Source: Parcubacteria group bacterium
GTDB lineage: Bacteria > Patescibacteriota > Patescibacteriia > UBA1558 > GWA2-36-10
Assembly (NCBI GenBank): GCA_003104935.1
Contig: PQAE01000002.1
Coordinates: forward strand, 3,527-67,526
Length of the DNA: 64,000 nucleotides
Direction of reading: 5' to 3'
A program made the translations under genes and the position numbers. Shown here piece by piece: positions 1 to 64,000 of this stretch; position 1 is the stretch's first letter; each line of letters begins with the position of its first letter. Below the pieces are notes generated by a model, which worked only from the letters and a program-made list of their open reading frames with translations, did not search any database and was not told the origin of the DNA.

Positions 1-256
1 ATACTTCTCTGTCCGCAAATTCCAGTACTTCCTCCGCCCGTAAATCAGTTAGGATAGCGTTTCCGATCACTCCTTGCGGTAAGGAGGAAAATTTGGTCAG
101 CAGATTCGCTCCGCAAGTGCTACAGGTAGCGTAAGTCAGAAAACCCATCTCGCTTTCATCCAAGACCTGGATCATAGACTGACGGTACTCCTGATTACAA
201 ACCGGACAGCTCCGAATCAGTCGTAGATTTAGTGAAGATGGAATATTGTTTAACAT
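1..256 (-). CDS. Partial Zn-ribbon (CxxC...CxxC) protein, 3' end outside the window; not in the ORF track
   Basis: Manual translation from ATG at 256: MLNNIPSSLNLRLIRSCPVCNQEYRQSMIQVLDESEMGFLTYATCSTCGANLLTKF...EFADREV, open to the window edge; starts 5 bp after the hsp20 stop. Confidence 0.75.
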   Translation of the reverse strand, partial: MLNNIPSSLNLRLIRSCPVCNQEYRQSMIQVLDESEMGFLTYATCSTCGANLLTKFSSLPQGVIGNAILTDLRAEEVLEFADREV

Positions 257-261
257 ATATT

Positions 262-657
262 TTATTTTTTGATATTAATTTTGATGCTTTTGCTCTTACT
301 GGATTCCTGTTTGGGCAAAACAATTTTTAGCATACCGTTTTCAAAATGAGCTTCGGCCTTATCGGCTTGCACGGAGGCCGGCAACATCAGGGAGCGGTGA
401 AAAGATCCTGTCCGCACTTCTTTGCGGTAATAATCTTTCTCATCCACCTCCGAGGCGCTTTGACGGCGACCCTCGACAGTCAGCACGTCTTCGTGGACAT
501 TGATATCCACATCCTCCGGCTTGATACCGGCTAAGGTTGCTTGGACAATAACACTGTCTTTATCTTCATAGACGTCGATGGCGGGCACAAAATTGCTCAG
601 GCCCTTTTCCAGACTGTCAAAAGTGTCTAAATATGGGTTCCAAGGTATAATTGACAT
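262..657 (-). CDS. Hsp20/alpha-crystallin small heat-shock protein
   Basis: PAIDVYE...LAGIKPEDVDI...GSFHRSL.LP...AHFENGMLKI alpha-crystallin motifs; follows grpE. Confidence 0.95.
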   Translation of the reverse strand: MSIIPWNPYLDTFDSLEKGLSNFVPAIDVYEDKDSVIVQATLAGIKPEDVDINVHEDVLTVEGRRQSASEVDEKDYYRKEVRTGSFHRSLMLPASVQADKAEAHFENGMLKIVLPKQESSKSKSIKINIKK

Positions 658-661
658 ATAT

Positions 662-1180
662 TTATTGGTTAATATTATTAATAATTACTTTGGCCGGTCT
701 GATCACTACGTCACCATAGTGATATCCGGCTTGCTTTTCTTCTACTATTACTTGGTCTTTTTGCTTAGCGTCACTAATCATGCCTAATGACTCATGCCGA
801 TGTGGGTCAAAATAATGGCCGACCGTAGTTATTTTTTTGACGCCGTGATCAGCCAGAAAACCTTCCCAGAGCTTTAAGGTATGCTCCAATCCCACGACCC
901 ACGATTCTTTTTTTGCATTAGGCGGCACATGTTCCAAAGCAATCTGATAATTGTCAAAAATCGGTAAAAGTTCGGCGATAGTATCGGCTTGGATAAAATC
1001 TTTGAGCTGAGAGATCTTTTTATCCGTATCTTTTTCCAGATTGTGATAATCAGCCAGAGCTTTTTTCCAGCCCGCTAGATTATCCTCAACTTGCTGCTGT
1101 AAATGATTAATACGTTCTTCCGCTGATAATCCTTTGTCTTTTAGCGGATCGGGGTGTATTTGGTGTTTGTGATCGGACAT
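662..1180 (-). CDS. grpE: Nucleotide exchange factor GrpE
   Basis: KKALADYHNLEK, LLPIFDN, FDPHRHE, GY...VIRPAKV; follows hrcA. Confidence 0.95.
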   Translation of the reverse strand: MSDHKHQIHPDPLKDKGLSAEERINHLQQQVEDNLAGWKKALADYHNLEKDTDKKISQLKDFIQADTIAELLPIFDNYQIALEHVPPNAKKESWVVGLEHTLKLWEGFLADHGVKKITTVGHYFDPHRHESLGMISDAKQKDQVIVEEKQAGYHYGDVVIRPAKVIINNINQ

Positions 1181-1842
1181 TATTTTGCGATATTAACTAT
1201 TTCATTAAATAAGCTGAGGATGCGTCCATAATCCATGCGCACCGGTCCCAGCACAGCCAGCAGATTTTTATCTCGACCGACAGAAGTCACTACTAAGGAA
1301 CAGTTTTGGCCCAGTCGGCTCTGCTCGGCAAAAAGTATGCGCGGACCGGCTAGCTCTTCATAAATATCGGCGATCGCCCGCTCTAGCGAATCAACTACTT
1401 GGCTCATGGATAGCATCATGCGGTGGTCCTCAAATTCGGGTTGAGAAAACAGATTAAATAATCCCGTAAAATACAAGTCATTGGGGGCAAAACCGACAAT
1501 AGAGGCCAGATTAGTCCGGTCCACTAAAATTTTAGCTAAAGAACGCAGATTATCATGGTAAGAATCCCGGATGATTTTTTGTTCGTGTACCGGCACGGGC
1601 CTCAGCTCCATCAGATTATCAATATAATATCTATAACCCTCGCTGGTCGGTACCCGACCGGCCGAAGTGTGCGGTTGAAAAATATAGCCTTCTCTTTCCA
1701 GCTCGGCCATCTCATTTCTGATCGTAGCCGGCGAAACATCAAAACCTTTGGCCCCGGCCAGGCTGGTAGAGCCCACGGGTAAAGCAGTTTTAGTATAAAT
1801 ATCAATAATAGATTTTAGCAATTTTCCGTGTCTTTCATCCAT
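1180..1842 (-). CDS. hrcA: Heat-inducible repressor HrcA (short form, ~220 aa); start moved to ATG 1842
   Basis: PVGS, SPATIRNEMAELE.EGYI.QPHTSAGRVPT..GYRYY, VLGPVRMDY; CIRCE directly upstream. Confidence 0.95.
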   Translation of the reverse strand: MDERHGKLLKSIIDIYTKTALPVGSTSLAGAKGFDVSPATIRNEMAELEREGYIFQPHTSAGRVPTSEGYRYYIDNLMELRPVPVHEQKIIRDSYHDNLRSLAKILVDRTNLASIVGFAPNDLYFTGLFNLFSQPEFEDHRMMLSMSQVVDSLERAIADIYEELAGPRILFAEQSRLGQNCSLVVTSVGRDKNLLAVLGPVRMDYGRILSLFNEIVNIAK

Positions 1843-1848
1843 AAATAC

Positions 1849-1878
1849 ATTATATATCAAATTAGCACTCCCAGTCAA
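1849..1878 (-). promoter_or_regulatory. Sigma70 promoter TTGACT-N18-TATAAT for hrcA; probably leaderless
   Basis: -35 at 1878-1873, -10 at 1854-1849; only 6 nt between the -10 and the ATG at 1842. Confidence 0.7.
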
Positions 1879-1888
1879 GGAGTGCTAA
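1862..1888. promoter_or_regulatory. CIRCE element (HrcA operator)
   Basis: Exact TTAGCACTC-N9(CCAGTCAAG)-GAGTGCTAA. Confidence 0.98.
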
Positions 1889-1921
1889 AATCACGCAAAA
1901 TCCCATGTAATTTAAGGTTTA

Positions 1922-3163
1922 TTACTCTTTCCTCAAGGCCGTAATCGGATCCAGATTAGCGGCTTTGCGCGCCGGATATAGACCAAAGATGAGCCCCACA
2001 GTAACTGAAAATACTATCGCTAAAACTATACCATTTAGAGATAAAGCAAATGGCCAGTCAAAGGCATAATAATTTGCAATCAAATAAACCAGATAAGTGA
2101 CACCAATACCCAAAATTACCCCAATAGCACCGCCTAAAAAGGTCTTGATAACGGCTTCGGACAGAAACTGGGCCATGATGTCTTTTTTGGTGGCGCCCAC
2201 AGATTTACGCAAACCAATCTCAAAAGTACGCTCGGCCACCGAGGCATACATAATATTCATAATGCCTACTCCCCCGACAACTAGTGATATCGCCGCCAGA
2301 GCTACCAAGAGCAGGGTCACGGCGCCGATAATAGAATCTAAGATACCTTTGGCCTCTGCCATAGAAGCCACTTGAAAATCATCGCGGCTAGGGTCACTGA
2401 TACTATGGCGCTCCCTGAGCAATTGGCGGATAGCATCAACGGTTTCGGCTTCTTTGCTCGGATCAGACAATTGCGAGGTAATGGCCTGGACATAATCCAC
2501 ACCCATCATCAATTTTTGCACTGTCTGAATAGGAATAAAAACCAACTGATCCATATTAAAGAAAAAAACCGTGCCCCGCGGCTCCATCACGCCTACGACT
2601 TTAAAATTCATCTGTTTGATCTTGACGTTTTGGCCTACGGCATTGCTCTCGCCAAACAAATCTTGCTTTACTTTTGAACCCAGCACCACCACCCGATCCA
2701 GATTACTGTCCTCTTCCTTGGTAAAAAACCGCCCCTGACCTAGTTTGCCCTGATCTATATCAATATATTCCGGACTTACTCCGTAAATCATAGACTTACT
2801 TAGCTGTCCCTGCCAACTCAGCATATCCTGGGTAATCAGAGCTGTATAGGCCTCGCTGATATAAGGTAGTTTTAAGATCGCCTGACGGTCGCTTTCTTTC
2901 AAAGTAGTGATTACCACTCCTTGAGCTTGGGCAAACATTCCGCCGCTGGACTGCGGCACCCGGGGCTCGGTCTGAATAAAGTCCGAACCAAAGCTGGCCA
3001 CTTGGCCAAAAACCAATTTTTTCATACTGTCGCCGGAGGAGATAATGATGGTCACCGAGGCGATGCCGATAACTACTCCCAAAATAGTTAAAACCGTGCG
3101 GATGCGGTTCTTTTTTATCGCGGCTCGAGCTATAGCCAATGAATTTTTAATCAATTTATTCAT
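1922..3163 (-). CDS. MacB/FtsX-family ABC permease
   Basis: RTVLTILGVVIGI, ISLVVGGVGIMNIM.ASVAERT.EIGLRK, GLYPARKAA.LDPI.ALR. Confidence 0.92.
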   Translation of the reverse strand: MNKLIKNSLAIARAAIKKNRIRTVLTILGVVIGIASVTIIISSGDSMKKLVFGQVASFGSDFIQTEPRVPQSSGGMFAQAQGVVITTLKESDRQAILKLPYISEAYTALITQDMLSWQGQLSKSMIYGVSPEYIDIDQGKLGQGRFFTKEEDSNLDRVVVLGSKVKQDLFGESNAVGQNVKIKQMNFKVVGVMEPRGTVFFFNMDQLVFIPIQTVQKLMMGVDYVQAITSQLSDPSKEAETVDAIRQLLRERHSISDPSRDDFQVASMAEAKGILDSIIGAVTLLLVALAAISLVVGGVGIMNIMYASVAERTFEIGLRKSVGATKKDIMAQFLSEAVIKTFLGGAIGVILGIGVTYLVYLIANYYAFDWPFALSLNGIVLAIVFSVTVGLIFGLYPARKAANLDPITALRKE

Positions 3164-4397
3164 AGCGCAGAGCTTCTATCGGATTTAGATGCGCCGCCTG
3201 GCGAGCCGGATACCAACCAAAAACCAAGCCGACAATAATTGTAAAAGACAGAGATAATAAGACCGACGACAGGGAAATCACAAAATCCCATTGATACCCC
3301 AGGGCTTGCGCCACTACGGCCACTAAAAACGATATGACGATCCCGATGATAATACCGCCTACACCTCCCAGCAGGGTGACGGAGATAGTCTGCATGAGAA
3401 ATAAGGTATTGATATCGCTATTGGTCGCTCCTACGGCCTTGCGCAGACCGATTTCCTTGGTGCTTTCAGAGACTGAAACCAACATTATGTTCATAATTCC
3501 AATACCCCCGACAATTAATGATATGCCGGCCACCATAGCCAGAAAATAACTCAAGGCATTAGTGACGGTATCTAAAGTTTTCAAGGCCTCTTCCGTGGCC
3601 CGCACGGTAAAATCATCTTCCTTGGGATCGGTAATTTTATGCTGTTCCCGTAAAACTACTTCGATATCGGATACTACTTTTTGGATATCCGCTCCTTGGA
3701 CAACCCGGGCTCGGACGGCGCTGAGGTGATGGATGCCCAGCATTATTTTTTGGGCGGTTTCCAGCGGAATAAAAACCTGGGTATCCTGATTTTGAAAACC
3801 GGCCGTACCCCTCTCTTTCATCACTCCGATAACCTTAAAATTTTCTTTATTGATCTTGACGCTTTGGCCGATAGCTGACGAGCCGCTAAATAAATCTTTG
3901 GCTACGCTACTACCCAAAACTACCAGCCGGCTGACCTGCTGGTCTTCTTCATTGGTAAAAAAACGGCCATCAGTTAACTCTGCTTTAGTATCCACGTCCT
4001 GATAATCGCCTGTAGTTCCCAAAAAACTGGTATCAACGGTTTTTTCCCGCCAGGTAGCCGTGGCTGAACCACGGATATAGCCATTGACGGCGACGACTTC
4101 CGGGATATTATTTTTTATAGCCTGAGCATCGGCATTCACCAAAGTGGTGACATTAATACCCATCACTGCCGCCGGTGGGCCGTTGGGGTCGCTGGCTCCA
4201 GGCAGGACACCGACCAGATTAGAACCGATGCTGGATACCTGATTAACCACTAGACTCTTGGCTCCGGCGCCCACAGACATGATGATAATCACCGATGAAA
4301 TGCCGATGATGATGCCTAGACTAGTCAAAAACGAACGCATCTTGTTGCGTCGCATTGACTTGATAGTCAAAAAATAGGCCTGATGATCAAAAATCAT
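3156..4397 (-). CDS. MacB/FtsX-family ABC permease (paralog)
   Basis: RSFLTSLGIIIGI, SLIVGGIGIMNIML, GWYPARQAA.LNPIEALRYE. Confidence 0.92.
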   Translation of the reverse strand: MIFDHQAYFLTIKSMRRNKMRSFLTSLGIIIGISSVIIIMSVGAGAKSLVVNQVSSIGSNLVGVLPGASDPNGPPAAVMGINVTTLVNADAQAIKNNIPEVVAVNGYIRGSATATWREKTVDTSFLGTTGDYQDVDTKAELTDGRFFTNEEDQQVSRLVVLGSSVAKDLFSGSSAIGQSVKINKENFKVIGVMKERGTAGFQNQDTQVFIPLETAQKIMLGIHHLSAVRARVVQGADIQKVVSDIEVVLREQHKITDPKEDDFTVRATEEALKTLDTVTNALSYFLAMVAGISLIVGGIGIMNIMLVSVSESTKEIGLRKAVGATNSDINTLFLMQTISVTLLGGVGGIIIGIVISFLVAVVAQALGYQWDFVISLSSVLLSLSFTIIVGLVFGWYPARQAAHLNPIEALRYE

Positions 4398-4398
4398 C

Positions 4399-5106
4399 TT
4401 ATTTTAGATCAATTACTTCTTCCGCTAGCACCACATCATGATTCACTTCATCGCTGGAAATCTCGCCGTCGGCGATACGAACGATGCGACGGGCATAGCG
4501 GGCTGTAGTAGATTCGTGAGTAACCAACACAATAGTGCGTCCCTGCCTATTTAAAGCCTGGAGGATAGACATGATTTGCTTGCCGGACTTGGAATCTAGG
4601 TTGCCGGTGGGCTCATCGGCAAAGATGATATCCGGTTCATTGACCAGTGCCCGGGCAATAGCCACGCGCTGTTTTTCACCGCCGGAAAGCTGGCTAGACA
4701 AAAAATCACGGCGGTGACTGAGGCCCACGTCGGCAATGGCCTTATCCACGGCTTTGAGATCCCCTGCTTCGTGAGAATACAATAAAGGCAGACGGACATT
4801 ATCCCAGACCGTAGTCTTGGGTAATAAATTAAAGCTTTGAAAAACAAAACCGACGCGCTTATTGCGCAACTGCGCCAGAGTATCGTCGTCCAGATTAGAA
4901 ACATCCTGGCCGTCAAAAATATATTTTCCCGAAGTAGGAGTATCCAAAAAGCCCAAAATATGCATCAGGGTGGACTTGCCCGAACCGGAGGGACCCATGA
5001 TAGCCACAAACTCCCCGCGCTCAATGCCAATATTAACACCCTTCAAAACTTTTGTGGCCACCTCCTCATTAACAAACTCTTTAGTCAAATTTTTTACGTC
5101 AATCAT
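4399..5106 (-). CDS. ABC ATP-binding protein (MacB/LolD type)
   Basis: Walker [34 protein letters not shown]. Confidence 0.95.
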
Positions 5107-5117
5107 GACCGCAATTA

Positions 5118-6779
5118 TTATTTTGTAGTATTGATATAAGTCACGACCGTATCGCCGGCTTTGATGCCGGATAGTACTTCAACATTGCCGTCATCACCGC
5201 GCAGACCGGTCTCCACCGGTTTTTCCACCAATTGACCGTTTTCTAAGAGCTGAACATATTTAACATTTTCCCGGTAAATCACCGCTCGGGAAGGCACGGT
5301 TAATACTCCTTGCCGGGAGTCGGTGTTGATCACTAAATTGGCGGTCATGCCGGCTTTAATCAGCTCGTTGTTTTCCGTAAAATTAACTTTGACTTTGTAG
5401 TAAATCACATTGTTGATATTGGTGGAGGCCGGATCGATAAACATCACCTGCCCCTGAAATTTTTGATCGCTGGAAAAGGCGTCCAAAGTTATCTCCACCG
5501 CCTGGCCGATTTTTACTTTGGCGATATCCGATTCCGGCACATCTACCTCTATCTCCTTGTCCGCCAAACCGATCATGGTGATTACCGGCTGAGCGGCCAT
5601 GGTCTGCTCCCCCATTTTATAATTTACGTCTGTAACCACACCGTCAAAAGGGGCGGTGATAACGGTTTTATTGTATTCGCTGAGATAACGGTCTAGCGCC
5701 GCCTGAGCCCGGCGGATCGTAGCCTGAGCCGAACTAATTTCAAAATCACGGGGCTTAGCAGTTTTCAAATCCAGTTTTGCCTGGACCAAATTTAAACTAG
5801 CTTGCTTGGCCTCAATATTATTTTGGGCATCTTTGATCTGTGTGCTATAAGACAGATTATAATTTTTCAGATTAGCCAGATCGGTTTGCATAGTGGTAAT
5901 AGCCGTACTGACTGCCGTGGCTTGAGTACTCAGACTAGTTTTAAATGCGCTGATCACTGCGGAAGTATAAACGCTATTATTAGGGAGCGCGCCGCTCATC
6001 AAAGTATAACTATTATTTATATTGGCTAGCACCTGCTCTAAATCCGTCCCTACTTTTTCGCCGGCCAAAGCTGTGTCGTCATAATTTTGAGATTGCTCCG
6101 CCCGCGCCACCGCCGCCGCGGCTTCAATATAATTATTCTTGGCGGCCGTGTAACCGCTACGTGTAGCCACCAACAAACTATTATCGGTAACTACTAAATA
6201 AGTTATGGCTTCATTATCTATCACGGCGTCATTGACAACATCCAAAGCATACTGAGCCGTAGCCAGTTTGTTGTTGGACGTATTCAGGGCGGTGGTAATC
6301 AGATTTTTCATATTCAGATCCCTGGTTTGTTCCAGAGCAGTCAGGTCATCCTGAGCCTGTTGATAAGCAATCTGTGCGGCCGCCAACTCCTGCCTGGTCA
6401 CCTCTATATCCTGTGTGCTGGCTCCGGCGATTAATTGATCATATTGGCTTTTAGCGATATCAACCGCCGCCCGAGCATCGCTGATTTGCGATCCCACGTC
6501 GGTGGAAACCAGAGCCGCCAGGAGCTGATTAGCTTTGACACTGTCCCCAGTTTTCACCGAGATTTTAGCTATCTTGCCCGGCAAATTAAAATTTAGATTA
6601 ACCTCGGCCGCCGAGGTCACCGATCCCGTTACCTCCACCGTCTGTTTCAGATCGCCTAGAACCGCCGTAGCCGTCACATAACTCGGTCCTTTTTTCTGGC
6701 CAAATTTCGCAAATAAACCCACGGCAATAAGCACGATGACGACCACCAGCCAAAACCATTTTTTTCTATAAAATTTCAT
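5118..6779 (-). CDS. MacA/HlyD-like membrane-fusion adaptor with long helical hairpin
   Basis: N-terminal TM, GDSVKANQLL lipoyl half, ITAPFDGVV, VPESDIAKVKIGQ, GMTANL. Confidence 0.9.
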   Translation of the reverse strand: MKFYRKKWFWLVVVIVLIAVGLFAKFGQKKGPSYVTATAVLGDLKQTVEVTGSVTSAAEVNLNFNLPGKIAKISVKTGDSVKANQLLAALVSTDVGSQISDARAAVDIAKSQYDQLIAGASTQDIEVTRQELAAAQIAYQQAQDDLTALEQTRDLNMKNLITTALNTSNNKLATAQYALDVVNDAVIDNEAITYLVVTDNSLLVATRSGYTAAKNNYIEAAAAVARAEQSQNYDDTALAGEKVGTDLEQVLANINNSYTLMSGALPNNSVYTSAVISAFKTSLSTQATAVSTAITTMQTDLANLKNYNLSYSTQIKDAQNNIEAKQASLNLVQAKLDLKTAKPRDFEISSAQATIRRAQAALDRYLSEYNKTVITAPFDGVVTDVNYKMGEQTMAAQPVITMIGLADKEIEVDVPESDIAKVKIGQAVEITLDAFSSDQKFQGQVMFIDPASTNINNVIYYKVKVNFTENNELIKAGMTANLVINTDSRQGVLTVPSRAVIYRENVKYVQLLENGQLVEKPVETGLRGDDGNVEVLSGIKAGDTVVTYINTTK

Positions 6780-6792
6780 ATATTCAAAATTA

Positions 6793-7038
6793 TTATTTCT
6801 TTTTATTTACCAACCGGGAGATGCTGGCCAACTGTTTGGTCACCTGTGAAGCCATCTTTTGAAAATTGGTCAACTTGGAGACCACTAGCATTTCGTGAGC
6901 GGCGCCAAAGACCAAAAGTTTTTCCCCTTTTTTAAGCTTTAGTTTATTGCGTGCCTCCACCGGAATGACCACCTGCCCCTTGTCGCCCAAAGTGGTACTG
7001 CCGTAAAACTCTTCGTTTTTGTGCAATATTTTTTTCAT
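6793..7038 (-). CDS. AbrB/MazE/SpoVT-family DNA-binding protein; start moved to ATG 7038
   Basis: FYGSTTLGDKGQVVIPVEARNKLKLKKGEKLLV. Confidence 0.88.
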   Translation of the reverse strand: MKKILHKNEEFYGSTTLGDKGQVVIPVEARNKLKLKKGEKLLVFGAAHEMLVVSKLTNFQKMASQVTKQLASISRLVNKKK

Positions 7039-7061
7039 AATTTTTTTAAAATAAATCAAAC

Positions 7062-7078
7062 AAGTAGGAAAAGTAGGA
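7062..7078. repeat. Tandem direct repeat AAGTAGGA x2, putative AbrB-type operator
   Basis: Copies at 7062-7069 and 7071-7078, between the -10 and the regulator start. Confidence 0.5.
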
Positions 7079-7085
7079 TATCAAT

Positions 7086-7114
7086 ATTATAGCAAACTGC
7101 CTGTCTTTCGTCAA
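7086..7114 (-). promoter_or_regulatory. Sigma70 promoter TTGACG-N17-TATAAT with extended TGn
   Basis: -35 at 7114-7109, TGC-TATAAT at 7094-7086. Confidence 0.75.
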
Positions 7115-7155
7115 ACAAAAGTCGCCTGCTCTGCCTGCACGGCAAAGTGGCGACT
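7113..7155 (-). terminator. Intrinsic terminator after the pilin genes
   Basis: AGTCGCC...GGCGACT stem (7120-7155) followed on the minus strand by TTTGTTT. Confidence 0.65.
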
Positions 7156-7183
7156 GAATAGTGTCTAAATCAAAGTCTCGATT

Positions 7184-7693
7184 CTACCTAATCACTTTTA
7201 TCGCCGTACTGCCGTAGGTATTGCAGGCGCCGACGACCAAGAGTGGTGATGTAGTTTGTAGTTCATAGCCCATATAATAGCCGGTAGTAGTGGAAACAGC
7301 ACTACTTTTCTTAGGATCCGAGGGGATCCTTCCTAGATAACCACCGGTAACTAAGGGGTCTAACCAAATTTTATTAGAAGCCGCTAAAGTAGCTGTAGTG
7401 CTGGCGTCGCATATGAAACCGCCTGTTATAGCACTACCGGCATAATTATGAATCATACACGGCTCATTTTTTACCAGACAATCAGCGGAAGAAGTCGGCA
7501 AAGTGCCGTTATTATCAGCCACATAAGTAGACCAGGCATCGGCAATAGCGGTAACATCAGCCCAGCGTTGGGCGTCTTGGGCGTTGCCGACACGCTTGGC
7601 CGGATTGACCGCCACGAAAGTCGCCGCGGCCAGCAGAGCCACTATAGCAACCACTATAATCAGCTCCAGCAAAGTAAATCCCTTTTTAGACAT
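7184..7693 (-). CDS. Type IV major pilin-like protein 2
   Basis: Class III signal KKG/FTLLELIIVV, hydrophobic helix, GYL..IP.DP, 4 Cys. Confidence 0.92.
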   Translation of the reverse strand: MSKKGFTLLELIIVVAIVALLAAATFVAVNPAKRVGNAQDAQRWADVTAIADAWSTYVADNNGTLPTSSADCLVKNEPCMIHNYAGSAITGGFICDASTTATLAASNKIWLDPLVTGGYLGRIPSDPKKSSAVSTTTGYYMGYELQTTSPLLVVGACNTYGSTAIKVIR

Positions 7694-7741
7694 ATTATTT
7701 TTCTGAGTTTAATTATTAAGTATATATAAATTAAATAATTC

Positions 7742-8221
7742 CTAGCGTACGACCTTGATGGCCTGGCTGTTATAAGAGTCACAGGCACCGACAGTCAGCT
7801 TGCCTACAGAGTCATAGGCAAAGTAATAGCCGGTACTGGTGGTAATAGCGCTGGCAGACTTGGGATCATTTGGTATCTTACCGATGTAACCTTCATTAAC
7901 CAAGGGGTCAAGCCAAATTATATTATTTGTGGTGCTGGCAGTACAGGCATAGTCTGTGTCGGTGCCGCCATAATTAGCGATCATGCAGGTAGTATTGCCG
8001 GTCAGACAAGGAACCGAAGAAGTGGGCAACTCACTATTGTGATCACCGAGATAGGCCGACCAGGCATCGGCAATAGCGGTGATATCGGTCCAGCGCGTGG
8101 CATTTTGGGCATTACCCTGACGCTTGGCCGGGTTGACCGCCACGAAAGTCGCCGCCGCCAGCAGACCGATAATAGCTACTACGATTATTAATTCTAATAA
8201 GGTGAATCCTTTTCGAGACAT
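7742..8221 (-). CDS. Type IV major pilin-like protein 1 (paralog)
   Basis: RKG/FTLLELIIVV; colinear with 7184..7693. Confidence 0.92.
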   Translation of the reverse strand: MSRKGFTLLELIIVVAIIGLLAAATFVAVNPAKRQGNAQNATRWTDITAIADAWSAYLGDHNSELPTSSVPCLTGNTTCMIANYGGTDTDYACTASTTNNIIWLDPLVNEGYIGKIPNDPKSASAITTSTGYYFAYDSVGKLTVGACDSYNSQAIKVVR

Positions 8222-8253
8222 ATAATTGCAGAAATAATTATAATAACGCTGTA

Positions 8254-8282
8254 ATTATAGCACTTTGGAAGAACGACTACAA
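8254..8282 (-). promoter_or_regulatory. Putative internal promoter for the pilins, TTGTAG-N17-(TGn)TATAAT
   Basis: -10 at 8259-8254 with TG extension, -35 at 8282-8277. Confidence 0.5.
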
Positions 8283-8290
8283 GTAGACTT

Positions 8291-9961
8291 CTAAGGTCGG
8301 AATAGATCTATTTGCGCCCGCAAGTTAAAAATCCGCTTATCGGGAATGTAAGAAATAATGTTAAAATCAAGGCTTTTTATGTTCCAATCCACCAAGAGCT
8401 CTTTTTGGCTGATCGGCAATGTAGATATCATCAGACGCTTGACCTGGGCCCGACCGATAACCGCAAAAGTAAATTTTACCATTATTTTTAGACTTTGACC
8501 CTCTACCCAGACGTCCGCGGCCGGCTCGGAAGATACCAAACTGGCTTCTACCAATTGGGGGATAATATAAGATCCCTCTACAGTATATTTTTTATTCAAC
8601 TCGGCTATGGTCTTAGCGGCCAGATCATTTTTTAAATATTCCAGAGCAGATTCATAACTTAGGCCGGGAGCCACACCCTCGGTCTCTAACTCCAAAATAT
8701 ATGGTTTAGCCATCAGCAGGCCCGGCGTAGCCGGATCCTCCAGTAGCGACACCCTTATTTCCTGACTGGCATTATAATTATTAGTACTAAAACGCTCCAA
8801 AATTGAATCTTTAAAAAAATAAAACGCCACTCCCCCCGCGATAAGCAAGGGCAAAATAATCAACAATAATATTTTCAAAACGCGCCGCTTAAGTCTCGGA
8901 CCGATAGGTACGCCTGGTTTTTTTATTTTTTTGGCCAAAAAATTTATCTCCGGATTGCCATAGGCAAAACTAGCCAGACCCACGGCATTGATATATTTGG
9001 TGATGGCCAGCGGCTCGGGAAAACTATTGTCCGCCAGCAATGATTGGCCGATGACTACCGGCAATAAAAATTTATTGCTGAAATACTGACCGATATCTTT
9101 GAGTTGGGCCGAACCGCCGATGAGTATCACCTGCTCGATTTTCTCGTTGTATTTTTCCTGGTAGTAGGCGCTAAAACGGCTGATCTCAGAGGCTAAAAGA
9201 TCAAGCTGACTGATAATAATCTGGCCGATCTGATTGTCCGGCGCGGCAAAGCTAAAGCTTTCTTTGTTGCTTTCCGCCTCGGGCAAAGTGATATTCAGCG
9301 TGCTGGCGATGGCTTGGCTGATATGATCACCGGCGATGTTGATGTTAACCGTATCGCGCAGGCCCAGGGTATTAAAAACAGTAGCGATCGTGGTGCGCGC
9401 CCCGATGTCCAGCATCAGTGTAACTTTATTTTTAAACTGATTGCCTAGGCCGGCAAAAGAGCTGACGGCTTCACTACAGACCCCCTCTACTTCCAGACCC
9501 AGTTCCGCAAAAACTTTGGTCAAGGTAGTGACGCTATCCTGGCGAACGGCCATGAAAAATACTTCCCGGAAATTTCCCCGATTGCCCAAAATTTTTACGT
9601 AAGTAAGCAGATTTTCAGGATCTTCGGGAATTATTTCCGCCGCCTTACTGGCCACAAAGCCCATCATTTCCTTATTTTTTAAATTTTTGGGAACGGAAAA
9701 AATACGGGTATAGGTCTGGGATTCGGGTATGGACAAAAATACTTTTTTGGCGCTGATCGGTTTTGGCTTAGCGTTAGCCAGCAACTTTCCCAGGGCATCT
9801 TTGAGCCGAACCAGATCCAATATTCGGCCATTGTCAACGATGTCTGGTGACAATCGAAAACGGGAATAAGCCGACACCACTAAACCTCGGTTACTTTTTC
9901 CTAAAATAACCGCTTCTATGGAAGTGTCAGAAATATCAATGCCGACTAAATTTTTTGTCAT
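8291..9961 (-). CDS. pilM: PilM actin-like protein fused to a TM and extracytoplasmic (PilN-like) domain
   Basis: VGIDISDTSI, LDIGARTT, ILIGGSAQL, AVGLA; then EINFL, basic run, TM, ~170 aa domain. Confidence 0.85.
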   Translation of the reverse strand: MTKNLVGIDISDTSIEAVILGKSNRGLVVSAYSRFRLSPDIVDNGRILDLVRLKDALGKLLANAKPKPISAKKVFLSIPESQTYTRIFSVPKNLKNKEMMGFVASKAAEIIPEDPENLLTYVKILGNRGNFREVFFMAVRQDSVTTLTKVFAELGLEVEGVCSEAVSSFAGLGNQFKNKVTLMLDIGARTTIATVFNTLGLRDTVNINIAGDHISQAIASTLNITLPEAESNKESFSFAAPDNQIGQIIISQLDLLASEISRFSAYYQEKYNEKIEQVILIGGSAQLKDIGQYFSNKFLLPVVIGQSLLADNSFPEPLAITKYINAVGLASFAYGNPEINFLAKKIKKPGVPIGPRLKRRVLKILLLIILPLLIAGGVAFYFFKDSILERFSTNNYNASQEIRVSLLEDPATPGLLMAKPYILELETEGVAPGLSYESALEYLKNDLAAKTIAELNKKYTVEGSYIIPQLVEASLVSSEPAADVWVEGQSLKIMVKFTFAVIGRAQVKRLMISTLPISQKELLVDWNIKSLDFNIISYIPDKRIFNLRAQIDLFRP

Positions 9962-9979
9962 TATTTTTTATAACTTATA

Positions 9980-10732
9980 CTATTCAGCGCAAACATTTGT
10001 GCAGTAGCCACAAAGTGCATCACAATATAATTCGCCGCCGGCACAGCCCACAGCACCGTCATAAACATCATTGGCGCTACAATTATATGAACCCGTGTAG
10101 TCGCAAACTTCCCCGGTTTCTTTGATACCATTGCCACAGACCGGACAACTACCGCAGTCGGTAGCACAGTTATTGCAATTCTCGGTGCCGCTACAGCTAC
10201 CGTTGCCGCAATAGCATTGACCGCAGTCTATAGGGCAATTGGAACAAGTCTCTCCGGCAGTGCACCGCCAATCACCGCACAAAGCCGCAGTTGCACTAAT
10301 TGTATCATAATACGTGGCGTCTTTATAAGAGTCCACCCGGACTGGCGTGGAAGAAACATTTACCGACAAAACCACGGTCTTGCCCCAAGACCCAAAGCCA
10401 GTGGTGCTACTGGCAGTAGTGGTGACGCTCTTTAAGCCGGCGGAAGCGGCCCCGATTTTATAACTACAGGCGACGCTGACTTTATCCATATTAAAAGATC
10501 CTTCAGTTTGTTTTAGGGCGTCCAGGCGCCAGAGAGCGTCATTAACACAAGAATCTAAATCAACCTGCAATGATTCTTTTTTGGTCAATTGAAAATTAGA
10601 CTTAGTATTGGTCGCATTAATGCCGGATATAACAACGGCTGATACCAGGGTCAGGGTCGTGATCATAATCACCAGTAATAAAGCGGAAACTCCCTGTTGG
10701 TTTTTTACCTTTTTATATAAATTTATAGTCAT
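9980..10732 (-). CDS. PilX/GspK-like minor pilin with C-terminal Cys-rich repeats
   Basis: QQG/VSALLLVI (no Glu5); tail CGDWRCTAGETCSNCPIDC...CGNGIKETGEVCD. Confidence 0.8.
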   Translation of the reverse strand: MTINLYKKVKNQQGVSALLLVIMITTLTLVSAVVISGINATNTKSNFQLTKKESLQVDLDSCVNDALWRLDALKQTEGSFNMDKVSVACSYKIGAASAGLKSVTTTASSTTGFGSWGKTVVLSVNVSSTPVRVDSYKDATYYDTISATAALCGDWRCTAGETCSNCPIDCGQCYCGNGSCSGTENCNNCATDCGSCPVCGNGIKETGEVCDYTGSYNCSANDVYDGAVGCAGGELYCDALCGYCTNVCAE

Positions 10733-10739
10733 AAAAAAA

Positions 10740-12074
10740 TTAATTTTCGCCCTGCGATTGTAAGGCCCAGACTTCGCTAGGCGTCAAAGCACGATTGTAC
10801 ATCCTCACATCGTCTATGATCCCGTTCCAACCGCCCCGAGAAACTCCGAATGCCCCGTTAGCCACATAAGGCACTAGCGTAGGTAAACCGGTCGTGGTAG
10901 TGGTGCTAATGCCTCCCACTCCTTTTTTATAGAGATATTGGGTAGCTGTATTTTTGGCCGGATCAAATACCATGGTCATCAAATATGTGGTCAAATCGGC
11001 CATAGTATTACAGGGGGTAATGCCTAAGTTGGAATAACCGCTTTCTGTATCAAACACTCTCATCCAAGAACGACCAACACAAGAAGCATCACTTTTTAAT
11101 GTTTCATAATAATAGCCATAAGTTGTAGGCGAAACCTGACTAATAATATGTATCTCCTGATAACCGCTGGCGTTATAATGCGATTGGGTCCAGGCAGACA
11201 AAGTAAATGGCCCGTCAAAAGCATAAATATCATTCCAGGCCGCGCCACTACCCGATTCGGAATAAAAACAATAATCACTATTAGCTTTTACGAAATCCCA
11301 AGCTCCGCCACTACCATCCACTAATCCCGCTACCAAGTCTGGCGTATAGCAAGTCATCTTTCGGCCGGTGATATCATCAAAGGCGGAGGGAGCAATATCA
11401 TCGTCAAAAGGAAACCAAGAAATCAAACCATAGGGTTGTTCATTGCGCAAAACTATGGTACTGGTGGCGGTAGAAGTGGCCATAGCCGAGCTCAGGCCGC
11501 CCGCGACCTTGCCGACGCCTAAAGTAGTGGTGATCGCCGGAAAACCGTCTTTGGAAGAAGTAGCGGTGGATATGGAGATTTTCCATGAATCATTATAAAC
11601 CGCGACATCCGGAGCAGTTAAATAATAAACATTACCGCGATCGTATGCGCACGCATTGTGTCTGCCGTTATTAGCGATATTTGGATAACACCAAATTTGC
11701 AGACGATTTTCAGAAGGACCGACGATGATTCTAATGCCGCCGCCGTTTTGCACGCAAGTGCCGGGTAGTTTTTCATCACTACTAAAGTATAAAGCTAAAG
11801 AGGGTGTGGCGCTGACAGTATCCGTGCACTCCCCGTTTAAATCTCTCCATAATCCGTCGGCATTTCTAATCAAATAGTCAATAGTACTCATTGCCGATCT
11901 TCTGTTGCGGGCTACTTCCTCCAAATTTGCTAATTTGGAAGAGGATCCTCCCAGTGTCAGGTGAAAACTGATCACTGCCGTCAGCACCAAAGCCAATATG
12001 GCTACATAGACGATGGCCTCGATCAGGGTGAATCCACCAGGGATATTCAAATCTAAAAAATTTTTTAACTTCAT
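10740..12074 (-). CDS. Minor pilin with C-terminal LamG/concanavalin A-like domain
   Basis: GG/FTLIEAIVY; GLISWFPFD, FTLSAW, WNGIIDDVRMYNRALTPSEV. Confidence 0.85.
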   Translation of the reverse strand: MKLKNFLDLNIPGGFTLIEAIVYVAILALVLTAVISFHLTLGGSSSKLANLEEVARNRRSAMSTIDYLIRNADGLWRDLNGECTDTVSATPSLALYFSSDEKLPGTCVQNGGGIRIIVGPSENRLQIWCYPNIANNGRHNACAYDRGNVYYLTAPDVAVYNDSWKISISTATSSKDGFPAITTTLGVGKVAGGLSSAMATSTATSTIVLRNEQPYGLISWFPFDDDIAPSAFDDITGRKMTCYTPDLVAGLVDGSGGAWDFVKANSDYCFYSESGSGAAWNDIYAFDGPFTLSAWTQSHYNASGYQEIHIISQVSPTTYGYYYETLKSDASCVGRSWMRVFDTESGYSNLGITPCNTMADLTTYLMTMVFDPAKNTATQYLYKKGVGGISTTTTTGLPTLVPYVANGAFGVSRGGWNGIIDDVRMYNRALTPSEVWALQSQGEN

Positions 12075-12985
12075 CGGTATTTAATTTTGATAGAATAGAG
12101 GGTAGTACTGGCCGTACTACAGCCGGCCATATCCACCTTGTAACGCATAAAAAGCTGGCCGTTTAAACTATCAGAAGTGCTACTGGTATATTTGATGCCG
12201 CTGGCATCGCTGATTGTCTGGCTCGCTGGACTGCTAAAGGCACTGGTTTGTGATGTTTCCAGAGTTATCACCAGGGAGCAGGCCGCCGGCACCAGACTCT
12301 GCTCAACGGTCACTGAGCGTAATTCTTTAGCGGCCGAACCTATGGTGTAGATCGAGGAAGTCATGGTTGCAGCGGCGGCGCCGGCGACGGTCAGCTGACC
12401 GGCCACGCTGGTAGTAAAGTTGCTTTGGCTGGAATAAGCAGTGCTTAGTGATGAAGTCCGACTGATATCATGCCAGTAAGTTTTTCCCGAAGCCCCGGAC
12501 CAATCGGTTTGCTCCCAGGTGCGGGACCCGGCATCAGTGATATAGGCGGTTAAGATATAATCCTGCATGCCCGATCCGGAAACGGTGACGGTCACTTTTT
12601 TGGTTTGCGGATCATCGCTACCGTTAGAGCTGACGATATTGCCGTTGCTGTCACGCTGTACATTGGCCACTGTCACTACTCTGGTAAAAGCGCTTAGTCG
12701 GTCCGAGGTACCGCTAAACCCCCAGATGCCGGAGGTTTTAGTGACACCGTGATTACCGCCAACGCCATTTTTAAAAGTTACCCAGCTGTAATCGGCAATG
12801 GCTCGAGCCGCTTCTACGCCCTCTTGGGCGAATTGCATCAGCACTTGCTTATCACCGACGCCATAATAAGTCCGATAATTATTTATAGCCACATTCATAA
12901 CTCCGGCGGCTAAAATAGCAAACAAGGCTATTGCCACGACCAGCTCAATGATACTAAAACCTTTTTTATTACTAAAAATCTGCAT
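12071..12985 (-). CDS. Minor pilin (PilV-like) with C-terminal extension; start moved to ATG 12985
   Basis: KKG/FSIIELVVAI, AQEGVEAAR, KKVTVTVS, WEQTDWSG. Confidence 0.85.
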   Translation of the reverse strand: MQIFSNKKGFSIIELVVAIALFAILAAGVMNVAINNYRTYYGVGDKQVLMQFAQEGVEAARAIADYSWVTFKNGVGGNHGVTKTSGIWGFSGTSDRLSAFTRVVTVANVQRDSNGNIVSSNGSDDPQTKKVTVTVSGSGMQDYILTAYITDAGSRTWEQTDWSGASGKTYWHDISRTSSLSTAYSSQSNFTTSVAGQLTVAGAAAATMTSSIYTIGSAAKELRSVTVEQSLVPAACSLVITLETSQTSAFSSPASQTISDASGIKYTSSTSDSLNGQLFMRYKVDMAGCSTASTTLYSIKIKYR

Positions 12986-12986
12986 A

Positions 12987-13490
12987 TCAATCGCCGTAAT
13001 AAACCAGTCCGAAGGGGGTAGTTGATACATTTTTCATGGCCCCGCTGGTACTCTTGATAGCGATCGCTTGTTCCGGCAGATTGGCATAAGTAGTGCTGGC
13101 CAGCCAGCCGGAGTTATAGGTAAAATAAAAGTCGTTTTGTTGCGTTGATTCCAGATAAAAACCATTATTAATCTGCACCATCCGATCATAACTAGTAGAC
13201 CGCGTACTATAGTTTGAACCCTTATAGAGCACTACACAGTCGCCGTTTACCGGATCATTATCTAAAACTCTGATGCCCCAGGTATCGCTCTGAAAGCCGG
13301 CAATGGCATTATTTCGGGCCTGATCGATCAGAGCCGCGACTTCGGCGGCCTTGGCTTTGATGCCTTCGCGGGTGCTCGTGGCCGTAAACAGAGCCGAAGC
13401 CGAAGAAAATAAAACCGCCGCCATCGCTACGACCAGCGCTACCTCAATCAAAGTCAGACCATTACGTTGTCCACGCTGACGCCAAATCAC
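12987..13490 (-). CDS. Minor pilin (FimT/GspH-like)
   Basis: NG/LTLIEVALVV, IDQARNNAI. Confidence 0.85.
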   Translation of the reverse strand: MIWRQRGQRNGLTLIEVALVVAMAAVLFSSASALFTATSTREGIKAKAAEVAALIDQARNNAIAGFQSDTWGIRVLDNDPVNGDCVVLYKGSNYSTRSTSYDRMVQINNGFYLESTQQNDFYFTYNSGWLASTTYANLPEQAIAIKSTSGAMKNVSTTPFGLVYYGD

Positions 13491-14707
13491 TGCTGTTCTA
13501 CTTTACTGGTTAAATCGTAAATCGGATTGATAATAGAAATTGCTACAAAAGCAACTACTAACCCAATGAAAACAAGTAGGGCCGGCTCCAAGATAGTGGC
13601 CAGATTTTTAGTAATATTATCCACTTCACTTTCATAAAACTCCGCTACGGAGCTCAAAATTTCACTCAAGTTACCGGAACGCTCTCCTACTTTGCACATA
13701 CTATTAAATAACCGGGGGAAATAATTATTGCCGGCCAGAGCTTCGGACAGCGCCACGCCTTTTAATACTTTATGATAAATATTAATTGTGGCCTTTCTAT
13801 AAGCTTCATTAGATAGAGTGCGCGACACGATCTCCAGACTCTTATCAATAGTGACACCGCTTCCCAGGAGCGACCCCAAAGTCCGGGCAAATAACGCCAT
13901 GTTTACCTCTCGGATTATTTTTCCAGCCACCGGAATATGTAACATCATCCGGTGAAGAATCAAACGGCTGGAACTCCAGCTCAGTAACATCCTGGCCGCG
14001 ATGAAAATCAACGCCACTAGACCAACTAAATAGGGCCAAAAATTTATTATGAAAGAAGAGGTGTTGATCAGTATCTTGGTGGCCAAGGGTAATTCCAATT
14101 CTAAGGAAGTGAAAAAACCGATTATTTTCGGCAGGACAAAAATGGATACTATGATCACCAAAACAAAAACTGCTAAAAGTATCACTATCGGATAGATCGA
14201 GGCTGACCTGATTTTAGCCTTGAGTTCGTATGATTTCTGTTGCTGAGTAGCCAAAATATTTAGATTTTCAGACAAGCGGCCGCTGGCTTCGCCGATAGCC
14301 ACCATATTGACAAACATGGTATCAAAATCCCGGGGGTGTTTAGCTAGGGCATCGGCCAGACGATTTCCGGATTTGACCTCAGCCAATACTTCTCCTAAGC
14401 GTTTTTTCATAACCGCGGACGAACTGGAGGCGATGGTGTCCAGAGCTTCGTCTATATTCATGCCGGCTCTGATCATAGTCGACAAATGCCTGGCCAACAT
14501 CACCTTGTCAAGCAAAGAAATATGGCCGAGAGTAATGTTTTGTGGGGAAAACCTGGACAAGATATGGCTCTTTGAAATCGGCTGCAGACGGATAATGGAC
14601 GCCTCCTGCAAAGCCAATTTAAACTGCGCTTCGTGGATATTAACCGCTTCTAGACGCCCCTCTTTTATTTGACCGCCAGCACTGACAATTTTATAAGCAA
14701 ATTGCAT
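13487..14707 (-). CDS. pilC: Type IV pilus platform protein PilC/GspF
   Basis: RHLSTMIRAG, GEASGRL, ASIYP, GERSGNL, LEP. Confidence 0.95.
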   Translation of the reverse strand: MQFAYKIVSAGGQIKEGRLEAVNIHEAQFKLALQEASIIRLQPISKSHILSRFSPQNITLGHISLLDKVMLARHLSTMIRAGMNIDEALDTIASSSSAVMKKRLGEVLAEVKSGNRLADALAKHPRDFDTMFVNMVAIGEASGRLSENLNILATQQQKSYELKAKIRSASIYPIVILLAVFVLVIIVSIFVLPKIIGFFTSLELELPLATKILINTSSFIINFWPYLVGLVALIFIAARMLLSWSSSRLILHRMMLHIPVAGKIIREVNMALFARTLGSLLGSGVTIDKSLEIVSRTLSNEAYRKATINIYHKVLKGVALSEALAGNNYFPRLFNSMCKVGERSGNLSEILSSVAEFYESEVDNITKNLATILEPALLVFIGLVVAFVAISIINPIYDLTSKVEQQ

Positions 14708-14708
14708 A

Positions 14709-16394
14709 TTATTGTTTAGTCACTCTTAATATTTCCTCTAAAGTAGTCTTGCCGGAGATTACCTTGGCAAAACCGTCTTCCATCATCGTGACCATACCAT
14801 TGGCCACGGCTTGTTTTTTTATGGTATCCGAATCCGCCCGTTCCAAAATCAAGGGTTTGATATTGTCCACGATTTCTAAAAGTTCAAAAATGCCGATGCG
14901 CCCCTCATATCCGGTCTGATTACAGCTATCACATCCTCGTCCTTTATACAGACGGATTTCGCTGATTTTTTCCGTTTCTAAAAATTTGCTGATATCAATA
15001 TCTTTTTTTAATAGCTCCACGTCGGCGGGCTCTAGAGTATAACTGGCGATGCATTTCATACAGATCCGGCGGACCAGACGCTGGCCGATGATGACGGTCA
15101 CAGTAGAAGCCGCTAAAAACGGCTCTATTTTCATATCCAACAAGCGCGGTAAAGAAGTCGCCGCATCATTGGTATGTAAAGTAGATAAGACCAGGTGTCC
15201 GGTCATAGCGGCATTGATTGCTATCTGGGCGGTTTCCTTGTCTCTGATTTCACCGACCATGATGATGTCCGGATCCTGCCGGAGCAAAGAACGCAATCCC
15301 TCAGCGAAAGTCAGGTTGGTCTTGACGTCCACCTGAATCTGGTTAATGCCGGCCACGTCATACTCCACCGGATCCTCGATAGTGCAGATATTTACATCCC
15401 GCTTGTTCAAAATCTTGATCACGGCATAAAGCGTGGTGGTCTTGCCGGAACCGGTGGGACCGGTGGAGAGAATCATGCCATAGGGTTTTTTTATAGCCCG
15501 ATTTAGGATAGAAAGGTCACGGGATTCCATGCCCAAATCCTCCAGACTGAAAGAATTTCCTTTGGAGGACAATAACCGCATCACCACCTTTTCCCCCTGA
15601 GTCATCGGTATGACCGAGACCCTAATGTCCAATTTATTACCTTCTACCACCGTTACGATCTTGCCGTCCTGAGCGCTACGGGTCTCGTCTGTGCGCAATT
15701 TTGACAATATTTTTATCCTGGCAATAATGATGTCTAAGATACTTTTCGGCAAACTCAAGACATCATAGAGAATGCCGTCAATCCTAAACCTAACTTTAAT
15801 TTCTTTTTCCCCCGGCTCAATATGGATATCGGATGCATGATTGGTGTAGCCGTAGTTTAAAAGATCGTCAACCAGACGGACAACCGGTATATCCTCGGCC
15901 TTGGAGCCCTGCGCCTGGATGGCATGTTTCTGGATGCTGGAAGCATATTCCTGCTGAATAGATTTTTTATAAAGGCCGAAGGTATTGTTAATGTCATACT
16001 CGGTGGCATAAAAAGGCACGACCGTATCTCCAGTCTTCTTCTCTAGAGCTTTAAGAAAATCATAATCAAAAGGATTAGCCGTCGCTACCTTCAACCCCTC
16101 CTGATCACGCCGGAAAGCAATCACTTTTTGATGGCGGGAAACAATCTCGGGAATGAGCGCCAAAACATCGGGCTTAATCTTTTCTTTTGCCAAATAAACA
16201 AAACGCGAACGCAATTCATGGGCGATCAGCTGACCGATCTCCTCTGCCTTGATGACATCCCCGGTTATCAGAAAACTGACCAGATCTTTTTCCTGCTCCT
16301 GGGCGGTCTTCCAGGCGGTATCCAACACGGCCTGATCGACCAGACCGATCTTGCTGATAATCTTATAAACTTTTTCGTCGGAAATAACTGGCAT
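14709..16394 (-). CDS. pilB: Pilus assembly ATPase PilB/GspE
   Basis: ASDIHIEP, GPTGSGKTTTLY, TIEDPVE, LRQDPD.IMVGEIRD, TGHLVLSTLHTND, tetra-Cys motif. Confidence 0.96.
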   Translation of the reverse strand: MPVISDEKVYKIISKIGLVDQAVLDTAWKTAQEQEKDLVSFLITGDVIKAEEIGQLIAHELRSRFVYLAKEKIKPDVLALIPEIVSRHQKVIAFRRDQEGLKVATANPFDYDFLKALEKKTGDTVVPFYATEYDINNTFGLYKKSIQQEYASSIQKHAIQAQGSKAEDIPVVRLVDDLLNYGYTNHASDIHIEPGEKEIKVRFRIDGILYDVLSLPKSILDIIIARIKILSKLRTDETRSAQDGKIVTVVEGNKLDIRVSVIPMTQGEKVVMRLLSSKGNSFSLEDLGMESRDLSILNRAIKKPYGMILSTGPTGSGKTTTLYAVIKILNKRDVNICTIEDPVEYDVAGINQIQVDVKTNLTFAEGLRSLLRQDPDIIMVGEIRDKETAQIAINAAMTGHLVLSTLHTNDAATSLPRLLDMKIEPFLAASTVTVIIGQRLVRRICMKCIASYTLEPADVELLKKDIDISKFLETEKISEIRLYKGRGCDSCNQTGYEGRIGIFELLEIVDNIKPLILERADSDTIKKQAVANGMVTMMEDGFAKVISGKTTLEEILRVTKQ

Positions 16395-16422
16395 ATGATT
16401 TTAAAAATTAGGGAAAAAATTA

Positions 16423-16806
16423 TTACTCCTGATTAAGCTGTCTTTTTAACTTAGTGATGACCGCTTCCAAGCTCATATTATCCTTTACTAAATATTCAAC
16501 CGCGCCCATACTCAATCCCCGCTCAATGTCTTTTTCTTGGCCAAGATTAGATAAAATAATTACCGGTATATTTTTAGTGTTGGAGTCTTTTTTTAATTCC
16601 GCTAAGACTTCAAAACCATTTTTCTGGGGCATGATCATGTCCAGAATTATCAAATCCGGCTTTTCGCCTTTGGCCAGCACTAAGCCCTCTTCCCCGTGCG
16701 CGGCCAGCAGTACCTCATAGCCGTTCTCGCTCAGCTCGGCTTTATAGACCTTGCGCAAAAAATTATCATCGTCGATAAATAATATTTTTGCTTTACCGCC
16801 TAACAT
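16423..16806 (-). CDS. Stand-alone response regulator receiver (CheY/PilH-like)
   Basis: IDDD acidic pocket, LIILDMIMP phospho-Asp, ILSN, GA.EYLVK. Confidence 0.92.
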   Translation of the reverse strand: MLGGKAKILFIDDDNFLRKVYKAELSENGYEVLLAAHGEEGLVLAKGEKPDLIILDMIMPQKNGFEVLAELKKDSNTKNIPVIILSNLGQEKDIERGLSMGAVEYLVKDNMSLEAVITKLKRQLNQE

Positions 16807-16807
16807 A

Positions 16808-18367
16808 TTATTGGGATAATTGGCTAATATCTAAAATCAAAATGGGCTGACCGTCGGAGGTCACCCCTACGCCTTTGATATAATCCAACCGTTTCAGCGC
16901 CGCCGGCGTTTTTTTCATCACCAATTCTCTTTCCTGGATGTTACTGGCTATGGGCAGAGCCAAATGTTTACCATTATAATCCATCAGAGCCACATATTTG
17001 CTCAGAGGTTTTAGCGACCGTAAAGATAATTTTTTAGTTAAAGACAGTATCCGATATTTATGATAGCCGGAAGTGAACCATTTTTGCTCCTCTAAATTTA
17101 TTAACTTATCCGGGCGGACTACCGACGTCACGTGAAACAAGGGCATAGCCAATTGATAAGGGCCCAGGCGCAAAACTAAACTCCGGAAAATAGACAGTGG
17201 TAAGGGAATAGTGACGACAAAAGTGGTGCCTTTGCCGGGCAGACTGGTGACCTTGATTTTGCCGCCCAAAGCCTGTACCCGGTCCTTGACCAGACTTAAC
17301 CCGATACCGCGGCCGGAAACAAAATCAGTATTCTCCGTAGCGGAAATTCCGGACATAAAAATCAGATCGTCCAACTCTTTTCGGGATATTTTCTTACTGC
17401 GGGCCGCACTAATAATTTTATTGTTCACGGCCTTGGCAACTATATCCCTCCAATTTATGCCCCGGCCATTGTCGGAAATAAGTAACTCCATACTATCGTC
17501 GACCAAAGCGGCCCTTAAGGTAATACGTCCGTTTTTCTGGTTCAAACCGATGCCGTGGCTGACGGCATTTTTTAATAACTGAATAATTATTTCAATCAGC
17601 TCATCCAGGATCGCTTTGTCTAGCGATAAATCATTGTCCTCCAGATCCAGGGCTACGGTTTTGCCCTGTTCCCGGGCAATATCCCGGACTAAGTAAGGCA
17701 GAGAAGAAAATATATCCGACAGCGGCACTATGCGGAGCTTTTCCAGCTCGCGGCGCAGATTATTGACCGTGGTATCAGTCTCCACGGATAGCGACAATAT
17801 GTCGGCCAAACCCTGTTTTTTGGCCAAATTTTTGGTCTGCATCACACCGATCAATAGGTCATCGCAAAGGTTTTGTAAAGTATTTAGATGATCAGTGGAA
17901 ACCGCTATTTCGGCGTCAATATGCAGATCGTTGAGGATGGTCTTCTTCTGGCTGAGATTGGCCTTTTGCCTGACCGAGGCGTTTTTTCGCTGACCGCGAA
18001 AGCATGTGCGTAGCACGGCCATCTGTTTGTCCAGAGCAATCTGTCGACCGTTTTTACCGATAGACTCCAGGTTTCTTCGCAACACCTCAACGGTATCAAA
18101 AAACGTGTCTAAAATCTTTCTATTTAATTTTAAACTGCCGTTGTAAACCGCTTCCACGATATCCTCCAAGGTGTGCAAGAACTCCACGGTTTTCTTAAAG
18201 GACATGGTCGCCGCTCCACCCTTCATGGAATGAATCAGACGGAACATGTTTTCAATCAAGATATTGCTGTCCGGTTTTTTTACCAAAGATAAAATAATCT
18301 CATTTAGCTTTTTGAGTTGTTTCTTATTACTGGCGATATACAAACTGGTATATTTTCGGCTAATCAT
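16808..18367 (-). CDS. cheA: CheA-like histidine kinase (HPt-dimerisation-HATPase-CheW; no P2, no REC); start moved to ATG 18367
   Basis: FRLIHSMKGGAATM HPt His; KNAVSHG, ISDNGRGI, VSGRGIGL..VK, GKGTTF; C-terminal CheW-like domain. Confidence 0.9.
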   Translation of the reverse strand: MISRKYTSLYIASNKKQLKKLNEIILSLVKKPDSNILIENMFRLIHSMKGGAATMSFKKTVEFLHTLEDIVEAVYNGSLKLNRKILDTFFDTVEVLRRNLESIGKNGRQIALDKQMAVLRTCFRGQRKNASVRQKANLSQKKTILNDLHIDAEIAVSTDHLNTLQNLCDDLLIGVMQTKNLAKKQGLADILSLSVETDTTVNNLRRELEKLRIVPLSDIFSSLPYLVRDIAREQGKTVALDLEDNDLSLDKAILDELIEIIIQLLKNAVSHGIGLNQKNGRITLRAALVDDSMELLISDNGRGINWRDIVAKAVNNKIISAARSKKISRKELDDLIFMSGISATENTDFVSGRGIGLSLVKDRVQALGGKIKVTSLPGKGTTFVVTIPLPLSIFRSLVLRLGPYQLAMPLFHVTSVVRPDKLINLEEQKWFTSGYHKYRILSLTKKLSLRSLKPLSKYVALMDYNGKHLALPIASNIQERELVMKKTPAALKRLDYIKGVGVTSDGQPILILDISQLSQ

Positions 18368-18779
18368 ACAAATGAATTTTTTCAAAAATATCGCTGACCT
18401 CGATGATATAAACTTTCTGCTTATTGATCTTTAAATATTTAGCAAAAATTTTCCGGCTACGGTCAGTAAAAATATGTTCGGCCTTGATTGTCTCCCCTGG
18501 TTCATCCACCAGCAAACCGTAGTAGTCACCGTTAAAACTGAACAGCAGACCATGGCGTTTCGTCGGCGCCCCGGCTAAACCCAGGGACAATAAATTGCGA
18601 CTGTTAAGCAACGTGATGATCTGCCCGCTATGGTAGGTCAATCCGGCAATACTGAGATCGCTCTGCGGCAAAGCAACTAAATCTCCGCAGGTGAAAAACT
18701 GACTATTATCATAAAGCGGCATGGCCCACTGCTCGCCCGCCACAGAAAATAAAATAAATTTGTAATTCTTTTTTTCCAT
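18360..18779 (-). CDS. cheW: CheW-like adaptor (divergent)
   Basis: FILFSVAGEQWAMPL, LPQS...IAGL...GQIITLLN, YGLLVD; lies between MCP and CheA. Confidence 0.8.
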   Translation of the reverse strand: MEKKNYKFILFSVAGEQWAMPLYDNSQFFTCGDLVALPQSDLSIAGLTYHSGQIITLLNSRNLLSLGLAGAPTKRHGLLFSFNGDYYGLLVDEPGETIKAEHIFTDRSRKIFAKYLKINKQKVYIIEVSDIFEKIHLYD

Positions 18780-18781
18780 AT

Positions 18782-19924
18782 TTAATGCCGCCCCACTAGA
18801 TCATCCAAGGTATTGACGACCTGATCCAGATCTTTGGAAGACCGCTCCAAAGAACGACTCACCACCATCTGTTCGTTAATAATCACCGCGATGTTATCGG
18901 CCCGCTTGACCAAATCCCGCGACTGCTTGTTTAAACCGCCGATCATCTGTTTGATGCTGTCTGCTTTGAGTTGAGTGCGCTCATTTTCCTGACTGATACT
19001 TTGGACATTTTCGGAAATATTGCCGACATTAGCGATAATTTTATTCAAAAATTTTATGGTCTGGGATAGAATGGAAATGGTCTTTGAGCTTTCCTCCTTT
19101 TGATGCAAAGAAGATTGGCCGATCTGGCCGATCTGCTCCTGCATATTAGTGGCCAATGACTGGATACCGGCGGCGGCCTGCTCGGTGGTAATATTTAACT
19201 CTCTGATTTGAGAAACTAAATTGGAAAAATCCTCGCTAAATGAGCTTTTATTGGTTTCTATACTGACGTTGAGACTCAAAAACTTTGTAGTTTCCGAAAG
19301 TACTTCCACTCTTTTAGCAATATCTTTAACCCGGTCAGCATAGGTATCCAAGGCCTGATTAAGCGTCTGGTTGGTCGTCGCCAATTGCTTTATGATCACC
19401 AGACTTTTTAAAGCCACTTCTGACTTTTCCGTGCCCTGTATGGCTAATTTATCAATATCTTTCAGATCAGCGACTGACACTCTGGTTTCATCCACAATAC
19501 TGTGAAAAGACTTAACCATATCGCCGACAGAATTGGTCCCCACTTTTAGCCCCTGCTCCTGAGCTTTACTGTTGGAAAGTAAAAACTGTGATATTTCCCT
19601 GTCTTTTTTAGTAATTCCTGAAAGCGTCTGCACCGACTTTAATAAAGAAGGAGTAACCTTGCTTAATCTATCTACCGAGATAGAAATGGGTTTAGTGATA
19701 GACCGGGAAAGCAACCTGGTGGCTAGTAGAGACAGACCAAATACAAAGGCCAGGGAAATCAGCAACCCGGCGATAACCGACTGCGCCAAGCCGTAAATCT
19801 CCAAAATATTCAATTTGGGAAAAAATAAGGAGATGGTAAAAAACAGTACCGCCAAGGGCACTATTGATACTAAAAAAAACCACAAAATAAAACGAATGTA
19901 AATTTTTGTTTCAGTGATCCTCAC
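18782..19924 (-). CDS. Divergent methyl-accepting chemotaxis-like receptor (2 TM, almost no extracellular domain)
   Basis: Two N-terminal TMs, RSITKPI HAMP-like start, coiled coil, tip TTKFLSLNVSIE...F...QIREL resembling TNLLALNAAIE...F...EVRKL. Confidence 0.75.
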   Translation of the reverse strand: MRITETKIYIRFILWFFLVSIVPLAVLFFTISLFFPKLNILEIYGLAQSVIAGLLISLAFVFGLSLLATRLLSRSITKPISISVDRLSKVTPSLLKSVQTLSGITKKDREISQFLLSNSKAQEQGLKVGTNSVGDMVKSFHSIVDETRVSVADLKDIDKLAIQGTEKSEVALKSLVIIKQLATTNQTLNQALDTYADRVKDIAKRVEVLSETTKFLSLNVSIETNKSSFSEDFSNLVSQIRELNITTEQAAAGIQSLATNMQEQIGQIGQSSLHQKEESSKTISILSQTIKFLNKIIANVGNISENVQSISQENERTQLKADSIKQMIGGLNKQSRDLVKRADNIAVIINEQMVVSRSLERSSKDLDQVVNTLDDLVGRH

Positions 19925-19965
19925 TGGAAGATTTATTTTTATTTTTTTGTTTGTATCTTGGCTCT

Positions 19966-19994
19966 ATTATAACATATTTCCGCTCAATAAACAA
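19966..19994 (-). promoter_or_regulatory. Promoter for the chemosensory-pilus operon, TTGTTT-N17-(TGn)TATAAT
   Basis: -10 at 19971-19966 with TG extension. Confidence 0.6.
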
Positions 19995-20066
19995 AATGTC
20001 CCCTAATGATAAATTTGCCTGACCAAGACAATACTAGCTAACCTACCCACTCTGTTTCCGGGTTGA

Positions 20067-20104
20067 CCCCGTTAAATAGGCGTTCGCCCCTTCATTTAAC
20101 CGGG
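20067..20104. mobile_element. 38-bp MITE-like element with 11-bp imperfect TIRs and TTGA target duplication
   Basis: ttga|CCCCGTTAAAT...ATTTAACCGGG|ttga. Confidence 0.6.
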
Positions 20105-20134
20105 TTGACAAAAATGGGCTATTATTACTATAAT
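20105..20134 (+). promoter_or_regulatory. Consensus promoter TTGACA-N18-TATAAT for the sugar transferase operon
   Basis: TTGACA at 20105-20110, TATAAT at 20129-20134, ATG at 20158. Confidence 0.8.
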
Positions 20135-20157
20135 TAGCAATATTAAAAGCAATTGAG

Positions 20158-21522
20158 ATGAAAAAATTTATTCTATTAATAGGCGATATTGCCCTGCTCT
20201 ACGCCAGCTTAGCCCTGACCCTGTGGATTAGGTATGGAGAGCTAAGCCACGAATTGTGGCAAAAACACCTGGTGCCTTTTACCATCGTATTCAGCATTTG
20301 GCTGATTGTTTTTTTTATAAACGGACTTTATGAAATAAGCAAGGTCACCAACGACTTCAAATTTTACGGGAACCTGATCCAAAACCTGATCACCAACGGA
20401 CTTTTATCCATGATTTTCTTTTATCTGATTTTGGGTCGGCTGGGACAACTACGGCCCCAAACTGTCTTATTAATCTTAATCGTGATCTTTGCAATTTTGT
20501 TTTTGATCTGGCGCAAGATTTTTTACAATCTTATTTCCAGTTCTACGCTCAGTAATAACCTGGCGCTCATCGGCATTAACCACGAATCGCTTTTATTAAT
20601 CGAGGAGGTCTCCACCAAACCCCAACTGGGCTATAAGCTGAAGCTGATCATCAATCCGGATTACAGCGAAGTTCCTCAGAAATATCAACTGGTGCCGATC
20701 AGCCGGGACATCGCTAATCTCAAAGATCAGCTGATCAAATACAAAATCAATACCGTCGTCACCACCAACAACCCCAAGTACGGACCGGAAGTGGCCCGCT
20801 ATCTATTTGAAAGCATTGATCTTAAAATAAAATATTTTAACCTGACTGATTTTTACGAAAAGATTACCGGCAAAATACCACTAACCGCTCTGGAAAGGCA
20901 TTGGTTTTTAGACAACATCAGCAAGAAAAATAGTAGTTGGTTTTTACTAGTCAAAAGAATAATAGATATTTTTTTCTCTCTGTTTTTTGGCCTAATTTAT
21001 CTGATTTTCCTGCCCCTAATCGCCCTGCTGATCAAGTTGGAATCTCCCGGTCCGATAATTTACACCCAAAAAAGAGTAGGTCTGGGAGGAAAGATATTTA
21101 CCGTGTATAAACTGCGGTCCATGGTCCAAAACGCCGAAAAAGACGGCGCCAAATGGGCCGAGCACGGCGATAGCCGAGTAACCCACATCGGCCGCTTTAT
21201 CCGCAAATCCCGCATTGACGAGGCTCCTCAATTTTTTAATATTCTTAAGGGTGATATGAGTTTTGTCGGTCCCCGGCCGGAACGCCCCGAATTTGTGGAA
21301 GAACTAAAAAAGTCAATCACCTTTTACAATGAACGCCACTTGGTCAAACCTGGTCTGACCGGCTGGGCGCAGATTAATTTCCCCTATGGCTCATCGGTGG
21401 AAGACGCCAAACAAAAACTTTCCTTTGATCTATTTTATATTAAAAATCAGTCCACGGCTTTGGATATCTCCATAATTTTAAAAACCATCAATACAGTCTT
21501 CAATGTTACTCTCGGCCGCTAA
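20158..21522 (+). CDS. Polyprenyl glycosylphosphotransferase (WbaP/WcaJ-type priming sugar transferase)
   Basis: 4 N-terminal TMs, KRIIDI, YKLRSM, RIDEAPQF.NIL.GDMSFVGPRPE, KPGLTGWAQI. Confidence 0.93.
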   Translation: MKKFILLIGDIALLYASLALTLWIRYGELSHELWQKHLVPFTIVFSIWLIVFFINGLYEISKVTNDFKFYGNLIQNLITNGLLSMIFFYLILGRLGQLRPQTVLLILIVIFAILFLIWRKIFYNLISSSTLSNNLALIGINHESLLLIEEVSTKPQLGYKLKLIINPDYSEVPQKYQLVPISRDIANLKDQLIKYKINTVVTTNNPKYGPEVARYLFESIDLKIKYFNLTDFYEKITGKIPLTALERHWFLDNISKKNSSWFLLVKRIIDIFFSLFFGLIYLIFLPLIALLIKLESPGPIIYTQKRVGLGGKIFTVYKLRSMVQNAEKDGAKWAEHGDSRVTHIGRFIRKSRIDEAPQFFNILKGDMSFVGPRPERPEFVEELKKSITFYNERHLVKPGLTGWAQINFPYGSSVEDAKQKLSFDLFYIKNQSTALDISIILKTINTVFNVTLGR

Positions 21523-21523
21523 G

Positions 21524-22717
21524 ATGCAAACCACTAATACCCGAAAAATTTGCGTAGTCGGTCTGGGCTATGTCGGCCTGCCGCTAGCCGTGGCCCTGGG
21601 GCAAAAACAAGAGGTCTTTGGTTTTGATATCAGCACTGCCAGGATATCAGAACTGAAAAACAATTTTGATTCTCGCGGCGAAACAAGCGCCGAGGACATA
21701 AAAAAGGCCCGCTTGGTTTTAGACAGCGACCCAAATATCATCCGACAGGCTGATTTTATTATTGTGGCCGTGCCGACCCCGATCGATAAAAACAATCAGC
21801 CGGACATCACCCTACTCCTACAAGCTTGTCGTCTAGTGGGGCAAAATATGCAGCCGGGCGCGATCGTCGTCTATGAATCAACGGTTTATCCTGGCTGTAC
21901 GGAGAGAGATTGTGTACCAATTTTGGCACAGGAATCAAGACTACAATATATCAAGGATTTTAAAGTGGGTTATTCGCCGGAAAGAATCAATCCCGGAGAC
22001 AAATTGCATACGGTGGATAAAATAGTAAAAATAGTTTCCGCTTGCGACCAAGAAAGTCTGAAGATCATCACGGCAGTTTATGGAATGATTATTAGAGCGG
22101 GATTGCATCAAGCGCCTAGCATTATCGTCGCCGAAGCCGCTAAGATAATTGAAAACACCCAACGGGATATCAATATCGCCCTGATGAATGAACTCAAAAT
22201 GATCTTTGATAAAGCCAGCATCGATTGGCAAGAAGTGATTGCCGCGGCTTCCACTAAATGGAACTTTATGCCCTTTACCCCCGGACTGGTAGGCGGACAC
22301 TGCATCGGCGTCGATCCCTACTATCTAGCTGCCGAAGCCAAACGTCTGGGCCATGATCCCGAGGTTATTCTGTCCGGGCGCAAAATCAACGATCAAATGG
22401 CTATTTATGAGGCTCAACGACTCCTTAAATATATGCAAACGAAAGGCGTGCCAGCTAATGCTAGATTGCTAATTTTAGGCGGCACGTTCAAACCTAATGT
22501 GGCTGATACTAGAAACTCTAAGGTAGCTGACGTGATCGGTATTTTAAAAAAACAGGGCTACCAAGTTAATATTTGCGAACCCTTTGTAAATGATAATCTT
22601 TTTGACTGCGTTAATGTTTCCCCGGAAAAAATTAAAGATTATGCTTTTGTCATCAAGGCGGTACGCCATGACATTTTTAAAGACATAAAAGCTGACTACG
22701 AAATAATCTATAATTAA
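21524..22717 (+). CDS. UDP-N-acetylhexosamine 6-dehydrogenase (WbpO/TviB-like); start moved to ATG 21524
   Basis: GLGYVGLP, AVPTP, ESTVYPG, SPERINPGD, ENTQRDINIA, PGLVGGHCIGVDP. Confidence 0.92.
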   Translation: MQTTNTRKICVVGLGYVGLPLAVALGQKQEVFGFDISTARISELKNNFDSRGETSAEDIKKARLVLDSDPNIIRQADFIIVAVPTPIDKNNQPDITLLLQACRLVGQNMQPGAIVVYESTVYPGCTERDCVPILAQESRLQYIKDFKVGYSPERINPGDKLHTVDKIVKIVSACDQESLKIITAVYGMIIRAGLHQAPSIIVAEAAKIIENTQRDINIALMNELKMIFDKASIDWQEVIAAASTKWNFMPFTPGLVGGHCIGVDPYYLAAEAKRLGHDPEVILSGRKINDQMAIYEAQRLLKYMQTKGVPANARLLILGGTFKPNVADTRNSKVADVIGILKKQGYQVNICEPFVNDNLFDCVNVSPEKIKDYAFVIKAVRHDIFKDIKADYEIIYN

Positions 22718-22723
22718 GGATAA

Positions 22724-23704
22724 ATGCAAGGACTTTTGCCCAATCAAACCATACTAGTAACCGGCAGCGCCGGCTTTATCGGTTTTCATACTGCCCGGCG
22801 GCTGCTGGATGACGGCCAAAAAGTTATTGGTTTAGATAATTTTAACGATTATTATGATCCTCGGCTCAAAGAAGATCGTAATAAAATTTTAGAAACAAAT
22901 AAAAATTTTCATCTTTATCGTGGAAACCTGGAAGATCTTAGTTTGATAAAAAAAATATTTCGGGAAAATAAGATAGATAAGATTTGCCACCTAGCCGCGC
23001 AAGCTGGTGTTCGCTACAGCATGACTAATCCACATGCTTACGTCCGGTCAAATATAGTCGGTTTTGTAAATCTACTTGAAGAAGCAAAAAATAATAAGGT
23101 TTATGATTTTATTTATGCCTCCTCCAGCTCAGTATATGGAAAAAATGACCTTATTCCTTTTAGCGAACAAGATAATGTTGATCAACCGATTTCTCTCTAT
23201 GCCGCCACCAAAAAAAGCAACGAGCTGATCGCTTATACTTACCATCACCTCTACGGGTTACATTGCACCGGACTGCGCTTTTTTACGGTCTATGGACCTT
23301 ACGGACGCCCTGATATGGCGCTATTTTTATTTACCAAAGCCATCTTAGAAAACCGGCCCATCGATGTCTATAATTCCGGCAAAATGGAAAGAGATTTTAC
23401 ATATATAGATGATATCGTCGAAGGCATCATTAGTAGTCTGGCTCATGCCTATCCCTATGAAATTTTTAATTTGGGTAACAATCAGGCTGTAAAACTGACG
23501 GACTTTATCAAATGCATAGAAAACAACCTGGGTAAAAACGCCCAGCAAAATATGCTGGCGATGCAACCCGGCGATGTGGCTAAAACCTTTGCTAATATAG
23601 ACCTGGCCAAAACCAAACTAAATTTTCGACCGCGCGTCTCAATAGAAAAAGGAATTAGTAATTTTATTCAATGGTATAAAAATTATTACCAAATAAATGT
23701 TTGA
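22724..23704 (+). CDS. NAD-dependent UDP-uronate 4-epimerase (WcaG/CapI-like)
   Basis: TGSAGFIG, HLAAQAGVRYS, YAATKK, RFFTVYGP.GRPDMA. Confidence 0.92.
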   Translation: MQGLLPNQTILVTGSAGFIGFHTARRLLDDGQKVIGLDNFNDYYDPRLKEDRNKILETNKNFHLYRGNLEDLSLIKKIFRENKIDKICHLAAQAGVRYSMTNPHAYVRSNIVGFVNLLEEAKNNKVYDFIYASSSSVYGKNDLIPFSEQDNVDQPISLYAATKKSNELIAYTYHHLYGLHCTGLRFFTVYGPYGRPDMALFLFTKAILENRPIDVYNSGKMERDFTYIDDIVEGIISSLAHAYPYEIFNLGNNQAVKLTDFIKCIENNLGKNAQQNMLAMQPGDVAKTFANIDLAKTKLNFRPRVSIEKGISNFIQWYKNYYQINV

Positions 23705-25013
23705 TAAATTAAAATCAAAAATATTCAAACTCTTGCGCCGCAGCGAAAAATATACCAAAACTGATATGGTCTATCTGGCTCATGGTCAGTTTTGGTTGAC
23801 GGCCGGGGAAGTTGTTTCCGCGACCTCAACATTTTTATTGGCGATAGCCTTTGCCAATCTACTGCCTAAAGAAACTTACGGTACCTACAAATATATTTTA
23901 TCTATCTTCGGGATTTTGACCATCAGCACACTGACCGGCATGAACATTGCCGTCAGCCAGGCCGTAGCCCGTGGTTTGGAAGGAACAGTTATGGTCGCCC
24001 TAAGAAAAAAAATGCTATACGGGACTATCGGCAGTGTGGCCAGTTTAGGCGTCGCTGGTTATTATTATTTTCAACACAACACTACTCTGGCCCTGGCTTT
24101 TTTGATCATTGCCGCTTTTGTCCCTTTTATGGACTCCTATACCGTTTATGTGGCTTATTTGGAGGGAAAAAAACTTTTCAAAAACTCCACCATCTACCTG
24201 ACCAGCAACAGGATCATAGCTAGCATCATTTTGTTTTTAGGTTTGCTTTTAACCAAAAACATTTTTATTATTGTCTGCATATATTTTTGCTCATGGATTA
24301 TCCTGCGACTGATCACTTTTCAGCGCACCATACATAAATTTCCTCCCAATAGCCAATCCGATCCGTCGGTCGTCGCCTTTGCTAGACACTCCAGTCTGAT
24401 AAACGTGACTGCCAGCCTGATCGCTTCCTTGGATACCATCCTATTGTTTCATTACTTCGGCGCCGCCGGAGTAGCCGTCTATGCTTTTGCTATGGCTCCA
24501 GTTTCCCAATTTAAGAGATTGTTTAATAAAATACCGACGCTAGCCATGCCTAAATTTGCTACCCGAACTATCTGGGAAATAAACCAGCAATTTTGGAAAA
24601 GGTTTTTCTTGCTGACAATGATCGGAGTTGGTTTAACGGCTTTCTACGTATTTATTGCTCCGGTTGTTTTTAAAACTTTTTTCCCGAAATATATGGATAG
24701 TGTCTGGCCCTCGCAAATCTATGCTCTGACTATTATTTTTAATCTGGCTCTCGCTATACTCAGCCCGCTGGTAAACTCACGGCTTAATATTATACCCAAA
24801 AGGATGCTTTACTTGTGGAATTTGCCCGCCATAGTGCTAGTTTTATCTATTATTATCACTATAAAACCCCTGGGTGTTATCGGCGTTATTATAAGCCAAG
24901 TGATCGGCGGTTTGACTTCCCTGATACTGACTTTTATTTTTTGGGAAAAAATAAAAAAAATAGAGGCTAAAAACAAGCCCCTGACTGAAAGCTCCCCCAC
25001 CCCTGGCGCCTAG
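23697..25013 (+). CDS. wzx: Oligosaccharide flippase (Wzx family)
   Basis: Multi-TM protein, ANLLPKETYG.Y; glycan locus context. Confidence 0.8.
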   Translation: MFDKLKSKIFKLLRRSEKYTKTDMVYLAHGQFWLTAGEVVSATSTFLLAIAFANLLPKETYGTYKYILSIFGILTISTLTGMNIAVSQAVARGLEGTVMVALRKKMLYGTIGSVASLGVAGYYYFQHNTTLALAFLIIAAFVPFMDSYTVYVAYLEGKKLFKNSTIYLTSNRIIASIILFLGLLLTKNIFIIVCIYFCSWIILRLITFQRTIHKFPPNSQSDPSVVAFARHSSLINVTASLIASLDTILLFHYFGAAGVAVYAFAMAPVSQFKRLFNKIPTLAMPKFATRTIWEINQQFWKRFFLLTMIGVGLTAFYVFIAPVVFKTFFPKYMDSVWPSQIYALTIIFNLALAILSPLVNSRLNIIPKRMLYLWNLPAIVLVLSIIITIKPLGVIGVIISQVIGGLTSLILTFIFWEKIKKIEAKNKPLTESSPTPGA

Positions 25014-25019
25014 CTTTCT

Positions 25020-26156
25020 TTACCAAAAAACTACTTGGTTGTTGATATTTTCCAAAATATCTTTTTTTATTTCCTCATTATAGATGCCGGCTTTGAGAAT
25101 AACATTGACCTTGCCTAGGCCAGCCAAAATTTTTGGCGAATCAACGATTAAAGAAGTACCGTACAAACGTTTGTCTTTTTTGATTAGGCTATTGTCCAAA
25201 ATCCGAATTATTTTATCAGTTCTTAGTCCAAAACCAATCAGATATTGGGAAAAAATATGGGCGCCAAACAGATAGACTGGCTCACTGGATTTCTCTATTT
25301 TTTTGTTTAGGTCAGCGACTATTCCCAAGTGGTAGTTTACAAAATTATTGAAAATTTGCTTATATTCGGCATACTTATTTTCTAACCGAGCGATGTTTTC
25401 TGGTGTTGCCACCCTATTTGTGGCGTAAAAAATGCTGTGGGGATTTCCATAGTACTGCTTCGCTAAAATTTTAAAACCGTATTTTTCTAAAATAAATTCA
25501 ACAATCGGTTCGGTCAAAAAAACTGTATGTTCAAAATTCAGGCAGTTGGTAAAATTATTTCTCAGCATGGCTTCCAAATTTGGGAAGGTAAAAATATGCT
25601 TTTGCCCCGGCTGGAGAAATTTGGCGATATGCTCAATAAATTTTAAGGGATTATAGGTATGCTCCAGAACATGGGAGTGAATAACAGTGTCCACCGGTTC
25701 AGCGCTGAAAAAATTTTCATCAAACCAATCCTGGATGACCTGAATTTTCGGATTTTTTATATACTCGGGATTTGGTTCTACACTTATCCATCGAACATCA
25801 GAATCCAATCTGAAATACTGTTCGGCGATAATATCATGCGCCCCGCCAATCTCCAGAATATTCTTTCCGGGTTTGTTTTGATGTAAAAATTCAGCAAAGG
25901 CCCGGTAGTGGTCCTGCCAGACCTGACCCACGCCGTCATTGTGCTGATTGAGATATAATTTTTCCAAAGGAATTAATTTTTTGAGCTGGATCAAACCCGT
26001 GTCGCGGCAAATATCCCAGATCATATCCGCCCGCAAATCCTGCTCGGCCGGAGTATCCACACAACCCATAAAAACCGGAAAATTCTTTAGAGTGTATAAA
26101 TGCTCTAAATTTTTTTTTCCGGTCAATAAACTATGTTCCCGGACTATATAATTCAT
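25020..26156 (-). CDS. Class I SAM methyltransferase (NDP-sugar C-methyltransferase-like architecture)
   Basis: ILEIGG, SHVLEH, FTFPN, FEH; C-terminal YLFGA...ILDNS..K. Confidence 0.8.
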   Translation of the reverse strand: MNYIVREHSLLTGKKNLEHLYTLKNFPVFMGCVDTPAEQDLRADMIWDICRDTGLIQLKKLIPLEKLYLNQHNDGVGQVWQDHYRAFAEFLHQNKPGKNILEIGGAHDIIAEQYFRLDSDVRWISVEPNPEYIKNPKIQVIQDWFDENFFSAEPVDTVIHSHVLEHTYNPLKFIEHIAKFLQPGQKHIFTFPNLEAMLRNNFTNCLNFEHTVFLTEPIVEFILEKYGFKILAKQYYGNPHSIFYATNRVATPENIARLENKYAEYKQIFNNFVNYHLGIVADLNKKIEKSSEPVYLFGAHIFSQYLIGFGLRTDKIIRILDNSLIKKDKRLYGTSLIVDSPKILAGLGKVNVILKAGIYNEEIKKDILENINNQVVFW

Positions 26157-26884
26157 AATTCAACTGCTTTTAAAAAATTTCTGGTTTTCTCCAGAGCGGA
26201 CGGATTGCCCGTATCCAGCCAGACCGGAAATGGCATCCACTGAAAATCAGTACCCTGCTTTATCATATTTTCTAAAACATGAACTTCCGACAATCCGGAA
26301 TTGAGCCAGTCGGCTTTATAAATATCTTCCAGGTTTTTCCAAAAGGATTGATAATCATGAATTCCGTCCAAGCCGATATGAACAGAATCAAAAGCTTTAA
26401 TCCCCTTTTCATTTAATATTACTATTTTGCCATTATTGACGGTGTGCGTGCGATATTGGTCCAAGATGAGATCCGATTTAGGCCAATCTGCCACGTAGCC
26501 GCCTATCCAGTTGTGGTCCGGCTGTGGTATAGGGTCGACGACAATGGTATCGCAGGCCTGATAAATAAAAGGACACTGCAAATGCTCTTTGGCCTGCAAC
26601 AGGGAATACCCCAAACTACTGCCCGGCCCTTCATAATTGTCTACAATGGCAAACTCAAATTTTCTCTTTGGAAAATTTTTCACCAGAAATTCTTTGACCT
26701 GACTGCCCAAATATCCCAAGGTAATAACCACGCTTACATCGATCGGATAAGATTTTAATAAATAATAAATAATCGGTTTATTATTTATTAATACCAAGAC
26801 CTTGTTAGTATTTTTTGTTAGGTCTCCTAAGCGCGAGCCAGTACCCGAGGTGGTAATTAATACTTTGTAATCGCTATTTTTCAT
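26153..26884 (-). CDS. Sugar-phosphate nucleotidyltransferase
   Basis: TSGTGSRLGDLTKNTNK, ACD, WLDTG. Confidence 0.85.
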   Translation of the reverse strand: MKNSDYKVLITTSGTGSRLGDLTKNTNKVLVLINNKPIIYYLLKSYPIDVSVVITLGYLGSQVKEFLVKNFPKRKFEFAIVDNYEGPGSSLGYSLLQAKEHLQCPFIYQACDTIVVDPIPQPDHNWIGGYVADWPKSDLILDQYRTHTVNNGKIVILNEKGIKAFDSVHIGLDGIHDYQSFWKNLEDIYKADWLNSGLSEVHVLENMIKQGTDFQWMPFPVWLDTGNPSALEKTRNFLKAVEL

Positions 26885-26888
26885 CTAA

Positions 26889-27887
26889 CTAAAGGTTGTT
26901 TAAATATAAAGTAAAATTTTTGGCCGCGCTGGAAATAATAATTTCCCGCAGATCTTCGTGCTGGCTGATTTGTCGGTATATTTTATCATACTGGGGAGTA
27001 GAAAAATTGTAGTGCCCGGCAATAACAGAACAGAGCAACCTATTGTCCTTATTATTATTAAGTAGCCATTTGCCCCAGCGGCCGCTCTGATAAACCAGCT
27101 TTAGCCACTCGCTGACATCGACACCGTAAACAAAGGCCCGCTCCAGGGTAATTATAGTTTGCAGGACCCCATACTGCGGGGCAATATTCATAGCGTCGAC
27201 TATGCCCCGACGCAATCTGATAGCCGAGTCATCCAGGTAATCGGCATTATGTTCCTTGATATTTAGATTATACTTACCGGCCAAGGCCTTGATTTGTTTG
27301 ACATAATCCAGATTAAAACTGCCGGCCTGATTGATTTCCTTAATTAAGCTTCCGGTTTGGCAGACAAAAAAGACGATATTTTTAAATTGAGAAAAAAAAT
27401 CCATGTCAGCTTCAATATCGGAAATATCTTTTGACAACTGACCGGTGTTTTCATCGGTGCCGATCTCGATCATCATTTCCGAATTTTTTTTGTGAATGTA
27501 TTCGATCGCTTTTTTTGACTCCACCAAAATCTGGCTATGATTTCCCGGCCAATGGCAAAAATCCACGTGGATCAAGTCAAAACCATTGGTGATGTCGCTA
27601 TCAATAGTTTGATAGACATCAGCCAAATCATTATTTTTAAAACCCGGACCGCAATGGTCACGGCAGATATACACTTTGGCCTGCGGATATTTTTCCCGGA
27701 GCTGACGGATATAGACCATATATTCCTCGGTATTCCAGGTATTGACATAGCCCCGGTCCCAGTCAATCTGGTTTTTGGAGGCGATTAACATAAGTGGCTT
27801 TAGTTCCTGCTGGGAACAACGAAAAACTGCCTCAATAATTTCAGAGCTCATTGGTCCGATGCCTAGTTGACTAATCAAATTTTTCAT
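26889..27887 (-). CDS. GatZ/KbaZ-like TIM-barrel protein (sugar-phosphate epimerase/aldolase-like)
   Basis: LIASKNQID..RGY, CRDHCGP, GFDLIHVD, EIGTDE, KEHNADYL, NIAPQYG. Confidence 0.7.
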   Translation of the reverse strand: MKNLISQLGIGPMSSEIIEAVFRCSQQELKPLMLIASKNQIDWDRGYVNTWNTEEYMVYIRQLREKYPQAKVYICRDHCGPGFKNNDLADVYQTIDSDITNGFDLIHVDFCHWPGNHSQILVESKKAIEYIHKKNSEMMIEIGTDENTGQLSKDISDIEADMDFFSQFKNIVFFVCQTGSLIKEINQAGSFNLDYVKQIKALAGKYNLNIKEHNADYLDDSAIRLRRGIVDAMNIAPQYGVLQTIITLERAFVYGVDVSEWLKLVYQSGRWGKWLLNNNKDNRLLCSVIAGHYNFSTPQYDKIYRQISQHEDLREIIISSAAKNFTLYLNNL

Positions 27888-28642
27888 CTTTTGCGGTTAA
27901 AAAAGTAGTTCTTGGTCAGCTTAGTTTTGACCGCGGGCGTGATCTCCCACCTGTCTGATAAACCACTGATAATATTATCAACCGCTTCTTTTAATCCTGA
28001 CTGGCAGCCATAATCGTCAAAAACTACATAACATCTCTCCGCCATCAGATCACCCTCCAGCAAAATCTTAAATATCTCTTGAGCGCTGGAAGCGATATCG
28101 CAGTCTATGTGAACCAGACAAAACTTCCGGCTCTTAAGCTTAGTAACAATGTCTTTGGTTTCTGAAAAATTATTTTTATAAAATACAACTTTCTTTTTGG
28201 TAGGGCTATAAAGGTCTCGACTGTAATAAATACTGCGGCGGCAATCCTTGAGACTGGCGTCACTAAACTGGACTTTTTTAAAAACCCCGTCCGCCTCGGG
28301 CAAACCGGCAAAACTGTCCAGACCGATAATATTTTTATCAAAAATGCCGGTTCTTTCCAGTAGATAAGCCAGCCACAGCACAGAAAATCCTTTCCAGCAG
28401 CCAAATTCCACCACGTCTCCGGGTAATTTATCCCTGTCGATAGATTCTATGATTTCCTTAAAATTTGTCAGACGGCCAATCTGATGCTCTAGCTCCACTT
28501 CGACCTCCTTAATTTTATGGTAATAATTCCAATTGAGATCGGCCGGTTTGTAAATCAGATCCAAGGGTTTATAGACTAAATTATGTAAATTAAAAAAAAG
28601 CGGGATCTTGGCCAAATAATTGTTGATTCTGCTTCTGGTCAT
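27884..28642 (-). CDS. TylF/MycF-family O-methyltransferase
   Basis: GDVVEFGCWKG, DSFAGLPE, VHIDCD, FDDY. Confidence 0.85.
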   Translation of the reverse strand: MTRSRINNYLAKIPLFFNLHNLVYKPLDLIYKPADLNWNYYHKIKEVEVELEHQIGRLTNFKEIIESIDRDKLPGDVVEFGCWKGFSVLWLAYLLERTGIFDKNIIGLDSFAGLPEADGVFKKVQFSDASLKDCRRSIYYSRDLYSPTKKKVVFYKNNFSETKDIVTKLKSRKFCLVHIDCDIASSAQEIFKILLEGDLMAERCYVVFDDYGCQSGLKEAVDNIISGLSDRWEITPAVKTKLTKNYFFNRKR

Positions 28643-28653
28643 AATAACTGATT

Positions 28654-29205
28654 CTATCTGCTTTCCTTCCAGATGCTCTGATGATTGGCCAAATCCGGAT
28701 TCAAAGGGTCAAAGGGCTCAAAAAACTTTTCCATGATATGGATGCAGGCCTCGGCCACGGCGCTGTCTCCCCCGCGCGAGGGTGTTACAAAATGAGCGTG
28801 TTGCTTGGCGGTGTGGATGGCATTAGCCGGAGCAATGGCATAGGCCACTTTGGCAAAAACCATAGCGTCAAAGATGCCGTCGCCCATATAGATGGTTTGA
28901 GATAAATCATAATTTTTCTTGATCCATTCTACCCGCTCAAAAGTACTAACCAAATCCAGCGGCAATTTCATATCTTCTACTACTCTTTTTTTTGTAATGG
29001 CAAAACCGCGCTTATCACCACTGATCAGATGAACAATCAGGTATTTTTTTAAGAGTCCTAGGGCATCATTATCGTCCGGGCCAAATAGCTTGGCTATCTT
29101 ACCATCCACTGTATAATAATAGGAGCCATCTGTCAGAACGCCGTCCACATCCAAAATAAAATACTTTGGTGTTTTGACTAATTTTCCCGTTGCAGGTTTC
29201 TCCAT
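28654..29205 (-). CDS. KdsC-like HAD phosphatase
   Basis: LDVDGVLTDG, ISG, YMGDG..D, GG..AVAE. Confidence 0.88.
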   Translation of the reverse strand: MEKPATGKLVKTPKYFILDVDGVLTDGSYYYTVDGKIAKLFGPDDNDALGLLKKYLIVHLISGDKRGFAITKKRVVEDMKLPLDLVSTFERVEWIKKNYDLSQTIYMGDGIFDAMVFAKVAYAIAPANAIHTAKQHAHFVTPSRGGDSAVAEACIHIMEKFFEPFDPLNPDLANHQSIWKESR

Positions 29206-30785
29206 AGGTGTAATTTACCAAAATAGTATAAAAATAAATTAAAAGGTTCGTGATGCAAGGGCGACATGTTTAGCCAGATCAGCGCGGTCAGTACCCGGAC
29301 TTTCCTAATATCATATTGACCCCGGGACAAAAACGAATAGAGAGTCTCCTGACAATGTACTAAATTATCTTTGCGCAGTATATCGACGTGGACGTGCCCG
29401 TCGTCTCTCTTTTCTATGCTAAATAAATTTTGATTGACGATATCGTGGTTGACCGTCAAATTGTGATTTAACTTGGCCAAATCATAATATTTATCTCCGG
29501 CCGCCAGCAACCCGCCAAAATTTTGGCGCCAGTCCAAAAGACAATAGCCGTGTTTGGTCTTCAGGATATTGTCCAATATGAAATCACCGTGAAAATTGCT
29601 GGGCTGACTATCACACAGCCACTTAAAGTCAATCATCTCCAACATCTTGCCCAAGCTCGGGATTTTCTCCTCATTGATAATATCCTCTTGGTCTTTTAAA
29701 CCAGCCAGTGACCTCAGCTTGTCGGTGCGCTCTACGGTCTTGGTATAATAGAAATCGTGACAAATATCCTTAAAATCGCGTCCGCCCAGCTCGGTGGTTT
29801 CCTTGGGTTTGGTCCAGAGATTTGTCTCGGCCCACTCTAAAAAATGTAAAAAATCATGAGGCGAAACCACCCGGGAGTAGAGATCGCCCTCTACAAATTC
29901 GTAGCGGTAGAAATTACCGACCGCGCCCGAGACCCTTGGCACCAAACCAGATAAAATTTTGGCCCGGGCTACCCGGTCATCGATATTTTTTTTGTCGTAA
30001 AAAAACTTTATAACAAAATCCCGGAAAATAAAAATGGATTCGTTAATTTTGTCTAAAATATGCAAAGGGTCTTTGATTTTTTGGCGAGCCTGGTCGATAC
30101 CCCGCAGATGGCCCACATCAAACCAGCTGGTAACCGGAAGAGACTTAAAAAAACTCTGGCGGCTGCTGATCATATCATTGATCACGGCCATATCTCCCAG
30201 GGTCGGATCCAATTTATTGGCCTGATACAGAGACTCTAGACTCTGCCAAAAAATATCATATTGTTTGATGCCGACCAGGCCGATGTGAAGATTGTGAGTA
30301 TAACCATAATTGGTCGCGCCCTTGTTATCAATATGCATCACCCGATCCCCAACAACATTGATCGAAGCATAGTCGGAGGTATCGCTGCTCTGAAAACACG
30401 CCACCCAGTTACCCAGCGGCTCGGCTATTTTATCTTCCACTATCGTGTCGCCGGCGTGGTAAATAAACGGGCACTGCAAAAAATCCTTGGCCTGCAACAT
30501 GGAATATCCCAGACTGCTCCCCGGCCCGTCATAATTATCCACTTCCACAAAAGTCACCGGCCGTTCCGGATAAGCCAATTTTACAAAATCCCTGACCTGC
30601 TCCCCAAAATGCCCGATCAAAATCACTATCGGAACATCCGGCGCATAGGCTTCAATGATATGAGACAGGGTCGGTTTTTTTCCGACCCGAATCAAAGCAT
30701 GGTTAGTATACTGGACTAACTCGCCTAATTGGCTGCTGACGCTAGCCGCCGGTATTAAAACCTTGTAAGCCTTATTTTCTGCCAT
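29178..30785 (-). CDS. Nucleotidyltransferase-like domain fused to an APH/choline-kinase-like phosphotransferase; start moved to ATG 30785
   Basis: N-half paralogous to 26153..26884; C-half FHGDFILDNIL, LLDWR, YYDLAKL. Confidence 0.8.
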   Translation of the reverse strand: MAENKAYKVLIPAASVSSQLGELVQYTNHALIRVGKKPTLSHIIEAYAPDVPIVILIGHFGEQVRDFVKLAYPERPVTFVEVDNYDGPGSSLGYSMLQAKDFLQCPFIYHAGDTIVEDKIAEPLGNWVACFQSSDTSDYASINVVGDRVMHIDNKGATNYGYTHNLHIGLVGIKQYDIFWQSLESLYQANKLDPTLGDMAVINDMISSRQSFFKSLPVTSWFDVGHLRGIDQARQKIKDPLHILDKINESIFIFRDFVIKFFYDKKNIDDRVARAKILSGLVPRVSGAVGNFYRYEFVEGDLYSRVVSPHDFLHFLEWAETNLWTKPKETTELGGRDFKDICHDFYYTKTVERTDKLRSLAGLKDQEDIINEEKIPSLGKMLEMIDFKWLCDSQPSNFHGDFILDNILKTKHGYCLLDWRQNFGGLLAAGDKYYDLAKLNHNLTVNHDIVNQNLFSIEKRDDGHVHVDILRKDNLVHCQETLYSFLSRGQYDIRKVRVLTALIWLNMSPLHHEPFNLFLYYFGKLHLWRNLQREN

Positions 30786-31125
30786 AATCATCGCTGATTC
30801 TAACAACGTCATCCAACTCGGAAGTGGAGCACTCCAGATAGAGTGCATCCGCCTCGCGCGCAATCATCCGGTGCTTTTGCCCCGGTTTTATGGTAATAAC
30901 CTCGCCGGGTTCTAAAAAAATCTCACCATCATCGAGCAAAATAATTAAACGGCCGGATAGGGCCAGAACGGTCTCCATCTTACGCTCATGATATTGATAT
31001 GAGCACTGGTGCCCCTGTTTCATCAGCAACCGCTTGACCGTATATTTTTCGTTGGTCTCTAAAATATCCTCGTAACCCCAGGGTTTTCCTATATGTTTGA
31101 TATTATTGGTTTTAGTATCGTCCAT
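30772..31125 (-). CDS. Cupin (mannose-6-phosphate isomerase type II-like)
   Basis: KPWGYE, SYQYHERK.E, PGQKHR, DDVVRISDDYGR. Confidence 0.88.
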   Translation of the reverse strand: MDDTKTNNIKHIGKPWGYEDILETNEKYTVKRLLMKQGHQCSYQYHERKMETVLALSGRLIILLDDGEIFLEPGEVITIKPGQKHRMIAREADALYLECSTSELDDVVRISDDYGRK

Positions 31126-31130
31126 GTTTT

Positions 31131-32345
31131 TTAATCAGTGGCAAATTTAATTTTTTTATTTTGTAAACCGGCTCTGATGAGTATAAAAACACTATCTTCG
31201 GTGGCCCGCACTGTATGCCGGATATTGGGATAATAACTCAGGCTTTGGCCGGCCGCCAGCTGTTTCTGGCTGGATCCGACTGAGACCGACAGCGAACCTT
31301 TTATCAAAAAGATGGTTTCTTTAAGCAAAACATTAATTCTAATCTCATCCTGATAATACCTCTGAGTATACTCTTTATTTTTGCCCAAATCAACCTTTAA
31401 TACGTCATAATAGTCATTATTTTCGAGTAGCACTCTGCCCGGCTCTACCTGACCGTCTGGCGCCATAGTGATGCCCTGGAGCGGATACAAACCTCTTTTG
31501 ATGAGCTGTGAACCGGGATAATTTATGTCGTCATCAAGGCAGACAAAGAGCTCGGTTTTGGGAACGGCTACCTTGATCGGCAAAATATATTTCCGGTCCT
31601 GGCTGATTTCCAATTCAAAGGGAGTTTCCAGGGGAAATCTTCGTAACCGATAAAAAAATATTTTGTTGATGGCATCCCAGCCTTTCTTTTTGTTAAAGGC
31701 CATGCCCAATCTGTTGAGCAGAGTCATAAAACTATAGAGCAGATGGGTAAAAAATATAGGCAACTTTATTCTTTCGGCTTCGATGACTTTTAGTAAAAAA
31801 TCTTTTTTAAATATAGCCGCGGCCGATACTATGCACAAACGCTGTTGTAAGGGGAAAAATAAATCCAGATTTTCTCTGGTCACATCGGCCAGGTCAATAT
31901 CATTATAGGACCGGATTATGCCCGGTTGGCTAATCGCCTTAAATCTGTCGCGCCAGTGCGGCAGATAGGTATAAAGCATATAATCCGCGTCCTGCTCGGC
32001 CATCTCGGACACCACTCTGGTGATAGTTTCCTGAGGGGCGATATTGAGATGATCTTCGTTCCAAACCAAAATATATTTATGCTTGGCCTGCTCTAGCATC
32101 TCCAAAGCGTTGCGGAGCCACCCCCCGCCCTTCCGCTTATCGTCCAATAATTCAAAAAGAATCATCTGGTCGCCGAGATTTTCCCGCAAAAAATCTATGG
32201 TTTCCAGACGCAGGTCGCCCCGCACATTGACTAGCCAATTATCGCTCACGGTATTGAATGAAAAAAAGGAATCCTTGAGGTGCTCCAGGCGCTGTCGGCT
32301 GTTAACTCTGATATTGGCTAAAATTGTCAGGTTTTGTCCGCTCAT
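31131..32345 (-). CDS. Hypothetical protein: GT-A-like N-terminal region and cupin-like C-terminal region
   Basis: YILVWNEDH after a nucleotide-binding-like start; C-terminal IKGSLSV...LAAGQSL.YYPNIRH. Confidence 0.5.
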   Translation of the reverse strand: MSGQNLTILANIRVNSRQRLEHLKDSFFSFNTVSDNWLVNVRGDLRLETIDFLRENLGDQMILFELLDDKRKGGGWLRNALEMLEQAKHKYILVWNEDHLNIAPQETITRVVSEMAEQDADYMLYTYLPHWRDRFKAISQPGIIRSYNDIDLADVTRENLDLFFPLQQRLCIVSAAAIFKKDFLLKVIEAERIKLPIFFTHLLYSFMTLLNRLGMAFNKKKGWDAINKIFFYRLRRFPLETPFELEISQDRKYILPIKVAVPKTELFVCLDDDINYPGSQLIKRGLYPLQGITMAPDGQVEPGRVLLENNDYYDVLKVDLGKNKEYTQRYYQDEIRINVLLKETIFLIKGSLSVSVGSSQKQLAAGQSLSYYPNIRHTVRATEDSVFILIRAGLQNKKIKFATD

Positions 32346-33181
32346 ACATTTTTATCATCAGCGGTACGGGATTGTTTTTGCTCCCAAAACTCCGGATATT
32401 TATTTGGTTTTAAACCCACAAAAAACTCCACTAAAAAAGCATCCAGGGCGCGCATATAAGCATACTTAAACCCCAGCTTGCCGTCCTTATATAATTTTCC
32501 CCTGAAGTATAATTTTCTAAAACGATAACCAAAATACCAAATACCGCGCAAAAAATGTCCCAAAAAACTCTTTGTTTTAGGAACCCGCTCTATCTGTAGT
32601 TCCAGCTGAAATAAGATCCTCTGGGGACGGTAGATATAATGATTCCAGCGTTGCTGATGCCAGATAATACCCTCAAAAACATCCGCTTTCCTGTCGTGTA
32701 CTAACTGTTCATGAACTCTGCCCCCTTCATCAGACCGATAATAAATACCCAAATTATTTCTGATGATTCTCTCTGGATAATCTATCAGATGCGGCAAAGA
32801 TTCATCTACTCTTTTTATTTTGACGACGTCGGGATTCTTTTCTACTAAAAATTTGCGCACATTATTTTTAAAATCTTCGGCCAGTCTTTCGTCAGTCGCC
32901 AAAAGAACGAGATATCCCCGGGTGGAGTTTCTAATGGCAAAATTCCAGGCTTGGCCGTAATGAAAAGCACCCGGAGCTTGGTAGTGATAAAGCTTGATGT
33001 TATTATATTTTTTTACAAAACTATCGACAATCTCCAGAGTCTTATCGGAAGAGCCAGTATCGACCACTACTATTTCGTCTGCAAAATCAACCAAGTCAGA
33101 CAGATAACCCGCTATCTGTTTTTCTTCGTTCTTCACAATATTATAAACCGACAAGGTTATTTTTTTTTCGTCCGTATTCAT
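32342..33181 (-). CDS. GT2 glycosyltransferase
   Basis: IVKNEE, DEIVVVDTGSSDKT, TDE, RVHEQ. Confidence 0.88.
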   Translation of the reverse strand: MNTDEKKITLSVYNIVKNEEKQIAGYLSDLVDFADEIVVVDTGSSDKTLEIVDSFVKKYNNIKLYHYQAPGAFHYGQAWNFAIRNSTRGYLVLLATDERLAEDFKNNVRKFLVEKNPDVVKIKRVDESLPHLIDYPERIIRNNLGIYYRSDEGGRVHEQLVHDRKADVFEGIIWHQQRWNHYIYRPQRILFQLELQIERVPKTKSFLGHFLRGIWYFGYRFRKLYFRGKLYKDGKLGFKYAYMRALDAFLVEFFVGLKPNKYPEFWEQKQSRTADDKNV

Positions 33182-33196
33182 GAGATCAGCTATTTT

Positions 33197-34309
33197 CTAA
33201 TCTTTATGGCTAAAAAAATCTGCGATGGCTCCGGCGACATAAGTACACTGCTCCTCGGTCAGCTCGGCGTACATCGGCAAGGATAAAATCTCCGGCACAA
33301 CCTTTTCCGCTACCGGATATGAACCGGCGGGCAAATTTAGGTGGGCAAAGGCCGGCTGTAAATGAATGGGAATGGGATAATGTATGCCGGTGGCGATGTC
33401 CTTGGTTTGCAGATACTGCTGCAGTTCGTCACGCTTTTTGGTACGAATAATATAAAGGTGATAATTTCCACGCGAATATTCCGGTTCGCCAGGCAAAATA
33501 ACTTCCTGTACATTTTTTAACAAATCACTATAGCACTGAGCGTGTCCGCGACGCAAGTCGTTCCAGGAATCTAAATACTTTAATTTAACGTCTAACACCG
33601 CGCCCTGAATACCGTCCATGCGAAAATTTCCGCCTATCATCTCATGATGATATTTTTTTATAGATCCGTGGTCTCTGAGTTTATATAGTTTATCAGCCAG
33701 AACGCCGTCGTTGGTAATGACAGCGCCGCCCTCGCCATAAGCCCCGAGGTTTTTACCGGGATAAAAACTAAAACATCCCAGTAAGCCGATAGAACCTGCC
33801 TTTTTTCCTTTATATTTGGCGCCGTGGGCCTGGCAGGCGTCTTCGATCACTAAGAGATGGTTTTTTTCCGCCAGGGACATGATCGGATCCATATCCGCGG
33901 TCTGACCATATAAATGCACCGGGATAATGGCTTTAGTTTTGGGAGTGATTTTGGCTTCTATTTTACTGACATCAATATTATTTGTTTGTTCGTCAATATC
34001 CACAAAAACAGGTATAGCACCCAGCAGGGCGATACTGCTGGCTGTGGCAATAAAGGTATTCGGGACGGTAATCACTTCATCACCGGCCTTGATGCCCGCG
34101 GCCAACAGAGCGAGATAAAGCGCCGCGGTTCCGGACTCTACTCCGATAGCGTATTTGACGCCGTTATACTCCGCAAAATTTTTCTCAAAACTTTCCACAT
34201 ATTTGCCCGAAACAAAAGCCGTGTTGTCTATCACCGCTTGGATAGCGGCGTCAATCTCTGGCTTAATCTTTAAGTATTGGGCGCGCAGATCAACAAAAGG
34301 AACTTTCAT
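33197..34309 (-). CDS. DegT/DnrJ/EryC1/StrS PLP aminotransferase
   Basis: SGTAAL, PVHLYGQ, EDACQAHG, SFYPGKNLGAYGEGG. Confidence 0.95.
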   Translation of the reverse strand: MKVPFVDLRAQYLKIKPEIDAAIQAVIDNTAFVSGKYVESFEKNFAEYNGVKYAIGVESGTAALYLALLAAGIKAGDEVITVPNTFIATASSIALLGAIPVFVDIDEQTNNIDVSKIEAKITPKTKAIIPVHLYGQTADMDPIMSLAEKNHLLVIEDACQAHGAKYKGKKAGSIGLLGCFSFYPGKNLGAYGEGGAVITNDGVLADKLYKLRDHGSIKKYHHEMIGGNFRMDGIQGAVLDVKLKYLDSWNDLRRGHAQCYSDLLKNVQEVILPGEPEYSRGNYHLYIIRTKKRDELQQYLQTKDIATGIHYPIPIHLQPAFAHLNLPAGSYPVAEKVVPEILSLPMYAELTEEQCTYVAGAIADFFSHKD

Positions 34310-34313
34310 AGTA

Positions 34314-35072
34314 TTATTTCTTGTAAATTTTATTAGGTATTAAATATACTCTTTCCTCCCCCACCGTGAAATAAGGCGGTTCAAAATTTGGCATCGAGGT
34401 CGCCCGGACATAACGAAATATTTTTTCGGCCGGCCAGCTGACATCAATTTTTTTTATGTCCGTAATTTCCTTCCGGTAATGTATGGAATGTTTTCTGGTC
34501 TGATAATAATCCTTTTGCGGCGTTAATTTATAATTAGCGCTAACTATGTTGCCGATCTCGGCCTCAAATAACTCCAGCGAATTATCAAAAGTAAGATCAT
34601 AAAGCTCGCTCACGTAACAATTTTCGGGAATGGCAAATCTTTTTTCGGCGATGATATCGCCGCTATCAATCCCCGCCTCTAGGCGATGGAGCGTAGTGCC
34701 AAAAACTTTGTCGTCATTTATGATGGCAAAAGAAAATTGGTTACAGCCCCGGTACTCCGGCAAAGGAGCCATGTGCAGATTTATAGCAATCTGTTTGGCG
34801 ACGTCAATATGCTCCTGTTTTAAAATCAAGTGATATTGGACGGAAATCAAGATATCTACATCCTTTAGTCCGATGATGTCATCCAGATTACTGATAACGG
34901 GAAGGTTATTATTTTTTGACAAAGTTTCTATATTTAGACTGCTGTCAAAATTTTTGTCTTCCACGGTCAAAACGCTCCGGATGTTGATACCCAGGCGTTC
35001 TTTGTTTTTTATCAGTATCTCCAGGCATTTGTAGCCGATGGGCTTGGTGCCTAAAAAAAGGATGTTCTTCAT
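34314..35072 (-). CDS. NDP-amino-sugar N-formyltransferase
   Basis: INLHMAPLPEYRG, GTTLH...GIDSGDI. Confidence 0.88.
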   Translation of the reverse strand: MKNILFLGTKPIGYKCLEILIKNKERLGINIRSVLTVEDKNFDSSLNIETLSKNNNLPVISNLDDIIGLKDVDILISVQYHLILKQEHIDVAKQIAINLHMAPLPEYRGCNQFSFAIINDDKVFGTTLHRLEAGIDSGDIIAEKRFAIPENCYVSELYDLTFDNSLELFEAEIGNIVSANYKLTPQKDYYQTRKHSIHYRKEITDIKKIDVSWPAEKIFRYVRATSMPNFEPPYFTVGEERVYLIPNKIYKK

Positions 35073-36079
35073 ATATTGACCTCCGCCCCGTTTTTCTCCA
35101 ACGATAAATTAATGGCTTCCAGAATCTTGACTATTTTCAGCCCGGCGGCTCCGTCAGTCAGCGGCTGTTTATTGTTAATAATACAATCAATAAAATGTTC
35201 ACACTCTGTTTTGAGGGCTTCTTTTTGGTCTAATTTTGGAATGTAGGTATCTCCTTCCCGATATAAGGGCCAAAACATATTATTTGTATCATAATTCAGA
35301 GTAACGCTCTTATCATAAATTTTTACTTTTTCTACGGGCTCAATATCGTCGTATAAAATCATCTTTTTACTACCGCCGATCATCATCTGACGGATTTTCA
35401 GCGGAGATAGCCAGCTGACAAATATGTAGACCGAAAATCTGTGATTGAAACGGAGCATAATATGCATCATTTCTTCCTTATTCTTGCCCAGGTGTGCGGT
35501 GCCGATAGCTGATACCCGGTCCGGCACTTCTCCGATCAGATAATCCATGATGGACAAGTCATGAACCGCCAGATCCCAGGCCACATTGACGTCTTCCTGG
35601 ATCAGACCCAAATTTATCCTTTGCGAACTAAAATAATACAAATCGCCCAATTCATTATTAACAATCATTTCCTTGATTTTTTTTATTGCGCCGGTATAGA
35701 GAAAGGTGTGGTCAACCATCAAAATTTTATTTTTTGCTTTAGCCAAGTCAATTAACCGCTGTGCTTCTTGAGCCGTGCTGGTCATAGGTTTCTCCAGCAG
35801 CACATGTTTATTATTTTCCAGCGCCTTACTGGCCAGAGCAAAGTGACTGTGCACCGGCGTAGCGATGACAATAGCCTCAATCTCGGGATTATTTATCAGA
35901 TCTTCATAATTTTTGGTAAAATTAACGGCCGGATAAAATTTCTTCATCTTATCCAGATTCTCCTGCTTTAGATCACAAACAGCCAGGACGCTGACGCTGT
36001 CCAGTTGAAAAAAATTTCTCAGTAGATTCGGCCCCCAATAACCCACACCCACTAAAGCGATATTGACTTTCTTGTCCAT
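35069..36079 (-). CDS. Gfo/Idh/MocA oxidoreductase (WlbA/WbpB-like)
   Basis: VGVGYWG, IATP..SH, HVLLEKP, WDLAVHD. Confidence 0.92.
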   Translation of the reverse strand: MDKKVNIALVGVGYWGPNLLRNFFQLDSVSVLAVCDLKQENLDKMKKFYPAVNFTKNYEDLINNPEIEAIVIATPVHSHFALASKALENNKHVLLEKPMTSTAQEAQRLIDLAKAKNKILMVDHTFLYTGAIKKIKEMIVNNELGDLYYFSSQRINLGLIQEDVNVAWDLAVHDLSIMDYLIGEVPDRVSAIGTAHLGKNKEEMMHIMLRFNHRFSVYIFVSWLSPLKIRQMMIGGSKKMILYDDIEPVEKVKIYDKSVTLNYDTNNMFWPLYREGDTYIPKLDQKEALKTECEHFIDCIINNKQPLTDGAAGLKIVKILEAINLSLEKNGAEVNI

Positions 36080-36085
36080 AAATAA

Positions 36086-36871
36086 TTAATTATCCTGATT
36101 AATATTCTTGCTATTATCAAGTAAATTGCTCTGAGATTGGCTAATCTTAATGATTATACCCTGTGCAAATAATTTTGGAAATACCCTACTAAGCAGAGGC
36201 AGACCCTGGTATAATTTGAGCTGATCCAACTGCAGACCCAGATTTCTTACCCACCAGCGGGCATCGGCGGCCGTCCAAAAACGCAAGTGTTCGCCGGGAT
36301 GACTGACCCACTGCAGGGGAAATTTACCGCCGAGCAGGCGCAGACGATGTAAATAATAGCCGGTATTGGGAAAAGAGAAAATCATTGCCCGAGTAGCCTT
36401 ACCTTTGACGGCCATGATAAATTCCTCGGGATTGGGCAAATGTTCCAATATTTCAAACCCTAAGATATAGGCACCGGACGGAATTTTCGCCAGTTGTGAC
36501 AAATCGGCCAAATCAACATTTACCGTTTCCAACCCGTTTTTTTTGGCGGCCGCTAAAACTAAATCATTAAAATCCACGCAAATTCCTCTGATGTCAACTT
36601 TACTCTTAATGTATTTTAAGACTTCGCCGTCTCCGCCGCCCAGATCCACTATCACCTCGCCGGGTTTTAAAAACTGTGCGACGTAATCAGCCCTTTCCTT
36701 TTGCCAGCTGGTCAGAGCCGCGTGGTAATCCTGACCGCGACGTTTTTTCCAATACTCATCATAATTAAGGCGATAACCCTGCGACAAATCAACCGACGGA
36801 TAAGCATTGAGTGCTTTCAGGTCGCCCCGAAGCTTATAAAAAAAGAATTTAATTTTTTTGATAATATTCAT
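36086..36871 (-). CDS. Class I SAM methyltransferase (MetW-like)
   Basis: VDLGGGDG, EILEHL.NP, SFPN. Confidence 0.82.
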   Translation of the reverse strand: MNIIKKIKFFFYKLRGDLKALNAYPSVDLSQGYRLNYDEYWKKRRGQDYHAALTSWQKERADYVAQFLKPGEVIVDLGGGDGEVLKYIKSKVDIRGICVDFNDLVLAAAKKNGLETVNVDLADLSQLAKIPSGAYILGFEILEHLPNPEEFIMAVKGKATRAMIFSFPNTGYYLHRLRLLGGKFPLQWVSHPGEHLRFWTAADARWWVRNLGLQLDQLKLYQGLPLLSRVFPKLFAQGIIIKISQSQSNLLDNSKNINQDN

Positions 36872-37949
36872 AATATTTACTTACGGTCTGACGCCAAGAA
36901 AATTCACCGGCGAAATTTCTTGAATTTTCTGCTAACTTTTTTTTATCTTGTTTTAACAACAATTTTATTCTGTCAGCCACATCATCGTGATCGTGCTGTC
37001 CAACCAGATAACCGTTGTAACCGTCGCGCAAAGCATCCTCGATGCCACAATCACGGCTGGCGATGACCGGCAGTCCAAAGCAAGCCGCTTCTAATAATAC
37101 TAAACCAAAACCTTCAAAAGAATCCCCGGTGTTATTGGAGTTTAATAAAAAAATATCGCTAATCTGGTAAAAAAAAGATAATATTTTATCATCGGCGGCG
37201 CCGATAATTTCTATTTTATCCGCAATATTTTCTGTAGCGGCAAAATCTTTAATTAATCTGATATAATTTTTATCCACATCGGAACCAATCATAAAATATT
37301 TAAATTTAGGGTACTCTCTTTTTAATTTGCTGATGGCCTGAAGACTGTCGTATTGGCCTTTTCTGTTTTTTAAAGAACCGACGGTTAAAAAAATCGGATA
37401 TTCATCATTAATTTTATATTTTATTTTATACTGTCCAATTTCCAAATCTGATATTAATGGTAAATCGGGTACCCCTAGAAAAACTGTCAAAATATTATTT
37501 AATTTGATCTTCCCAAGGATTTTCTTTTTTGTATAATTGCTAATGCAAAAAATGTTTTTGGCCCGGCGATAAGCCAGTGATAATAAAAAAGCCTTTGCTA
37601 AATTATTAAACGGCTCAACCGAATACGTGCCCACTCCGTTGATAAACAACTTTTTTTTGGTCCCCCAGACCGCCGCGTAACCATAAACAGCATATGGCCA
37701 GCCGTCAAATGCGTGCACGATATCACTGGAGCGGGCCAGCTTTCTAACTCTGAAAAGATTGCGGAAAAAATTCGCCACATTATCCAGAGACAATAAAATA
37801 TTATCTTCGTTCCCACATTTTCCATAACCCTTATCGGTGATCACGCGACAATCAATACTAAAATTTGGATACTCGCTGATAATCGCCGAAGAGTACCGTC
37901 CCCAACCGGACTGCTTATTGATATTGCTGGTGATAACCGTTAACTGCAT
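36849..37949 (-). CDS. GT4 glycosyltransferase
   Basis: VGSLKNRKG, FEGFGLVLLEA. Confidence 0.9.
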   Translation of the reverse strand: MQLTVITSNINKQSGWGRYSSAIISEYPNFSIDCRVITDKGYGKCGNEDNILLSLDNVANFFRNLFRVRKLARSSDIVHAFDGWPYAVYGYAAVWGTKKKLFINGVGTYSVEPFNNLAKAFLLSLAYRRAKNIFCISNYTKKKILGKIKLNNILTVFLGVPDLPLISDLEIGQYKIKYKINDEYPIFLTVGSLKNRKGQYDSLQAISKLKREYPKFKYFMIGSDVDKNYIRLIKDFAATENIADKIEIIGAADDKILSFFYQISDIFLLNSNNTGDSFEGFGLVLLEAACFGLPVIASRDCGIEDALRDGYNGYLVGQHDHDDVADRIKLLLKQDKKKLAENSRNFAGEFSWRQTVSKYYEYYQKN

Positions 37950-37950
37950 T

Positions 37951-38922
37951 TTATTTTTTTAATCTTTCCAAATCGGCGTCAACCATCATCTGCACTAGCT
38001 GAGTAAAGTTCACCTGGGGTTTCCAATTTAATTTCGCCTGGGCTTTATCGCTTTTGCCCTGCAGAGTAAACAGCTCGGCCGGGCGTTTAAAACGCGGGTC
38101 GATCTGTACATAGCTGGACCAATTATTGATGCCGACGCGCTCAAAAGCAATATCCAAAAAATCCCTAATGCTGTGAGTCTGGCCGGTAGAAATAATATAA
38201 TTGTCCGCTTCCGGCTCTTGCATCATCAACCACATGGCTTCCACATAATCTCCGGCAAAACCCCAATCCCTTTTACTGTCCAAGTTACCCAATTTAATTT
38301 CTTTGGCTAAACCCAATTTGATCCGGGCCACGCCGTCGCTAATCTTTCGTGAGACAAATTCCAGTCCTCTGATCGGAGATTCGTGGTTAAACAATATGCC
38401 GTTGACGCAAAACATGCTAAAACTCTCCTTAAAATTTACGGTCATCCAATAGGCAAAAAGTTTGGAAATAGCATAGGGACTGCGGGGATGAAAAGGTGTA
38501 TCTTCCGTCTGCAAGCCGTCAATATTACTATTACCAAACATTTCACTGGTAGCGGCGTGATAAAACTTGGCCGCAGGGCAATGATTTTTCACGGCGTTGA
38601 GCAATTTTAATGTGCCCATAGCATTGATCTCGGAGGTGACGATGGGCTGATCCCAGGAGGTGCCGACAAATGACTGGGCGGCCAGATGATAGACTTCATC
38701 CGGCTTAATAGTCCGGACAACGTGGGTGAGCGAAGCTTCATCGGTCAGGTCACCGTCCACATATTCAATATTTTTTTCCACTCCCAAATAGGTTAAATTG
38801 GAAAAAGACCGATTAACTATTCTTCTCACCAAGCCGTAAACTTCATAACCTTTGGACAGAAGCAATTTGGCCAGATAGGCTCCGTCTTGCCCGGTGATGC
38901 CCGTGATTAATGCTTTTTTCAT
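37951..38922 (-). CDS. gmd: GDP-mannose 4,6-dehydratase
   Basis: ITGITGQDG.YL, HLAAQSFV, PRSPYAISK, LFNHESP.RG, RDWG.A.DYV. Confidence 0.95.
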   Translation of the reverse strand: MKKALITGITGQDGAYLAKLLLSKGYEVYGLVRRIVNRSFSNLTYLGVEKNIEYVDGDLTDEASLTHVVRTIKPDEVYHLAAQSFVGTSWDQPIVTSEINAMGTLKLLNAVKNHCPAAKFYHAATSEMFGNSNIDGLQTEDTPFHPRSPYAISKLFAYWMTVNFKESFSMFCVNGILFNHESPIRGLEFVSRKISDGVARIKLGLAKEIKLGNLDSKRDWGFAGDYVEAMWLMMQEPEADNYIISTGQTHSIRDFLDIAFERVGINNWSSYVQIDPRFKRPAELFTLQGKSDKAQAKLNWKPQVNFTQLVQMMVDADLERLKK

Positions 38923-38931
38923 AAAATTATA

Positions 38932-39498
38932 TTATTTACTTTTTCTACCACAAAAATAAACTCCGTTGTGGATGGCACTGCCCGAGGGCGCAAAATATCC
39001 GGCTGATATTTCCTGAAAATCCTTGAGCCATAGTTTCAAGCCCGGCAAAGTCACGCGCCAATAATCGGTCGGCGAGGGATGGTAATGCTGATTAAACGGT
39101 ATTTCTACCCAGATCAGGCCGCCGCTTTTTAAGACCCGTGTTAGCTCGCTGATGGCTTTGAGGGGGTTTTCGACGTGCTCCAGGACGGCATTACAAACCG
39201 CCACGTCAAACTTATTATCCTCAAATTTTAAATCATGGATATCATAGTTATAATCGATATAAGGAGATTTATCAAATAGGTCCACGCTAACCCAGTGGGA
39301 CCCAAATTTTTTCTTACGCACTCCTATCTGCAGGCAACTCTTGTTTTCCCCGGCCGCCAGTAGCTCGTTAAAAGCCCTCTCTTTTTCCTTATTCTTGTAA
39401 GGCAATTTCCGGGCCGTGCGGCGGTATAACATCAGATACCATAAATCAGGAGAAAGCCTATAAAGACTAGAGGAAATAATTTTTTTTACAGCTGACAT
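38932..39498 (-). CDS. Class I SAM methyltransferase (type 11-like); start moved to ATG 39498
   Basis: DIHDL.F...FD, NAVLEHVENP, VLKSGG, H..P.DYWR.T. Confidence 0.8.
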   Translation of the reverse strand: MSAVKKIISSSLYRLSPDLWYLMLYRRTARKLPYKNKEKERAFNELLAAGENKSCLQIGVRKKKFGSHWVSVDLFDKSPYIDYNYDIHDLKFEDNKFDVAVCNAVLEHVENPLKAISELTRVLKSGGLIWVEIPFNQHYHPSPTDYWRVTLPGLKLWLKDFQEISAGYFAPSGSAIHNGVYFCGRKSK

Positions 39499-39511
39499 AA
39501 TAAAGATTATT

Positions 39512-41218
39512 CTATCTATTAACTTTATAAATAAAGAAGTCGTCAATATTAGCCACTAGTTGGGCAAAACCCATATCCTCCTGTTTCCATAGATCCGACC
39601 GACTGTCAAAGACAAGATAATCAACCCGGTACTTGGCCAAATTTTTTAAAAATGTTTGCGCTTTAATTTTGGTGGCTAAGGCCAAAAAATCTTCAATCTT
39701 ATTAGCCGGAATTGGTTCGTAGTCTTGGGTGGGTAAAAATAGCAACTTCCTTAATTTATTTTTGCTCTGATTATGGTTATACTCGTCCCGATAATGCGCT
39801 CCCCAGATAAACCGCTCGTTGGCTTTTACAAAATCCAAGGTAATATTGTTATAATAATTATTGATAATTAGTCTTTCCGCTACTTCTTGATCCGATAAAA
39901 AAAACAGATTGGCTTCCCGGGCATAAAAAACATTGTCCGCCGTATAGAGCGGCACCAATCCGCTCATAGCCTGATTGGCATAAATCACGCTGTCGGGGGA
40001 AGTATTTTTATTTAGCCAGTCAAAGACCGCCGCATATCGCTGCTGATCCAGCTCCCAATCATAAGCCCGAGCGGTCTTGCTGACTAGCTGACCGGCCTTA
40101 ATAACTGACCAGGCCGATACCAGAATAAATAATACTGTAAGGACAGACGCTCTATATCGGCTTAGTTTGGTATTAGCAAATATCTTGTGCAATAAATAGG
40201 CGGCGGTATAGACATACCAAACTATCGCCAGATAGAGATAGTGGCTGGAAAATTCCAGATTTTTCCCGGTAACAATATGCTGATTAACACAGATCACTAC
40301 GGCAATCAGTCCGCTGGCTAGTAGCAAAGAGGTTTTACTGCCGGTAATTATTTTTCGCCGAAGGCAAATAAACCATACCAGTAAAAATATCCCCGACAAT
40401 GCCACTAAGCTAACACCCGAGGGAAAGTGCGTATTGATCATGCCCAATCTGTAAAGAGACTCCTGATAAGCGGGATTCTGCATACTGTGGTACAACGATA
40501 CAAAATAAGGAATACCGATCACCGCCGCCCCTAGGATAATATACAGGAAGGGTTTAAAATTAAATTTTCTAGTCTGGATCAATCCCAATAAAATAAAAAC
40601 CGCTGTTAGTACCACATAAAAAGTCCAAAAATATGGATAAAAATGAAACAAAAGACCAAAGGTGAAAATGGTAGCGATTAGAAATTTTTTTTCTTTCAAC
40701 TTTATATATTTTATAAAAAATAAGAGCGTCAGTAACCAAAAAATAAAAATAAACTGCGGACTGGTCGGACGACTAAAAAAATATAAAAGATAGCCCAAGT
40801 GCAGAAATATCGCTCCGCCCAGAGACAAAATTTTGTCCCTGGTTAAGGCGTAAATTATAAAATAGCTCAGCCCGGTCAAAATTAAAGGAAATATAAAATC
40901 GTATATCGTAAAACCTCGTTCAATGCTGATATGAAAGAAACTCAGTGGCTTGGCTAAAAGATAATCCGGCAACCAGACTTGCATAGCATCGCCGTTTTTA
41001 TGTTCCCAGAGATACGGATTGGCTAAAAAAGTGTGCCCGTCACTAACATCTTTGGCTCGCGCCAAATAATAAACTTCGTCGTCGTTGCTGACGGGATAAA
41101 TACCCTGGAATTTAGTCCCCATTTTTTGGATGGCAATATATTGGGGAACACAAGTAAGCAGGCCTACCAATAAGGCCAAGGCCAACGCTAGATAGTGTTT
41201 TTTGATAAAATTAAACAT
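39512..41218 (-). CDS. Polytopic membrane protein, GT-C-like
   Basis: TM1 followed by an acidic DDEVYY loop, ~12 TMs, C-terminal soluble domain with WLNKNT and YRVDY. Confidence 0.6.
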   Translation of the reverse strand: MFNFIKKHYLALALALLVGLLTCVPQYIAIQKMGTKFQGIYPVSNDDEVYYLARAKDVSDGHTFLANPYLWEHKNGDAMQVWLPDYLLAKPLSFFHISIERGFTIYDFIFPLILTGLSYFIIYALTRDKILSLGGAIFLHLGYLLYFFSRPTSPQFIFIFWLLTLLFFIKYIKLKEKKFLIATIFTFGLLFHFYPYFWTFYVVLTAVFILLGLIQTRKFNFKPFLYIILGAAVIGIPYFVSLYHSMQNPAYQESLYRLGMINTHFPSGVSLVALSGIFLLVWFICLRRKIITGSKTSLLLASGLIAVVICVNQHIVTGKNLEFSSHYLYLAIVWYVYTAAYLLHKIFANTKLSRYRASVLTVLFILVSAWSVIKAGQLVSKTARAYDWELDQQRYAAVFDWLNKNTSPDSVIYANQAMSGLVPLYTADNVFYAREANLFFLSDQEVAERLIINNYYNNITLDFVKANERFIWGAHYRDEYNHNQSKNKLRKLLFLPTQDYEPIPANKIEDFLALATKIKAQTFLKNLAKYRVDYLVFDSRSDLWKQEDMGFAQLVANIDDFFIYKVNR

Positions 41219-42086
41219 TTTTTACCTTCTTTGCCATAATAAAAATATTATCCCGCAGATTAATATATAATGATAATTTTCTAAAAAATCCCCGGTTGAA
41301 ATGAATCGCCAGTTTTTCGAAAAAACCAAATTTTAGCCAGTGGTGTAAAATATTAAAGACATAGGCCAGGGAAAACTTCTTGCCGATAACCTTTATTTCC
41401 AGAACCTCAAAGCCGGTGCGGCTGAATAATTTATTTAAACTTTGGGACGAATAAAAAAATAAGTGTTCGGGCGGTATGATAGCGTGCCAGCGGCGGCCCA
41501 GCAGTTTGGCCCACCAGCTGCTCTTATTGATAGTATTAGCGGCCAACACCGCTCCAGTTTCCATAATGCGGTTCAGCTGGCTTAAATAAGCTACAGGATT
41601 TGGCAGATGCTCCATAACATCCCACATAGTCACGGCCGAAAATTTATCTCCTAGTCCAAGATTACTGATATCCGCCGCCGCTACGACCTGATGACCCCGC
41701 TGGGAAGCTTCTTGGGCGGCATAATCGGAAATATCCACTCCAAAAGTCTGCCAGCCGCGGGCTTTGGCCAGGTCCAAAAAGTAACCGGTGGCCGCGCCGA
41801 CATCGAAAATATTTCGCCCGGAGACCGACCGCTCTATTTTATCCAGATACTTTTCAAAAGTTTCGGCCATAGCCAGCTTATCCTGGTCATAGCTGACGTA
41901 ACCAAAATTATGTTTGACTCCTTGATTATTAAAATACTCACTACTATAAATATTTTTCAAATCCCGCGGCGTGGGCCAAACAAACAGCAATTGACAGTGG
42001 ACACAACTATACAAATCATAACTGCCTTTTTTAAAAGCCAACTTTATCTCAATGGACTTACAGATGGGACAAATTATTTTTTCCAT
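41211..42086 (-). CDS. Class I SAM methyltransferase with N-terminal Zn ribbon
   Basis: CPIC..CVHC, FDVGAATGYF, WDVMEH, PPEHLF. Confidence 0.88.
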   Translation of the reverse strand: MEKIICPICKSIEIKLAFKKGSYDLYSCVHCQLLFVWPTPRDLKNIYSSEYFNNQGVKHNFGYVSYDQDKLAMAETFEKYLDKIERSVSGRNIFDVGAATGYFLDLAKARGWQTFGVDISDYAAQEASQRGHQVVAAADISNLGLGDKFSAVTMWDVMEHLPNPVAYLSQLNRIMETGAVLAANTINKSSWWAKLLGRRWHAIIPPEHLFFYSSQSLNKLFSRTGFEVLEIKVIGKKFSLAYVFNILHHWLKFGFFEKLAIHFNRGFFRKLSLYINLRDNIFIMAKKVKNV

Positions 42087-42790
42087 ATTCTCCGCAAAAA
42101 TAAACGCAATGGAGCCTTGATGCCCTCCCGGATTATCTGATGGGAAATCTTGGACTCCCCTTCCCGACGACTCTTAAAAATAATCGGCACTTCCTTGACG
42201 CGAGCTTTAAAATCATGAATCAAATAAAACTTTAATTCAATCAAAAAAGAATAGCCGGATGAGCCGATTTTTTCAAAAGCCAGGCGCTCCAGAAATTCCC
42301 GCCGGATGCACATAAAGCCGGCCGTAAAGTCATTGATCTTCAAGCCGGTAAAAAATTTGCTGTACATGTTGCCGAAACGGCTGAGAAACTTCCGCCAAGG
42401 CTCCCAGTCCTCGACGCCGCCGCCGGCCACATAACGCGAACCGATTACTAAATCATAATCAGAAATGTCAGTCAAAAGTTCTTTTAAATACTCGGGAGAA
42501 TGTGAGCCGTCGGCGTCCATGGTCAGTAAAGAACGGATATCCTGATCATGTATTAACTGCCGCATAGTATCTTTATAAGCGTTACCCAAGCCGGTTTTCT
42601 TCTCCCGGACGATAAGGGATAAATTTGGATAGCGGCTTGCAAGACCCCGGACTACCTCCGCGGTCTGATCAGGTGAATTGTCGTCAATCACTAAAACATG
42701 GATGTCCGGCACTAAGGAAAATATCTCCGGTATTATCCAAGCTACATTTTCTCTTTCATTATAAGTAGGTAAAAGAATAATGTCTTTCAT
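42074..42790 (-). CDS. Polyprenol-monophosphomannose synthase (Ppm1/DPM1-like GT2); start moved to ATG 42790
   Basis: PTYNERENV, IDDNSPDQT, GLGNAY, MDADGSH.P, GSRYV.GG, R..GESK. Confidence 0.9.
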   Translation of the reverse strand: MKDIILLPTYNERENVAWIIPEIFSLVPDIHVLVIDDNSPDQTAEVVRGLASRYPNLSLIVREKKTGLGNAYKDTMRQLIHDQDIRSLLTMDADGSHSPEYLKELLTDISDYDLVIGSRYVAGGGVEDWEPWRKFLSRFGNMYSKFFTGLKINDFTAGFMCIRREFLERLAFEKIGSSGYSFLIELKFYLIHDFKARVKEVPIIFKSRREGESKISHQIIREGIKAPLRLFLRRIWKK

Positions 42791-42791
42791 T

Positions 42792-43955
42792 TTACATTTC
42801 ATTAGCGACTCTTTCTTTAATAAAACCAATAATCGCTTTGGCCCGCTGATCCCAAGTATATTTTTCCACATCCTGTCTGGCTTGCCGGGCTAGGTCCTGT
42901 CCCAGTTTTGGATTGTTAATTAATGATTCCAGACCTTGACTAAGACTGGCCAAATTATCCGGAGCCACTAAGACCGCGCTACGCTCGTTTAAAATATCGC
43001 GGATAGATGGTAAATCAGTAGTAACTATAGGATTAGCCGTGGCCATATACTCAAACATTTTTAAGGGTGACATATAATAGCGGTAATGGAAATCATCAGG
43101 ATAATTCATCACCAAAATATCCGCCGCCAATTCATATTTGGCCAGCTGAGCTAGTGGCACATACTCCACCAACTGATAGCCGCTGGTCTCGCCCAAGAGC
43201 TTTTTCATGCCGGGCACTTGCCCTGGCTCTAAGCCGACTAAGAGTAAATAAATATCCGGATATTTTTGTCGTAGATTTTTAAAGCTGATGAGAATATTTT
43301 CAATTCCTTTGCTCTGGCTCATCGTAGTAAATTTTCCGGCGTAAGCAATAATCTTTTTATCCAAAGGCAGACCCAACTCCCGGCGCAATTGTTCTTTAGT
43401 TAAATTAACATTTTTAAATAAAGATAAATCCACGGCATCGGGGAAATACAGTATTTTTTCGCGCGGCACAGCAAACTTATCGGCTAATTCTGTCTGATAA
43501 TATTTTGTGATTACCACCAGACCGCGGCTACGAGTAAACACTTTTTTATAAGAACCAATCTTAGCCGGCTTGATATGGGTTTCCCAAAAAAAACTAAAGC
43601 GGTTAGGCAGTAGTTTTAAAAATAAAGCCATCTCTCCCCGACAATAAATAATCACCTGACCTGGCTGTGATAATAAATAAATAAGCAAAAACAAACCAAA
43701 ACTCAGAGCCGCTAAAGCAAAACGAAAGGGAAATCCATAGGGCAAAAAAGCCAGAGCAGGTAATCTCTTTACCGTAAAATTTCTCTCTATATCATAATAA
43801 GAAAAAATATCCTCGTTGGCTTTGCCTGGCTTAGGCGGCAACACTAAGGTCACCTCGGCTCCGCTTTTTGCCAAAGCTCCGCACATCTGGACCACATGAC
43901 TCCCGTGCGCCATCCGGTTCGGCAACGGAGAGTTAATGACGTATATTAATTTCAT
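42792..43955 (-). CDS. GT4 glycosyltransferase; start moved to ATG 43955
   Basis: SKGIE, SPLKMFEYMA. Confidence 0.88.
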   Translation of the reverse strand: MKLIYVINSPLPNRMAHGSHVVQMCGALAKSGAEVTLVLPPKPGKANEDIFSYYDIERNFTVKRLPALAFLPYGFPFRFALAALSFGLFLLIYLLSQPGQVIIYCRGEMALFLKLLPNRFSFFWETHIKPAKIGSYKKVFTRSRGLVVITKYYQTELADKFAVPREKILYFPDAVDLSLFKNVNLTKEQLRRELGLPLDKKIIAYAGKFTTMSQSKGIENILISFKNLRQKYPDIYLLLVGLEPGQVPGMKKLLGETSGYQLVEYVPLAQLAKYELAADILVMNYPDDFHYRYYMSPLKMFEYMATANPIVTTDLPSIRDILNERSAVLVAPDNLASLSQGLESLINNPKLGQDLARQARQDVEKYTWDQRAKAIIGFIKERVANEM

Positions 43956-43959
43956 GTCA

Positions 43960-45021
43960 CTATAGTAATTTTCTAAACACAATGTTCAGGTTTTCCGCCA
44001 TTTTTTTGCTAGTAAAATGGCTGACGACTCTGCTCCGCGCCGCCCAGGCCAAAGTTTGAGCAAAACTGACCTTGTTTAAAATTTTAATTTTCGCGGTGAT
44101 ATCAGCGGCATCGTAAAAATTTACGGTTAATAATTCCTCGTTATCACCGGCATAGTCCGCCAAATATTTCTTACGGCTGGCGATAATGGGCAAGCCCGAG
44201 GACATAGCATCCAACAAAACGGTCTGGCCGGAGCAATCCGAGCCGTCCTGATACTGATCGTCATGGGTGATAAGTAGAAGCATTTTAGCAGATTTATACA
44301 GTATTTTCAACTCTTTTATGGGCAGACCGTAGGTCACCCGGACATTATCCGGTACGTCCAAACCGGCGATATTCCAGCGGCCGCAGACTACTGCAAAACG
44401 CTCCTGGGGCATTTTTCTGGCCACTTGGAATAAAGTCTGATAATCCCGGCCGTTATCCTTGCCCACCGCTAAAATATCTTTATTATTCATAAAGTCCAGA
44501 GGCGACCAAAACTGTTCATCCGCTCCTAGAGGAACGAAATGTAGTTTATTTCGGTCCAGCTGATGATTATTAACTAAATCGTCGATCTGAAAATGAGACA
44601 GACAGACGATGGCGTCAAATTGTCCGGCCCAGTATCGGATAAATTTGTATTTTAAAAAGCTGGGCCTATTTTTGTGCAGGGTGCGGTTGAGACTGATATT
44701 TAATAAAACAAACTTGGTTTTTAACCTAAATATTTTTTTAAAAATAATGTTATAAAGCAGAGAAGATCCAAAAACCAAGTCGTAATCTTTAATAAACTTA
44801 GTCAGTAAAATGTGTTTCCAGATAAAAGGCAGTTTGGAAATAATTTTATTTGACCGAAAAACATCATGGATGTCTTTATATTCGGCGTCCAGACCAAACT
44901 CTTTCAGGTAATTCAAACCATAAAAAGGAGTATCCGGAAAATCTCGGTGAATTTCCCCGGAATAAACCTGACTCCTCCGGCCGGAAAATAAATATAAAAT
45001 TTTTGGATTGTTTTTAGTCAT
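43960..45021 (-). CDS. GT4-like glycosyltransferase; start moved to ATG 45021
   Basis: VG...RDY.TL, SGQTVLLDAMSSG. Confidence 0.82.
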   Translation of the reverse strand: MTKNNPKILYLFSGRRSQVYSGEIHRDFPDTPFYGLNYLKEFGLDAEYKDIHDVFRSNKIISKLPFIWKHILLTKFIKDYDLVFGSSLLYNIIFKKIFRLKTKFVLLNISLNRTLHKNRPSFLKYKFIRYWAGQFDAIVCLSHFQIDDLVNNHQLDRNKLHFVPLGADEQFWSPLDFMNNKDILAVGKDNGRDYQTLFQVARKMPQERFAVVCGRWNIAGLDVPDNVRVTYGLPIKELKILYKSAKMLLLITHDDQYQDGSDCSGQTVLLDAMSSGLPIIASRKKYLADYAGDNEELLTVNFYDAADITAKIKILNKVSFAQTLAWAARSRVVSHFTSKKMAENLNIVFRKLL

Positions 45022-45739
45022 TTTTAAAATAAGCAATCAAGATAGCGTTGCCGGCCCGATAAGGAAAATCATAGCGACAAACCCAGGCCTCGGCGGCTGT
45101 TATTTCCGACCACTGATTGTCCTTAGTTTTACGTTGCATAAAATATTGCTCGTCCGGACTTATTTTGCCCCGACGAATATAATCGTCTAAGCTATGGTTA
45201 TAGCCGATGGGTATGGTAAAGATCAGTTGGCCTCCGACCGCCAGACAACTCCGCAAATTTTCGAGCACAGCTATGATCTTATCGGGATCACGACTGCCGT
45301 CGTCCCGCCCGATATGTTCCAGGGTAGAGACGCTTACTATCAAATCATATTTTTCAACCGCCTTAAAATCGGCTGCATCCTGATTGATCACTCCGGGATA
45401 TTTTTCATATTTATCTAAAATATCTCCAGGAAACTTAAAATAGTGCGACAAAACATTGCCCACTTCCAGGATGTGCCGGTCTTTATTTTTAGAAATAATA
45501 TCCTGCATGATTGCTATTTCAACCGAGCGCTCATTGAGATTAGTAAAATTATAGCGGTGATAAAAATATCTATACTGTTCGCCGCCGTATGTAAAATATC
45601 TCGGGCCGCGAAGATATTTATCATAAAAATAAGCCAAATATCGCCGAAAATAATTAGTATAAACCACCCGGAACGCCGAGCGCCAAGTTGTTGCCCTACG
45701 GCCCAAATCAGCCTGATTTTCTACATAACGCAAACCCAT
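45014..45739 (-). CDS. SAM methyltransferase-like protein
   Basis: NER.VEI, ILEVGNV, SVSTLEHIG, L..GG. Confidence 0.75.
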   Translation of the reverse strand: MGLRYVENQADLGRRATTWRSAFRVVYTNYFRRYLAYFYDKYLRGPRYFTYGGEQYRYFYHRYNFTNLNERSVEIAIMQDIISKNKDRHILEVGNVLSHYFKFPGDILDKYEKYPGVINQDAADFKAVEKYDLIVSVSTLEHIGRDDGSRDPDKIIAVLENLRSCLAVGGQLIFTIPIGYNHSLDDYIRRGKISPDEQYFMQRKTKDNQWSEITAAEAWVCRYDFPYRAGNAILIAYFKND

Positions 45740-45743
45740 GAAA

Positions 45744-46370
45744 CTATTTCTCCGCTTCCAAAATTAAGGTTAATCCTTGGATAAAAAATATTCTTTGCAC
45801 TTTAGATATAAAATCCGGCGATAGATTAAACATTCGGATTAATCTGCCCAGACCGGTGTGACAGCGAAAATCGGTAGAAATCTTAATTTTTTTAAAACCG
45901 GCATCCAAGGCCACTCTTTTTAAACTTTCCTTTGTAAAAGGTCGCAAATGGGTGTAATCATCCCAGAAAAACCTGTTTAAAGCATAAGGGCAATTTGGCG
46001 TCAGAATCACTGCTCGGCCGCCAGCTTTTAGTAAACGATGTATCTGCTTCATAAAAACCAAGGGATTACCGAGATGCTCAATGAGCTGTTTAGCATAAAT
46101 CCCCTGATAATAATCTCCCGGCAATTGATCCAATTCTGCCGGTATATCAATCTTCTTTACTTTCAGGCCGCGCTCCCAGCAAATTTTCAGAGAATCATTG
46201 TCTTTTTCTATGCCTTCGATAATATCGGGATGGGTGGCGATGAAATTTCCGGTGGCGCAACCCATATCCAAAATCGGACCGGGATTATTTTTAAACCAAC
46301 GGTCAAAATAAAAATTTTCAAACCAGAGGTTTTCCTTGGACTTATACTGGTGGTTAGAGTAGTAGCTCAT
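45744..46370 (-). CDS. Class I SAM methyltransferase
   Basis: LDMGCATG, IEHL, LKAGG, FWDDYTH. Confidence 0.85.
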   Translation of the reverse strand: MSYYSNHQYKSKENLWFENFYFDRWFKNNPGPILDMGCATGNFIATHPDIIEGIEKDNDSLKICWERGLKVKKIDIPAELDQLPGDYYQGIYAKQLIEHLGNPLVFMKQIHRLLKAGGRAVILTPNCPYALNRFFWDDYTHLRPFTKESLKRVALDAGFKKIKISTDFRCHTGLGRLIRMFNLSPDFISKVQRIFFIQGLTLILEAEK

Positions 46371-47436
46371 ACAAATTTATATATTTCTTGATTATTACAG
46401 ACCAATCAAATTTCTTGGCAAACTCTAAAGAATTTTGGCTAAATCTCTGCCGTAAGCCCTTGTCGCCCAGTATCTTGTCCAGAGCTTGCGCTGCCGAATC
46501 AAAGTTATTTGCCTTGGCTAAAAATCCGTTTTGTCCGTCCTGCACGGCGTCCTCGGCGCCGCTATCTTTAGTGCCGACGACCGGCAGGCCCAGTGCGGCC
46601 GCTTCCACAAATACCAGACCAAACCCTTCGATGTCAAAATCCACGTTTTGCGGTAGCAGACAAAATAACTCCGCGCTTTTATACAAAGATACTAATTCGG
46701 CGTCAGCGATGCCCTGTTTGATAATTATGCGACTAGCCAAATTTAAATCACTGATCAATTTATTTATTTTATGATAATATTCACCCTGACCAGAGCCGAC
46801 GATAATATACTTTAGGGCGGGATACTGGGCGGCGATCTTAGCAAAAGCCCGGATGCTAAACTCATAGCCCTTGCGCGGCTTCAGTCGCCCGACTGATAAG
46901 ATAAACGGCTCGTCAAGAACAATATATGAAGATTGTTGCTGGACAAAATAATGATAATTAATGCCCGGATTGATAATTTCTACGGATAAATCGGGAATTA
47001 TTTTTTTTATCTCTCCGGCCGAGTAGGAACTGATAGCCGTGACTTTTGAAACTCGTCGATAGATATAAGCGCACAGTGATCGCCAGAACCACCTATGAAG
47101 AGGCTGGATGGATCCGCTACCGATGACGGTAATAATAATCTTCTTCTTCAAACCCCGGCTAAACAGATAGGCTATAATCCCCAAGGGCATAATGTCCATG
47201 GCCTGGACAATATCCGCCTCTCTCAACATTTTTCTGATTTTAAAAAAAGAAAATAATAATTTTATTTTATTTGTACAAAGAATGGCCTGCTCGCGTGGGT
47301 CACCACTTTTGGCCATAGTCAAAACATCGATAGTTATGTCCGGCCGGGCAATATGCAACTGGGTCAATAAATCGTTGCTCAGGCGGCCACCGCCGTTTTT
47401 AAAATCTAAATTGTGAGTTAAAAAACACAACCGCAT
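46354..47436 (-). CDS. GT4 glycosyltransferase
   Basis: VGRLKPRKG, EGFGLVFVEA. Confidence 0.92.
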   Translation of the reverse strand: MRLCFLTHNLDFKNGGGRLSNDLLTQLHIARPDITIDVLTMAKSGDPREQAILCTNKIKLLFSFFKIRKMLREADIVQAMDIMPLGIIAYLFSRGLKKKIIITVIGSGSIQPLHRWFWRSLCAYIYRRVSKVTAISSYSAGEIKKIIPDLSVEIINPGINYHYFVQQQSSYIVLDEPFILSVGRLKPRKGYEFSIRAFAKIAAQYPALKYIIVGSGQGEYYHKINKLISDLNLASRIIIKQGIADAELVSLYKSAELFCLLPQNVDFDIEGFGLVFVEAAALGLPVVGTKDSGAEDAVQDGQNGFLAKANNFDSAAQALDKILGDKGLRQRFSQNSLEFAKKFDWSVIIKKYINLYELLL

Positions 47437-47437
47437 A

Positions 47438-48469
47438 CTAAAATAATTTTAGCACCTCTTTAAACAAATCACCCAGCTCGTGATTATCGACGACATATTG
47501 ATGAATCCTCTGCCGCAAAGCTTCGTTATCTTTTTGCACTAAAGACAAAATATCTGCGCTTAGATGATCAAAATTATTAACCGCCATCTGCGGCTCTAAG
47601 GTGTTTAATATTTTTATGGCTGATTCATTGGATGAAAAAACCAGTGAGCCGCAACTCATAGCTTCCAAAATAGTCTTGTCCAGACTGGCCGTCTGACTAA
47701 AATTTAAAAAAACATCGGCCCATTCGTAAAGAAAAGGCGTTTGATAATTTGGCACACTGCCTAAAAACTCCACCTGACTGGACAGATTTCTTTCTCGCAC
47801 CAGTTGTTTTAAACTATCCAGACATTGATGGTCTTGGGGCAAGCTGGCCTGGCCTGCGATCTTTAAAACCACTTCTTGGCCTCTAGATTTGAGCTCGGCC
47901 GCCAGGACTATCATCTTATCTATATTTTTCACCGGCGAAATACGGCTGACGCTGAGTAATCTTAATTCCCGATGAGCCGGCCGTTTTTTACAAACAAAAA
48001 TATCCCCGTCTATGCCCTGATGTAAAACTATTTTTTTCTTGCTGTTTAGTTTAAATCCCGCTTCGGTGGAGGTCACTATCTTGTCAACCAACATATTTAA
48101 CAGGCGCACTTTGAAGGAAACGGCTCCGTGGGCATACCAGGCGATTAGTTTTTTATGAAATATTTTGGCGTAGGGGCTGATCAAAATGCCGTATTCAGGA
48201 TTTTGATGGCTGAAGATGCCATCCACTTTCGGCACCAGCTGCCAGGCCAGCTTTTGAAAGACAAAAAACTCCCGCAGACGATTTTTGCCTTTTTCCTTGC
48301 CCAGGGAATGAATATTTACATTTTCAGGCAAACCAAAGGTATTTCCTTTTTCCAGACAAATTACCGCCAGTTGGCTGACCTGACCGGCCATTTTTTTTAT
48401 CCAATAATAAGTAAAGCCGGCTAAGCCGTCGTCTTTATCTACTTTGCGTGTGATAAATAATATTTTCAT
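47438..48469 (-). CDS. GT4 glycosyltransferase
   Basis: VSRISPVK, SLDKTILEAMSCG. Confidence 0.88.
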   Translation of the reverse strand: MKILFITRKVDKDDGLAGFTYYWIKKMAGQVSQLAVICLEKGNTFGLPENVNIHSLGKEKGKNRLREFFVFQKLAWQLVPKVDGIFSHQNPEYGILISPYAKIFHKKLIAWYAHGAVSFKVRLLNMLVDKIVTSTEAGFKLNSKKKIVLHQGIDGDIFVCKKRPAHRELRLLSVSRISPVKNIDKMIVLAAELKSRGQEVVLKIAGQASLPQDHQCLDSLKQLVRERNLSSQVEFLGSVPNYQTPFLYEWADVFLNFSQTASLDKTILEAMSCGSLVFSSNESAIKILNTLEPQMAVNNFDHLSADILSLVQKDNEALRQRIHQYVVDNHELGDLFKEVLKLF

Positions 48470-48470
48470 A

Positions 48471-49619
48471 CTAACCGGCTAGTCTTTGCCAAAAGTCAAA
48501 AATCTTCCGCTCGGCCAAGGCCTGACTATAACTGGCCGCATACTTTTTCTGAGCGGCCGATCCCGTCAGTTTGACCAAGTCATGTTCGCTTAGTAACAAA
48601 TCTAATTTATCCACAGTCTGTTTCAAATTATTCACGCCCACCAGCCAACCGGTCTGCTCATCATCTATAATAGTCGAGGCCCCCAAAGTGTGTGAAGCCA
48701 ATGTCGGTGTGCCTCGCAAACCGGCTTCGATAATAACTTTGCCGAAACTTTCATTGGTTGATAAAAGTAAGAGTAAATAAGCGGCCTGATAATAATCTAC
48801 TAAAAGTTGCTGTTCTTTTTCGCCCAGCAAATATACTTGCTCCGGCAAATAATTTTGATCGATTAAAGTATGGATATGGCCGCGCTGGTTTCCTTCACCG
48901 ATAATCAGCAAAACAAAATCGTCGCGGCGTTTTTTTAATTCTTTAATTGTTTGCACCATAAAAAGCAGATTTTTCGCCGCGACCAAGCGTCCGACAAAAA
49001 GCAAAATCTTTTTCCCGTATTTGTTTTGGATTTCCCGCACCTTATCTCCAGCGGGACTGAGCGCAAATATTTTTTCGTTTATGGGTGTGTTGATTACTTC
49101 TATTTTATCGGACACCATTCCGGAAGCAACTAATTTATCTTTTATTTTTTGACTAACCACTCTGATGCCCTGTGCCTGGCGCACTACTTTTTTCTGAATA
49201 ATATTATAAATGGGATTTTTCCAGGATTCTCTCAGCCAATAATCATTGTCCCAGAAATCCCCGTGAAAATGCACTTCCAGTGGTTTTTGAAAACGCCTCG
49301 CCAGCCAAGAACCCACTAGTCCGGTGGCGTGCGGATCCTGACAATCAATCAAATCATATTTATATTTAGCAAATAATTTCTTGCCCCAAGAAAAAGCGCG
49401 GACCATAGAAAAAATATTATTACCCAGACCATAGGCCCGACAATTATCCGCCAGATCGCTGATCCCCACGGCCCCGTTGCCGATGACGATGATGTCTAGC
49501 CTTTTTAAATGGCCGGCATAAGCCCGATGTCTTTGCGCCACATCTATTTCATCCCCGTGCTTTAACAGGCCGGGGTCGGTACTGATCATTAAAATGGATA
49601 TTTCAGCTAAGGGCTTCAT
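48471..49619 (-). CDS. GT4 glycosyltransferase
   Basis: FVGRL..AKN, ESFGKVIIEA. Confidence 0.9.
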   Translation of the reverse strand: MKPLAEISILMISTDPGLLKHGDEIDVAQRHRAYAGHLKRLDIIVIGNGAVGISDLADNCRAYGLGNNIFSMVRAFSWGKKLFAKYKYDLIDCQDPHATGLVGSWLARRFQKPLEVHFHGDFWDNDYWLRESWKNPIYNIIQKKVVRQAQGIRVVSQKIKDKLVASGMVSDKIEVINTPINEKIFALSPAGDKVREIQNKYGKKILLFVGRLVAAKNLLFMVQTIKELKKRRDDFVLLIIGEGNQRGHIHTLIDQNYLPEQVYLLGEKEQQLLVDYYQAAYLLLLLSTNESFGKVIIEAGLRGTPTLASHTLGASTIIDDEQTGWLVGVNNLKQTVDKLDLLLSEHDLVKLTGSAAQKKYAASYSQALAERKIFDFWQRLAG

Positions 49620-49620
49620 A

Positions 49621-51066
49621 TTATCGGGTAACGAATTTTTTAGCTAATTTGAATTCTATTGGGAAAGCAAAAAATTTCAATTTCCATCGCAATTTGCATA
49701 AGAGCACAAAGCCCAATTTCAGCCAGTGATTGGCTTTGATGCTTGATCCCATGGCATTTTTGACGCTGTGTGCCCCAAAGCGGACATAAGCCTCCATAGA
49801 TTCCACAAAATCCTTATCTTTTACCCAGGGAAAATTTTGCACCGTCAGATAGCTAAGTTCATTGGAGATCAAGTGCGACCACTCCTGTGTGGTTTGCGGC
49901 GCGCGCCAGCCCGACTGGATACACTCTTCGTATAGCTCCGACCCGGGATAGGGGCGGAATGCCTGCGGTCCTAAAATCTGAATTTTATCCGAGAGTTTAA
50001 CCAACTTGTCAATCAAATCCAGAGTCTGCATCATATCTGACTTAGTTTCTCCGGGCAGACCGATCATGAAAGAATATTGAGGGATGATCCCGCTCCGCAA
50101 ACACATCTCAGCCGAACGGATAACATCAGCCGCGGTCATATCTTTCTTTATCTTGCTTAAAATAATGGGACTGCCTGACTCGGCGCCGAAAGAAAGCAAA
50201 TAACAACCCGAGGCCTTGAGCTTGTGCAAAAAATCCTGACCGATTACGCCTTCTTTGACATAAGCGGCGCGCACCGTAGTTTCCCAAGGTATTTGCAAGC
50301 CGCGCTCGATCATACCATCAATGATGGCTTTGGCCCGGTTAATATCCACAAAAAAATTCTCGTCCCAAAAACGCACGCCCTTACCGGTAAAATATGGCTT
50401 GTGCTTGATGATGTCCACATCACTTAAAACTTGTTCCACGGTCCGGGCTCGCCAGCGATTGCGCAAAATAGCATTGATGCAAAAAGTACAACGGTGCGGA
50501 CAGCCACGGGAGGTCAGTGATGGCACTAAAGCTAAATTTTTTAAAACACTATCCGGCATCAATTCCCACTTAAATAGCGGCGTTTCCGAAACAACGTGTA
50601 GCTCCCGAGGTTTATTAATCTTTATATTTTCGCCTTGTTTATAGACTATGCCGTCTATTTCCTCCCAGGGTCGGCCGCTAACAATATCATAAGCAGTTAG
50701 TTCGCCTTCCCCTACACAGACGATGTCAATCACCGGCTCGGTGATAGTCTGGTCCTTGAAAAAAGTGGGATGAGTGCCGCCCCAGATAATCTTGCAACCT
50801 GGATTGAGTTCCCTAATCAGCTGGCTGATTTCCAAAGCGTGCGGTAACTGAGTGGTCATAACCGAGATGCCGACATAATCAAAGTCCTTGATTTTTTCTT
50901 TGATCAGATCCAAATAATTTTTCTGCCGGGCGCCGTCTACGATCTCCACCGGCACGCCTTTACTGTCCAGATAGGTAGCGATGCTTAATAATCCCACGGA
51001 AATGGAGCTGTCGTAGTTTTCCTTGGCGATATTAAAAGGCGGATTAATTAATAATATTTTTCTCAT
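49621..51066 (-). CDS. B12-binding radical SAM enzyme
   Basis: N-terminal B12-type domain (GGTHPT, GEGE), SRGCPHRCTFC, DENF, GAESGS, FMIGLPGE. Confidence 0.9.
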   Translation of the reverse strand: MRKILLINPPFNIAKENYDSSISVGLLSIATYLDSKGVPVEIVDGARQKNYLDLIKEKIKDFDYVGISVMTTQLPHALEISQLIRELNPGCKIIWGGTHPTFFKDQTITEPVIDIVCVGEGELTAYDIVSGRPWEEIDGIVYKQGENIKINKPRELHVVSETPLFKWELMPDSVLKNLALVPSLTSRGCPHRCTFCINAILRNRWRARTVEQVLSDVDIIKHKPYFTGKGVRFWDENFFVDINRAKAIIDGMIERGLQIPWETTVRAAYVKEGVIGQDFLHKLKASGCYLLSFGAESGSPIILSKIKKDMTAADVIRSAEMCLRSGIIPQYSFMIGLPGETKSDMMQTLDLIDKLVKLSDKIQILGPQAFRPYPGSELYEECIQSGWRAPQTTQEWSHLISNELSYLTVQNFPWVKDKDFVESMEAYVRFGAHSVKNAMGSSIKANHWLKLGFVLLCKLRWKLKFFAFPIEFKLAKKFVTR

Positions 51067-52208
51067 TTTAATTCCTCCAATAACCGGGCAGTTTGATTTA
51101 TGTTTTCCTGCCAGTTAAATTTTGCTAATTTTGTTTTGGCGTTTTTGACCAGTCGAGTAGCTAGGTCGGGATTACTAAAAATATTTTCCGTTGCCGCCAG
51201 CAACTGCTCCGTATTATTATACTCAACCAATAAACCCTCCTGATTGTGTTCTATAACTTCCGGATTGCCGCCGACATTAGTAGTGATGATCGGCACCTCG
51301 GCCTTCATGGCCTCAAGCAAAGTATGTGACAGACCCTCGTAATTGGTATTCAAAATAAATAGATTGGCCGCCCGCAGATAATTTATTACTTGCTGTTGTT
51401 GCACCTTACCGATAAATTTCACTTGTTCATTTAAAGCCAGTTGCGCGGTCAGCCGCTGTAGTTTCATTAATTCCGGGCCCGCGCCTAAAACCAATAACTG
51501 CACAACGCCGAATTTCCTCTGTAAAGGTTTTAATATCCTAATTATTCCGTCTATACCTTTCCAGGGCATCAGACGGCAAGCGGTTACGATTACCTTAGAT
51601 CCGGGTGTAAAATGTTTCTGGATATCCTCCACAGCCCGAGGATCAATCTGTTCCTCTAGCCAATCGACCGAATTGTAAATCAGCTTTATTTTATTTTTTG
51701 CCACACCGATTTTTTCGGCTACAGTCGACAAAAAATTACTGACCGCGATAACGCCGTCGGCTTGCAGTAAAATCAGGCGGCGGCGTTCTTTTAATTTTTC
51801 TATTTTTTGGCCATAGACTTTTTTTTCAAAATCTAAAATATAATCCGTGGTCCAACTCCTAGCCGTAGCGGTTTCCCAGGCGGCATCGCCAGCAAAACGT
51901 ATTACATATTTTTTGCCCAGAAATCTCTTTAGTAAATAAGCGAAATAACCCACACTGTATACATCAGTAACGTAAATAATATCTGTTTTTTTGGCTAATA
52001 TTAGCATCTTTACGAAGTAACGCAAAAATTTGAACGGCCTATTTTTTAAAATCCGGTGCACTTTATCGCCGCTGACATTTTTATCAGCGTAAGTGATAAC
52101 CTCGATTCTGAAACCGCGCTGTTCCAAAGAATGCACCAATGAATTGATGATAGTGGCCGGACCGCCAATATCAGGAGGATATATTCCTGTCGCAATCAAT
52201 ACTTTCAT
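51063..52208 (-). CDS. GT4 glycosyltransferase
   Basis: YPPDIGGPA, RL.PWKG, YEGLSHTLLEAM. Confidence 0.92.
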   Translation of the reverse strand: MKVLIATGIYPPDIGGPATIINSLVHSLEQRGFRIEVITYADKNVSGDKVHRILKNRPFKFLRYFVKMLILAKKTDIIYVTDVYSVGYFAYLLKRFLGKKYVIRFAGDAAWETATARSWTTDYILDFEKKVYGQKIEKLKERRRLILLQADGVIAVSNFLSTVAEKIGVAKNKIKLIYNSVDWLEEQIDPRAVEDIQKHFTPGSKVIVTACRLMPWKGIDGIIRILKPLQRKFGVVQLLVLGAGPELMKLQRLTAQLALNEQVKFIGKVQQQQVINYLRAANLFILNTNYEGLSHTLLEAMKAEVPIITTNVGGNPEVIEHNQEGLLVEYNNTEQLLAATENIFSNPDLATRLVKNAKTKLAKFNWQENINQTARLLEELK

Positions 52209-52211
52209 AAA

Positions 52212-53348
52212 TTAAATCATTTTTTCCTGAAATATTAAACCGATTTTCCGGGCAATTACGTCACAATTATATTTTTCTCTGACCAATCTTTGCGCCTGCT
52301 CTTTTACTTTCCGATATAATTCGTGATCATGAACGTATTTTTCTACAGCCAAAGCAATACTCGCCGGATGCTTTAGCTGACAAAATAAACCGGTCTCTCC
52401 CTCGATTATAAAATCCGACAGAGATCCGATAGACGGACCAATCGTGGGCACACCCATGGCCATGGATTCTAAAAACGACCTGCCCAATGTGGGTATTGTC
52501 GTGGGTTTGATAAAAATATCGGCTATTTCCAGATAACGGGCGACTTCGCCGGGCTCCTGCTGACCCGCCAAGAGCACATAATCACCGACGGAAAAATCAG
52601 CGGCCAACTGGCTGAGCTTCATAGCTCCAGCACCGTCACCCACCAAGATCAAAACTGCCGGCAAACCGCTTTTATAAATTATAAAGTTTAATGCCTTGAT
52701 CAAATCCGCCTGGCCGTTTGTCTGGTTCAGGTCTCCGCAACTGATCAAAACCAGATCGTCTGGTTCTATACCTAACTCGCGCCGAAAATTAATTTTCTCC
52801 TCTGTCGTCAGCCGCGGCTGAAAAATACTTTGATCCATTCCGGACGGAATTAAAAAAATTTCCGCCTTGGCGCCGAACTTGCGGCAACGTTGGCCTAAAA
52901 ATTTATTTACCACTTGGATACATTTGGCTTTGCGGTAAATGCGTTTGAAATAAAATCCCCATAATTGGATTTTCTTTTTCAGCTCCTCACTGGTGGCCGT
53001 ACTTTGTTCGGTTAAAAGATAAGGCACTTTACTGCGATTTCGAAATAATAAAGTAGCCAATCCCGAGCTCAGGGTGTCCAAGCACCAGGCAAAATCAAAC
53101 TTGATTGCTTTATGTAAATTAGCCGCCATAGCTATAGCACGCCAGGTAAACATATATTTGTCAATCCTACTACCATTTCCGACAAAATAGACATTAATAG
53201 GCCCCAATTTGCCCTGTTTTGGGCTATTTTTATCAAATCTATCAGTAATCAGATAAAAATCAAAATCCGGCAAACGAGAGCAGGTCTCCCGCAAAGCCGT
53301 TTCTGTGGTTTGGGCTAAAGAATATGAAAAAATCAATATTTTCTTCAT
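52212..53348 (-). CDS. GT4 glycosyltransferase with a degenerate motif
   Basis: GT-B layout, but GDLNQTNG replaces R...KG and PTLGRSFLES replaces EG.G...LEA. Confidence 0.75.
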   Translation of the reverse strand: MKKILIFSYSLAQTTETALRETCSRLPDFDFYLITDRFDKNSPKQGKLGPINVYFVGNGSRIDKYMFTWRAIAMAANLHKAIKFDFAWCLDTLSSGLATLLFRNRSKVPYLLTEQSTATSEELKKKIQLWGFYFKRIYRKAKCIQVVNKFLGQRCRKFGAKAEIFLIPSGMDQSIFQPRLTTEEKINFRRELGIEPDDLVLISCGDLNQTNGQADLIKALNFIIYKSGLPAVLILVGDGAGAMKLSQLAADFSVGDYVLLAGQQEPGEVARYLEIADIFIKPTTIPTLGRSFLESMAMGVPTIGPSIGSLSDFIIEGETGLFCQLKHPASIALAVEKYVHDHELYRKVKEQAQRLVREKYNCDVIARKIGLIFQEKMI

Positions 53349-53458
53349 CCCGTTAGAAATTTATCAATATATTAAACATTTTTAAAAAAATAAGACCTTC
53401 TATCTCAATTGATTTATTGCCTACTAAAATTTATAAATATGTAAAATTTATAACGGGA
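53348..53458. mobile_element. 111-bp MITE-like element with 15-bp TIRs (1 mismatch) and TTCA target duplication
   Basis: ttca|TCCCGTTAGAAATTT...AAATTTATAACGGGA|ttca; AT-rich non-coding core. Confidence 0.7.
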
Positions 53459-53471
53459 TTCATACTCTGAC

Positions 53472-53527
53472 TTGCTTTATCGGCATAAATCAAATAAAAT
53501 TATAACAGGATTGACGATATAAATCAA
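53472..53527. promoter_or_regulatory. Overlapping oppositely oriented promoters: + TTGCTT-N17-TAAAAT; - TTGATT-N17-(TGn)TATAAT
   Basis: + strand 53472-53500, - strand 53527-53499; -10 boxes overlap. Confidence 0.55.
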
Positions 53528-53535
53528 TATAAATT

Positions 53536-54747
53536 ATGCCTAATATTAGCCAAAACGAACAAAGGCCCACGGAGCTAAAAGACAAAAAAATCCTTTTTGT
53601 GGTTACCCAGACCAAATGGGGCGGTGCCCAAAAGTATGTTTTAGAGCTGGCCCAGTACTTTAAACAGCACAACGAGGTGCACATTGCCTACGGCCAGACC
53701 AAGGAGCTTAACCCCAAGTTTATAGAGCTCTGCCAAAAACTGGAAATCAAGACAATTCCTCTGCCGTCTCTGGCCAGAAACATAGATCTGGGCAAAGATT
53801 TTCTGGCCGCCCTGGAATTACAAAAAGTTTTGAGCAAAGAAAATTATCAGCTCATACATCTCAATAGTTCCAAAGCCGGAGCGATCGGAGCGCTGGCCGG
53901 ATTGCTCTATGGCTTAAATCCTATGAACACCCGACTGCGCATAGTCTATACTGCCCACGGTTTTGTTTTTAACGAACCGGGTTCTAAATTCCAAAAATTT
54001 CTATATAAGACGTCGGAAACAATTTCCACCACTTTGCAAAGCGTGATTATCGCCGTCTCGGACTATGACCGCCAAAGCGCGATTGATTTCAAGGTAGTGC
54101 CGGCCGGAAAGATATTTACCGTGCACAACGGCGTGGATCCTAAGGATTATATTTTTCTAAGCCCGGAACAAGCACGGCAAGAATTGGGACTATCATCCGA
54201 TAAAAAATATTTCGGCACTATCGCCAGCTTTTACAATGTCAAAGGATATAATTATTTGGTGGAAGCTATCGGACAATTACGGGATAATAATTCTCCATTA
54301 ATTTCAGATCATCGCTGGATATTTATCGGTGAAGGTCCGGAGTTGGAACGCATCAGTAAACAGATCAACGACAACAAATTAAATGATTTGATAACGATAG
54401 TAGCCCCCAAAAACGACGACTGGAAATATCTGCCTGCTTTTGATTTTCTGATTTTGCCCTCGGTCAAGGAAGGATTGCCCTATGTCCTGCTGGAGGCGGG
54501 ACTGGCGCAGGTACCGAGCATAGCCAGTCATGTCGGAGGCATACCGGAAATCATCATTGATGGCCAGACTGGACTGCTGACCACCGCCGCCAATCCCCTC
54601 TCTTTAATTGACGCTATGAATAAATTTGCGGAAAATAAAAAATTAGCCGACACTCTGGCTAAAAATAATTACCAAAATATTTTGACTAATTTTAGTCTGA
54701 CTAAAACTCTGCACCGGACCGAAGAAATCTACCTCAAGCTTTTTTAA
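53536..54747 (+). CDS. GT4 glycosyltransferase
   Basis: WGGAQKYV, HLNSSKAG, YTAHG, KG, EGLPYVLLEA. Confidence 0.92.
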   Translation: MPNISQNEQRPTELKDKKILFVVTQTKWGGAQKYVLELAQYFKQHNEVHIAYGQTKELNPKFIELCQKLEIKTIPLPSLARNIDLGKDFLAALELQKVLSKENYQLIHLNSSKAGAIGALAGLLYGLNPMNTRLRIVYTAHGFVFNEPGSKFQKFLYKTSETISTTLQSVIIAVSDYDRQSAIDFKVVPAGKIFTVHNGVDPKDYIFLSPEQARQELGLSSDKKYFGTIASFYNVKGYNYLVEAIGQLRDNNSPLISDHRWIFIGEGPELERISKQINDNKLNDLITIVAPKNDDWKYLPAFDFLILPSVKEGLPYVLLEAGLAQVPSIASHVGGIPEIIIDGQTGLLTTAANPLSLIDAMNKFAENKKLADTLAKNNYQNILTNFSLTKTLHRTEEIYLKLF

Positions 54748-57532
54748 TCTCTTCTGTAGCTAATTTTAATCCGTCCTTAAAGGGCAGGGTAAACTGGAAA
54801 GTACTGCCTAGCCCCTTGCCTTCGCTCTCGGCCCAAATCTGACCGCCATGCTCTTTGATCATTTTTTGCGCTATAAACAAACCCAGTCCGGAGCCGCCGG
54901 TATGGATCTGGGCTACGCCCGATCCGCGCACAAACTTCCGAAACAAACCGCCGACTTCAGCCGGATCGATGCCAATACCGGTGTCTTTGACCATGAAGGT
55001 CAGAAAGTCCTGATCATATTTAGTGGATACAATAACCGCACCCTGGGGAGTATATTTGACGGCATTATCCACCAGATTGATAATAACATTGCGAATCTTG
55101 TCCGGGTCAGCTACGATCATCGGTGTAGATTTATCGGCCTTGAAATTTAACTTCAGGCCTTTTTTAATTACCTGATTCTGCAATTCCGCGACCACCGAAT
55201 CAATCAGATTATTTATTTGGATAGGATGCTTGTCCAGCTTGAGATGACCGGACTCAATGCGGGAGACATCCAAAAAAATATCCACCTGGCGGGCTAACCG
55301 GTTAGAGCTTTCATAAACTCCGGCCAGCACTTCCTTGATCCGCGGACTGGTAACCTTGCCAAAATCCCCGTCCATCAACATGGACAAATACCCTTTGATG
55401 GCCGAGATCGGGGTGCGCAATTGGTGCGAGGCGATGGACAAGAACTCGGACTTGGCTTTGTCCAGGTCGCGCAAATGCATATTGGCTTCCTGCAAATCGC
55501 GATTGGCTTTTTGGAGATTATTATATAATTTAAGATTACTGGAAACTATACCGACCTGGTTGGTCAAAGCGGTCATGGTCTCGATGTCCATCGAGGATAT
55601 CTTGGTTTGTTCTATTTTCAGAAAAAACTGAACCACGCCGATGATACCTCCCTCAGAATAGACCGGAATACAAACCACACTCTTTACCCCCAAAACCTTT
55701 TGGATAGTATCAATGATTGCTTTACTAACCGGCGGCGACAAAAAATCCGAGATCTTGGCGGACATATTTATCTTGCCGGACATAAAAGTCTGCACGCCCA
55801 GATTATAGCCCTCTTGCAGAAGCGAACGATAATTAAACGGATCCTGAGGCAACATCTTTAGCACCTGGGCGGTAAATTCATTTTGAGTAATGGCCGCCAT
55901 CTTTAGTGAGTTACTTTCTTTATCTACAAAGCTAAGTAAGCCGCCGACATAACCCAGCTCTGAGGCGATACTGTTGGCGATGGCCTGATTGACTTTATTC
56001 AGATCCAAACTGCGACTAATCAAAGTACTGACCCCCTGCATCGTAGTCAAAAACTTATTGCGCTCTTCCAGGCTAAGATTGGCCACGCTCAAACTCTTGG
56101 TCCGCTCTTCTACCTTGACCTGCAAACTGCGGTTTAGTTCTTCCACGTCTTCATAAAGTTTTGATTTTTCCAAAGCCGTGGCGATCTGGGGCATCAGCAC
56201 CTCAAAAAAGTTTATTTCCTCACTACTGTAGAGATCACCGGACTGCTTGGCACCAAAAAACATGATGGCCGTCAGGCGCTCGGTCTCCACAATAGGCAGA
56301 ACCATTTCAATCTTCTTGGTCTCGGCTTCTTGAATAAAATAGTCGATAGCTTGATAATCAGCGGTGTTTTCCTTAAAATTTTCCTTGTCGCGTAAAAACT
56401 CGTCCAAGACTATTAGCTTGCGGTGTTTTTTGACAAAATTTATGAAATCCACACTAAGACTGGTGGCAATATCTACACCGCTTTTAGCAGTTAGTTCATA
56501 ATGGTCGTTGGTAGCCAGCCAAAAAGAAACTTTTTTTATTTTTAATTCTTTGACTAAGCTGTCGACAAATTTCTGAAGTAAGTCCTGTAGATCTATTTCC
56601 CGGGCCAGCACCAGACCCACTCTCTGCAAAACTTTTTGATAATCGATTTTATCCTTATAAAAAATGGAGTCGGTGATTCTAGCCCAGACTCGTTTTACTG
56701 GATCAAGCGCGAACACCACAATAGTAGCCGCGACAATATAGACAAATATTTTGCTTACCTGTGTATTTGCACCTAAATACGTGCTAGCCAAAAATACTGA
56801 TAAAGAAAAGAAACTTGCAACAGCACCTACTAATACCGTGTAAAGAATACTACGAGTTACTATCAGTCTTATGTTCATTAATCGGTATTTTACAATTGCA
56901 TACGCCATTAATATGGCGTACAGTGAAACAAAAAAATTACCTGCCGGATAAAAATCCACATCGAAATCCAGTAAAAAATTAGTTGACCCACCTATAATTC
57001 CCACTAACGAGGCATAAAGCATGTATTGTAATCTTTTCTTTTTGTACCCAACATTAATTCTTGTAGAGCTATACAAAAGAAATAAACTATAGGCAAGAAC
57101 TGCAACAAAAAAAATCACAAAATATGCGTACATCCCTCCTGTTGCTACTGGCCAATATCCAAAACTATTCCTTGGTAATATGTTTTTTAAAAACAAACTA
57201 GAAAAACTAAATATCAAGAAAAATAAAGTAGCCAAATAGACAATTTTCAACTTTATCCTATTTGTATCATAATAGTTAGTCAAATATAATGTATAATGAA
57301 AGAAAAAAGCTGGTAACAATATTGTCCCTATATACAAAACTCTTTGAGAAAAAAGGGCAGAGCCTTCATGTTGCGACACAACGCTACCAAACAATCCAAT
57401 GGTCCATAAAAAAATAGCCAAACTGTTTAAAAACCATAGTTTATTAATAACTCCTTTCCTTGTTAACACAAAAATTCCTAATATAAAGGTGAGGATCGCT
57501 GTTGTTAAACAAGAAATTGCAAAAAAGTTCAT
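54734..57532 (-). CDS. Sensor histidine kinase: N-terminal 7TM (HisKA_7TM-like) plus extra TMs, two GAF-like domains, HisKA, HATPase
   Basis: Hydrophobic N-terminal ~280 aa (AYAIVKYRL); GAF-like segments; SIASHQLRTP, NLVDNAVKYT, DTGIG, GSGLGL, GSTF. Confidence 0.92.
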   Translation of the reverse strand: MNFFAISCLTTAILTFILGIFVLTRKGVINKLWFLNSLAIFLWTIGLFGSVVSQHEGSALFSQRVLYIGTILLPAFFFHYTLYLTNYYDTNRIKLKIVYLATLFFLIFSFSSLFLKNILPRNSFGYWPVATGGMYAYFVIFFVAVLAYSLFLLYSSTRINVGYKKKRLQYMLYASLVGIIGGSTNFLLDFDVDFYPAGNFFVSLYAILMAYAIVKYRLMNIRLIVTRSILYTVLVGAVASFFSLSVFLASTYLGANTQVSKIFVYIVAATIVVFALDPVKRVWARITDSIFYKDKIDYQKVLQRVGLVLAREIDLQDLLQKFVDSLVKELKIKKVSFWLATNDHYELTAKSGVDIATSLSVDFINFVKKHRKLIVLDEFLRDKENFKENTADYQAIDYFIQEAETKKIEMVLPIVETERLTAIMFFGAKQSGDLYSSEEINFFEVLMPQIATALEKSKLYEDVEELNRSLQVKVEERTKSLSVANLSLEERNKFLTTMQGVSTLISRSLDLNKVNQAIANSIASELGYVGGLLSFVDKESNSLKMAAITQNEFTAQVLKMLPQDPFNYRSLLQEGYNLGVQTFMSGKINMSAKISDFLSPPVSKAIIDTIQKVLGVKSVVCIPVYSEGGIIGVVQFFLKIEQTKISSMDIETMTALTNQVGIVSSNLKLYNNLQKANRDLQEANMHLRDLDKAKSEFLSIASHQLRTPISAIKGYLSMLMDGDFGKVTSPRIKEVLAGVYESSNRLARQVDIFLDVSRIESGHLKLDKHPIQINNLIDSVVAELQNQVIKKGLKLNFKADKSTPMIVADPDKIRNVIINLVDNAVKYTPQGAVIVSTKYDQDFLTFMVKDTGIGIDPAEVGGLFRKFVRGSGVAQIHTGGSGLGLFIAQKMIKEHGGQIWAESEGKGLGSTFQFTLPFKDGLKLATEEIKKA

Positions 57533-58227
57533 TTTTTAAGGTAAACCAATACTAAAAAAATTAAATAATAAAAAAAGTTTTTTTTCTTAAGCCACGAAAA
57601 AAAAATTTCCTTTGATATCCTCCCTCCATGAAAATCTTCTGGGTTGCAGTTTCTAATATAATCCAGACAAACATTTGAAATAAAAAATTTAAGCCTGTTC
57701 TTATAAGAAATTTTTCTGCTAGTATAACTATCAATATTTTTTACTAGCCCGCTTTCATCTATTAAATATTTCTTATCAATAAAATTAATATAGTCATTCG
57801 GCATACTCCAATTATGATCATATTCATATCCAAATAGCTTAATCTTTTTCTCTAGGTCTCTGTCTATCGAGCAGTCAAGTTCTGTCGTCGTACTATTGTA
57901 TTTAACAACAACAAAAAAATGAACAGAATTCTCTGATAAATAATTTGCTATCTCTGTTATGGTGAAACGTCCGAATATTCTCCTAGCATTTATCCTTAAA
58001 ATCTTGTAGTACGTTTCAAAACCGTTATCTGATAACAACTTATGAAGGAGACGGCTTTTGGTAGTGCACATCCCATTTCTAACACGTAAAACTTTTTGAG
58101 GTTCTAGAGTCCAATCCCCAAATTTGTAATTTACATTATCTTTTACAAATAAAAATAATTTTTCTACTAAGTCTTCACCCCTGTGTAGTTTTATTATGCC
58201 TTCTAGTCTATTCGCCAAACTTATCAT
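57529..58227 (-). CDS. Transglutaminase-like protein (Cys-His-Asp)
   Basis: GMCTTKSRLL, SVHFFVVV, ELDCSID; hydrophobic C-terminus. Confidence 0.78.
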   Translation of the reverse strand: MISLANRLEGIIKLHRGEDLVEKLFLFVKDNVNYKFGDWTLEPQKVLRVRNGMCTTKSRLLHKLLSDNGFETYYKILRINARRIFGRFTITEIANYLSENSVHFFVVVKYNSTTTELDCSIDRDLEKKIKLFGYEYDHNWSMPNDYINFIDKKYLIDESGLVKNIDSYTSRKISYKNRLKFFISNVCLDYIRNCNPEDFHGGRISKEIFFSWLKKKNFFYYLIFLVLVYLKK

Positions 58228-58855
58228 AGACGATTTTTATAAGCTCCTTTGCAATATTAGTTTTCCCCGCGACTTCTTTAACACCTCTTTCGTAAACTAT
58301 ATAAACTCTATGATTATTTTTCATTTCTCTAAAATCGTTAGCCACTATCACATCCGCGTTTGCTCTGTCCTTACTCTTTTTTGCAACCTCTAGTAGTTCT
58401 TCCCTATTCTTGTCAACTTCTAATTTAAACATTATTAAAAAAATGCTAGCGTCTGCTTTTTTAAACAAATCCACAATTTTTTCTGTGGGCACTAGATGCA
58501 ATACTAATTCAGGTTGTCCTGATTTTATTTTACCCTCCTTGTAATCAGCTAATTTATAGTCCGAAACTGCGGAAGAATGAATCACAACATCATAATCATT
58601 CTTAATCTCTCTTAAAACTAAGCTGTACAAGTCATCGTAATATTTATATCTAACAATATTAAGACCTTTCTTAAAAGATTCCTCTATTTCGATATCAGAA
58701 TTACCCAATAATAACTTTACTTCCGCTCCCGATTCGACAAACTCTTTAGCTATTTCAATGCCCAACCTACCTTTAAATATATTTGTTATGACCCTAACAC
58801 TATCAATAGGTATATATGTGCTACCCGCGGTAATTAAAACTTTTAGTTTTTTCAT
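58208..58855 (-). CDS. coaB: Stand-alone phosphopantothenate-cysteine ligase-like protein (CoaB/DFP domain)
   Basis: VLITAGST.IPIDSVRVITN..KG.LG, HSSAVSDY, KIKS, FKLE, IVAND. Confidence 0.85.
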   Translation of the reverse strand: MKKLKVLITAGSTYIPIDSVRVITNIFKGRLGIEIAKEFVESGAEVKLLLGNSDIEIEESFKKGLNIVRYKYYDDLYSLVLREIKNDYDVVIHSSAVSDYKLADYKEGKIKSGQPELVLHLVPTEKIVDLFKKADASIFLIMFKLEVDKNREELLEVAKKSKDRANADVIVANDFREMKNNHRVYIVYERGVKEVAGKTNIAKELIKIVYDKFGE

Positions 58856-58859
58856 TGAT

Positions 58860-59417
58860 TTAAATATTTTTTTCGATTGTTTTAATAATGTTTTCTGTCT
58901 CCGCTACTTTGCCTATTCCTTCGTCTCTGCATGCTAAAAGTCCTGGCTGTGGATCTTCAAATATGTATTTATTATCTATTTTTTTTAAATAATCTACATT
59001 GTCCTGAGTTATCCTGTTGAGCCACATCTCGGTATTCATAGCTGGTGCGATGACCACCTTCTTATTTTGTGGTAGCGCCATAATTACAGTAGTTAACATG
59101 TTGTCTGCTATACCATTCGCCAACTTGCCGATAGTATTAGCGGTTGCTGGTGCCAATACAAATATGTCACACCATTTAGCGAGAGAAATATGTTCCACTT
59201 CTTCAGCGTTGATTGATGAAAACATGTCAGTGTATACAGCCCTATTCGTTAGAGCCTGGAACGTTATGGGAGTAACAAATTTAGTAGCCGCTTCAGTCAT
59301 TATTACTCTAACCTCCGCGCCATTCTTCAATAACTGATTAATCAAAGTAGCAATCTTGTATGCTGCAATGCCCCCAGAGATACCAACTAATATTTTTTTT
59401 CCTTGTAACTTACTCAT
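58860..59417 (-). CDS. coaC: Stand-alone phosphopantothenoylcysteine decarboxylase-like HFCD flavoprotein (CoaC)
   Basis: GISGGIAAYK, EHISLA, APATANTIGKLA.GIADN, PAMNT.M, LAC.DEG.G. Confidence 0.9.
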   Translation of the reverse strand: MSKLQGKKILVGISGGIAAYKIATLINQLLKNGAEVRVIMTEAATKFVTPITFQALTNRAVYTDMFSSINAEEVEHISLAKWCDIFVLAPATANTIGKLANGIADNMLTTVIMALPQNKKVVIAPAMNTEMWLNRITQDNVDYLKKIDNKYIFEDPQPGLLACRDEGIGKVAETENIIKTIEKNI

Positions 59418-59435
59418 AGTATTATTATCATTTTA

Positions 59436-61139
59436 TTATATATATTTTATTCTTTCCAAGACTCGATTTCTCCTCAACTTCAGCGTCGGCGTCAGTGATC
59501 CATTTTCTTGCGTAAACTCCTCGGCTAACAATTTAAAATTACTGATCTGCTCTACCTCGGACAAATGCGTTATTTTTTCATTTATTTTTTCCTGATAAAA
59601 ATCTAATATTTTTTGTTCGCCTAGATTGAAAGCCACATTATTTTTCCGGCACCAGATCTTTAACTGCTCAAAATTTGGCACAATCAGCGCGGAAATATGT
59701 TTGTCTCTATCACCATAAACCATGCTCTGACTGATATAGCGGCTCTCATTGAGAGTATTTTCTATGGGCTCGGGAAAAATATTTTTGCCCGTAGATAATA
59801 CTATCACATCTTTGGCCCGGCCGATAATGGTGATAAAGCCCTCTTTATCCATAAAACCCAGGTCACCGGTATGGAGCCAACCCTCGGCATCAATGATTTC
59901 CGCTGTCTGGGTTTCATTTTTATAATATCCGGCCATGACATTTTCACCCTTGACTAGTATTTCCTTATCAACGCTGATTTTAACCTGATTACAATCAATG
60001 GCCTGGCCCACGGTGCCAAAACGCCTAAACCCCTGGTGGTTCACCGAGATAATCGGACTGGTCTCAGTCATGCCATAACCTTCCAATATAATAATGCCTA
60101 GGTCATCAAAAAAACGGATTATTTTTGTGTCCAACGAAGCGCCCCCGGAAATAGCCAATCTTAATTTAGCTCCAAAAATTGCCCGAATTTTGCGCAGGAC
60201 GATCAGATCCAAAAAACTCCATTTGATCATTCCCCACCTGTTTAATTTTCTGGCCCGTTTGGCCACAGCCAGCTGTAGACTATTAAAAAACAATTTCTTT
60301 TTGGAATTACTACCGGCTTCTACCTTATCAAAGATCGTGCCGTAAATCTTTTCAAAAATTCTGGGTACGCTGGACAATATGGTCGGGCGCGCCCGGCGGA
60401 TATCTTCAATAATAGTTTTACTGCTCCGGGCAAAAAATATGCTGGCGCCGGCTGACAAAGGCACATAATAACCGGCGGTGCGTTCAAAAGCGTGCGACAA
60501 GGGCAAAAAAGAAAAAAATCGGTCAGTGGGGTAAATCGGTATGACCCGCTTGGCCGACTCTACGTCACTAATAATATTATGGTGAGTCAACATCACGGCC
60601 TTGGGGTCGCCTGTGGTGCCCGAAGTATAGACGATAGTATGTACCGCATCGGGCAAGATCTGTTCCGCTTTGATATTTGTCTCGGATACATGGTCTAAGT
60701 CCGGCCAGATCAATGTCTTATTGCTTTCGTCATTTATCTGTCCGCCCACTAAGATGACCTTTTGCAGGGGCAATTTATTGATAACTTCTTTGTACTTATC
60801 AAAATACTCTTTGTAGATTATTAAAAATTTTGAGCCGCTATGTTCAACAATACGGCTGATATACTCGGCATTAAACGTCGTGTGAATCGGCACTACTACC
60901 AAACCAAGGGTCGCCGCCGCCAGATCGCTCATGATCCACTGCGGACTATTGGTCAGCATGACAGCGATCTTATCTCCCTTTTCAGCGCCGATATTTCTCA
61001 AAAAGACCGCTAATTTCAGACGATATTGCTCTAATTGCCAATAGCTGATGGTTTGGTAACGCCCTGCCGACAGAAAAGCCAAAGCAGTATTGCTGTTATA
61101 TTGATTAGCTACCTGTGCAAATTTTACTGCTATATTCAT
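59436..61139 (-). CDS. fadD: Long-chain fatty acid-CoA ligase-like AMP-dependent synthetase
   Basis: YTSGTTGDPK, FLPLSHAFER, EGYGMTE, GWLHTGDLG, GR.KD, LTPTLK. Confidence 0.88.
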   Translation of the reverse strand: MNIAVKFAQVANQYNSNTALAFLSAGRYQTISYWQLEQYRLKLAVFLRNIGAEKGDKIAVMLTNSPQWIMSDLAAATLGLVVVPIHTTFNAEYISRIVEHSGSKFLIIYKEYFDKYKEVINKLPLQKVILVGGQINDESNKTLIWPDLDHVSETNIKAEQILPDAVHTIVYTSGTTGDPKAVMLTHHNIISDVESAKRVIPIYPTDRFFSFLPLSHAFERTAGYYVPLSAGASIFFARSSKTIIEDIRRARPTILSSVPRIFEKIYGTIFDKVEAGSNSKKKLFFNSLQLAVAKRARKLNRWGMIKWSFLDLIVLRKIRAIFGAKLRLAISGGASLDTKIIRFFDDLGIIILEGYGMTETSPIISVNHQGFRRFGTVGQAIDCNQVKISVDKEILVKGENVMAGYYKNETQTAEIIDAEGWLHTGDLGFMDKEGFITIIGRAKDVIVLSTGKNIFPEPIENTLNESRYISQSMVYGDRDKHISALIVPNFEQLKIWCRKNNVAFNLGEQKILDFYQEKINEKITHLSEVEQISNFKLLAEEFTQENGSLTPTLKLRRNRVLERIKYI

Positions 61140-61160
61140 CTCTGGGCTGTTTATGGGCTA

Positions 61161-61189
61161 ATTTTACCACAAACAAAAAACTGCTACAA
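61161..61189 (-). promoter_or_regulatory. Promoter TTGTAG-N17-(TGn)TAAAAT for the fadD-coaC-coaB-TGase-kinase operon
   Basis: -10 at 61166-61161 with TG extension, -35 at 61189-61184. Confidence 0.55.
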
Positions 61190-61200
61190 CATAGAGCAGT
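61171..61200 (-). terminator. Weak intrinsic terminator after the upstream toxin region
   Basis: ACTGCT...AGCAGT stem (61180-61200) followed on the minus strand by TTTTTGTTT. Confidence 0.4.
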
Positions 61201-61358
61201 AGAAAAAGTCAATATGATTGTAAATCCTACGTTTTGTTTAAATTAAATCTTTATCAGGGTCGTTGCTTATACTGCACTCGCTCCAGCAAAATTAGACAAA
61301 TAGGACAGTGTTAAAGCCAACAGAAATGGTAAAAGAACGAATTTGACAGACTAAGGGT

Positions 61359-62162
61359 TTAATGTAATAACCTAGCGGCTCTATCTTCTGCGCTTTGTAT
61401 AGCTGATTTAACTTCTTTTTCTATAATCTTATCAAGACGCTCTAATGAAATAAGGTTTCTGGAAAATTCGTTTTGTTTAGCTTTATTATGAAAATATTTA
61501 AAATTAGTTCCTTCACACTTCCATAAAAACCATTTTCCACTCCTTTTACGCAGATGATTATTATAAATCTTTACTTGTGTCATTATTTCTATACCTTGTT
61601 TGATAAATTTATCAATAAACTCATCTACGGCATTAGCAAATCCTTCAAGATTGTAGGCATAGTCTTCTCTTTGCCGAGCAGAATCTGGATTTTGATTTTG
61701 CCTCATCAAGGCTATATGTAGTTCGTTTTTTCTTAGTAAATCTGCAAAATCATTTCTAAGACCTGCTACTGTCTCATTTGTCTCTTTAATGCCAGCATCT
61801 GCCCATAAAATCTTATTATGTAGATAATAACTTTTTATCTTAAAATTTGGCACCTCTACATCACGATAAACATCTCGTATAGTTGGATAATTTGTGGTTT
61901 CAAGAGAAAAATTACGTTTGCCTGCTGTGGCTCTTATTCGAGTCACTAGGGCTCTTAATCTTGAAACAAACGCCTGTAATTTTTGGCGTGTTTTATATGT
62001 ATCATCTAAACTTCTAGTTATACTAATTTCTATTCGCCGCAGATGCTCTTTACGTTCTTCTTTCTTGCTTATTACTACCTTAAACCAAGCACCGAGACCT
62101 AAAAGAAAAGGACCAAGTGCAGCTCCAATCAATGTTTGCCATTTTGATAAGAAATCTATCAT
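61359..62162 (-). CDS. Hypothetical protein with N-terminal TM and helical body
   Basis: 267-aa AT-rich ORF, WQTLIGAALGPFLLGLGAWF; no motif recognised. Confidence 0.7.
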   Translation of the reverse strand: MIDFLSKWQTLIGAALGPFLLGLGAWFKVVISKKEERKEHLRRIEISITRSLDDTYKTRQKLQAFVSRLRALVTRIRATAGKRNFSLETTNYPTIRDVYRDVEVPNFKIKSYYLHNKILWADAGIKETNETVAGLRNDFADLLRKNELHIALMRQNQNPDSARQREDYAYNLEGFANAVDEFIDKFIKQGIEIMTQVKIYNNHLRKRSGKWFLWKCEGTNFKYFHNKAKQNEFSRNLISLERLDKIIEKEVKSAIQSAEDRAARLLH

Positions 62163-62206
62163 AAGTATACGCTCAATGGCGACCTAAAGACATCCGGTTA
62201 ATCAAG

Positions 62207-62449
62207 TTATACTAAATCTTTCTCTGCATCAATTCCATCCAAACTAATATCTTTCAAATCTATTTCAAAAGCTTCAGCTTGCTGTTGCAAAATAGAAACT
62301 ACGCTATAATAAGCTAATAAATTACCTTCATTGAAAGAATTTCTCTCTTTCTTTAGTTTATTTTTAGACTCTAAAGCGTCTTCCTTTATTAGTTTAAAGG
62401 TATCTGCTATAAATCCTAGATACTTGTTACTATTATTTTCTTTATCCAT
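62207..62449 (-). CDS. Putative immunity protein for the upstream Rhs C-terminal toxin
   Basis: 80 aa, acidic, starts 7 bp after the toxin stop. Confidence 0.7.
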   Translation of the reverse strand: MDKENNSNKYLGFIADTFKLIKEDALESKNKLKKERNSFNEGNLLAYYSVVSILQQQAEAFEIDLKDISLDGIDAEKDLV

Positions 62450-62456
62450 GTTTATA

Positions 62457-63272
62457 TTACTTTAAATTATTTAATATACCCTTCAATATGTTTTGTTGCT
62501 CTTGATTGCGTTGTAAATGTTTTTCCCATTGTCTAATTTGACCTTGTATGTACTGTTCACTGGCATTTCCGAAATCATTAATATACTTGGCTGGATTCTG
62601 CAACTTTTCAATATGCTCTTGAATCCGTTTTCCAAAACTCTGCATACCCTTCTTTAATTCTGCAGCTGATTTATCTAAATACTGCATCATCCAGTTATGG
62701 TGTTTACCGGCACTAGCCAACGAACTACTGTATGCTCCCTCAGCACTACCGATTACGCGATCAATTTGCGCCTGACTAGCAGCATATTTTGTAGATAGCC
62801 CCGTACCTAATCTCTCTTCTATGCCACCTAATAGTAGGATTACACCAAATTTCTGAGGACCACTCCAATTATTATATGGCTCATAAATTGACCCCACAAA
62901 ATCTCTAGATTCACTAGAATTTACAGTTGCTGGATTATAATCATTTCCTGGTGCTTGGGCGACTGGTATGTTCCAAAAAAGCGATGAAAACGCGACTCCA
63001 AGTGCAAACAATATTGGATTATTTCCATCAGGATCCGTATATTTAACCGGATTATTCCCAGCATAACTATAACTGTTCAAATTCTGTGGGTTAGCCAGTT
63101 GTTCTTGAACACTTCTACCATAGGCCTTGGTAAAAGCCTGGTCATCATTTATTATGAAAAGTGCCGGATCTATGGAATTAAACCTCCCCGTAGTATTATC
63201 TAAGTATCTAGCACCGTAGTATTGTAGATTGTTCTCTTGGTCTAATTCTTTACCGGTATAGATTATTTGCAC
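62457..63272 (-). CDS. Orphan Rhs core fragment plus C-terminal toxin domain
   Basis: YTGKELD...YYGARY.D...GRF.SIDP, N.YSYAGNNPVKYTDPDG, followed by a ~190-aa variable tail. Confidence 0.9.
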   Translation of the reverse strand: MQIIYTGKELDQENNLQYYGARYLDNTTGRFNSIDPALFIINDDQAFTKAYGRSVQEQLANPQNLNSYSYAGNNPVKYTDPDGNNPILFALGVAFSSLFWNIPVAQAPGNDYNPATVNSSESRDFVGSIYEPYNNWSGPQKFGVILLLGGIEERLGTGLSTKYAASQAQIDRVIGSAEGAYSSSLASAGKHHNWMMQYLDKSAAELKKGMQSFGKRIQEHIEKLQNPAKYINDFGNASEQYIQGQIRQWEKHLQRNQEQQNILKGILNNLK

Positions 63273-63327
63273 TACACCTGCTCCAGAATAAGGACTTTTA
63301 ATTAAATTACCTAAGAGATTCTCATTT

Positions 63328-63645
63328 CTAAGACCATCTGGGTCCGTGAGGATCTGTCTGTATAATTAAACCACCATATATTGCCTCAAGTTCTCCTTCG
63401 AAATCTAAAAATTCCGTGCCTGTATTAATTTGCCATACGCCCCTTGAACCTTTTGTATGTATAATAGCGCTTCCATCTTTTAACCTTTTTATCATAATAT
63501 CTAACAGTTCCGCTCTATTATAATCACTGAAACATCCAGCTTCTTTAAAATGCTTTTCAACTGCTTCTTCTGGCGAATCAACTTCGTATTGCTCTACCGC
63601 GAAAGTAAAATCCGCAAATGTTGTGGTTACTGTAAATAATTTCAT
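63328..63645 (-). CDS. Putative immunity protein
   Basis: 105 aa, acidic, starts 10 bp after the upstream toxin-like stop. Confidence 0.6.
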   Translation of the reverse strand: MKLFTVTTTFADFTFAVEQYEVDSPEEAVEKHFKEAGCFSDYNRAELLDIMIKRLKDGSAIIHTKGSRGVWQINTGTEFLDFEGELEAIYGGLIIQTDPHGPRWS

Positions 63646-63655
63646 AAAATATTTA

Positions 63656-64000
63656 TTATTTAATATGCTTAATTAATGATTGAAGACTATTTTTAATACC
63701 CTGCAAACGGTTTTTCTCTATCTTATTCAAATTTTCGCTCTTAAATACATTTCTTATATTATTAATAACATTCCTAGCTTTTTCAGTATGAAATATGTCT
63801 TTAGTCTTATTTCCGGTCATTATTTCATTCCTTAGCGCACCCATCGTACCTCCAGGAATTGTATCACTTGTTTTAAATACGGATTTTAGGGTATTAACAG
63901 CCCTACTATTTTCAATGCCTTTCAACATTTTGCTCTGCTGGGCTACTGCATCAAAATTCTTAGCCTTATTAGCAAGTTTAGCAACATCATCAACTTTAGT
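63656..64000 (-). CDS. Partial C-terminal polymorphic toxin domain, 5' end outside the window
   Basis: Frame is open to the window end (TKVDDVAKLANKAKNFDAVAQQSK-MLKG...); basic tail GGTMGALRNEIMTG....FH.EKA. Confidence 0.65.
   Translation of the reverse strand, partial: TKVDDVAKLANKAKNFDAVAQQSKMLKGIENSRAVNTLKSVFKTSDTIPGGTMGALRNEIMTGNKTKDIFHTEKARNVINNIRNVFKSENLNKIEKNRLQGIKNSLQSLIKHIK

Follow-up and report, generated by a model that had tools for sequence, protein, structure and literature searches.

In the staphylococcal agr groups, a variable segment carrying both the signal determinant and the membrane domain of the receptor lies between conserved flanks and is exchanged as a block. Alpha-hydroxyketone quorum sensing in Vibrio (CqsA/CqsS) and Legionella (LqsA/LqsS) employs an acyl-using synthase and a histidine kinase that reads the product through its membrane domain, with synthase and receptor specificities matched according to the available portion of the source (PMC3285556). 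Among CPR bacteria, adjacencies of sensory kinases with homologues of CqsA (51), LuxI (18) and PpyS (3) have been reported and proposed to serve quorum sensing (Bernard et al., 2020, PMC7567580). The locus analyzed here lies in a window of 64,000 nucleotides from an ultra-small Parcubacteria group bacterium (contig PQAE01000002.1, positions 3,527 to 67,526; coordinates below are those of the window). As in agr, a membrane sensor domain and an inferred signal determinant are exchanged jointly between conserved flanks; unlike agr, in which the alleles are homologous peptide variants, the alleles here belong to unrelated enzyme families and their predicted signals are small non-peptide molecules. 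As in CqsA/CqsS and LqsA/LqsS, a putative synthase is paired with a membrane-sensor kinase, but this allele has no CqsA-type, PLP-dependent alpha-oxoamine synthase, and its sensor is a HisKA_7TM domain of GPCR-like predicted fold, CqsS not being among the fold matches listed.

Five co-oriented open reading frames occupy the minus strand from 54734 to 61139, separated, from ligase to kinase, by 18, 4, -20 and -4 bp; the gene order, gaps and domains given in a preliminary description, including a stop codon of the transglutaminase-like gene that overlaps the kinase start, are borne out by the reading frames and Pfam. A FadD-like long-chain acyl-CoA ligase (59436..61139; 567 aa; PF00501 AMP-binding, E 2e-76) is followed by a CoaC-like HFCD flavoprotein (58860..59417; 185 aa; PF02441 Flavoprotein, 1e-37), a CoaB-like ligase of an N-[IV]-F-x-G clade (58208..58855; 215 aa; PF04127 DFP, 3e-38) and a transglutaminase/NAT-fold enzyme, TG (57529..58227; 232 aa; Cys54-His103-Asp118). 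The full-length kinase (54734..57532; 932 aa) comprises a HisKA_7TM sensor domain (residues 1 to about 260; 56750..57532; PF16927 at residues 9-221, 1e-10) and a core of host-like composition in which Pfam recognizes two GAF stretches, HisKA and HATPase_c (54734..56749), with an H-box at residue 702, an N-box at 819, G1 at 850 and G2 at 880. Sequence and model together thus contain the N-terminal 7TM domain and the intact HisKA and HATPase domains of a HisKA_7TM kinase. The modeled sensor has seven long helices (pLDDT 90.3) and aligns with ADGRL3 (VIA; Z 17.5, rmsd 3.8, 205 aligned), from which a GPCR-like fold is predicted. A promoter scan returned 25 sites, as compared to 19.7 +/- 5.0 in shuffles; terminator-like sites numbered 11, as compared to 5.8 +/- 2.1.

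Base composition breaks within this locus, a feature on which the preliminary description is silent. A two-change-point fit to third codon positions delimits a low-GC block with outer limits 56329..59651 (GC3 0.29 inside and 0.51 outside; LLR 109), one edge of which falls within the last 70 ligase codons (59651-59441), the second lying inside the kinase gene, in the stretch from codon 257 to codon 402 (56764-56329); identity to same-family kinases bearing other cassettes climbs from about residue 200. GC at fourfold sites (GC4) is low in CoaC (0.28), CoaB (0.31), TG (0.25) and the 7TM domain (0.33), but not in the ligase (0.63) or the kinase core (0.69, codons 371-932). Since membrane-like host proteins have a median GC4 of 0.59 (n=31), the low GC of the block is not a membrane-protein effect. 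The exchangeable unit, which differs somewhat from that of the preliminary description, comprises coaC, coaB, TG and the 7TM domain, set between a host-like ligase and a host-like kinase core. An assembly chimera is ruled out by contigs from a second study, which match without differences across the ligase/coaC and 7TM/core junctions. Read runs holding half of the words were considered as a strain with another cassette, a reading rejected because what they contain is the same sequence in dispersed fragments of low depth. No RNA run was among those listed as containing the sequence, which carries no information on expression.

Across 47 order-level loci, nine enzyme sets occupy the slot between ligase and kinase core: PlsC-type, in most cases accompanied by a HAD phosphatase (16 loci); alpha-oxoamine synthase of the CqsA superfamily, a further likeness to CqsA/CqsS (9/47); methyltransferase (8); CoaBC-TG (7, two of them cut by contig ends); NadE with an acyl-ACP-reductase-like protein (2); an unknown 532-aa protein (2); and, once each, GNAT with phosphatidylserine decarboxylase (PSD), an unknown protein with histidine decarboxylase, and methyltransferase with a FeeM-like protein. 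Families to which known signal synthases belong are thus represented among the sister alleles, as are two further alleles with a decarboxylase, and in the sister synthases the BioF/Kbl models outscore the autoinducer-synthase model (209 against a cut-off of 428). Within one genus, six genomes carry five different alleles. In metagenomes, the full set of CoaC, CoaB, TG and 7TM is present in 34 of the 39 loci that have 1.5 kb or more of sequence on each side, so that the linkage to a 7TM kinase asserted in the preliminary description is conserved; CoaC, TG and 7TM are likewise complete in 39 of 58 CoaB clusters at 90%. Of 37 loci whose downstream sequence extends for 2 kb, 7 show no co-oriented 7TM there, and in two loci without 7TM, L176 and L184, TG stays with coaB and coaC. 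The ligase, which had been described as an acyl-AMP ligase belonging to the module, fares differently and is rejected as a core part: it adjoins the module in 2 of 79 metagenome loci, and no orthologue was found in G054, G208 and G059, all three of which hold the coaC/coaB/TG trio, or in any of the eight genomes whose slot holds a methyltransferase only. It is kept in all five order-level CoaBC-TG loci with flank and, with its host-like codon usage, is the fixed upstream anchor of the slot, likely supplying acyl-CoA to whichever cassette needs it. The kinase neighborhood survey thus recovered both the enzyme cassette and alternatives to it, while recasting the five-gene circuit as one allele of a multi-allelic slot with the ligase outside.

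Phylogenetic comparison of 51 related kinases, whose relatedness means that shuffle counts overstate, separates the two parts of the kinase. Mapped on the 7TM tree, the cassette labels require 11 changes, where the minimum is 9 and shuffles give about 31, none of 2000 reaching so small a number; on the core tree they require 29, a value matched or undercut by 292 of 2000 shuffles. Family labels require 5 changes on the core tree, the minimum, and 17 on that of the 7TM domain. Sensor phylogeny tracks the enzyme set, and core phylogeny tracks taxonomy; the kinase core is a vertically inherited downstream anchor. Consistent with this pattern, 31 same-genus pairs with different cassettes have a median identity of 22% in the 7TM domain and 77% in the core, while G452, of another family, is 55% identical to our 7TM domain and 40% to our core. 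The association has limited depth, in that the trio is found beside no fewer than four distinct 7TM lineages, and the 7TM domains of G447, G439 and G442 are only 18-19% identical to ours. In a dereplicated set of 37 complete modules, the distance between 7TM domains was not found to follow distance in CoaB (r 0.08, p 0.23), CoaC (0.08) or TG (-0.10), and TG distance tracks CoaB (r 0.40) instead; fine co-evolution of enzymes and sensor is rejected at depth, shallow clades alone matching. A Cys at position 8, in TM1, is present in 25 of 63 CoaB-linked 7TM domains and in none of 40 others.

The folds of both CoaBC (Dfp) halves are retained, as are the CoaC His and Cys, the CoaB Arg, Asn and Asp (M. 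smegmatis R207, N211 and D281) and the first lysines of K-X-K-K, while N-x-S-[ST]-G is replaced by N-[IV]-F-x-G and K-X-K-K by KIKS, as judged from the available portion of the structural account (PMC7794376). The long flap loop is short, as it also is in PDB 2gk4, which has KISS. The CoaC half alone scores 218 bits on TIGR00521, its His, PAMN and Cys align with E. coli H75, PAMN and C158, and the catalytic His, PxMN and Cys are present in all nine cassette CoaCs, from which a cysteine-amide decarboxylase is predicted. In CoaB, R21, N25, D99 and K109 correspond to E. coli R206, N210, D279 and K289, while E200, S212 and S213 are replaced by Ile, Phe and Lys. The Phe (F27) is invariant in 62 of 62 aligned rows; at the 212 position, Ser is found in 7/7 named housekeeping sequences and Phe in 9/9 cassette CoaBs. 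We take Ser212 of E. coli to be a phosphate-binding residue, a role for which residue-level support was not found in those parts of the literature that were searched. On these sequence grounds, CoaB is predicted to ligate cysteine with a carboxylate, probably one other than 4'-phosphopantothenate. Separation of the pair from housekeeping CoaBC, raised in the preliminary description, holds for CoaB, which forms a clade apart from seven housekeeping CoaBC halves (support 1.00), but not for CoaC, which in a small tree is not clearly apart. A sister CoaB clade, adjoining CoaC and an amidohydrolase, shares the Phe motif although up to 14 kb of its surroundings show no 7TM; the motif is therefore not sensor-specific. 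An Ala-type form accounts for 22 of 120 matches, and no CoaB of cassette level was found in a phylum sample of 400 genomes (best E 2e-38). NIFSG was considered as the housekeeping form in Omnitrophota and judged unlikely to be so: P0080 is 77-80% identical to the TG-linked CoaBs L183, L197 and L203 and so looks, by sequence, cassette-type.

TG matches Transglut_core only at E 0.014, under the cut-off, and its superfamily membership rests on its relatives, the Cys54, His103 and Asp118 residues (conserved in 71, 71 and 70, respectively, of 71 aligned rows), the fold and the Atlas. Its model (pLDDT 95.6) ties in a fold search (VIA) with TglA, 3isr, LapG, human NAT1 and PeiW at Z 9.4-9.6, 3isr giving Z 9.6 (rmsd 3.5, 125 aligned; profile match E 2e-9) and NAT1, tied with TglA, LapG and PeiW, Z 9.5 (178 aligned, rmsd 5.4); Foldseek returned no match at E<=0.001. 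An N-terminal hydrophobic signal is absent. Residues and model together predict an acyltransferase or amidase. AdmF provides a precedent for an amide-forming role. Andrimid synthesis uses a TG domain and holomycin synthesis a PPC decarboxylase (PMC3826127, in part), so that TG-fold and HFCD enzymes act there, as is predicted here, in small-molecule amide chemistry; unlike those pathways, which operate on carrier-protein-bound NRPS/PKS intermediates, no carrier protein was found in the source genome (G000), and the enzymes are tied to a putative receptor.

The remainder of the CoA pathway, said in the preliminary description to be missing nearby, was indeed found nowhere in the whole 976-kb genome. 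Neither coaX (PF03309; 0/5 in a further search) nor coaA (TIGR00554; 0/10 genomes) was detected; the best coaD match reaches 24.9 bits against a cut-off of 103.3, with sub-cut-off matches only in six genomes; and coaE, too, has no match above cut-off in any of 11 genomes that carry the cassette, whole or truncated, as compared to 4/4 same-phylum genomes with fused CoaBC. In this absence of upstream and downstream pathway genes from genome profile searches, the locus again differs from CoaBC (Dfp).

From sequence and composition, we consider it fairly probable that the block is a specificity allele uniting signal synthase and receptor, and that its product is a cysteamine amide, probably an acylated one. 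CoaB would activate a carboxylate with a nucleotide and couple it to cysteine, the Phe in place of Ser212 suggesting an unphosphorylated, more hydrophobic acyl end, and CoaC would decarboxylate the resulting cysteine amide to a cysteamine amide. TG may move an acyl group, most simply from ligase-made, host-derived acyl-CoA to an amine such as beta-alanine, so that the three enzymes would yield N-acyl-(beta-alanyl)-cysteamine; alternatively, it may cleave an amide. That exact structure is a guess and doubtful, the claim to which we commit being the class, cysteamine amide. The product would enter the membrane, bind the 7TM pocket and shift the kinase toward one of eight stand-alone receivers (open frames of 122-145 aa), and recombination events close to TM7 and to the 3' end of the ligase gene would replace synthase and receptor jointly.

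Joint exchange of enzymes and sensor also fits substrate sensing, and it is conceivable, if unlikely, that the 7TM domain senses a host-derived CoA or pantothenate fragment that is the substrate of the trio and not a self-made signal, the trio either converting it by salvage into pantetheine or into a short thiol carrier that the ligase could use, or breaking it down to cysteamine. A CoA-dependent ligase in a genome where the CoA pathway was not found, the housekeeping-like CoaC, Nudix fusions in 3 of 34 TG relatives scanned, an ECF-type substrate-binding component in one sister allele and the amidohydrolase replacing TG in the sister CoaB/CoaC clade all agree with such a role. Salvage, however, could not be completed by any coaD or coaE found, and acyl carrier protein was not found in G000 and six others of the ten cassette genomes; the alternative alleles, mostly acyltransferases, condensing enzymes and methyltransferases, lack a common catabolic theme; and the eight receivers are too short for a DNA-binding domain that would induce the enzymes. 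Still less probable is that each allele turns scavenged fatty acids into a structural lipid, in this case an amide lipid with a thiol head, and that the kinase monitors this lipid within the membrane of its own cell, with no cell-to-cell role. The PlsC-type set as commonest allele (16/47, usually with HAD phosphatase), the GNAT and phosphatidylserine decarboxylase allele and MMPL-exporter fusions in 5 of the 34 scanned TG relatives accord with this, but five alleles in six genomes of one genus exceed what a structural lipid would be expected to need, and a methyltransferase alone can occupy the slot, the ligase lost. That TG acts as a cysteine protease or protein acyltransferase on the kinase, in LapG-like control, with CoaB and CoaC giving a thiol cofactor, is suggested by the level standing of LapG with NAT1 and TglA (Z 9.5-9.6), the overlap of TG with the kinase start and the hydrophobic C-terminal helix of TG; it is very improbable, given that TG distance tracks CoaB and not the 7TM domain and that TG often sits between coaC and coaB and remains in the 7TM-less loci. 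Finally, ordinary CoA biosynthesis genes beside a kinase by chance would explain the matches to CoaB and CoaC models, and split coaB/coaC are known from housekeeping pathways too (PMC8721197, in part), but this reading is largely refuted and scarcely credible in light of the unfound coaA/coaX pantothenate kinase, coaD and coaE, the distinct CoaB clade and the four-gene linkage.

The circuit had been put forward as undescribed; adjacency of synthase and kinase in CPR bacteria had in fact been published, while the CoaB/CoaC/TG allele was not found described in the literature searched, which was mostly that of non-subscription journals. Neither sensor-domain allelic exchange nor this enzyme set is reported in the available portion of that earlier survey (Bernard et al., 2020, PMC7567580), in whose nine supplementary files 'Transglutaminase' has 0 occurrences and 'phosphopantothen' 58, the one row shown being a TdaF-homologue match. 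No ligand for HisKA_7TM domains was found reported in the parts of the literature searched. Favoring the specificity-allele reading, we tentatively propose, as a possibility, a new thiol-autoinducer class in which rewired CoA-pathway paralogues make N-acyl-(beta-alanyl)-cysteamine that is read by a GPCR-fold kinase domain, perhaps via the TM1 Cys, and which would count among nine or more 'languages' of unrelated chemistry swapped, as blocks of enzymes and receptor, at one Patescibacteria locus.

Each allele consists of one HisKA_7TM domain and one to four small soluble enzymes, so E. coli could be used to produce its ligand and chimeric kinases to test it, with no need to culture the source bacterium. 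If the CoaB/CoaC pair works outside CoA synthesis, annotations crediting a partial CoA pathway would be corrected and new amide-thiol chemistry gained. Switching of signal type within genera would bear on kin or host recognition by these host-dependent cells, and, should such languages indeed be swapped at one locus, they would provide the orphan HisKA_7TM family with a naturally occurring library of ligands and matching receptors.

Five co-oriented genes had been described at the locus, and all are present on the minus strand with the lengths and gaps (18, 4, -20 and -4 bp) originally reported: an acyl-CoA ligase (59436-61139), coaC (58860-59417), coaB (58208-58855), a transglutaminase-like gene (TG; 57529-58227) and a 7TM (HisKA_7TM) histidine kinase (54734-57532). 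Profile searches upheld the domain assignments, TG alone being weak when taken by Pfam (E 0.014), and its assignment is firm from 148 relatives, conservation of C54, H103 and D118, and a confident structure model whose best matches, TG-like enzymes and NATs, are tied at Z 9.4-9.6. The source genome (G000) comprises 975,546 bases in 12 contigs and is rated 100% complete. Contigs of a second study span both the ligase/coaC junction (59265-59569) and the junction of the 7TM with the GAF-GAF-HisKA-HATPase_c core (56611-57136) with 0 differences.

Base composition shifts near these junctions. GC at fourfold sites (GC4) is 0.63 for the ligase and 0.69 for the kinase core, and between them 0.28 for coaC, 0.31 for coaB, 0.25 for TG and 0.33 for the 7TM domain; the genome median is 0.60, and 1% of 576 long ORFs lie at or below 0.30. 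A two-change-point fit places one edge within the last 70 ligase codons and the other between kinase codons 257 and 402. 7TM GC4 is below core GC4 in all 22 kinases with core GC4 of at least 0.35, by more than 0.1 in 20. Two blocks of low-GC Rhs-core fragments (61359-64000, on to 74624 of contig 2), followed by small toxin/immunity-like ORFs and with a TIGR03696 match at 62457-63272, interrupt the conserved locus. Beyond the window, conservation continues on the upstream side of the ligase (contig 2, 68657-72385) in a gene order repeated in many relatives; this stretch encodes two stand-alone HisKA_7TM proteins (GC3 0.31, low) that could be extra receptors, an asparaginase-like protein, a 191-aa protein and an alpha/beta hydrolase. 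Convergent with the kinase 3' end lies a long glycosyltransferase/methyltransferase/radical-SAM cluster (43960-54747), not seen downstream of kinases in the relatives inspected.

Kinases were sought in 40 relatives and then in all 85 available genomes of the order, flanking DNA being retrieved. The tree set comprised 47 order-level two-GAF kinases, near full length and with an adjacent gene, plus four class-level CoaBC-TG kinases; excluded were kinases that were truncated or had a single GAF domain, and loci broken off where the kinase begins, among them L044, L056, L057, L107, L115, L124 and L132-L137. Directly 5' of the 47 order-level kinases are PlsC-type genes (16), alpha-oxoamine synthase (9), methyltransferase only (8), CoaBC-TG (7, the cut loci of G010 and G025 showing only TG or only CoaB), NadE with an acyl-ACP-reductase-like gene (2), an unknown 532-aa protein (2), and, once each, GNAT with PSD, an unknown protein with pyruvoyl histidine decarboxylase, and methyltransferase with a FeeM-like gene; outside the tree set, L107 carries FeeM-like and ThiF genes. 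Five alleles occur among six genomes of one genus (g13). The 532-534 aa protein (L108:2962-4557; L043:7441-9042), sole occupant of its slot with its own 7TM clade and without a match in Pfam or NCBIfam, is a candidate unknown synthase, and the decarboxylase beside a 235-aa protein at L119:5710-7221 suggests an N-acyl-histamine type of product. At L180:3-9504, PlsC, HAD and a 7TM kinase stand in tandem with ligase, coaC, coaB, TG and a second 7TM kinase. A coaB (L112:2770-3464, G442) and an oxoamine synthase (L118:2962-4118, G444) are each broken into two ORFs beside an intact kinase, possibly as non-producing alleles or assembly errors.

The two halves of the kinase behave differently in the trees. 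With ten cassette labels, methyltransferases being divided in two by their N-termini, and in shuffle tests inflated by relatedness of the genomes, the 7TM tree needed 11 changes of cassette label (at least 9 being necessary; mean over shuffles 31.1; none of 2000 shuffles as low) and the core tree 29 (292 of 2000 as low). For the family label the core tree needed 5, the fewest possible, and the 7TM tree 17 (6 of 2000 as low). Within a genus, pairs with different cassettes (31) share 22% identity in the 7TM versus 77% in the core; for pairs sharing a cassette across families (143) the values are 40% and 43%. Relatedness does not explain why the halves of a single protein should differ in this opposite way.

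The CoaBC-TG allele extends beyond the order. CoaB matches occurred in 19 of 400 genomes of a class sample, four of which, from two other families (G054, G170, G208, G059), carry coaC-TG-coaB-7TM kinase. A 62-row alignment, run against metagenomes, gave at least 554 relatives, of which the best 80 were retained and thereby selected for the cassette CoaB clade; among the 79 of these with a CoaB ORF (58 clusters at 90%, of which 39 contain the complete set), TG accompanies 67, CoaC 65 and a co-oriented downstream 7TM 58. The linkage to a 7TM kinase, central to the preliminary description, is conserved, since 34 of 39 loci with at least 1.5 kb on each side have CoaC, TG and 7TM, and a co-oriented 7TM is absent downstream in 7 of 37 with 2 kb there (both from the best 80 of at least 554). 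Gene order varies, module-bearing kinases measure ~530, 736 or 921 aa, and some modules have an additional methyltransferase or one fused to TG. Some TG relatives are fused to Nudix domains or MMPL transporters (P0130, P0144, P0166; P0138, P0141, P0149, P0152, P0169), and others to methyltransferase or cNMP-binding domains.

Within the order the ligase adjoins all five CoaBC-TG loci with flank; in the metagenomes it occurs in 2 of 79 CoaB loci and in 1 of 32 with 3.5 kb upstream (best 80 of at least 554). Because it is adjacent in those five loci and no orthologue was found in the eight methyltransferase-only genomes, spread over three families, the ligase within the order tracks cassettes that could use acyl-CoA; orthologues occur in G444 and G467. 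AMP-binding matches in G054, G208 and G059 are only weak (43-48 bits), and therefore the trio of coaC, coaB and TG can do without it.

The 7TM model (pLDDT 90.3) resembles the helix bundles of adhesion and class C GPCRs (205 aligned at rmsd 3.8, Z 17.5; Foldseek E 9e-5), and GPCR-like character of 7TM histidine kinases is already noted (PMC13581589). The G000 domain belongs to a clade (support 0.94) whose 33 sequences are each CoaB-linked; 25 of them have Cys at position 8, versus 0 of 40 non-CoaB 7TMs; as this is a single 7TM lineage, the residue may be regarded as a lead only. At depth the trio occurs with at least four 7TM lineages, and across 37 modules 7TM distance does not track CoaB (r 0.08), CoaC (r 0.08) or TG (r -0.10), while CoaB distance tracks TG (r 0.40) and CoaC (r 0.34). 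This leaves two readings: a single class of product that receptors of several lineages came to serve, or products that differ between modules. No response regulator adjoins the kinase; G000 has eight receivers, in open frames of 122-145 aa.

Trio and 7TM are probably a signal synthase and its receptor, the predicted product being a cysteamine amide. A route by which trio and ligase would yield acyl-beta-alanyl-cysteamine is tentatively preferred, since CoaB and CoaC would still meet the groups they usually recognise and the Phe of CoaB, the TG and the ligase would all be accounted for. Host-cue sensing or salvage is a rather unlikely alternative, product sensing and substrate sensing by the 7TM both fitting the data; self-lipid monitoring is less likely still. 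Action of TG on the kinase is highly improbable. As the enzyme of the trio, TG may catalyse either acyl transfer or amide hydrolysis, both fitting the data.

That these are housekeeping CoA genes is scarcely credible. The lack of other CoA genes nearby, as first described, extends to the genome: type I/III pantothenate kinase, PPAT and DPCK were not found in G000, nor in the other cassette genomes searched, some only 65-91% complete, while CoaE is present in all four fused-CoaBC genomes searched from the same phylum. Cassette CoaBs retain equivalents of E. coli R206, N210, D279 and K289, which correspond to active-site residues named in PMC7794376. Their N-x-S-[ST]-G loop has become N-[IV]-F-x-G, Ser being kept in 5 of 5 fused CoaBC motifs displayed, and E200 a hydrophobic residue. 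This loop is putatively the 4'-phosphate site. The anticipated separation from housekeeping enzymes held for CoaB, which lies apart from seven named housekeeping sequences in one clade with amidohydrolase-linked CPR CoaBs (support 1.00), but not clearly for CoaC, which keeps every catalytic motif and forms a single clade (0.94) nested, without support, among housekeeping CoaCs. Sister modules at L095-L100 (G122, G333, G061, G354, G365, G411) combine an N-I-F-x-G CoaB, a divergent CoaC and an Amidohydro_2 enzyme, no 7TM being seen there; several adjoin a divergent regulator-like gene, presumably TrmB-like. A Priestia plasmid (L139:2815-5687) carries FabH and two Nudix genes next to a divergent, stand-alone CoaB (N-L-A-K-G), an arrangement present on several Priestia plasmids.

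Literature searches turned up neither a description of a CoaB/CoaC/TG-7TM module nor one of allelic exchange, background being drawn from PMC3285556, PMC5847659, PMC8721197, PMC3826127, PMC7770189 and PMC8205227. Adjacency of synthase and kinase in CPR is reported, for known synthase families, in PMC7567580, and the present locus is regarded as a variant of such synthase-plus-membrane-kinase signalling, with chemistry that may be new.
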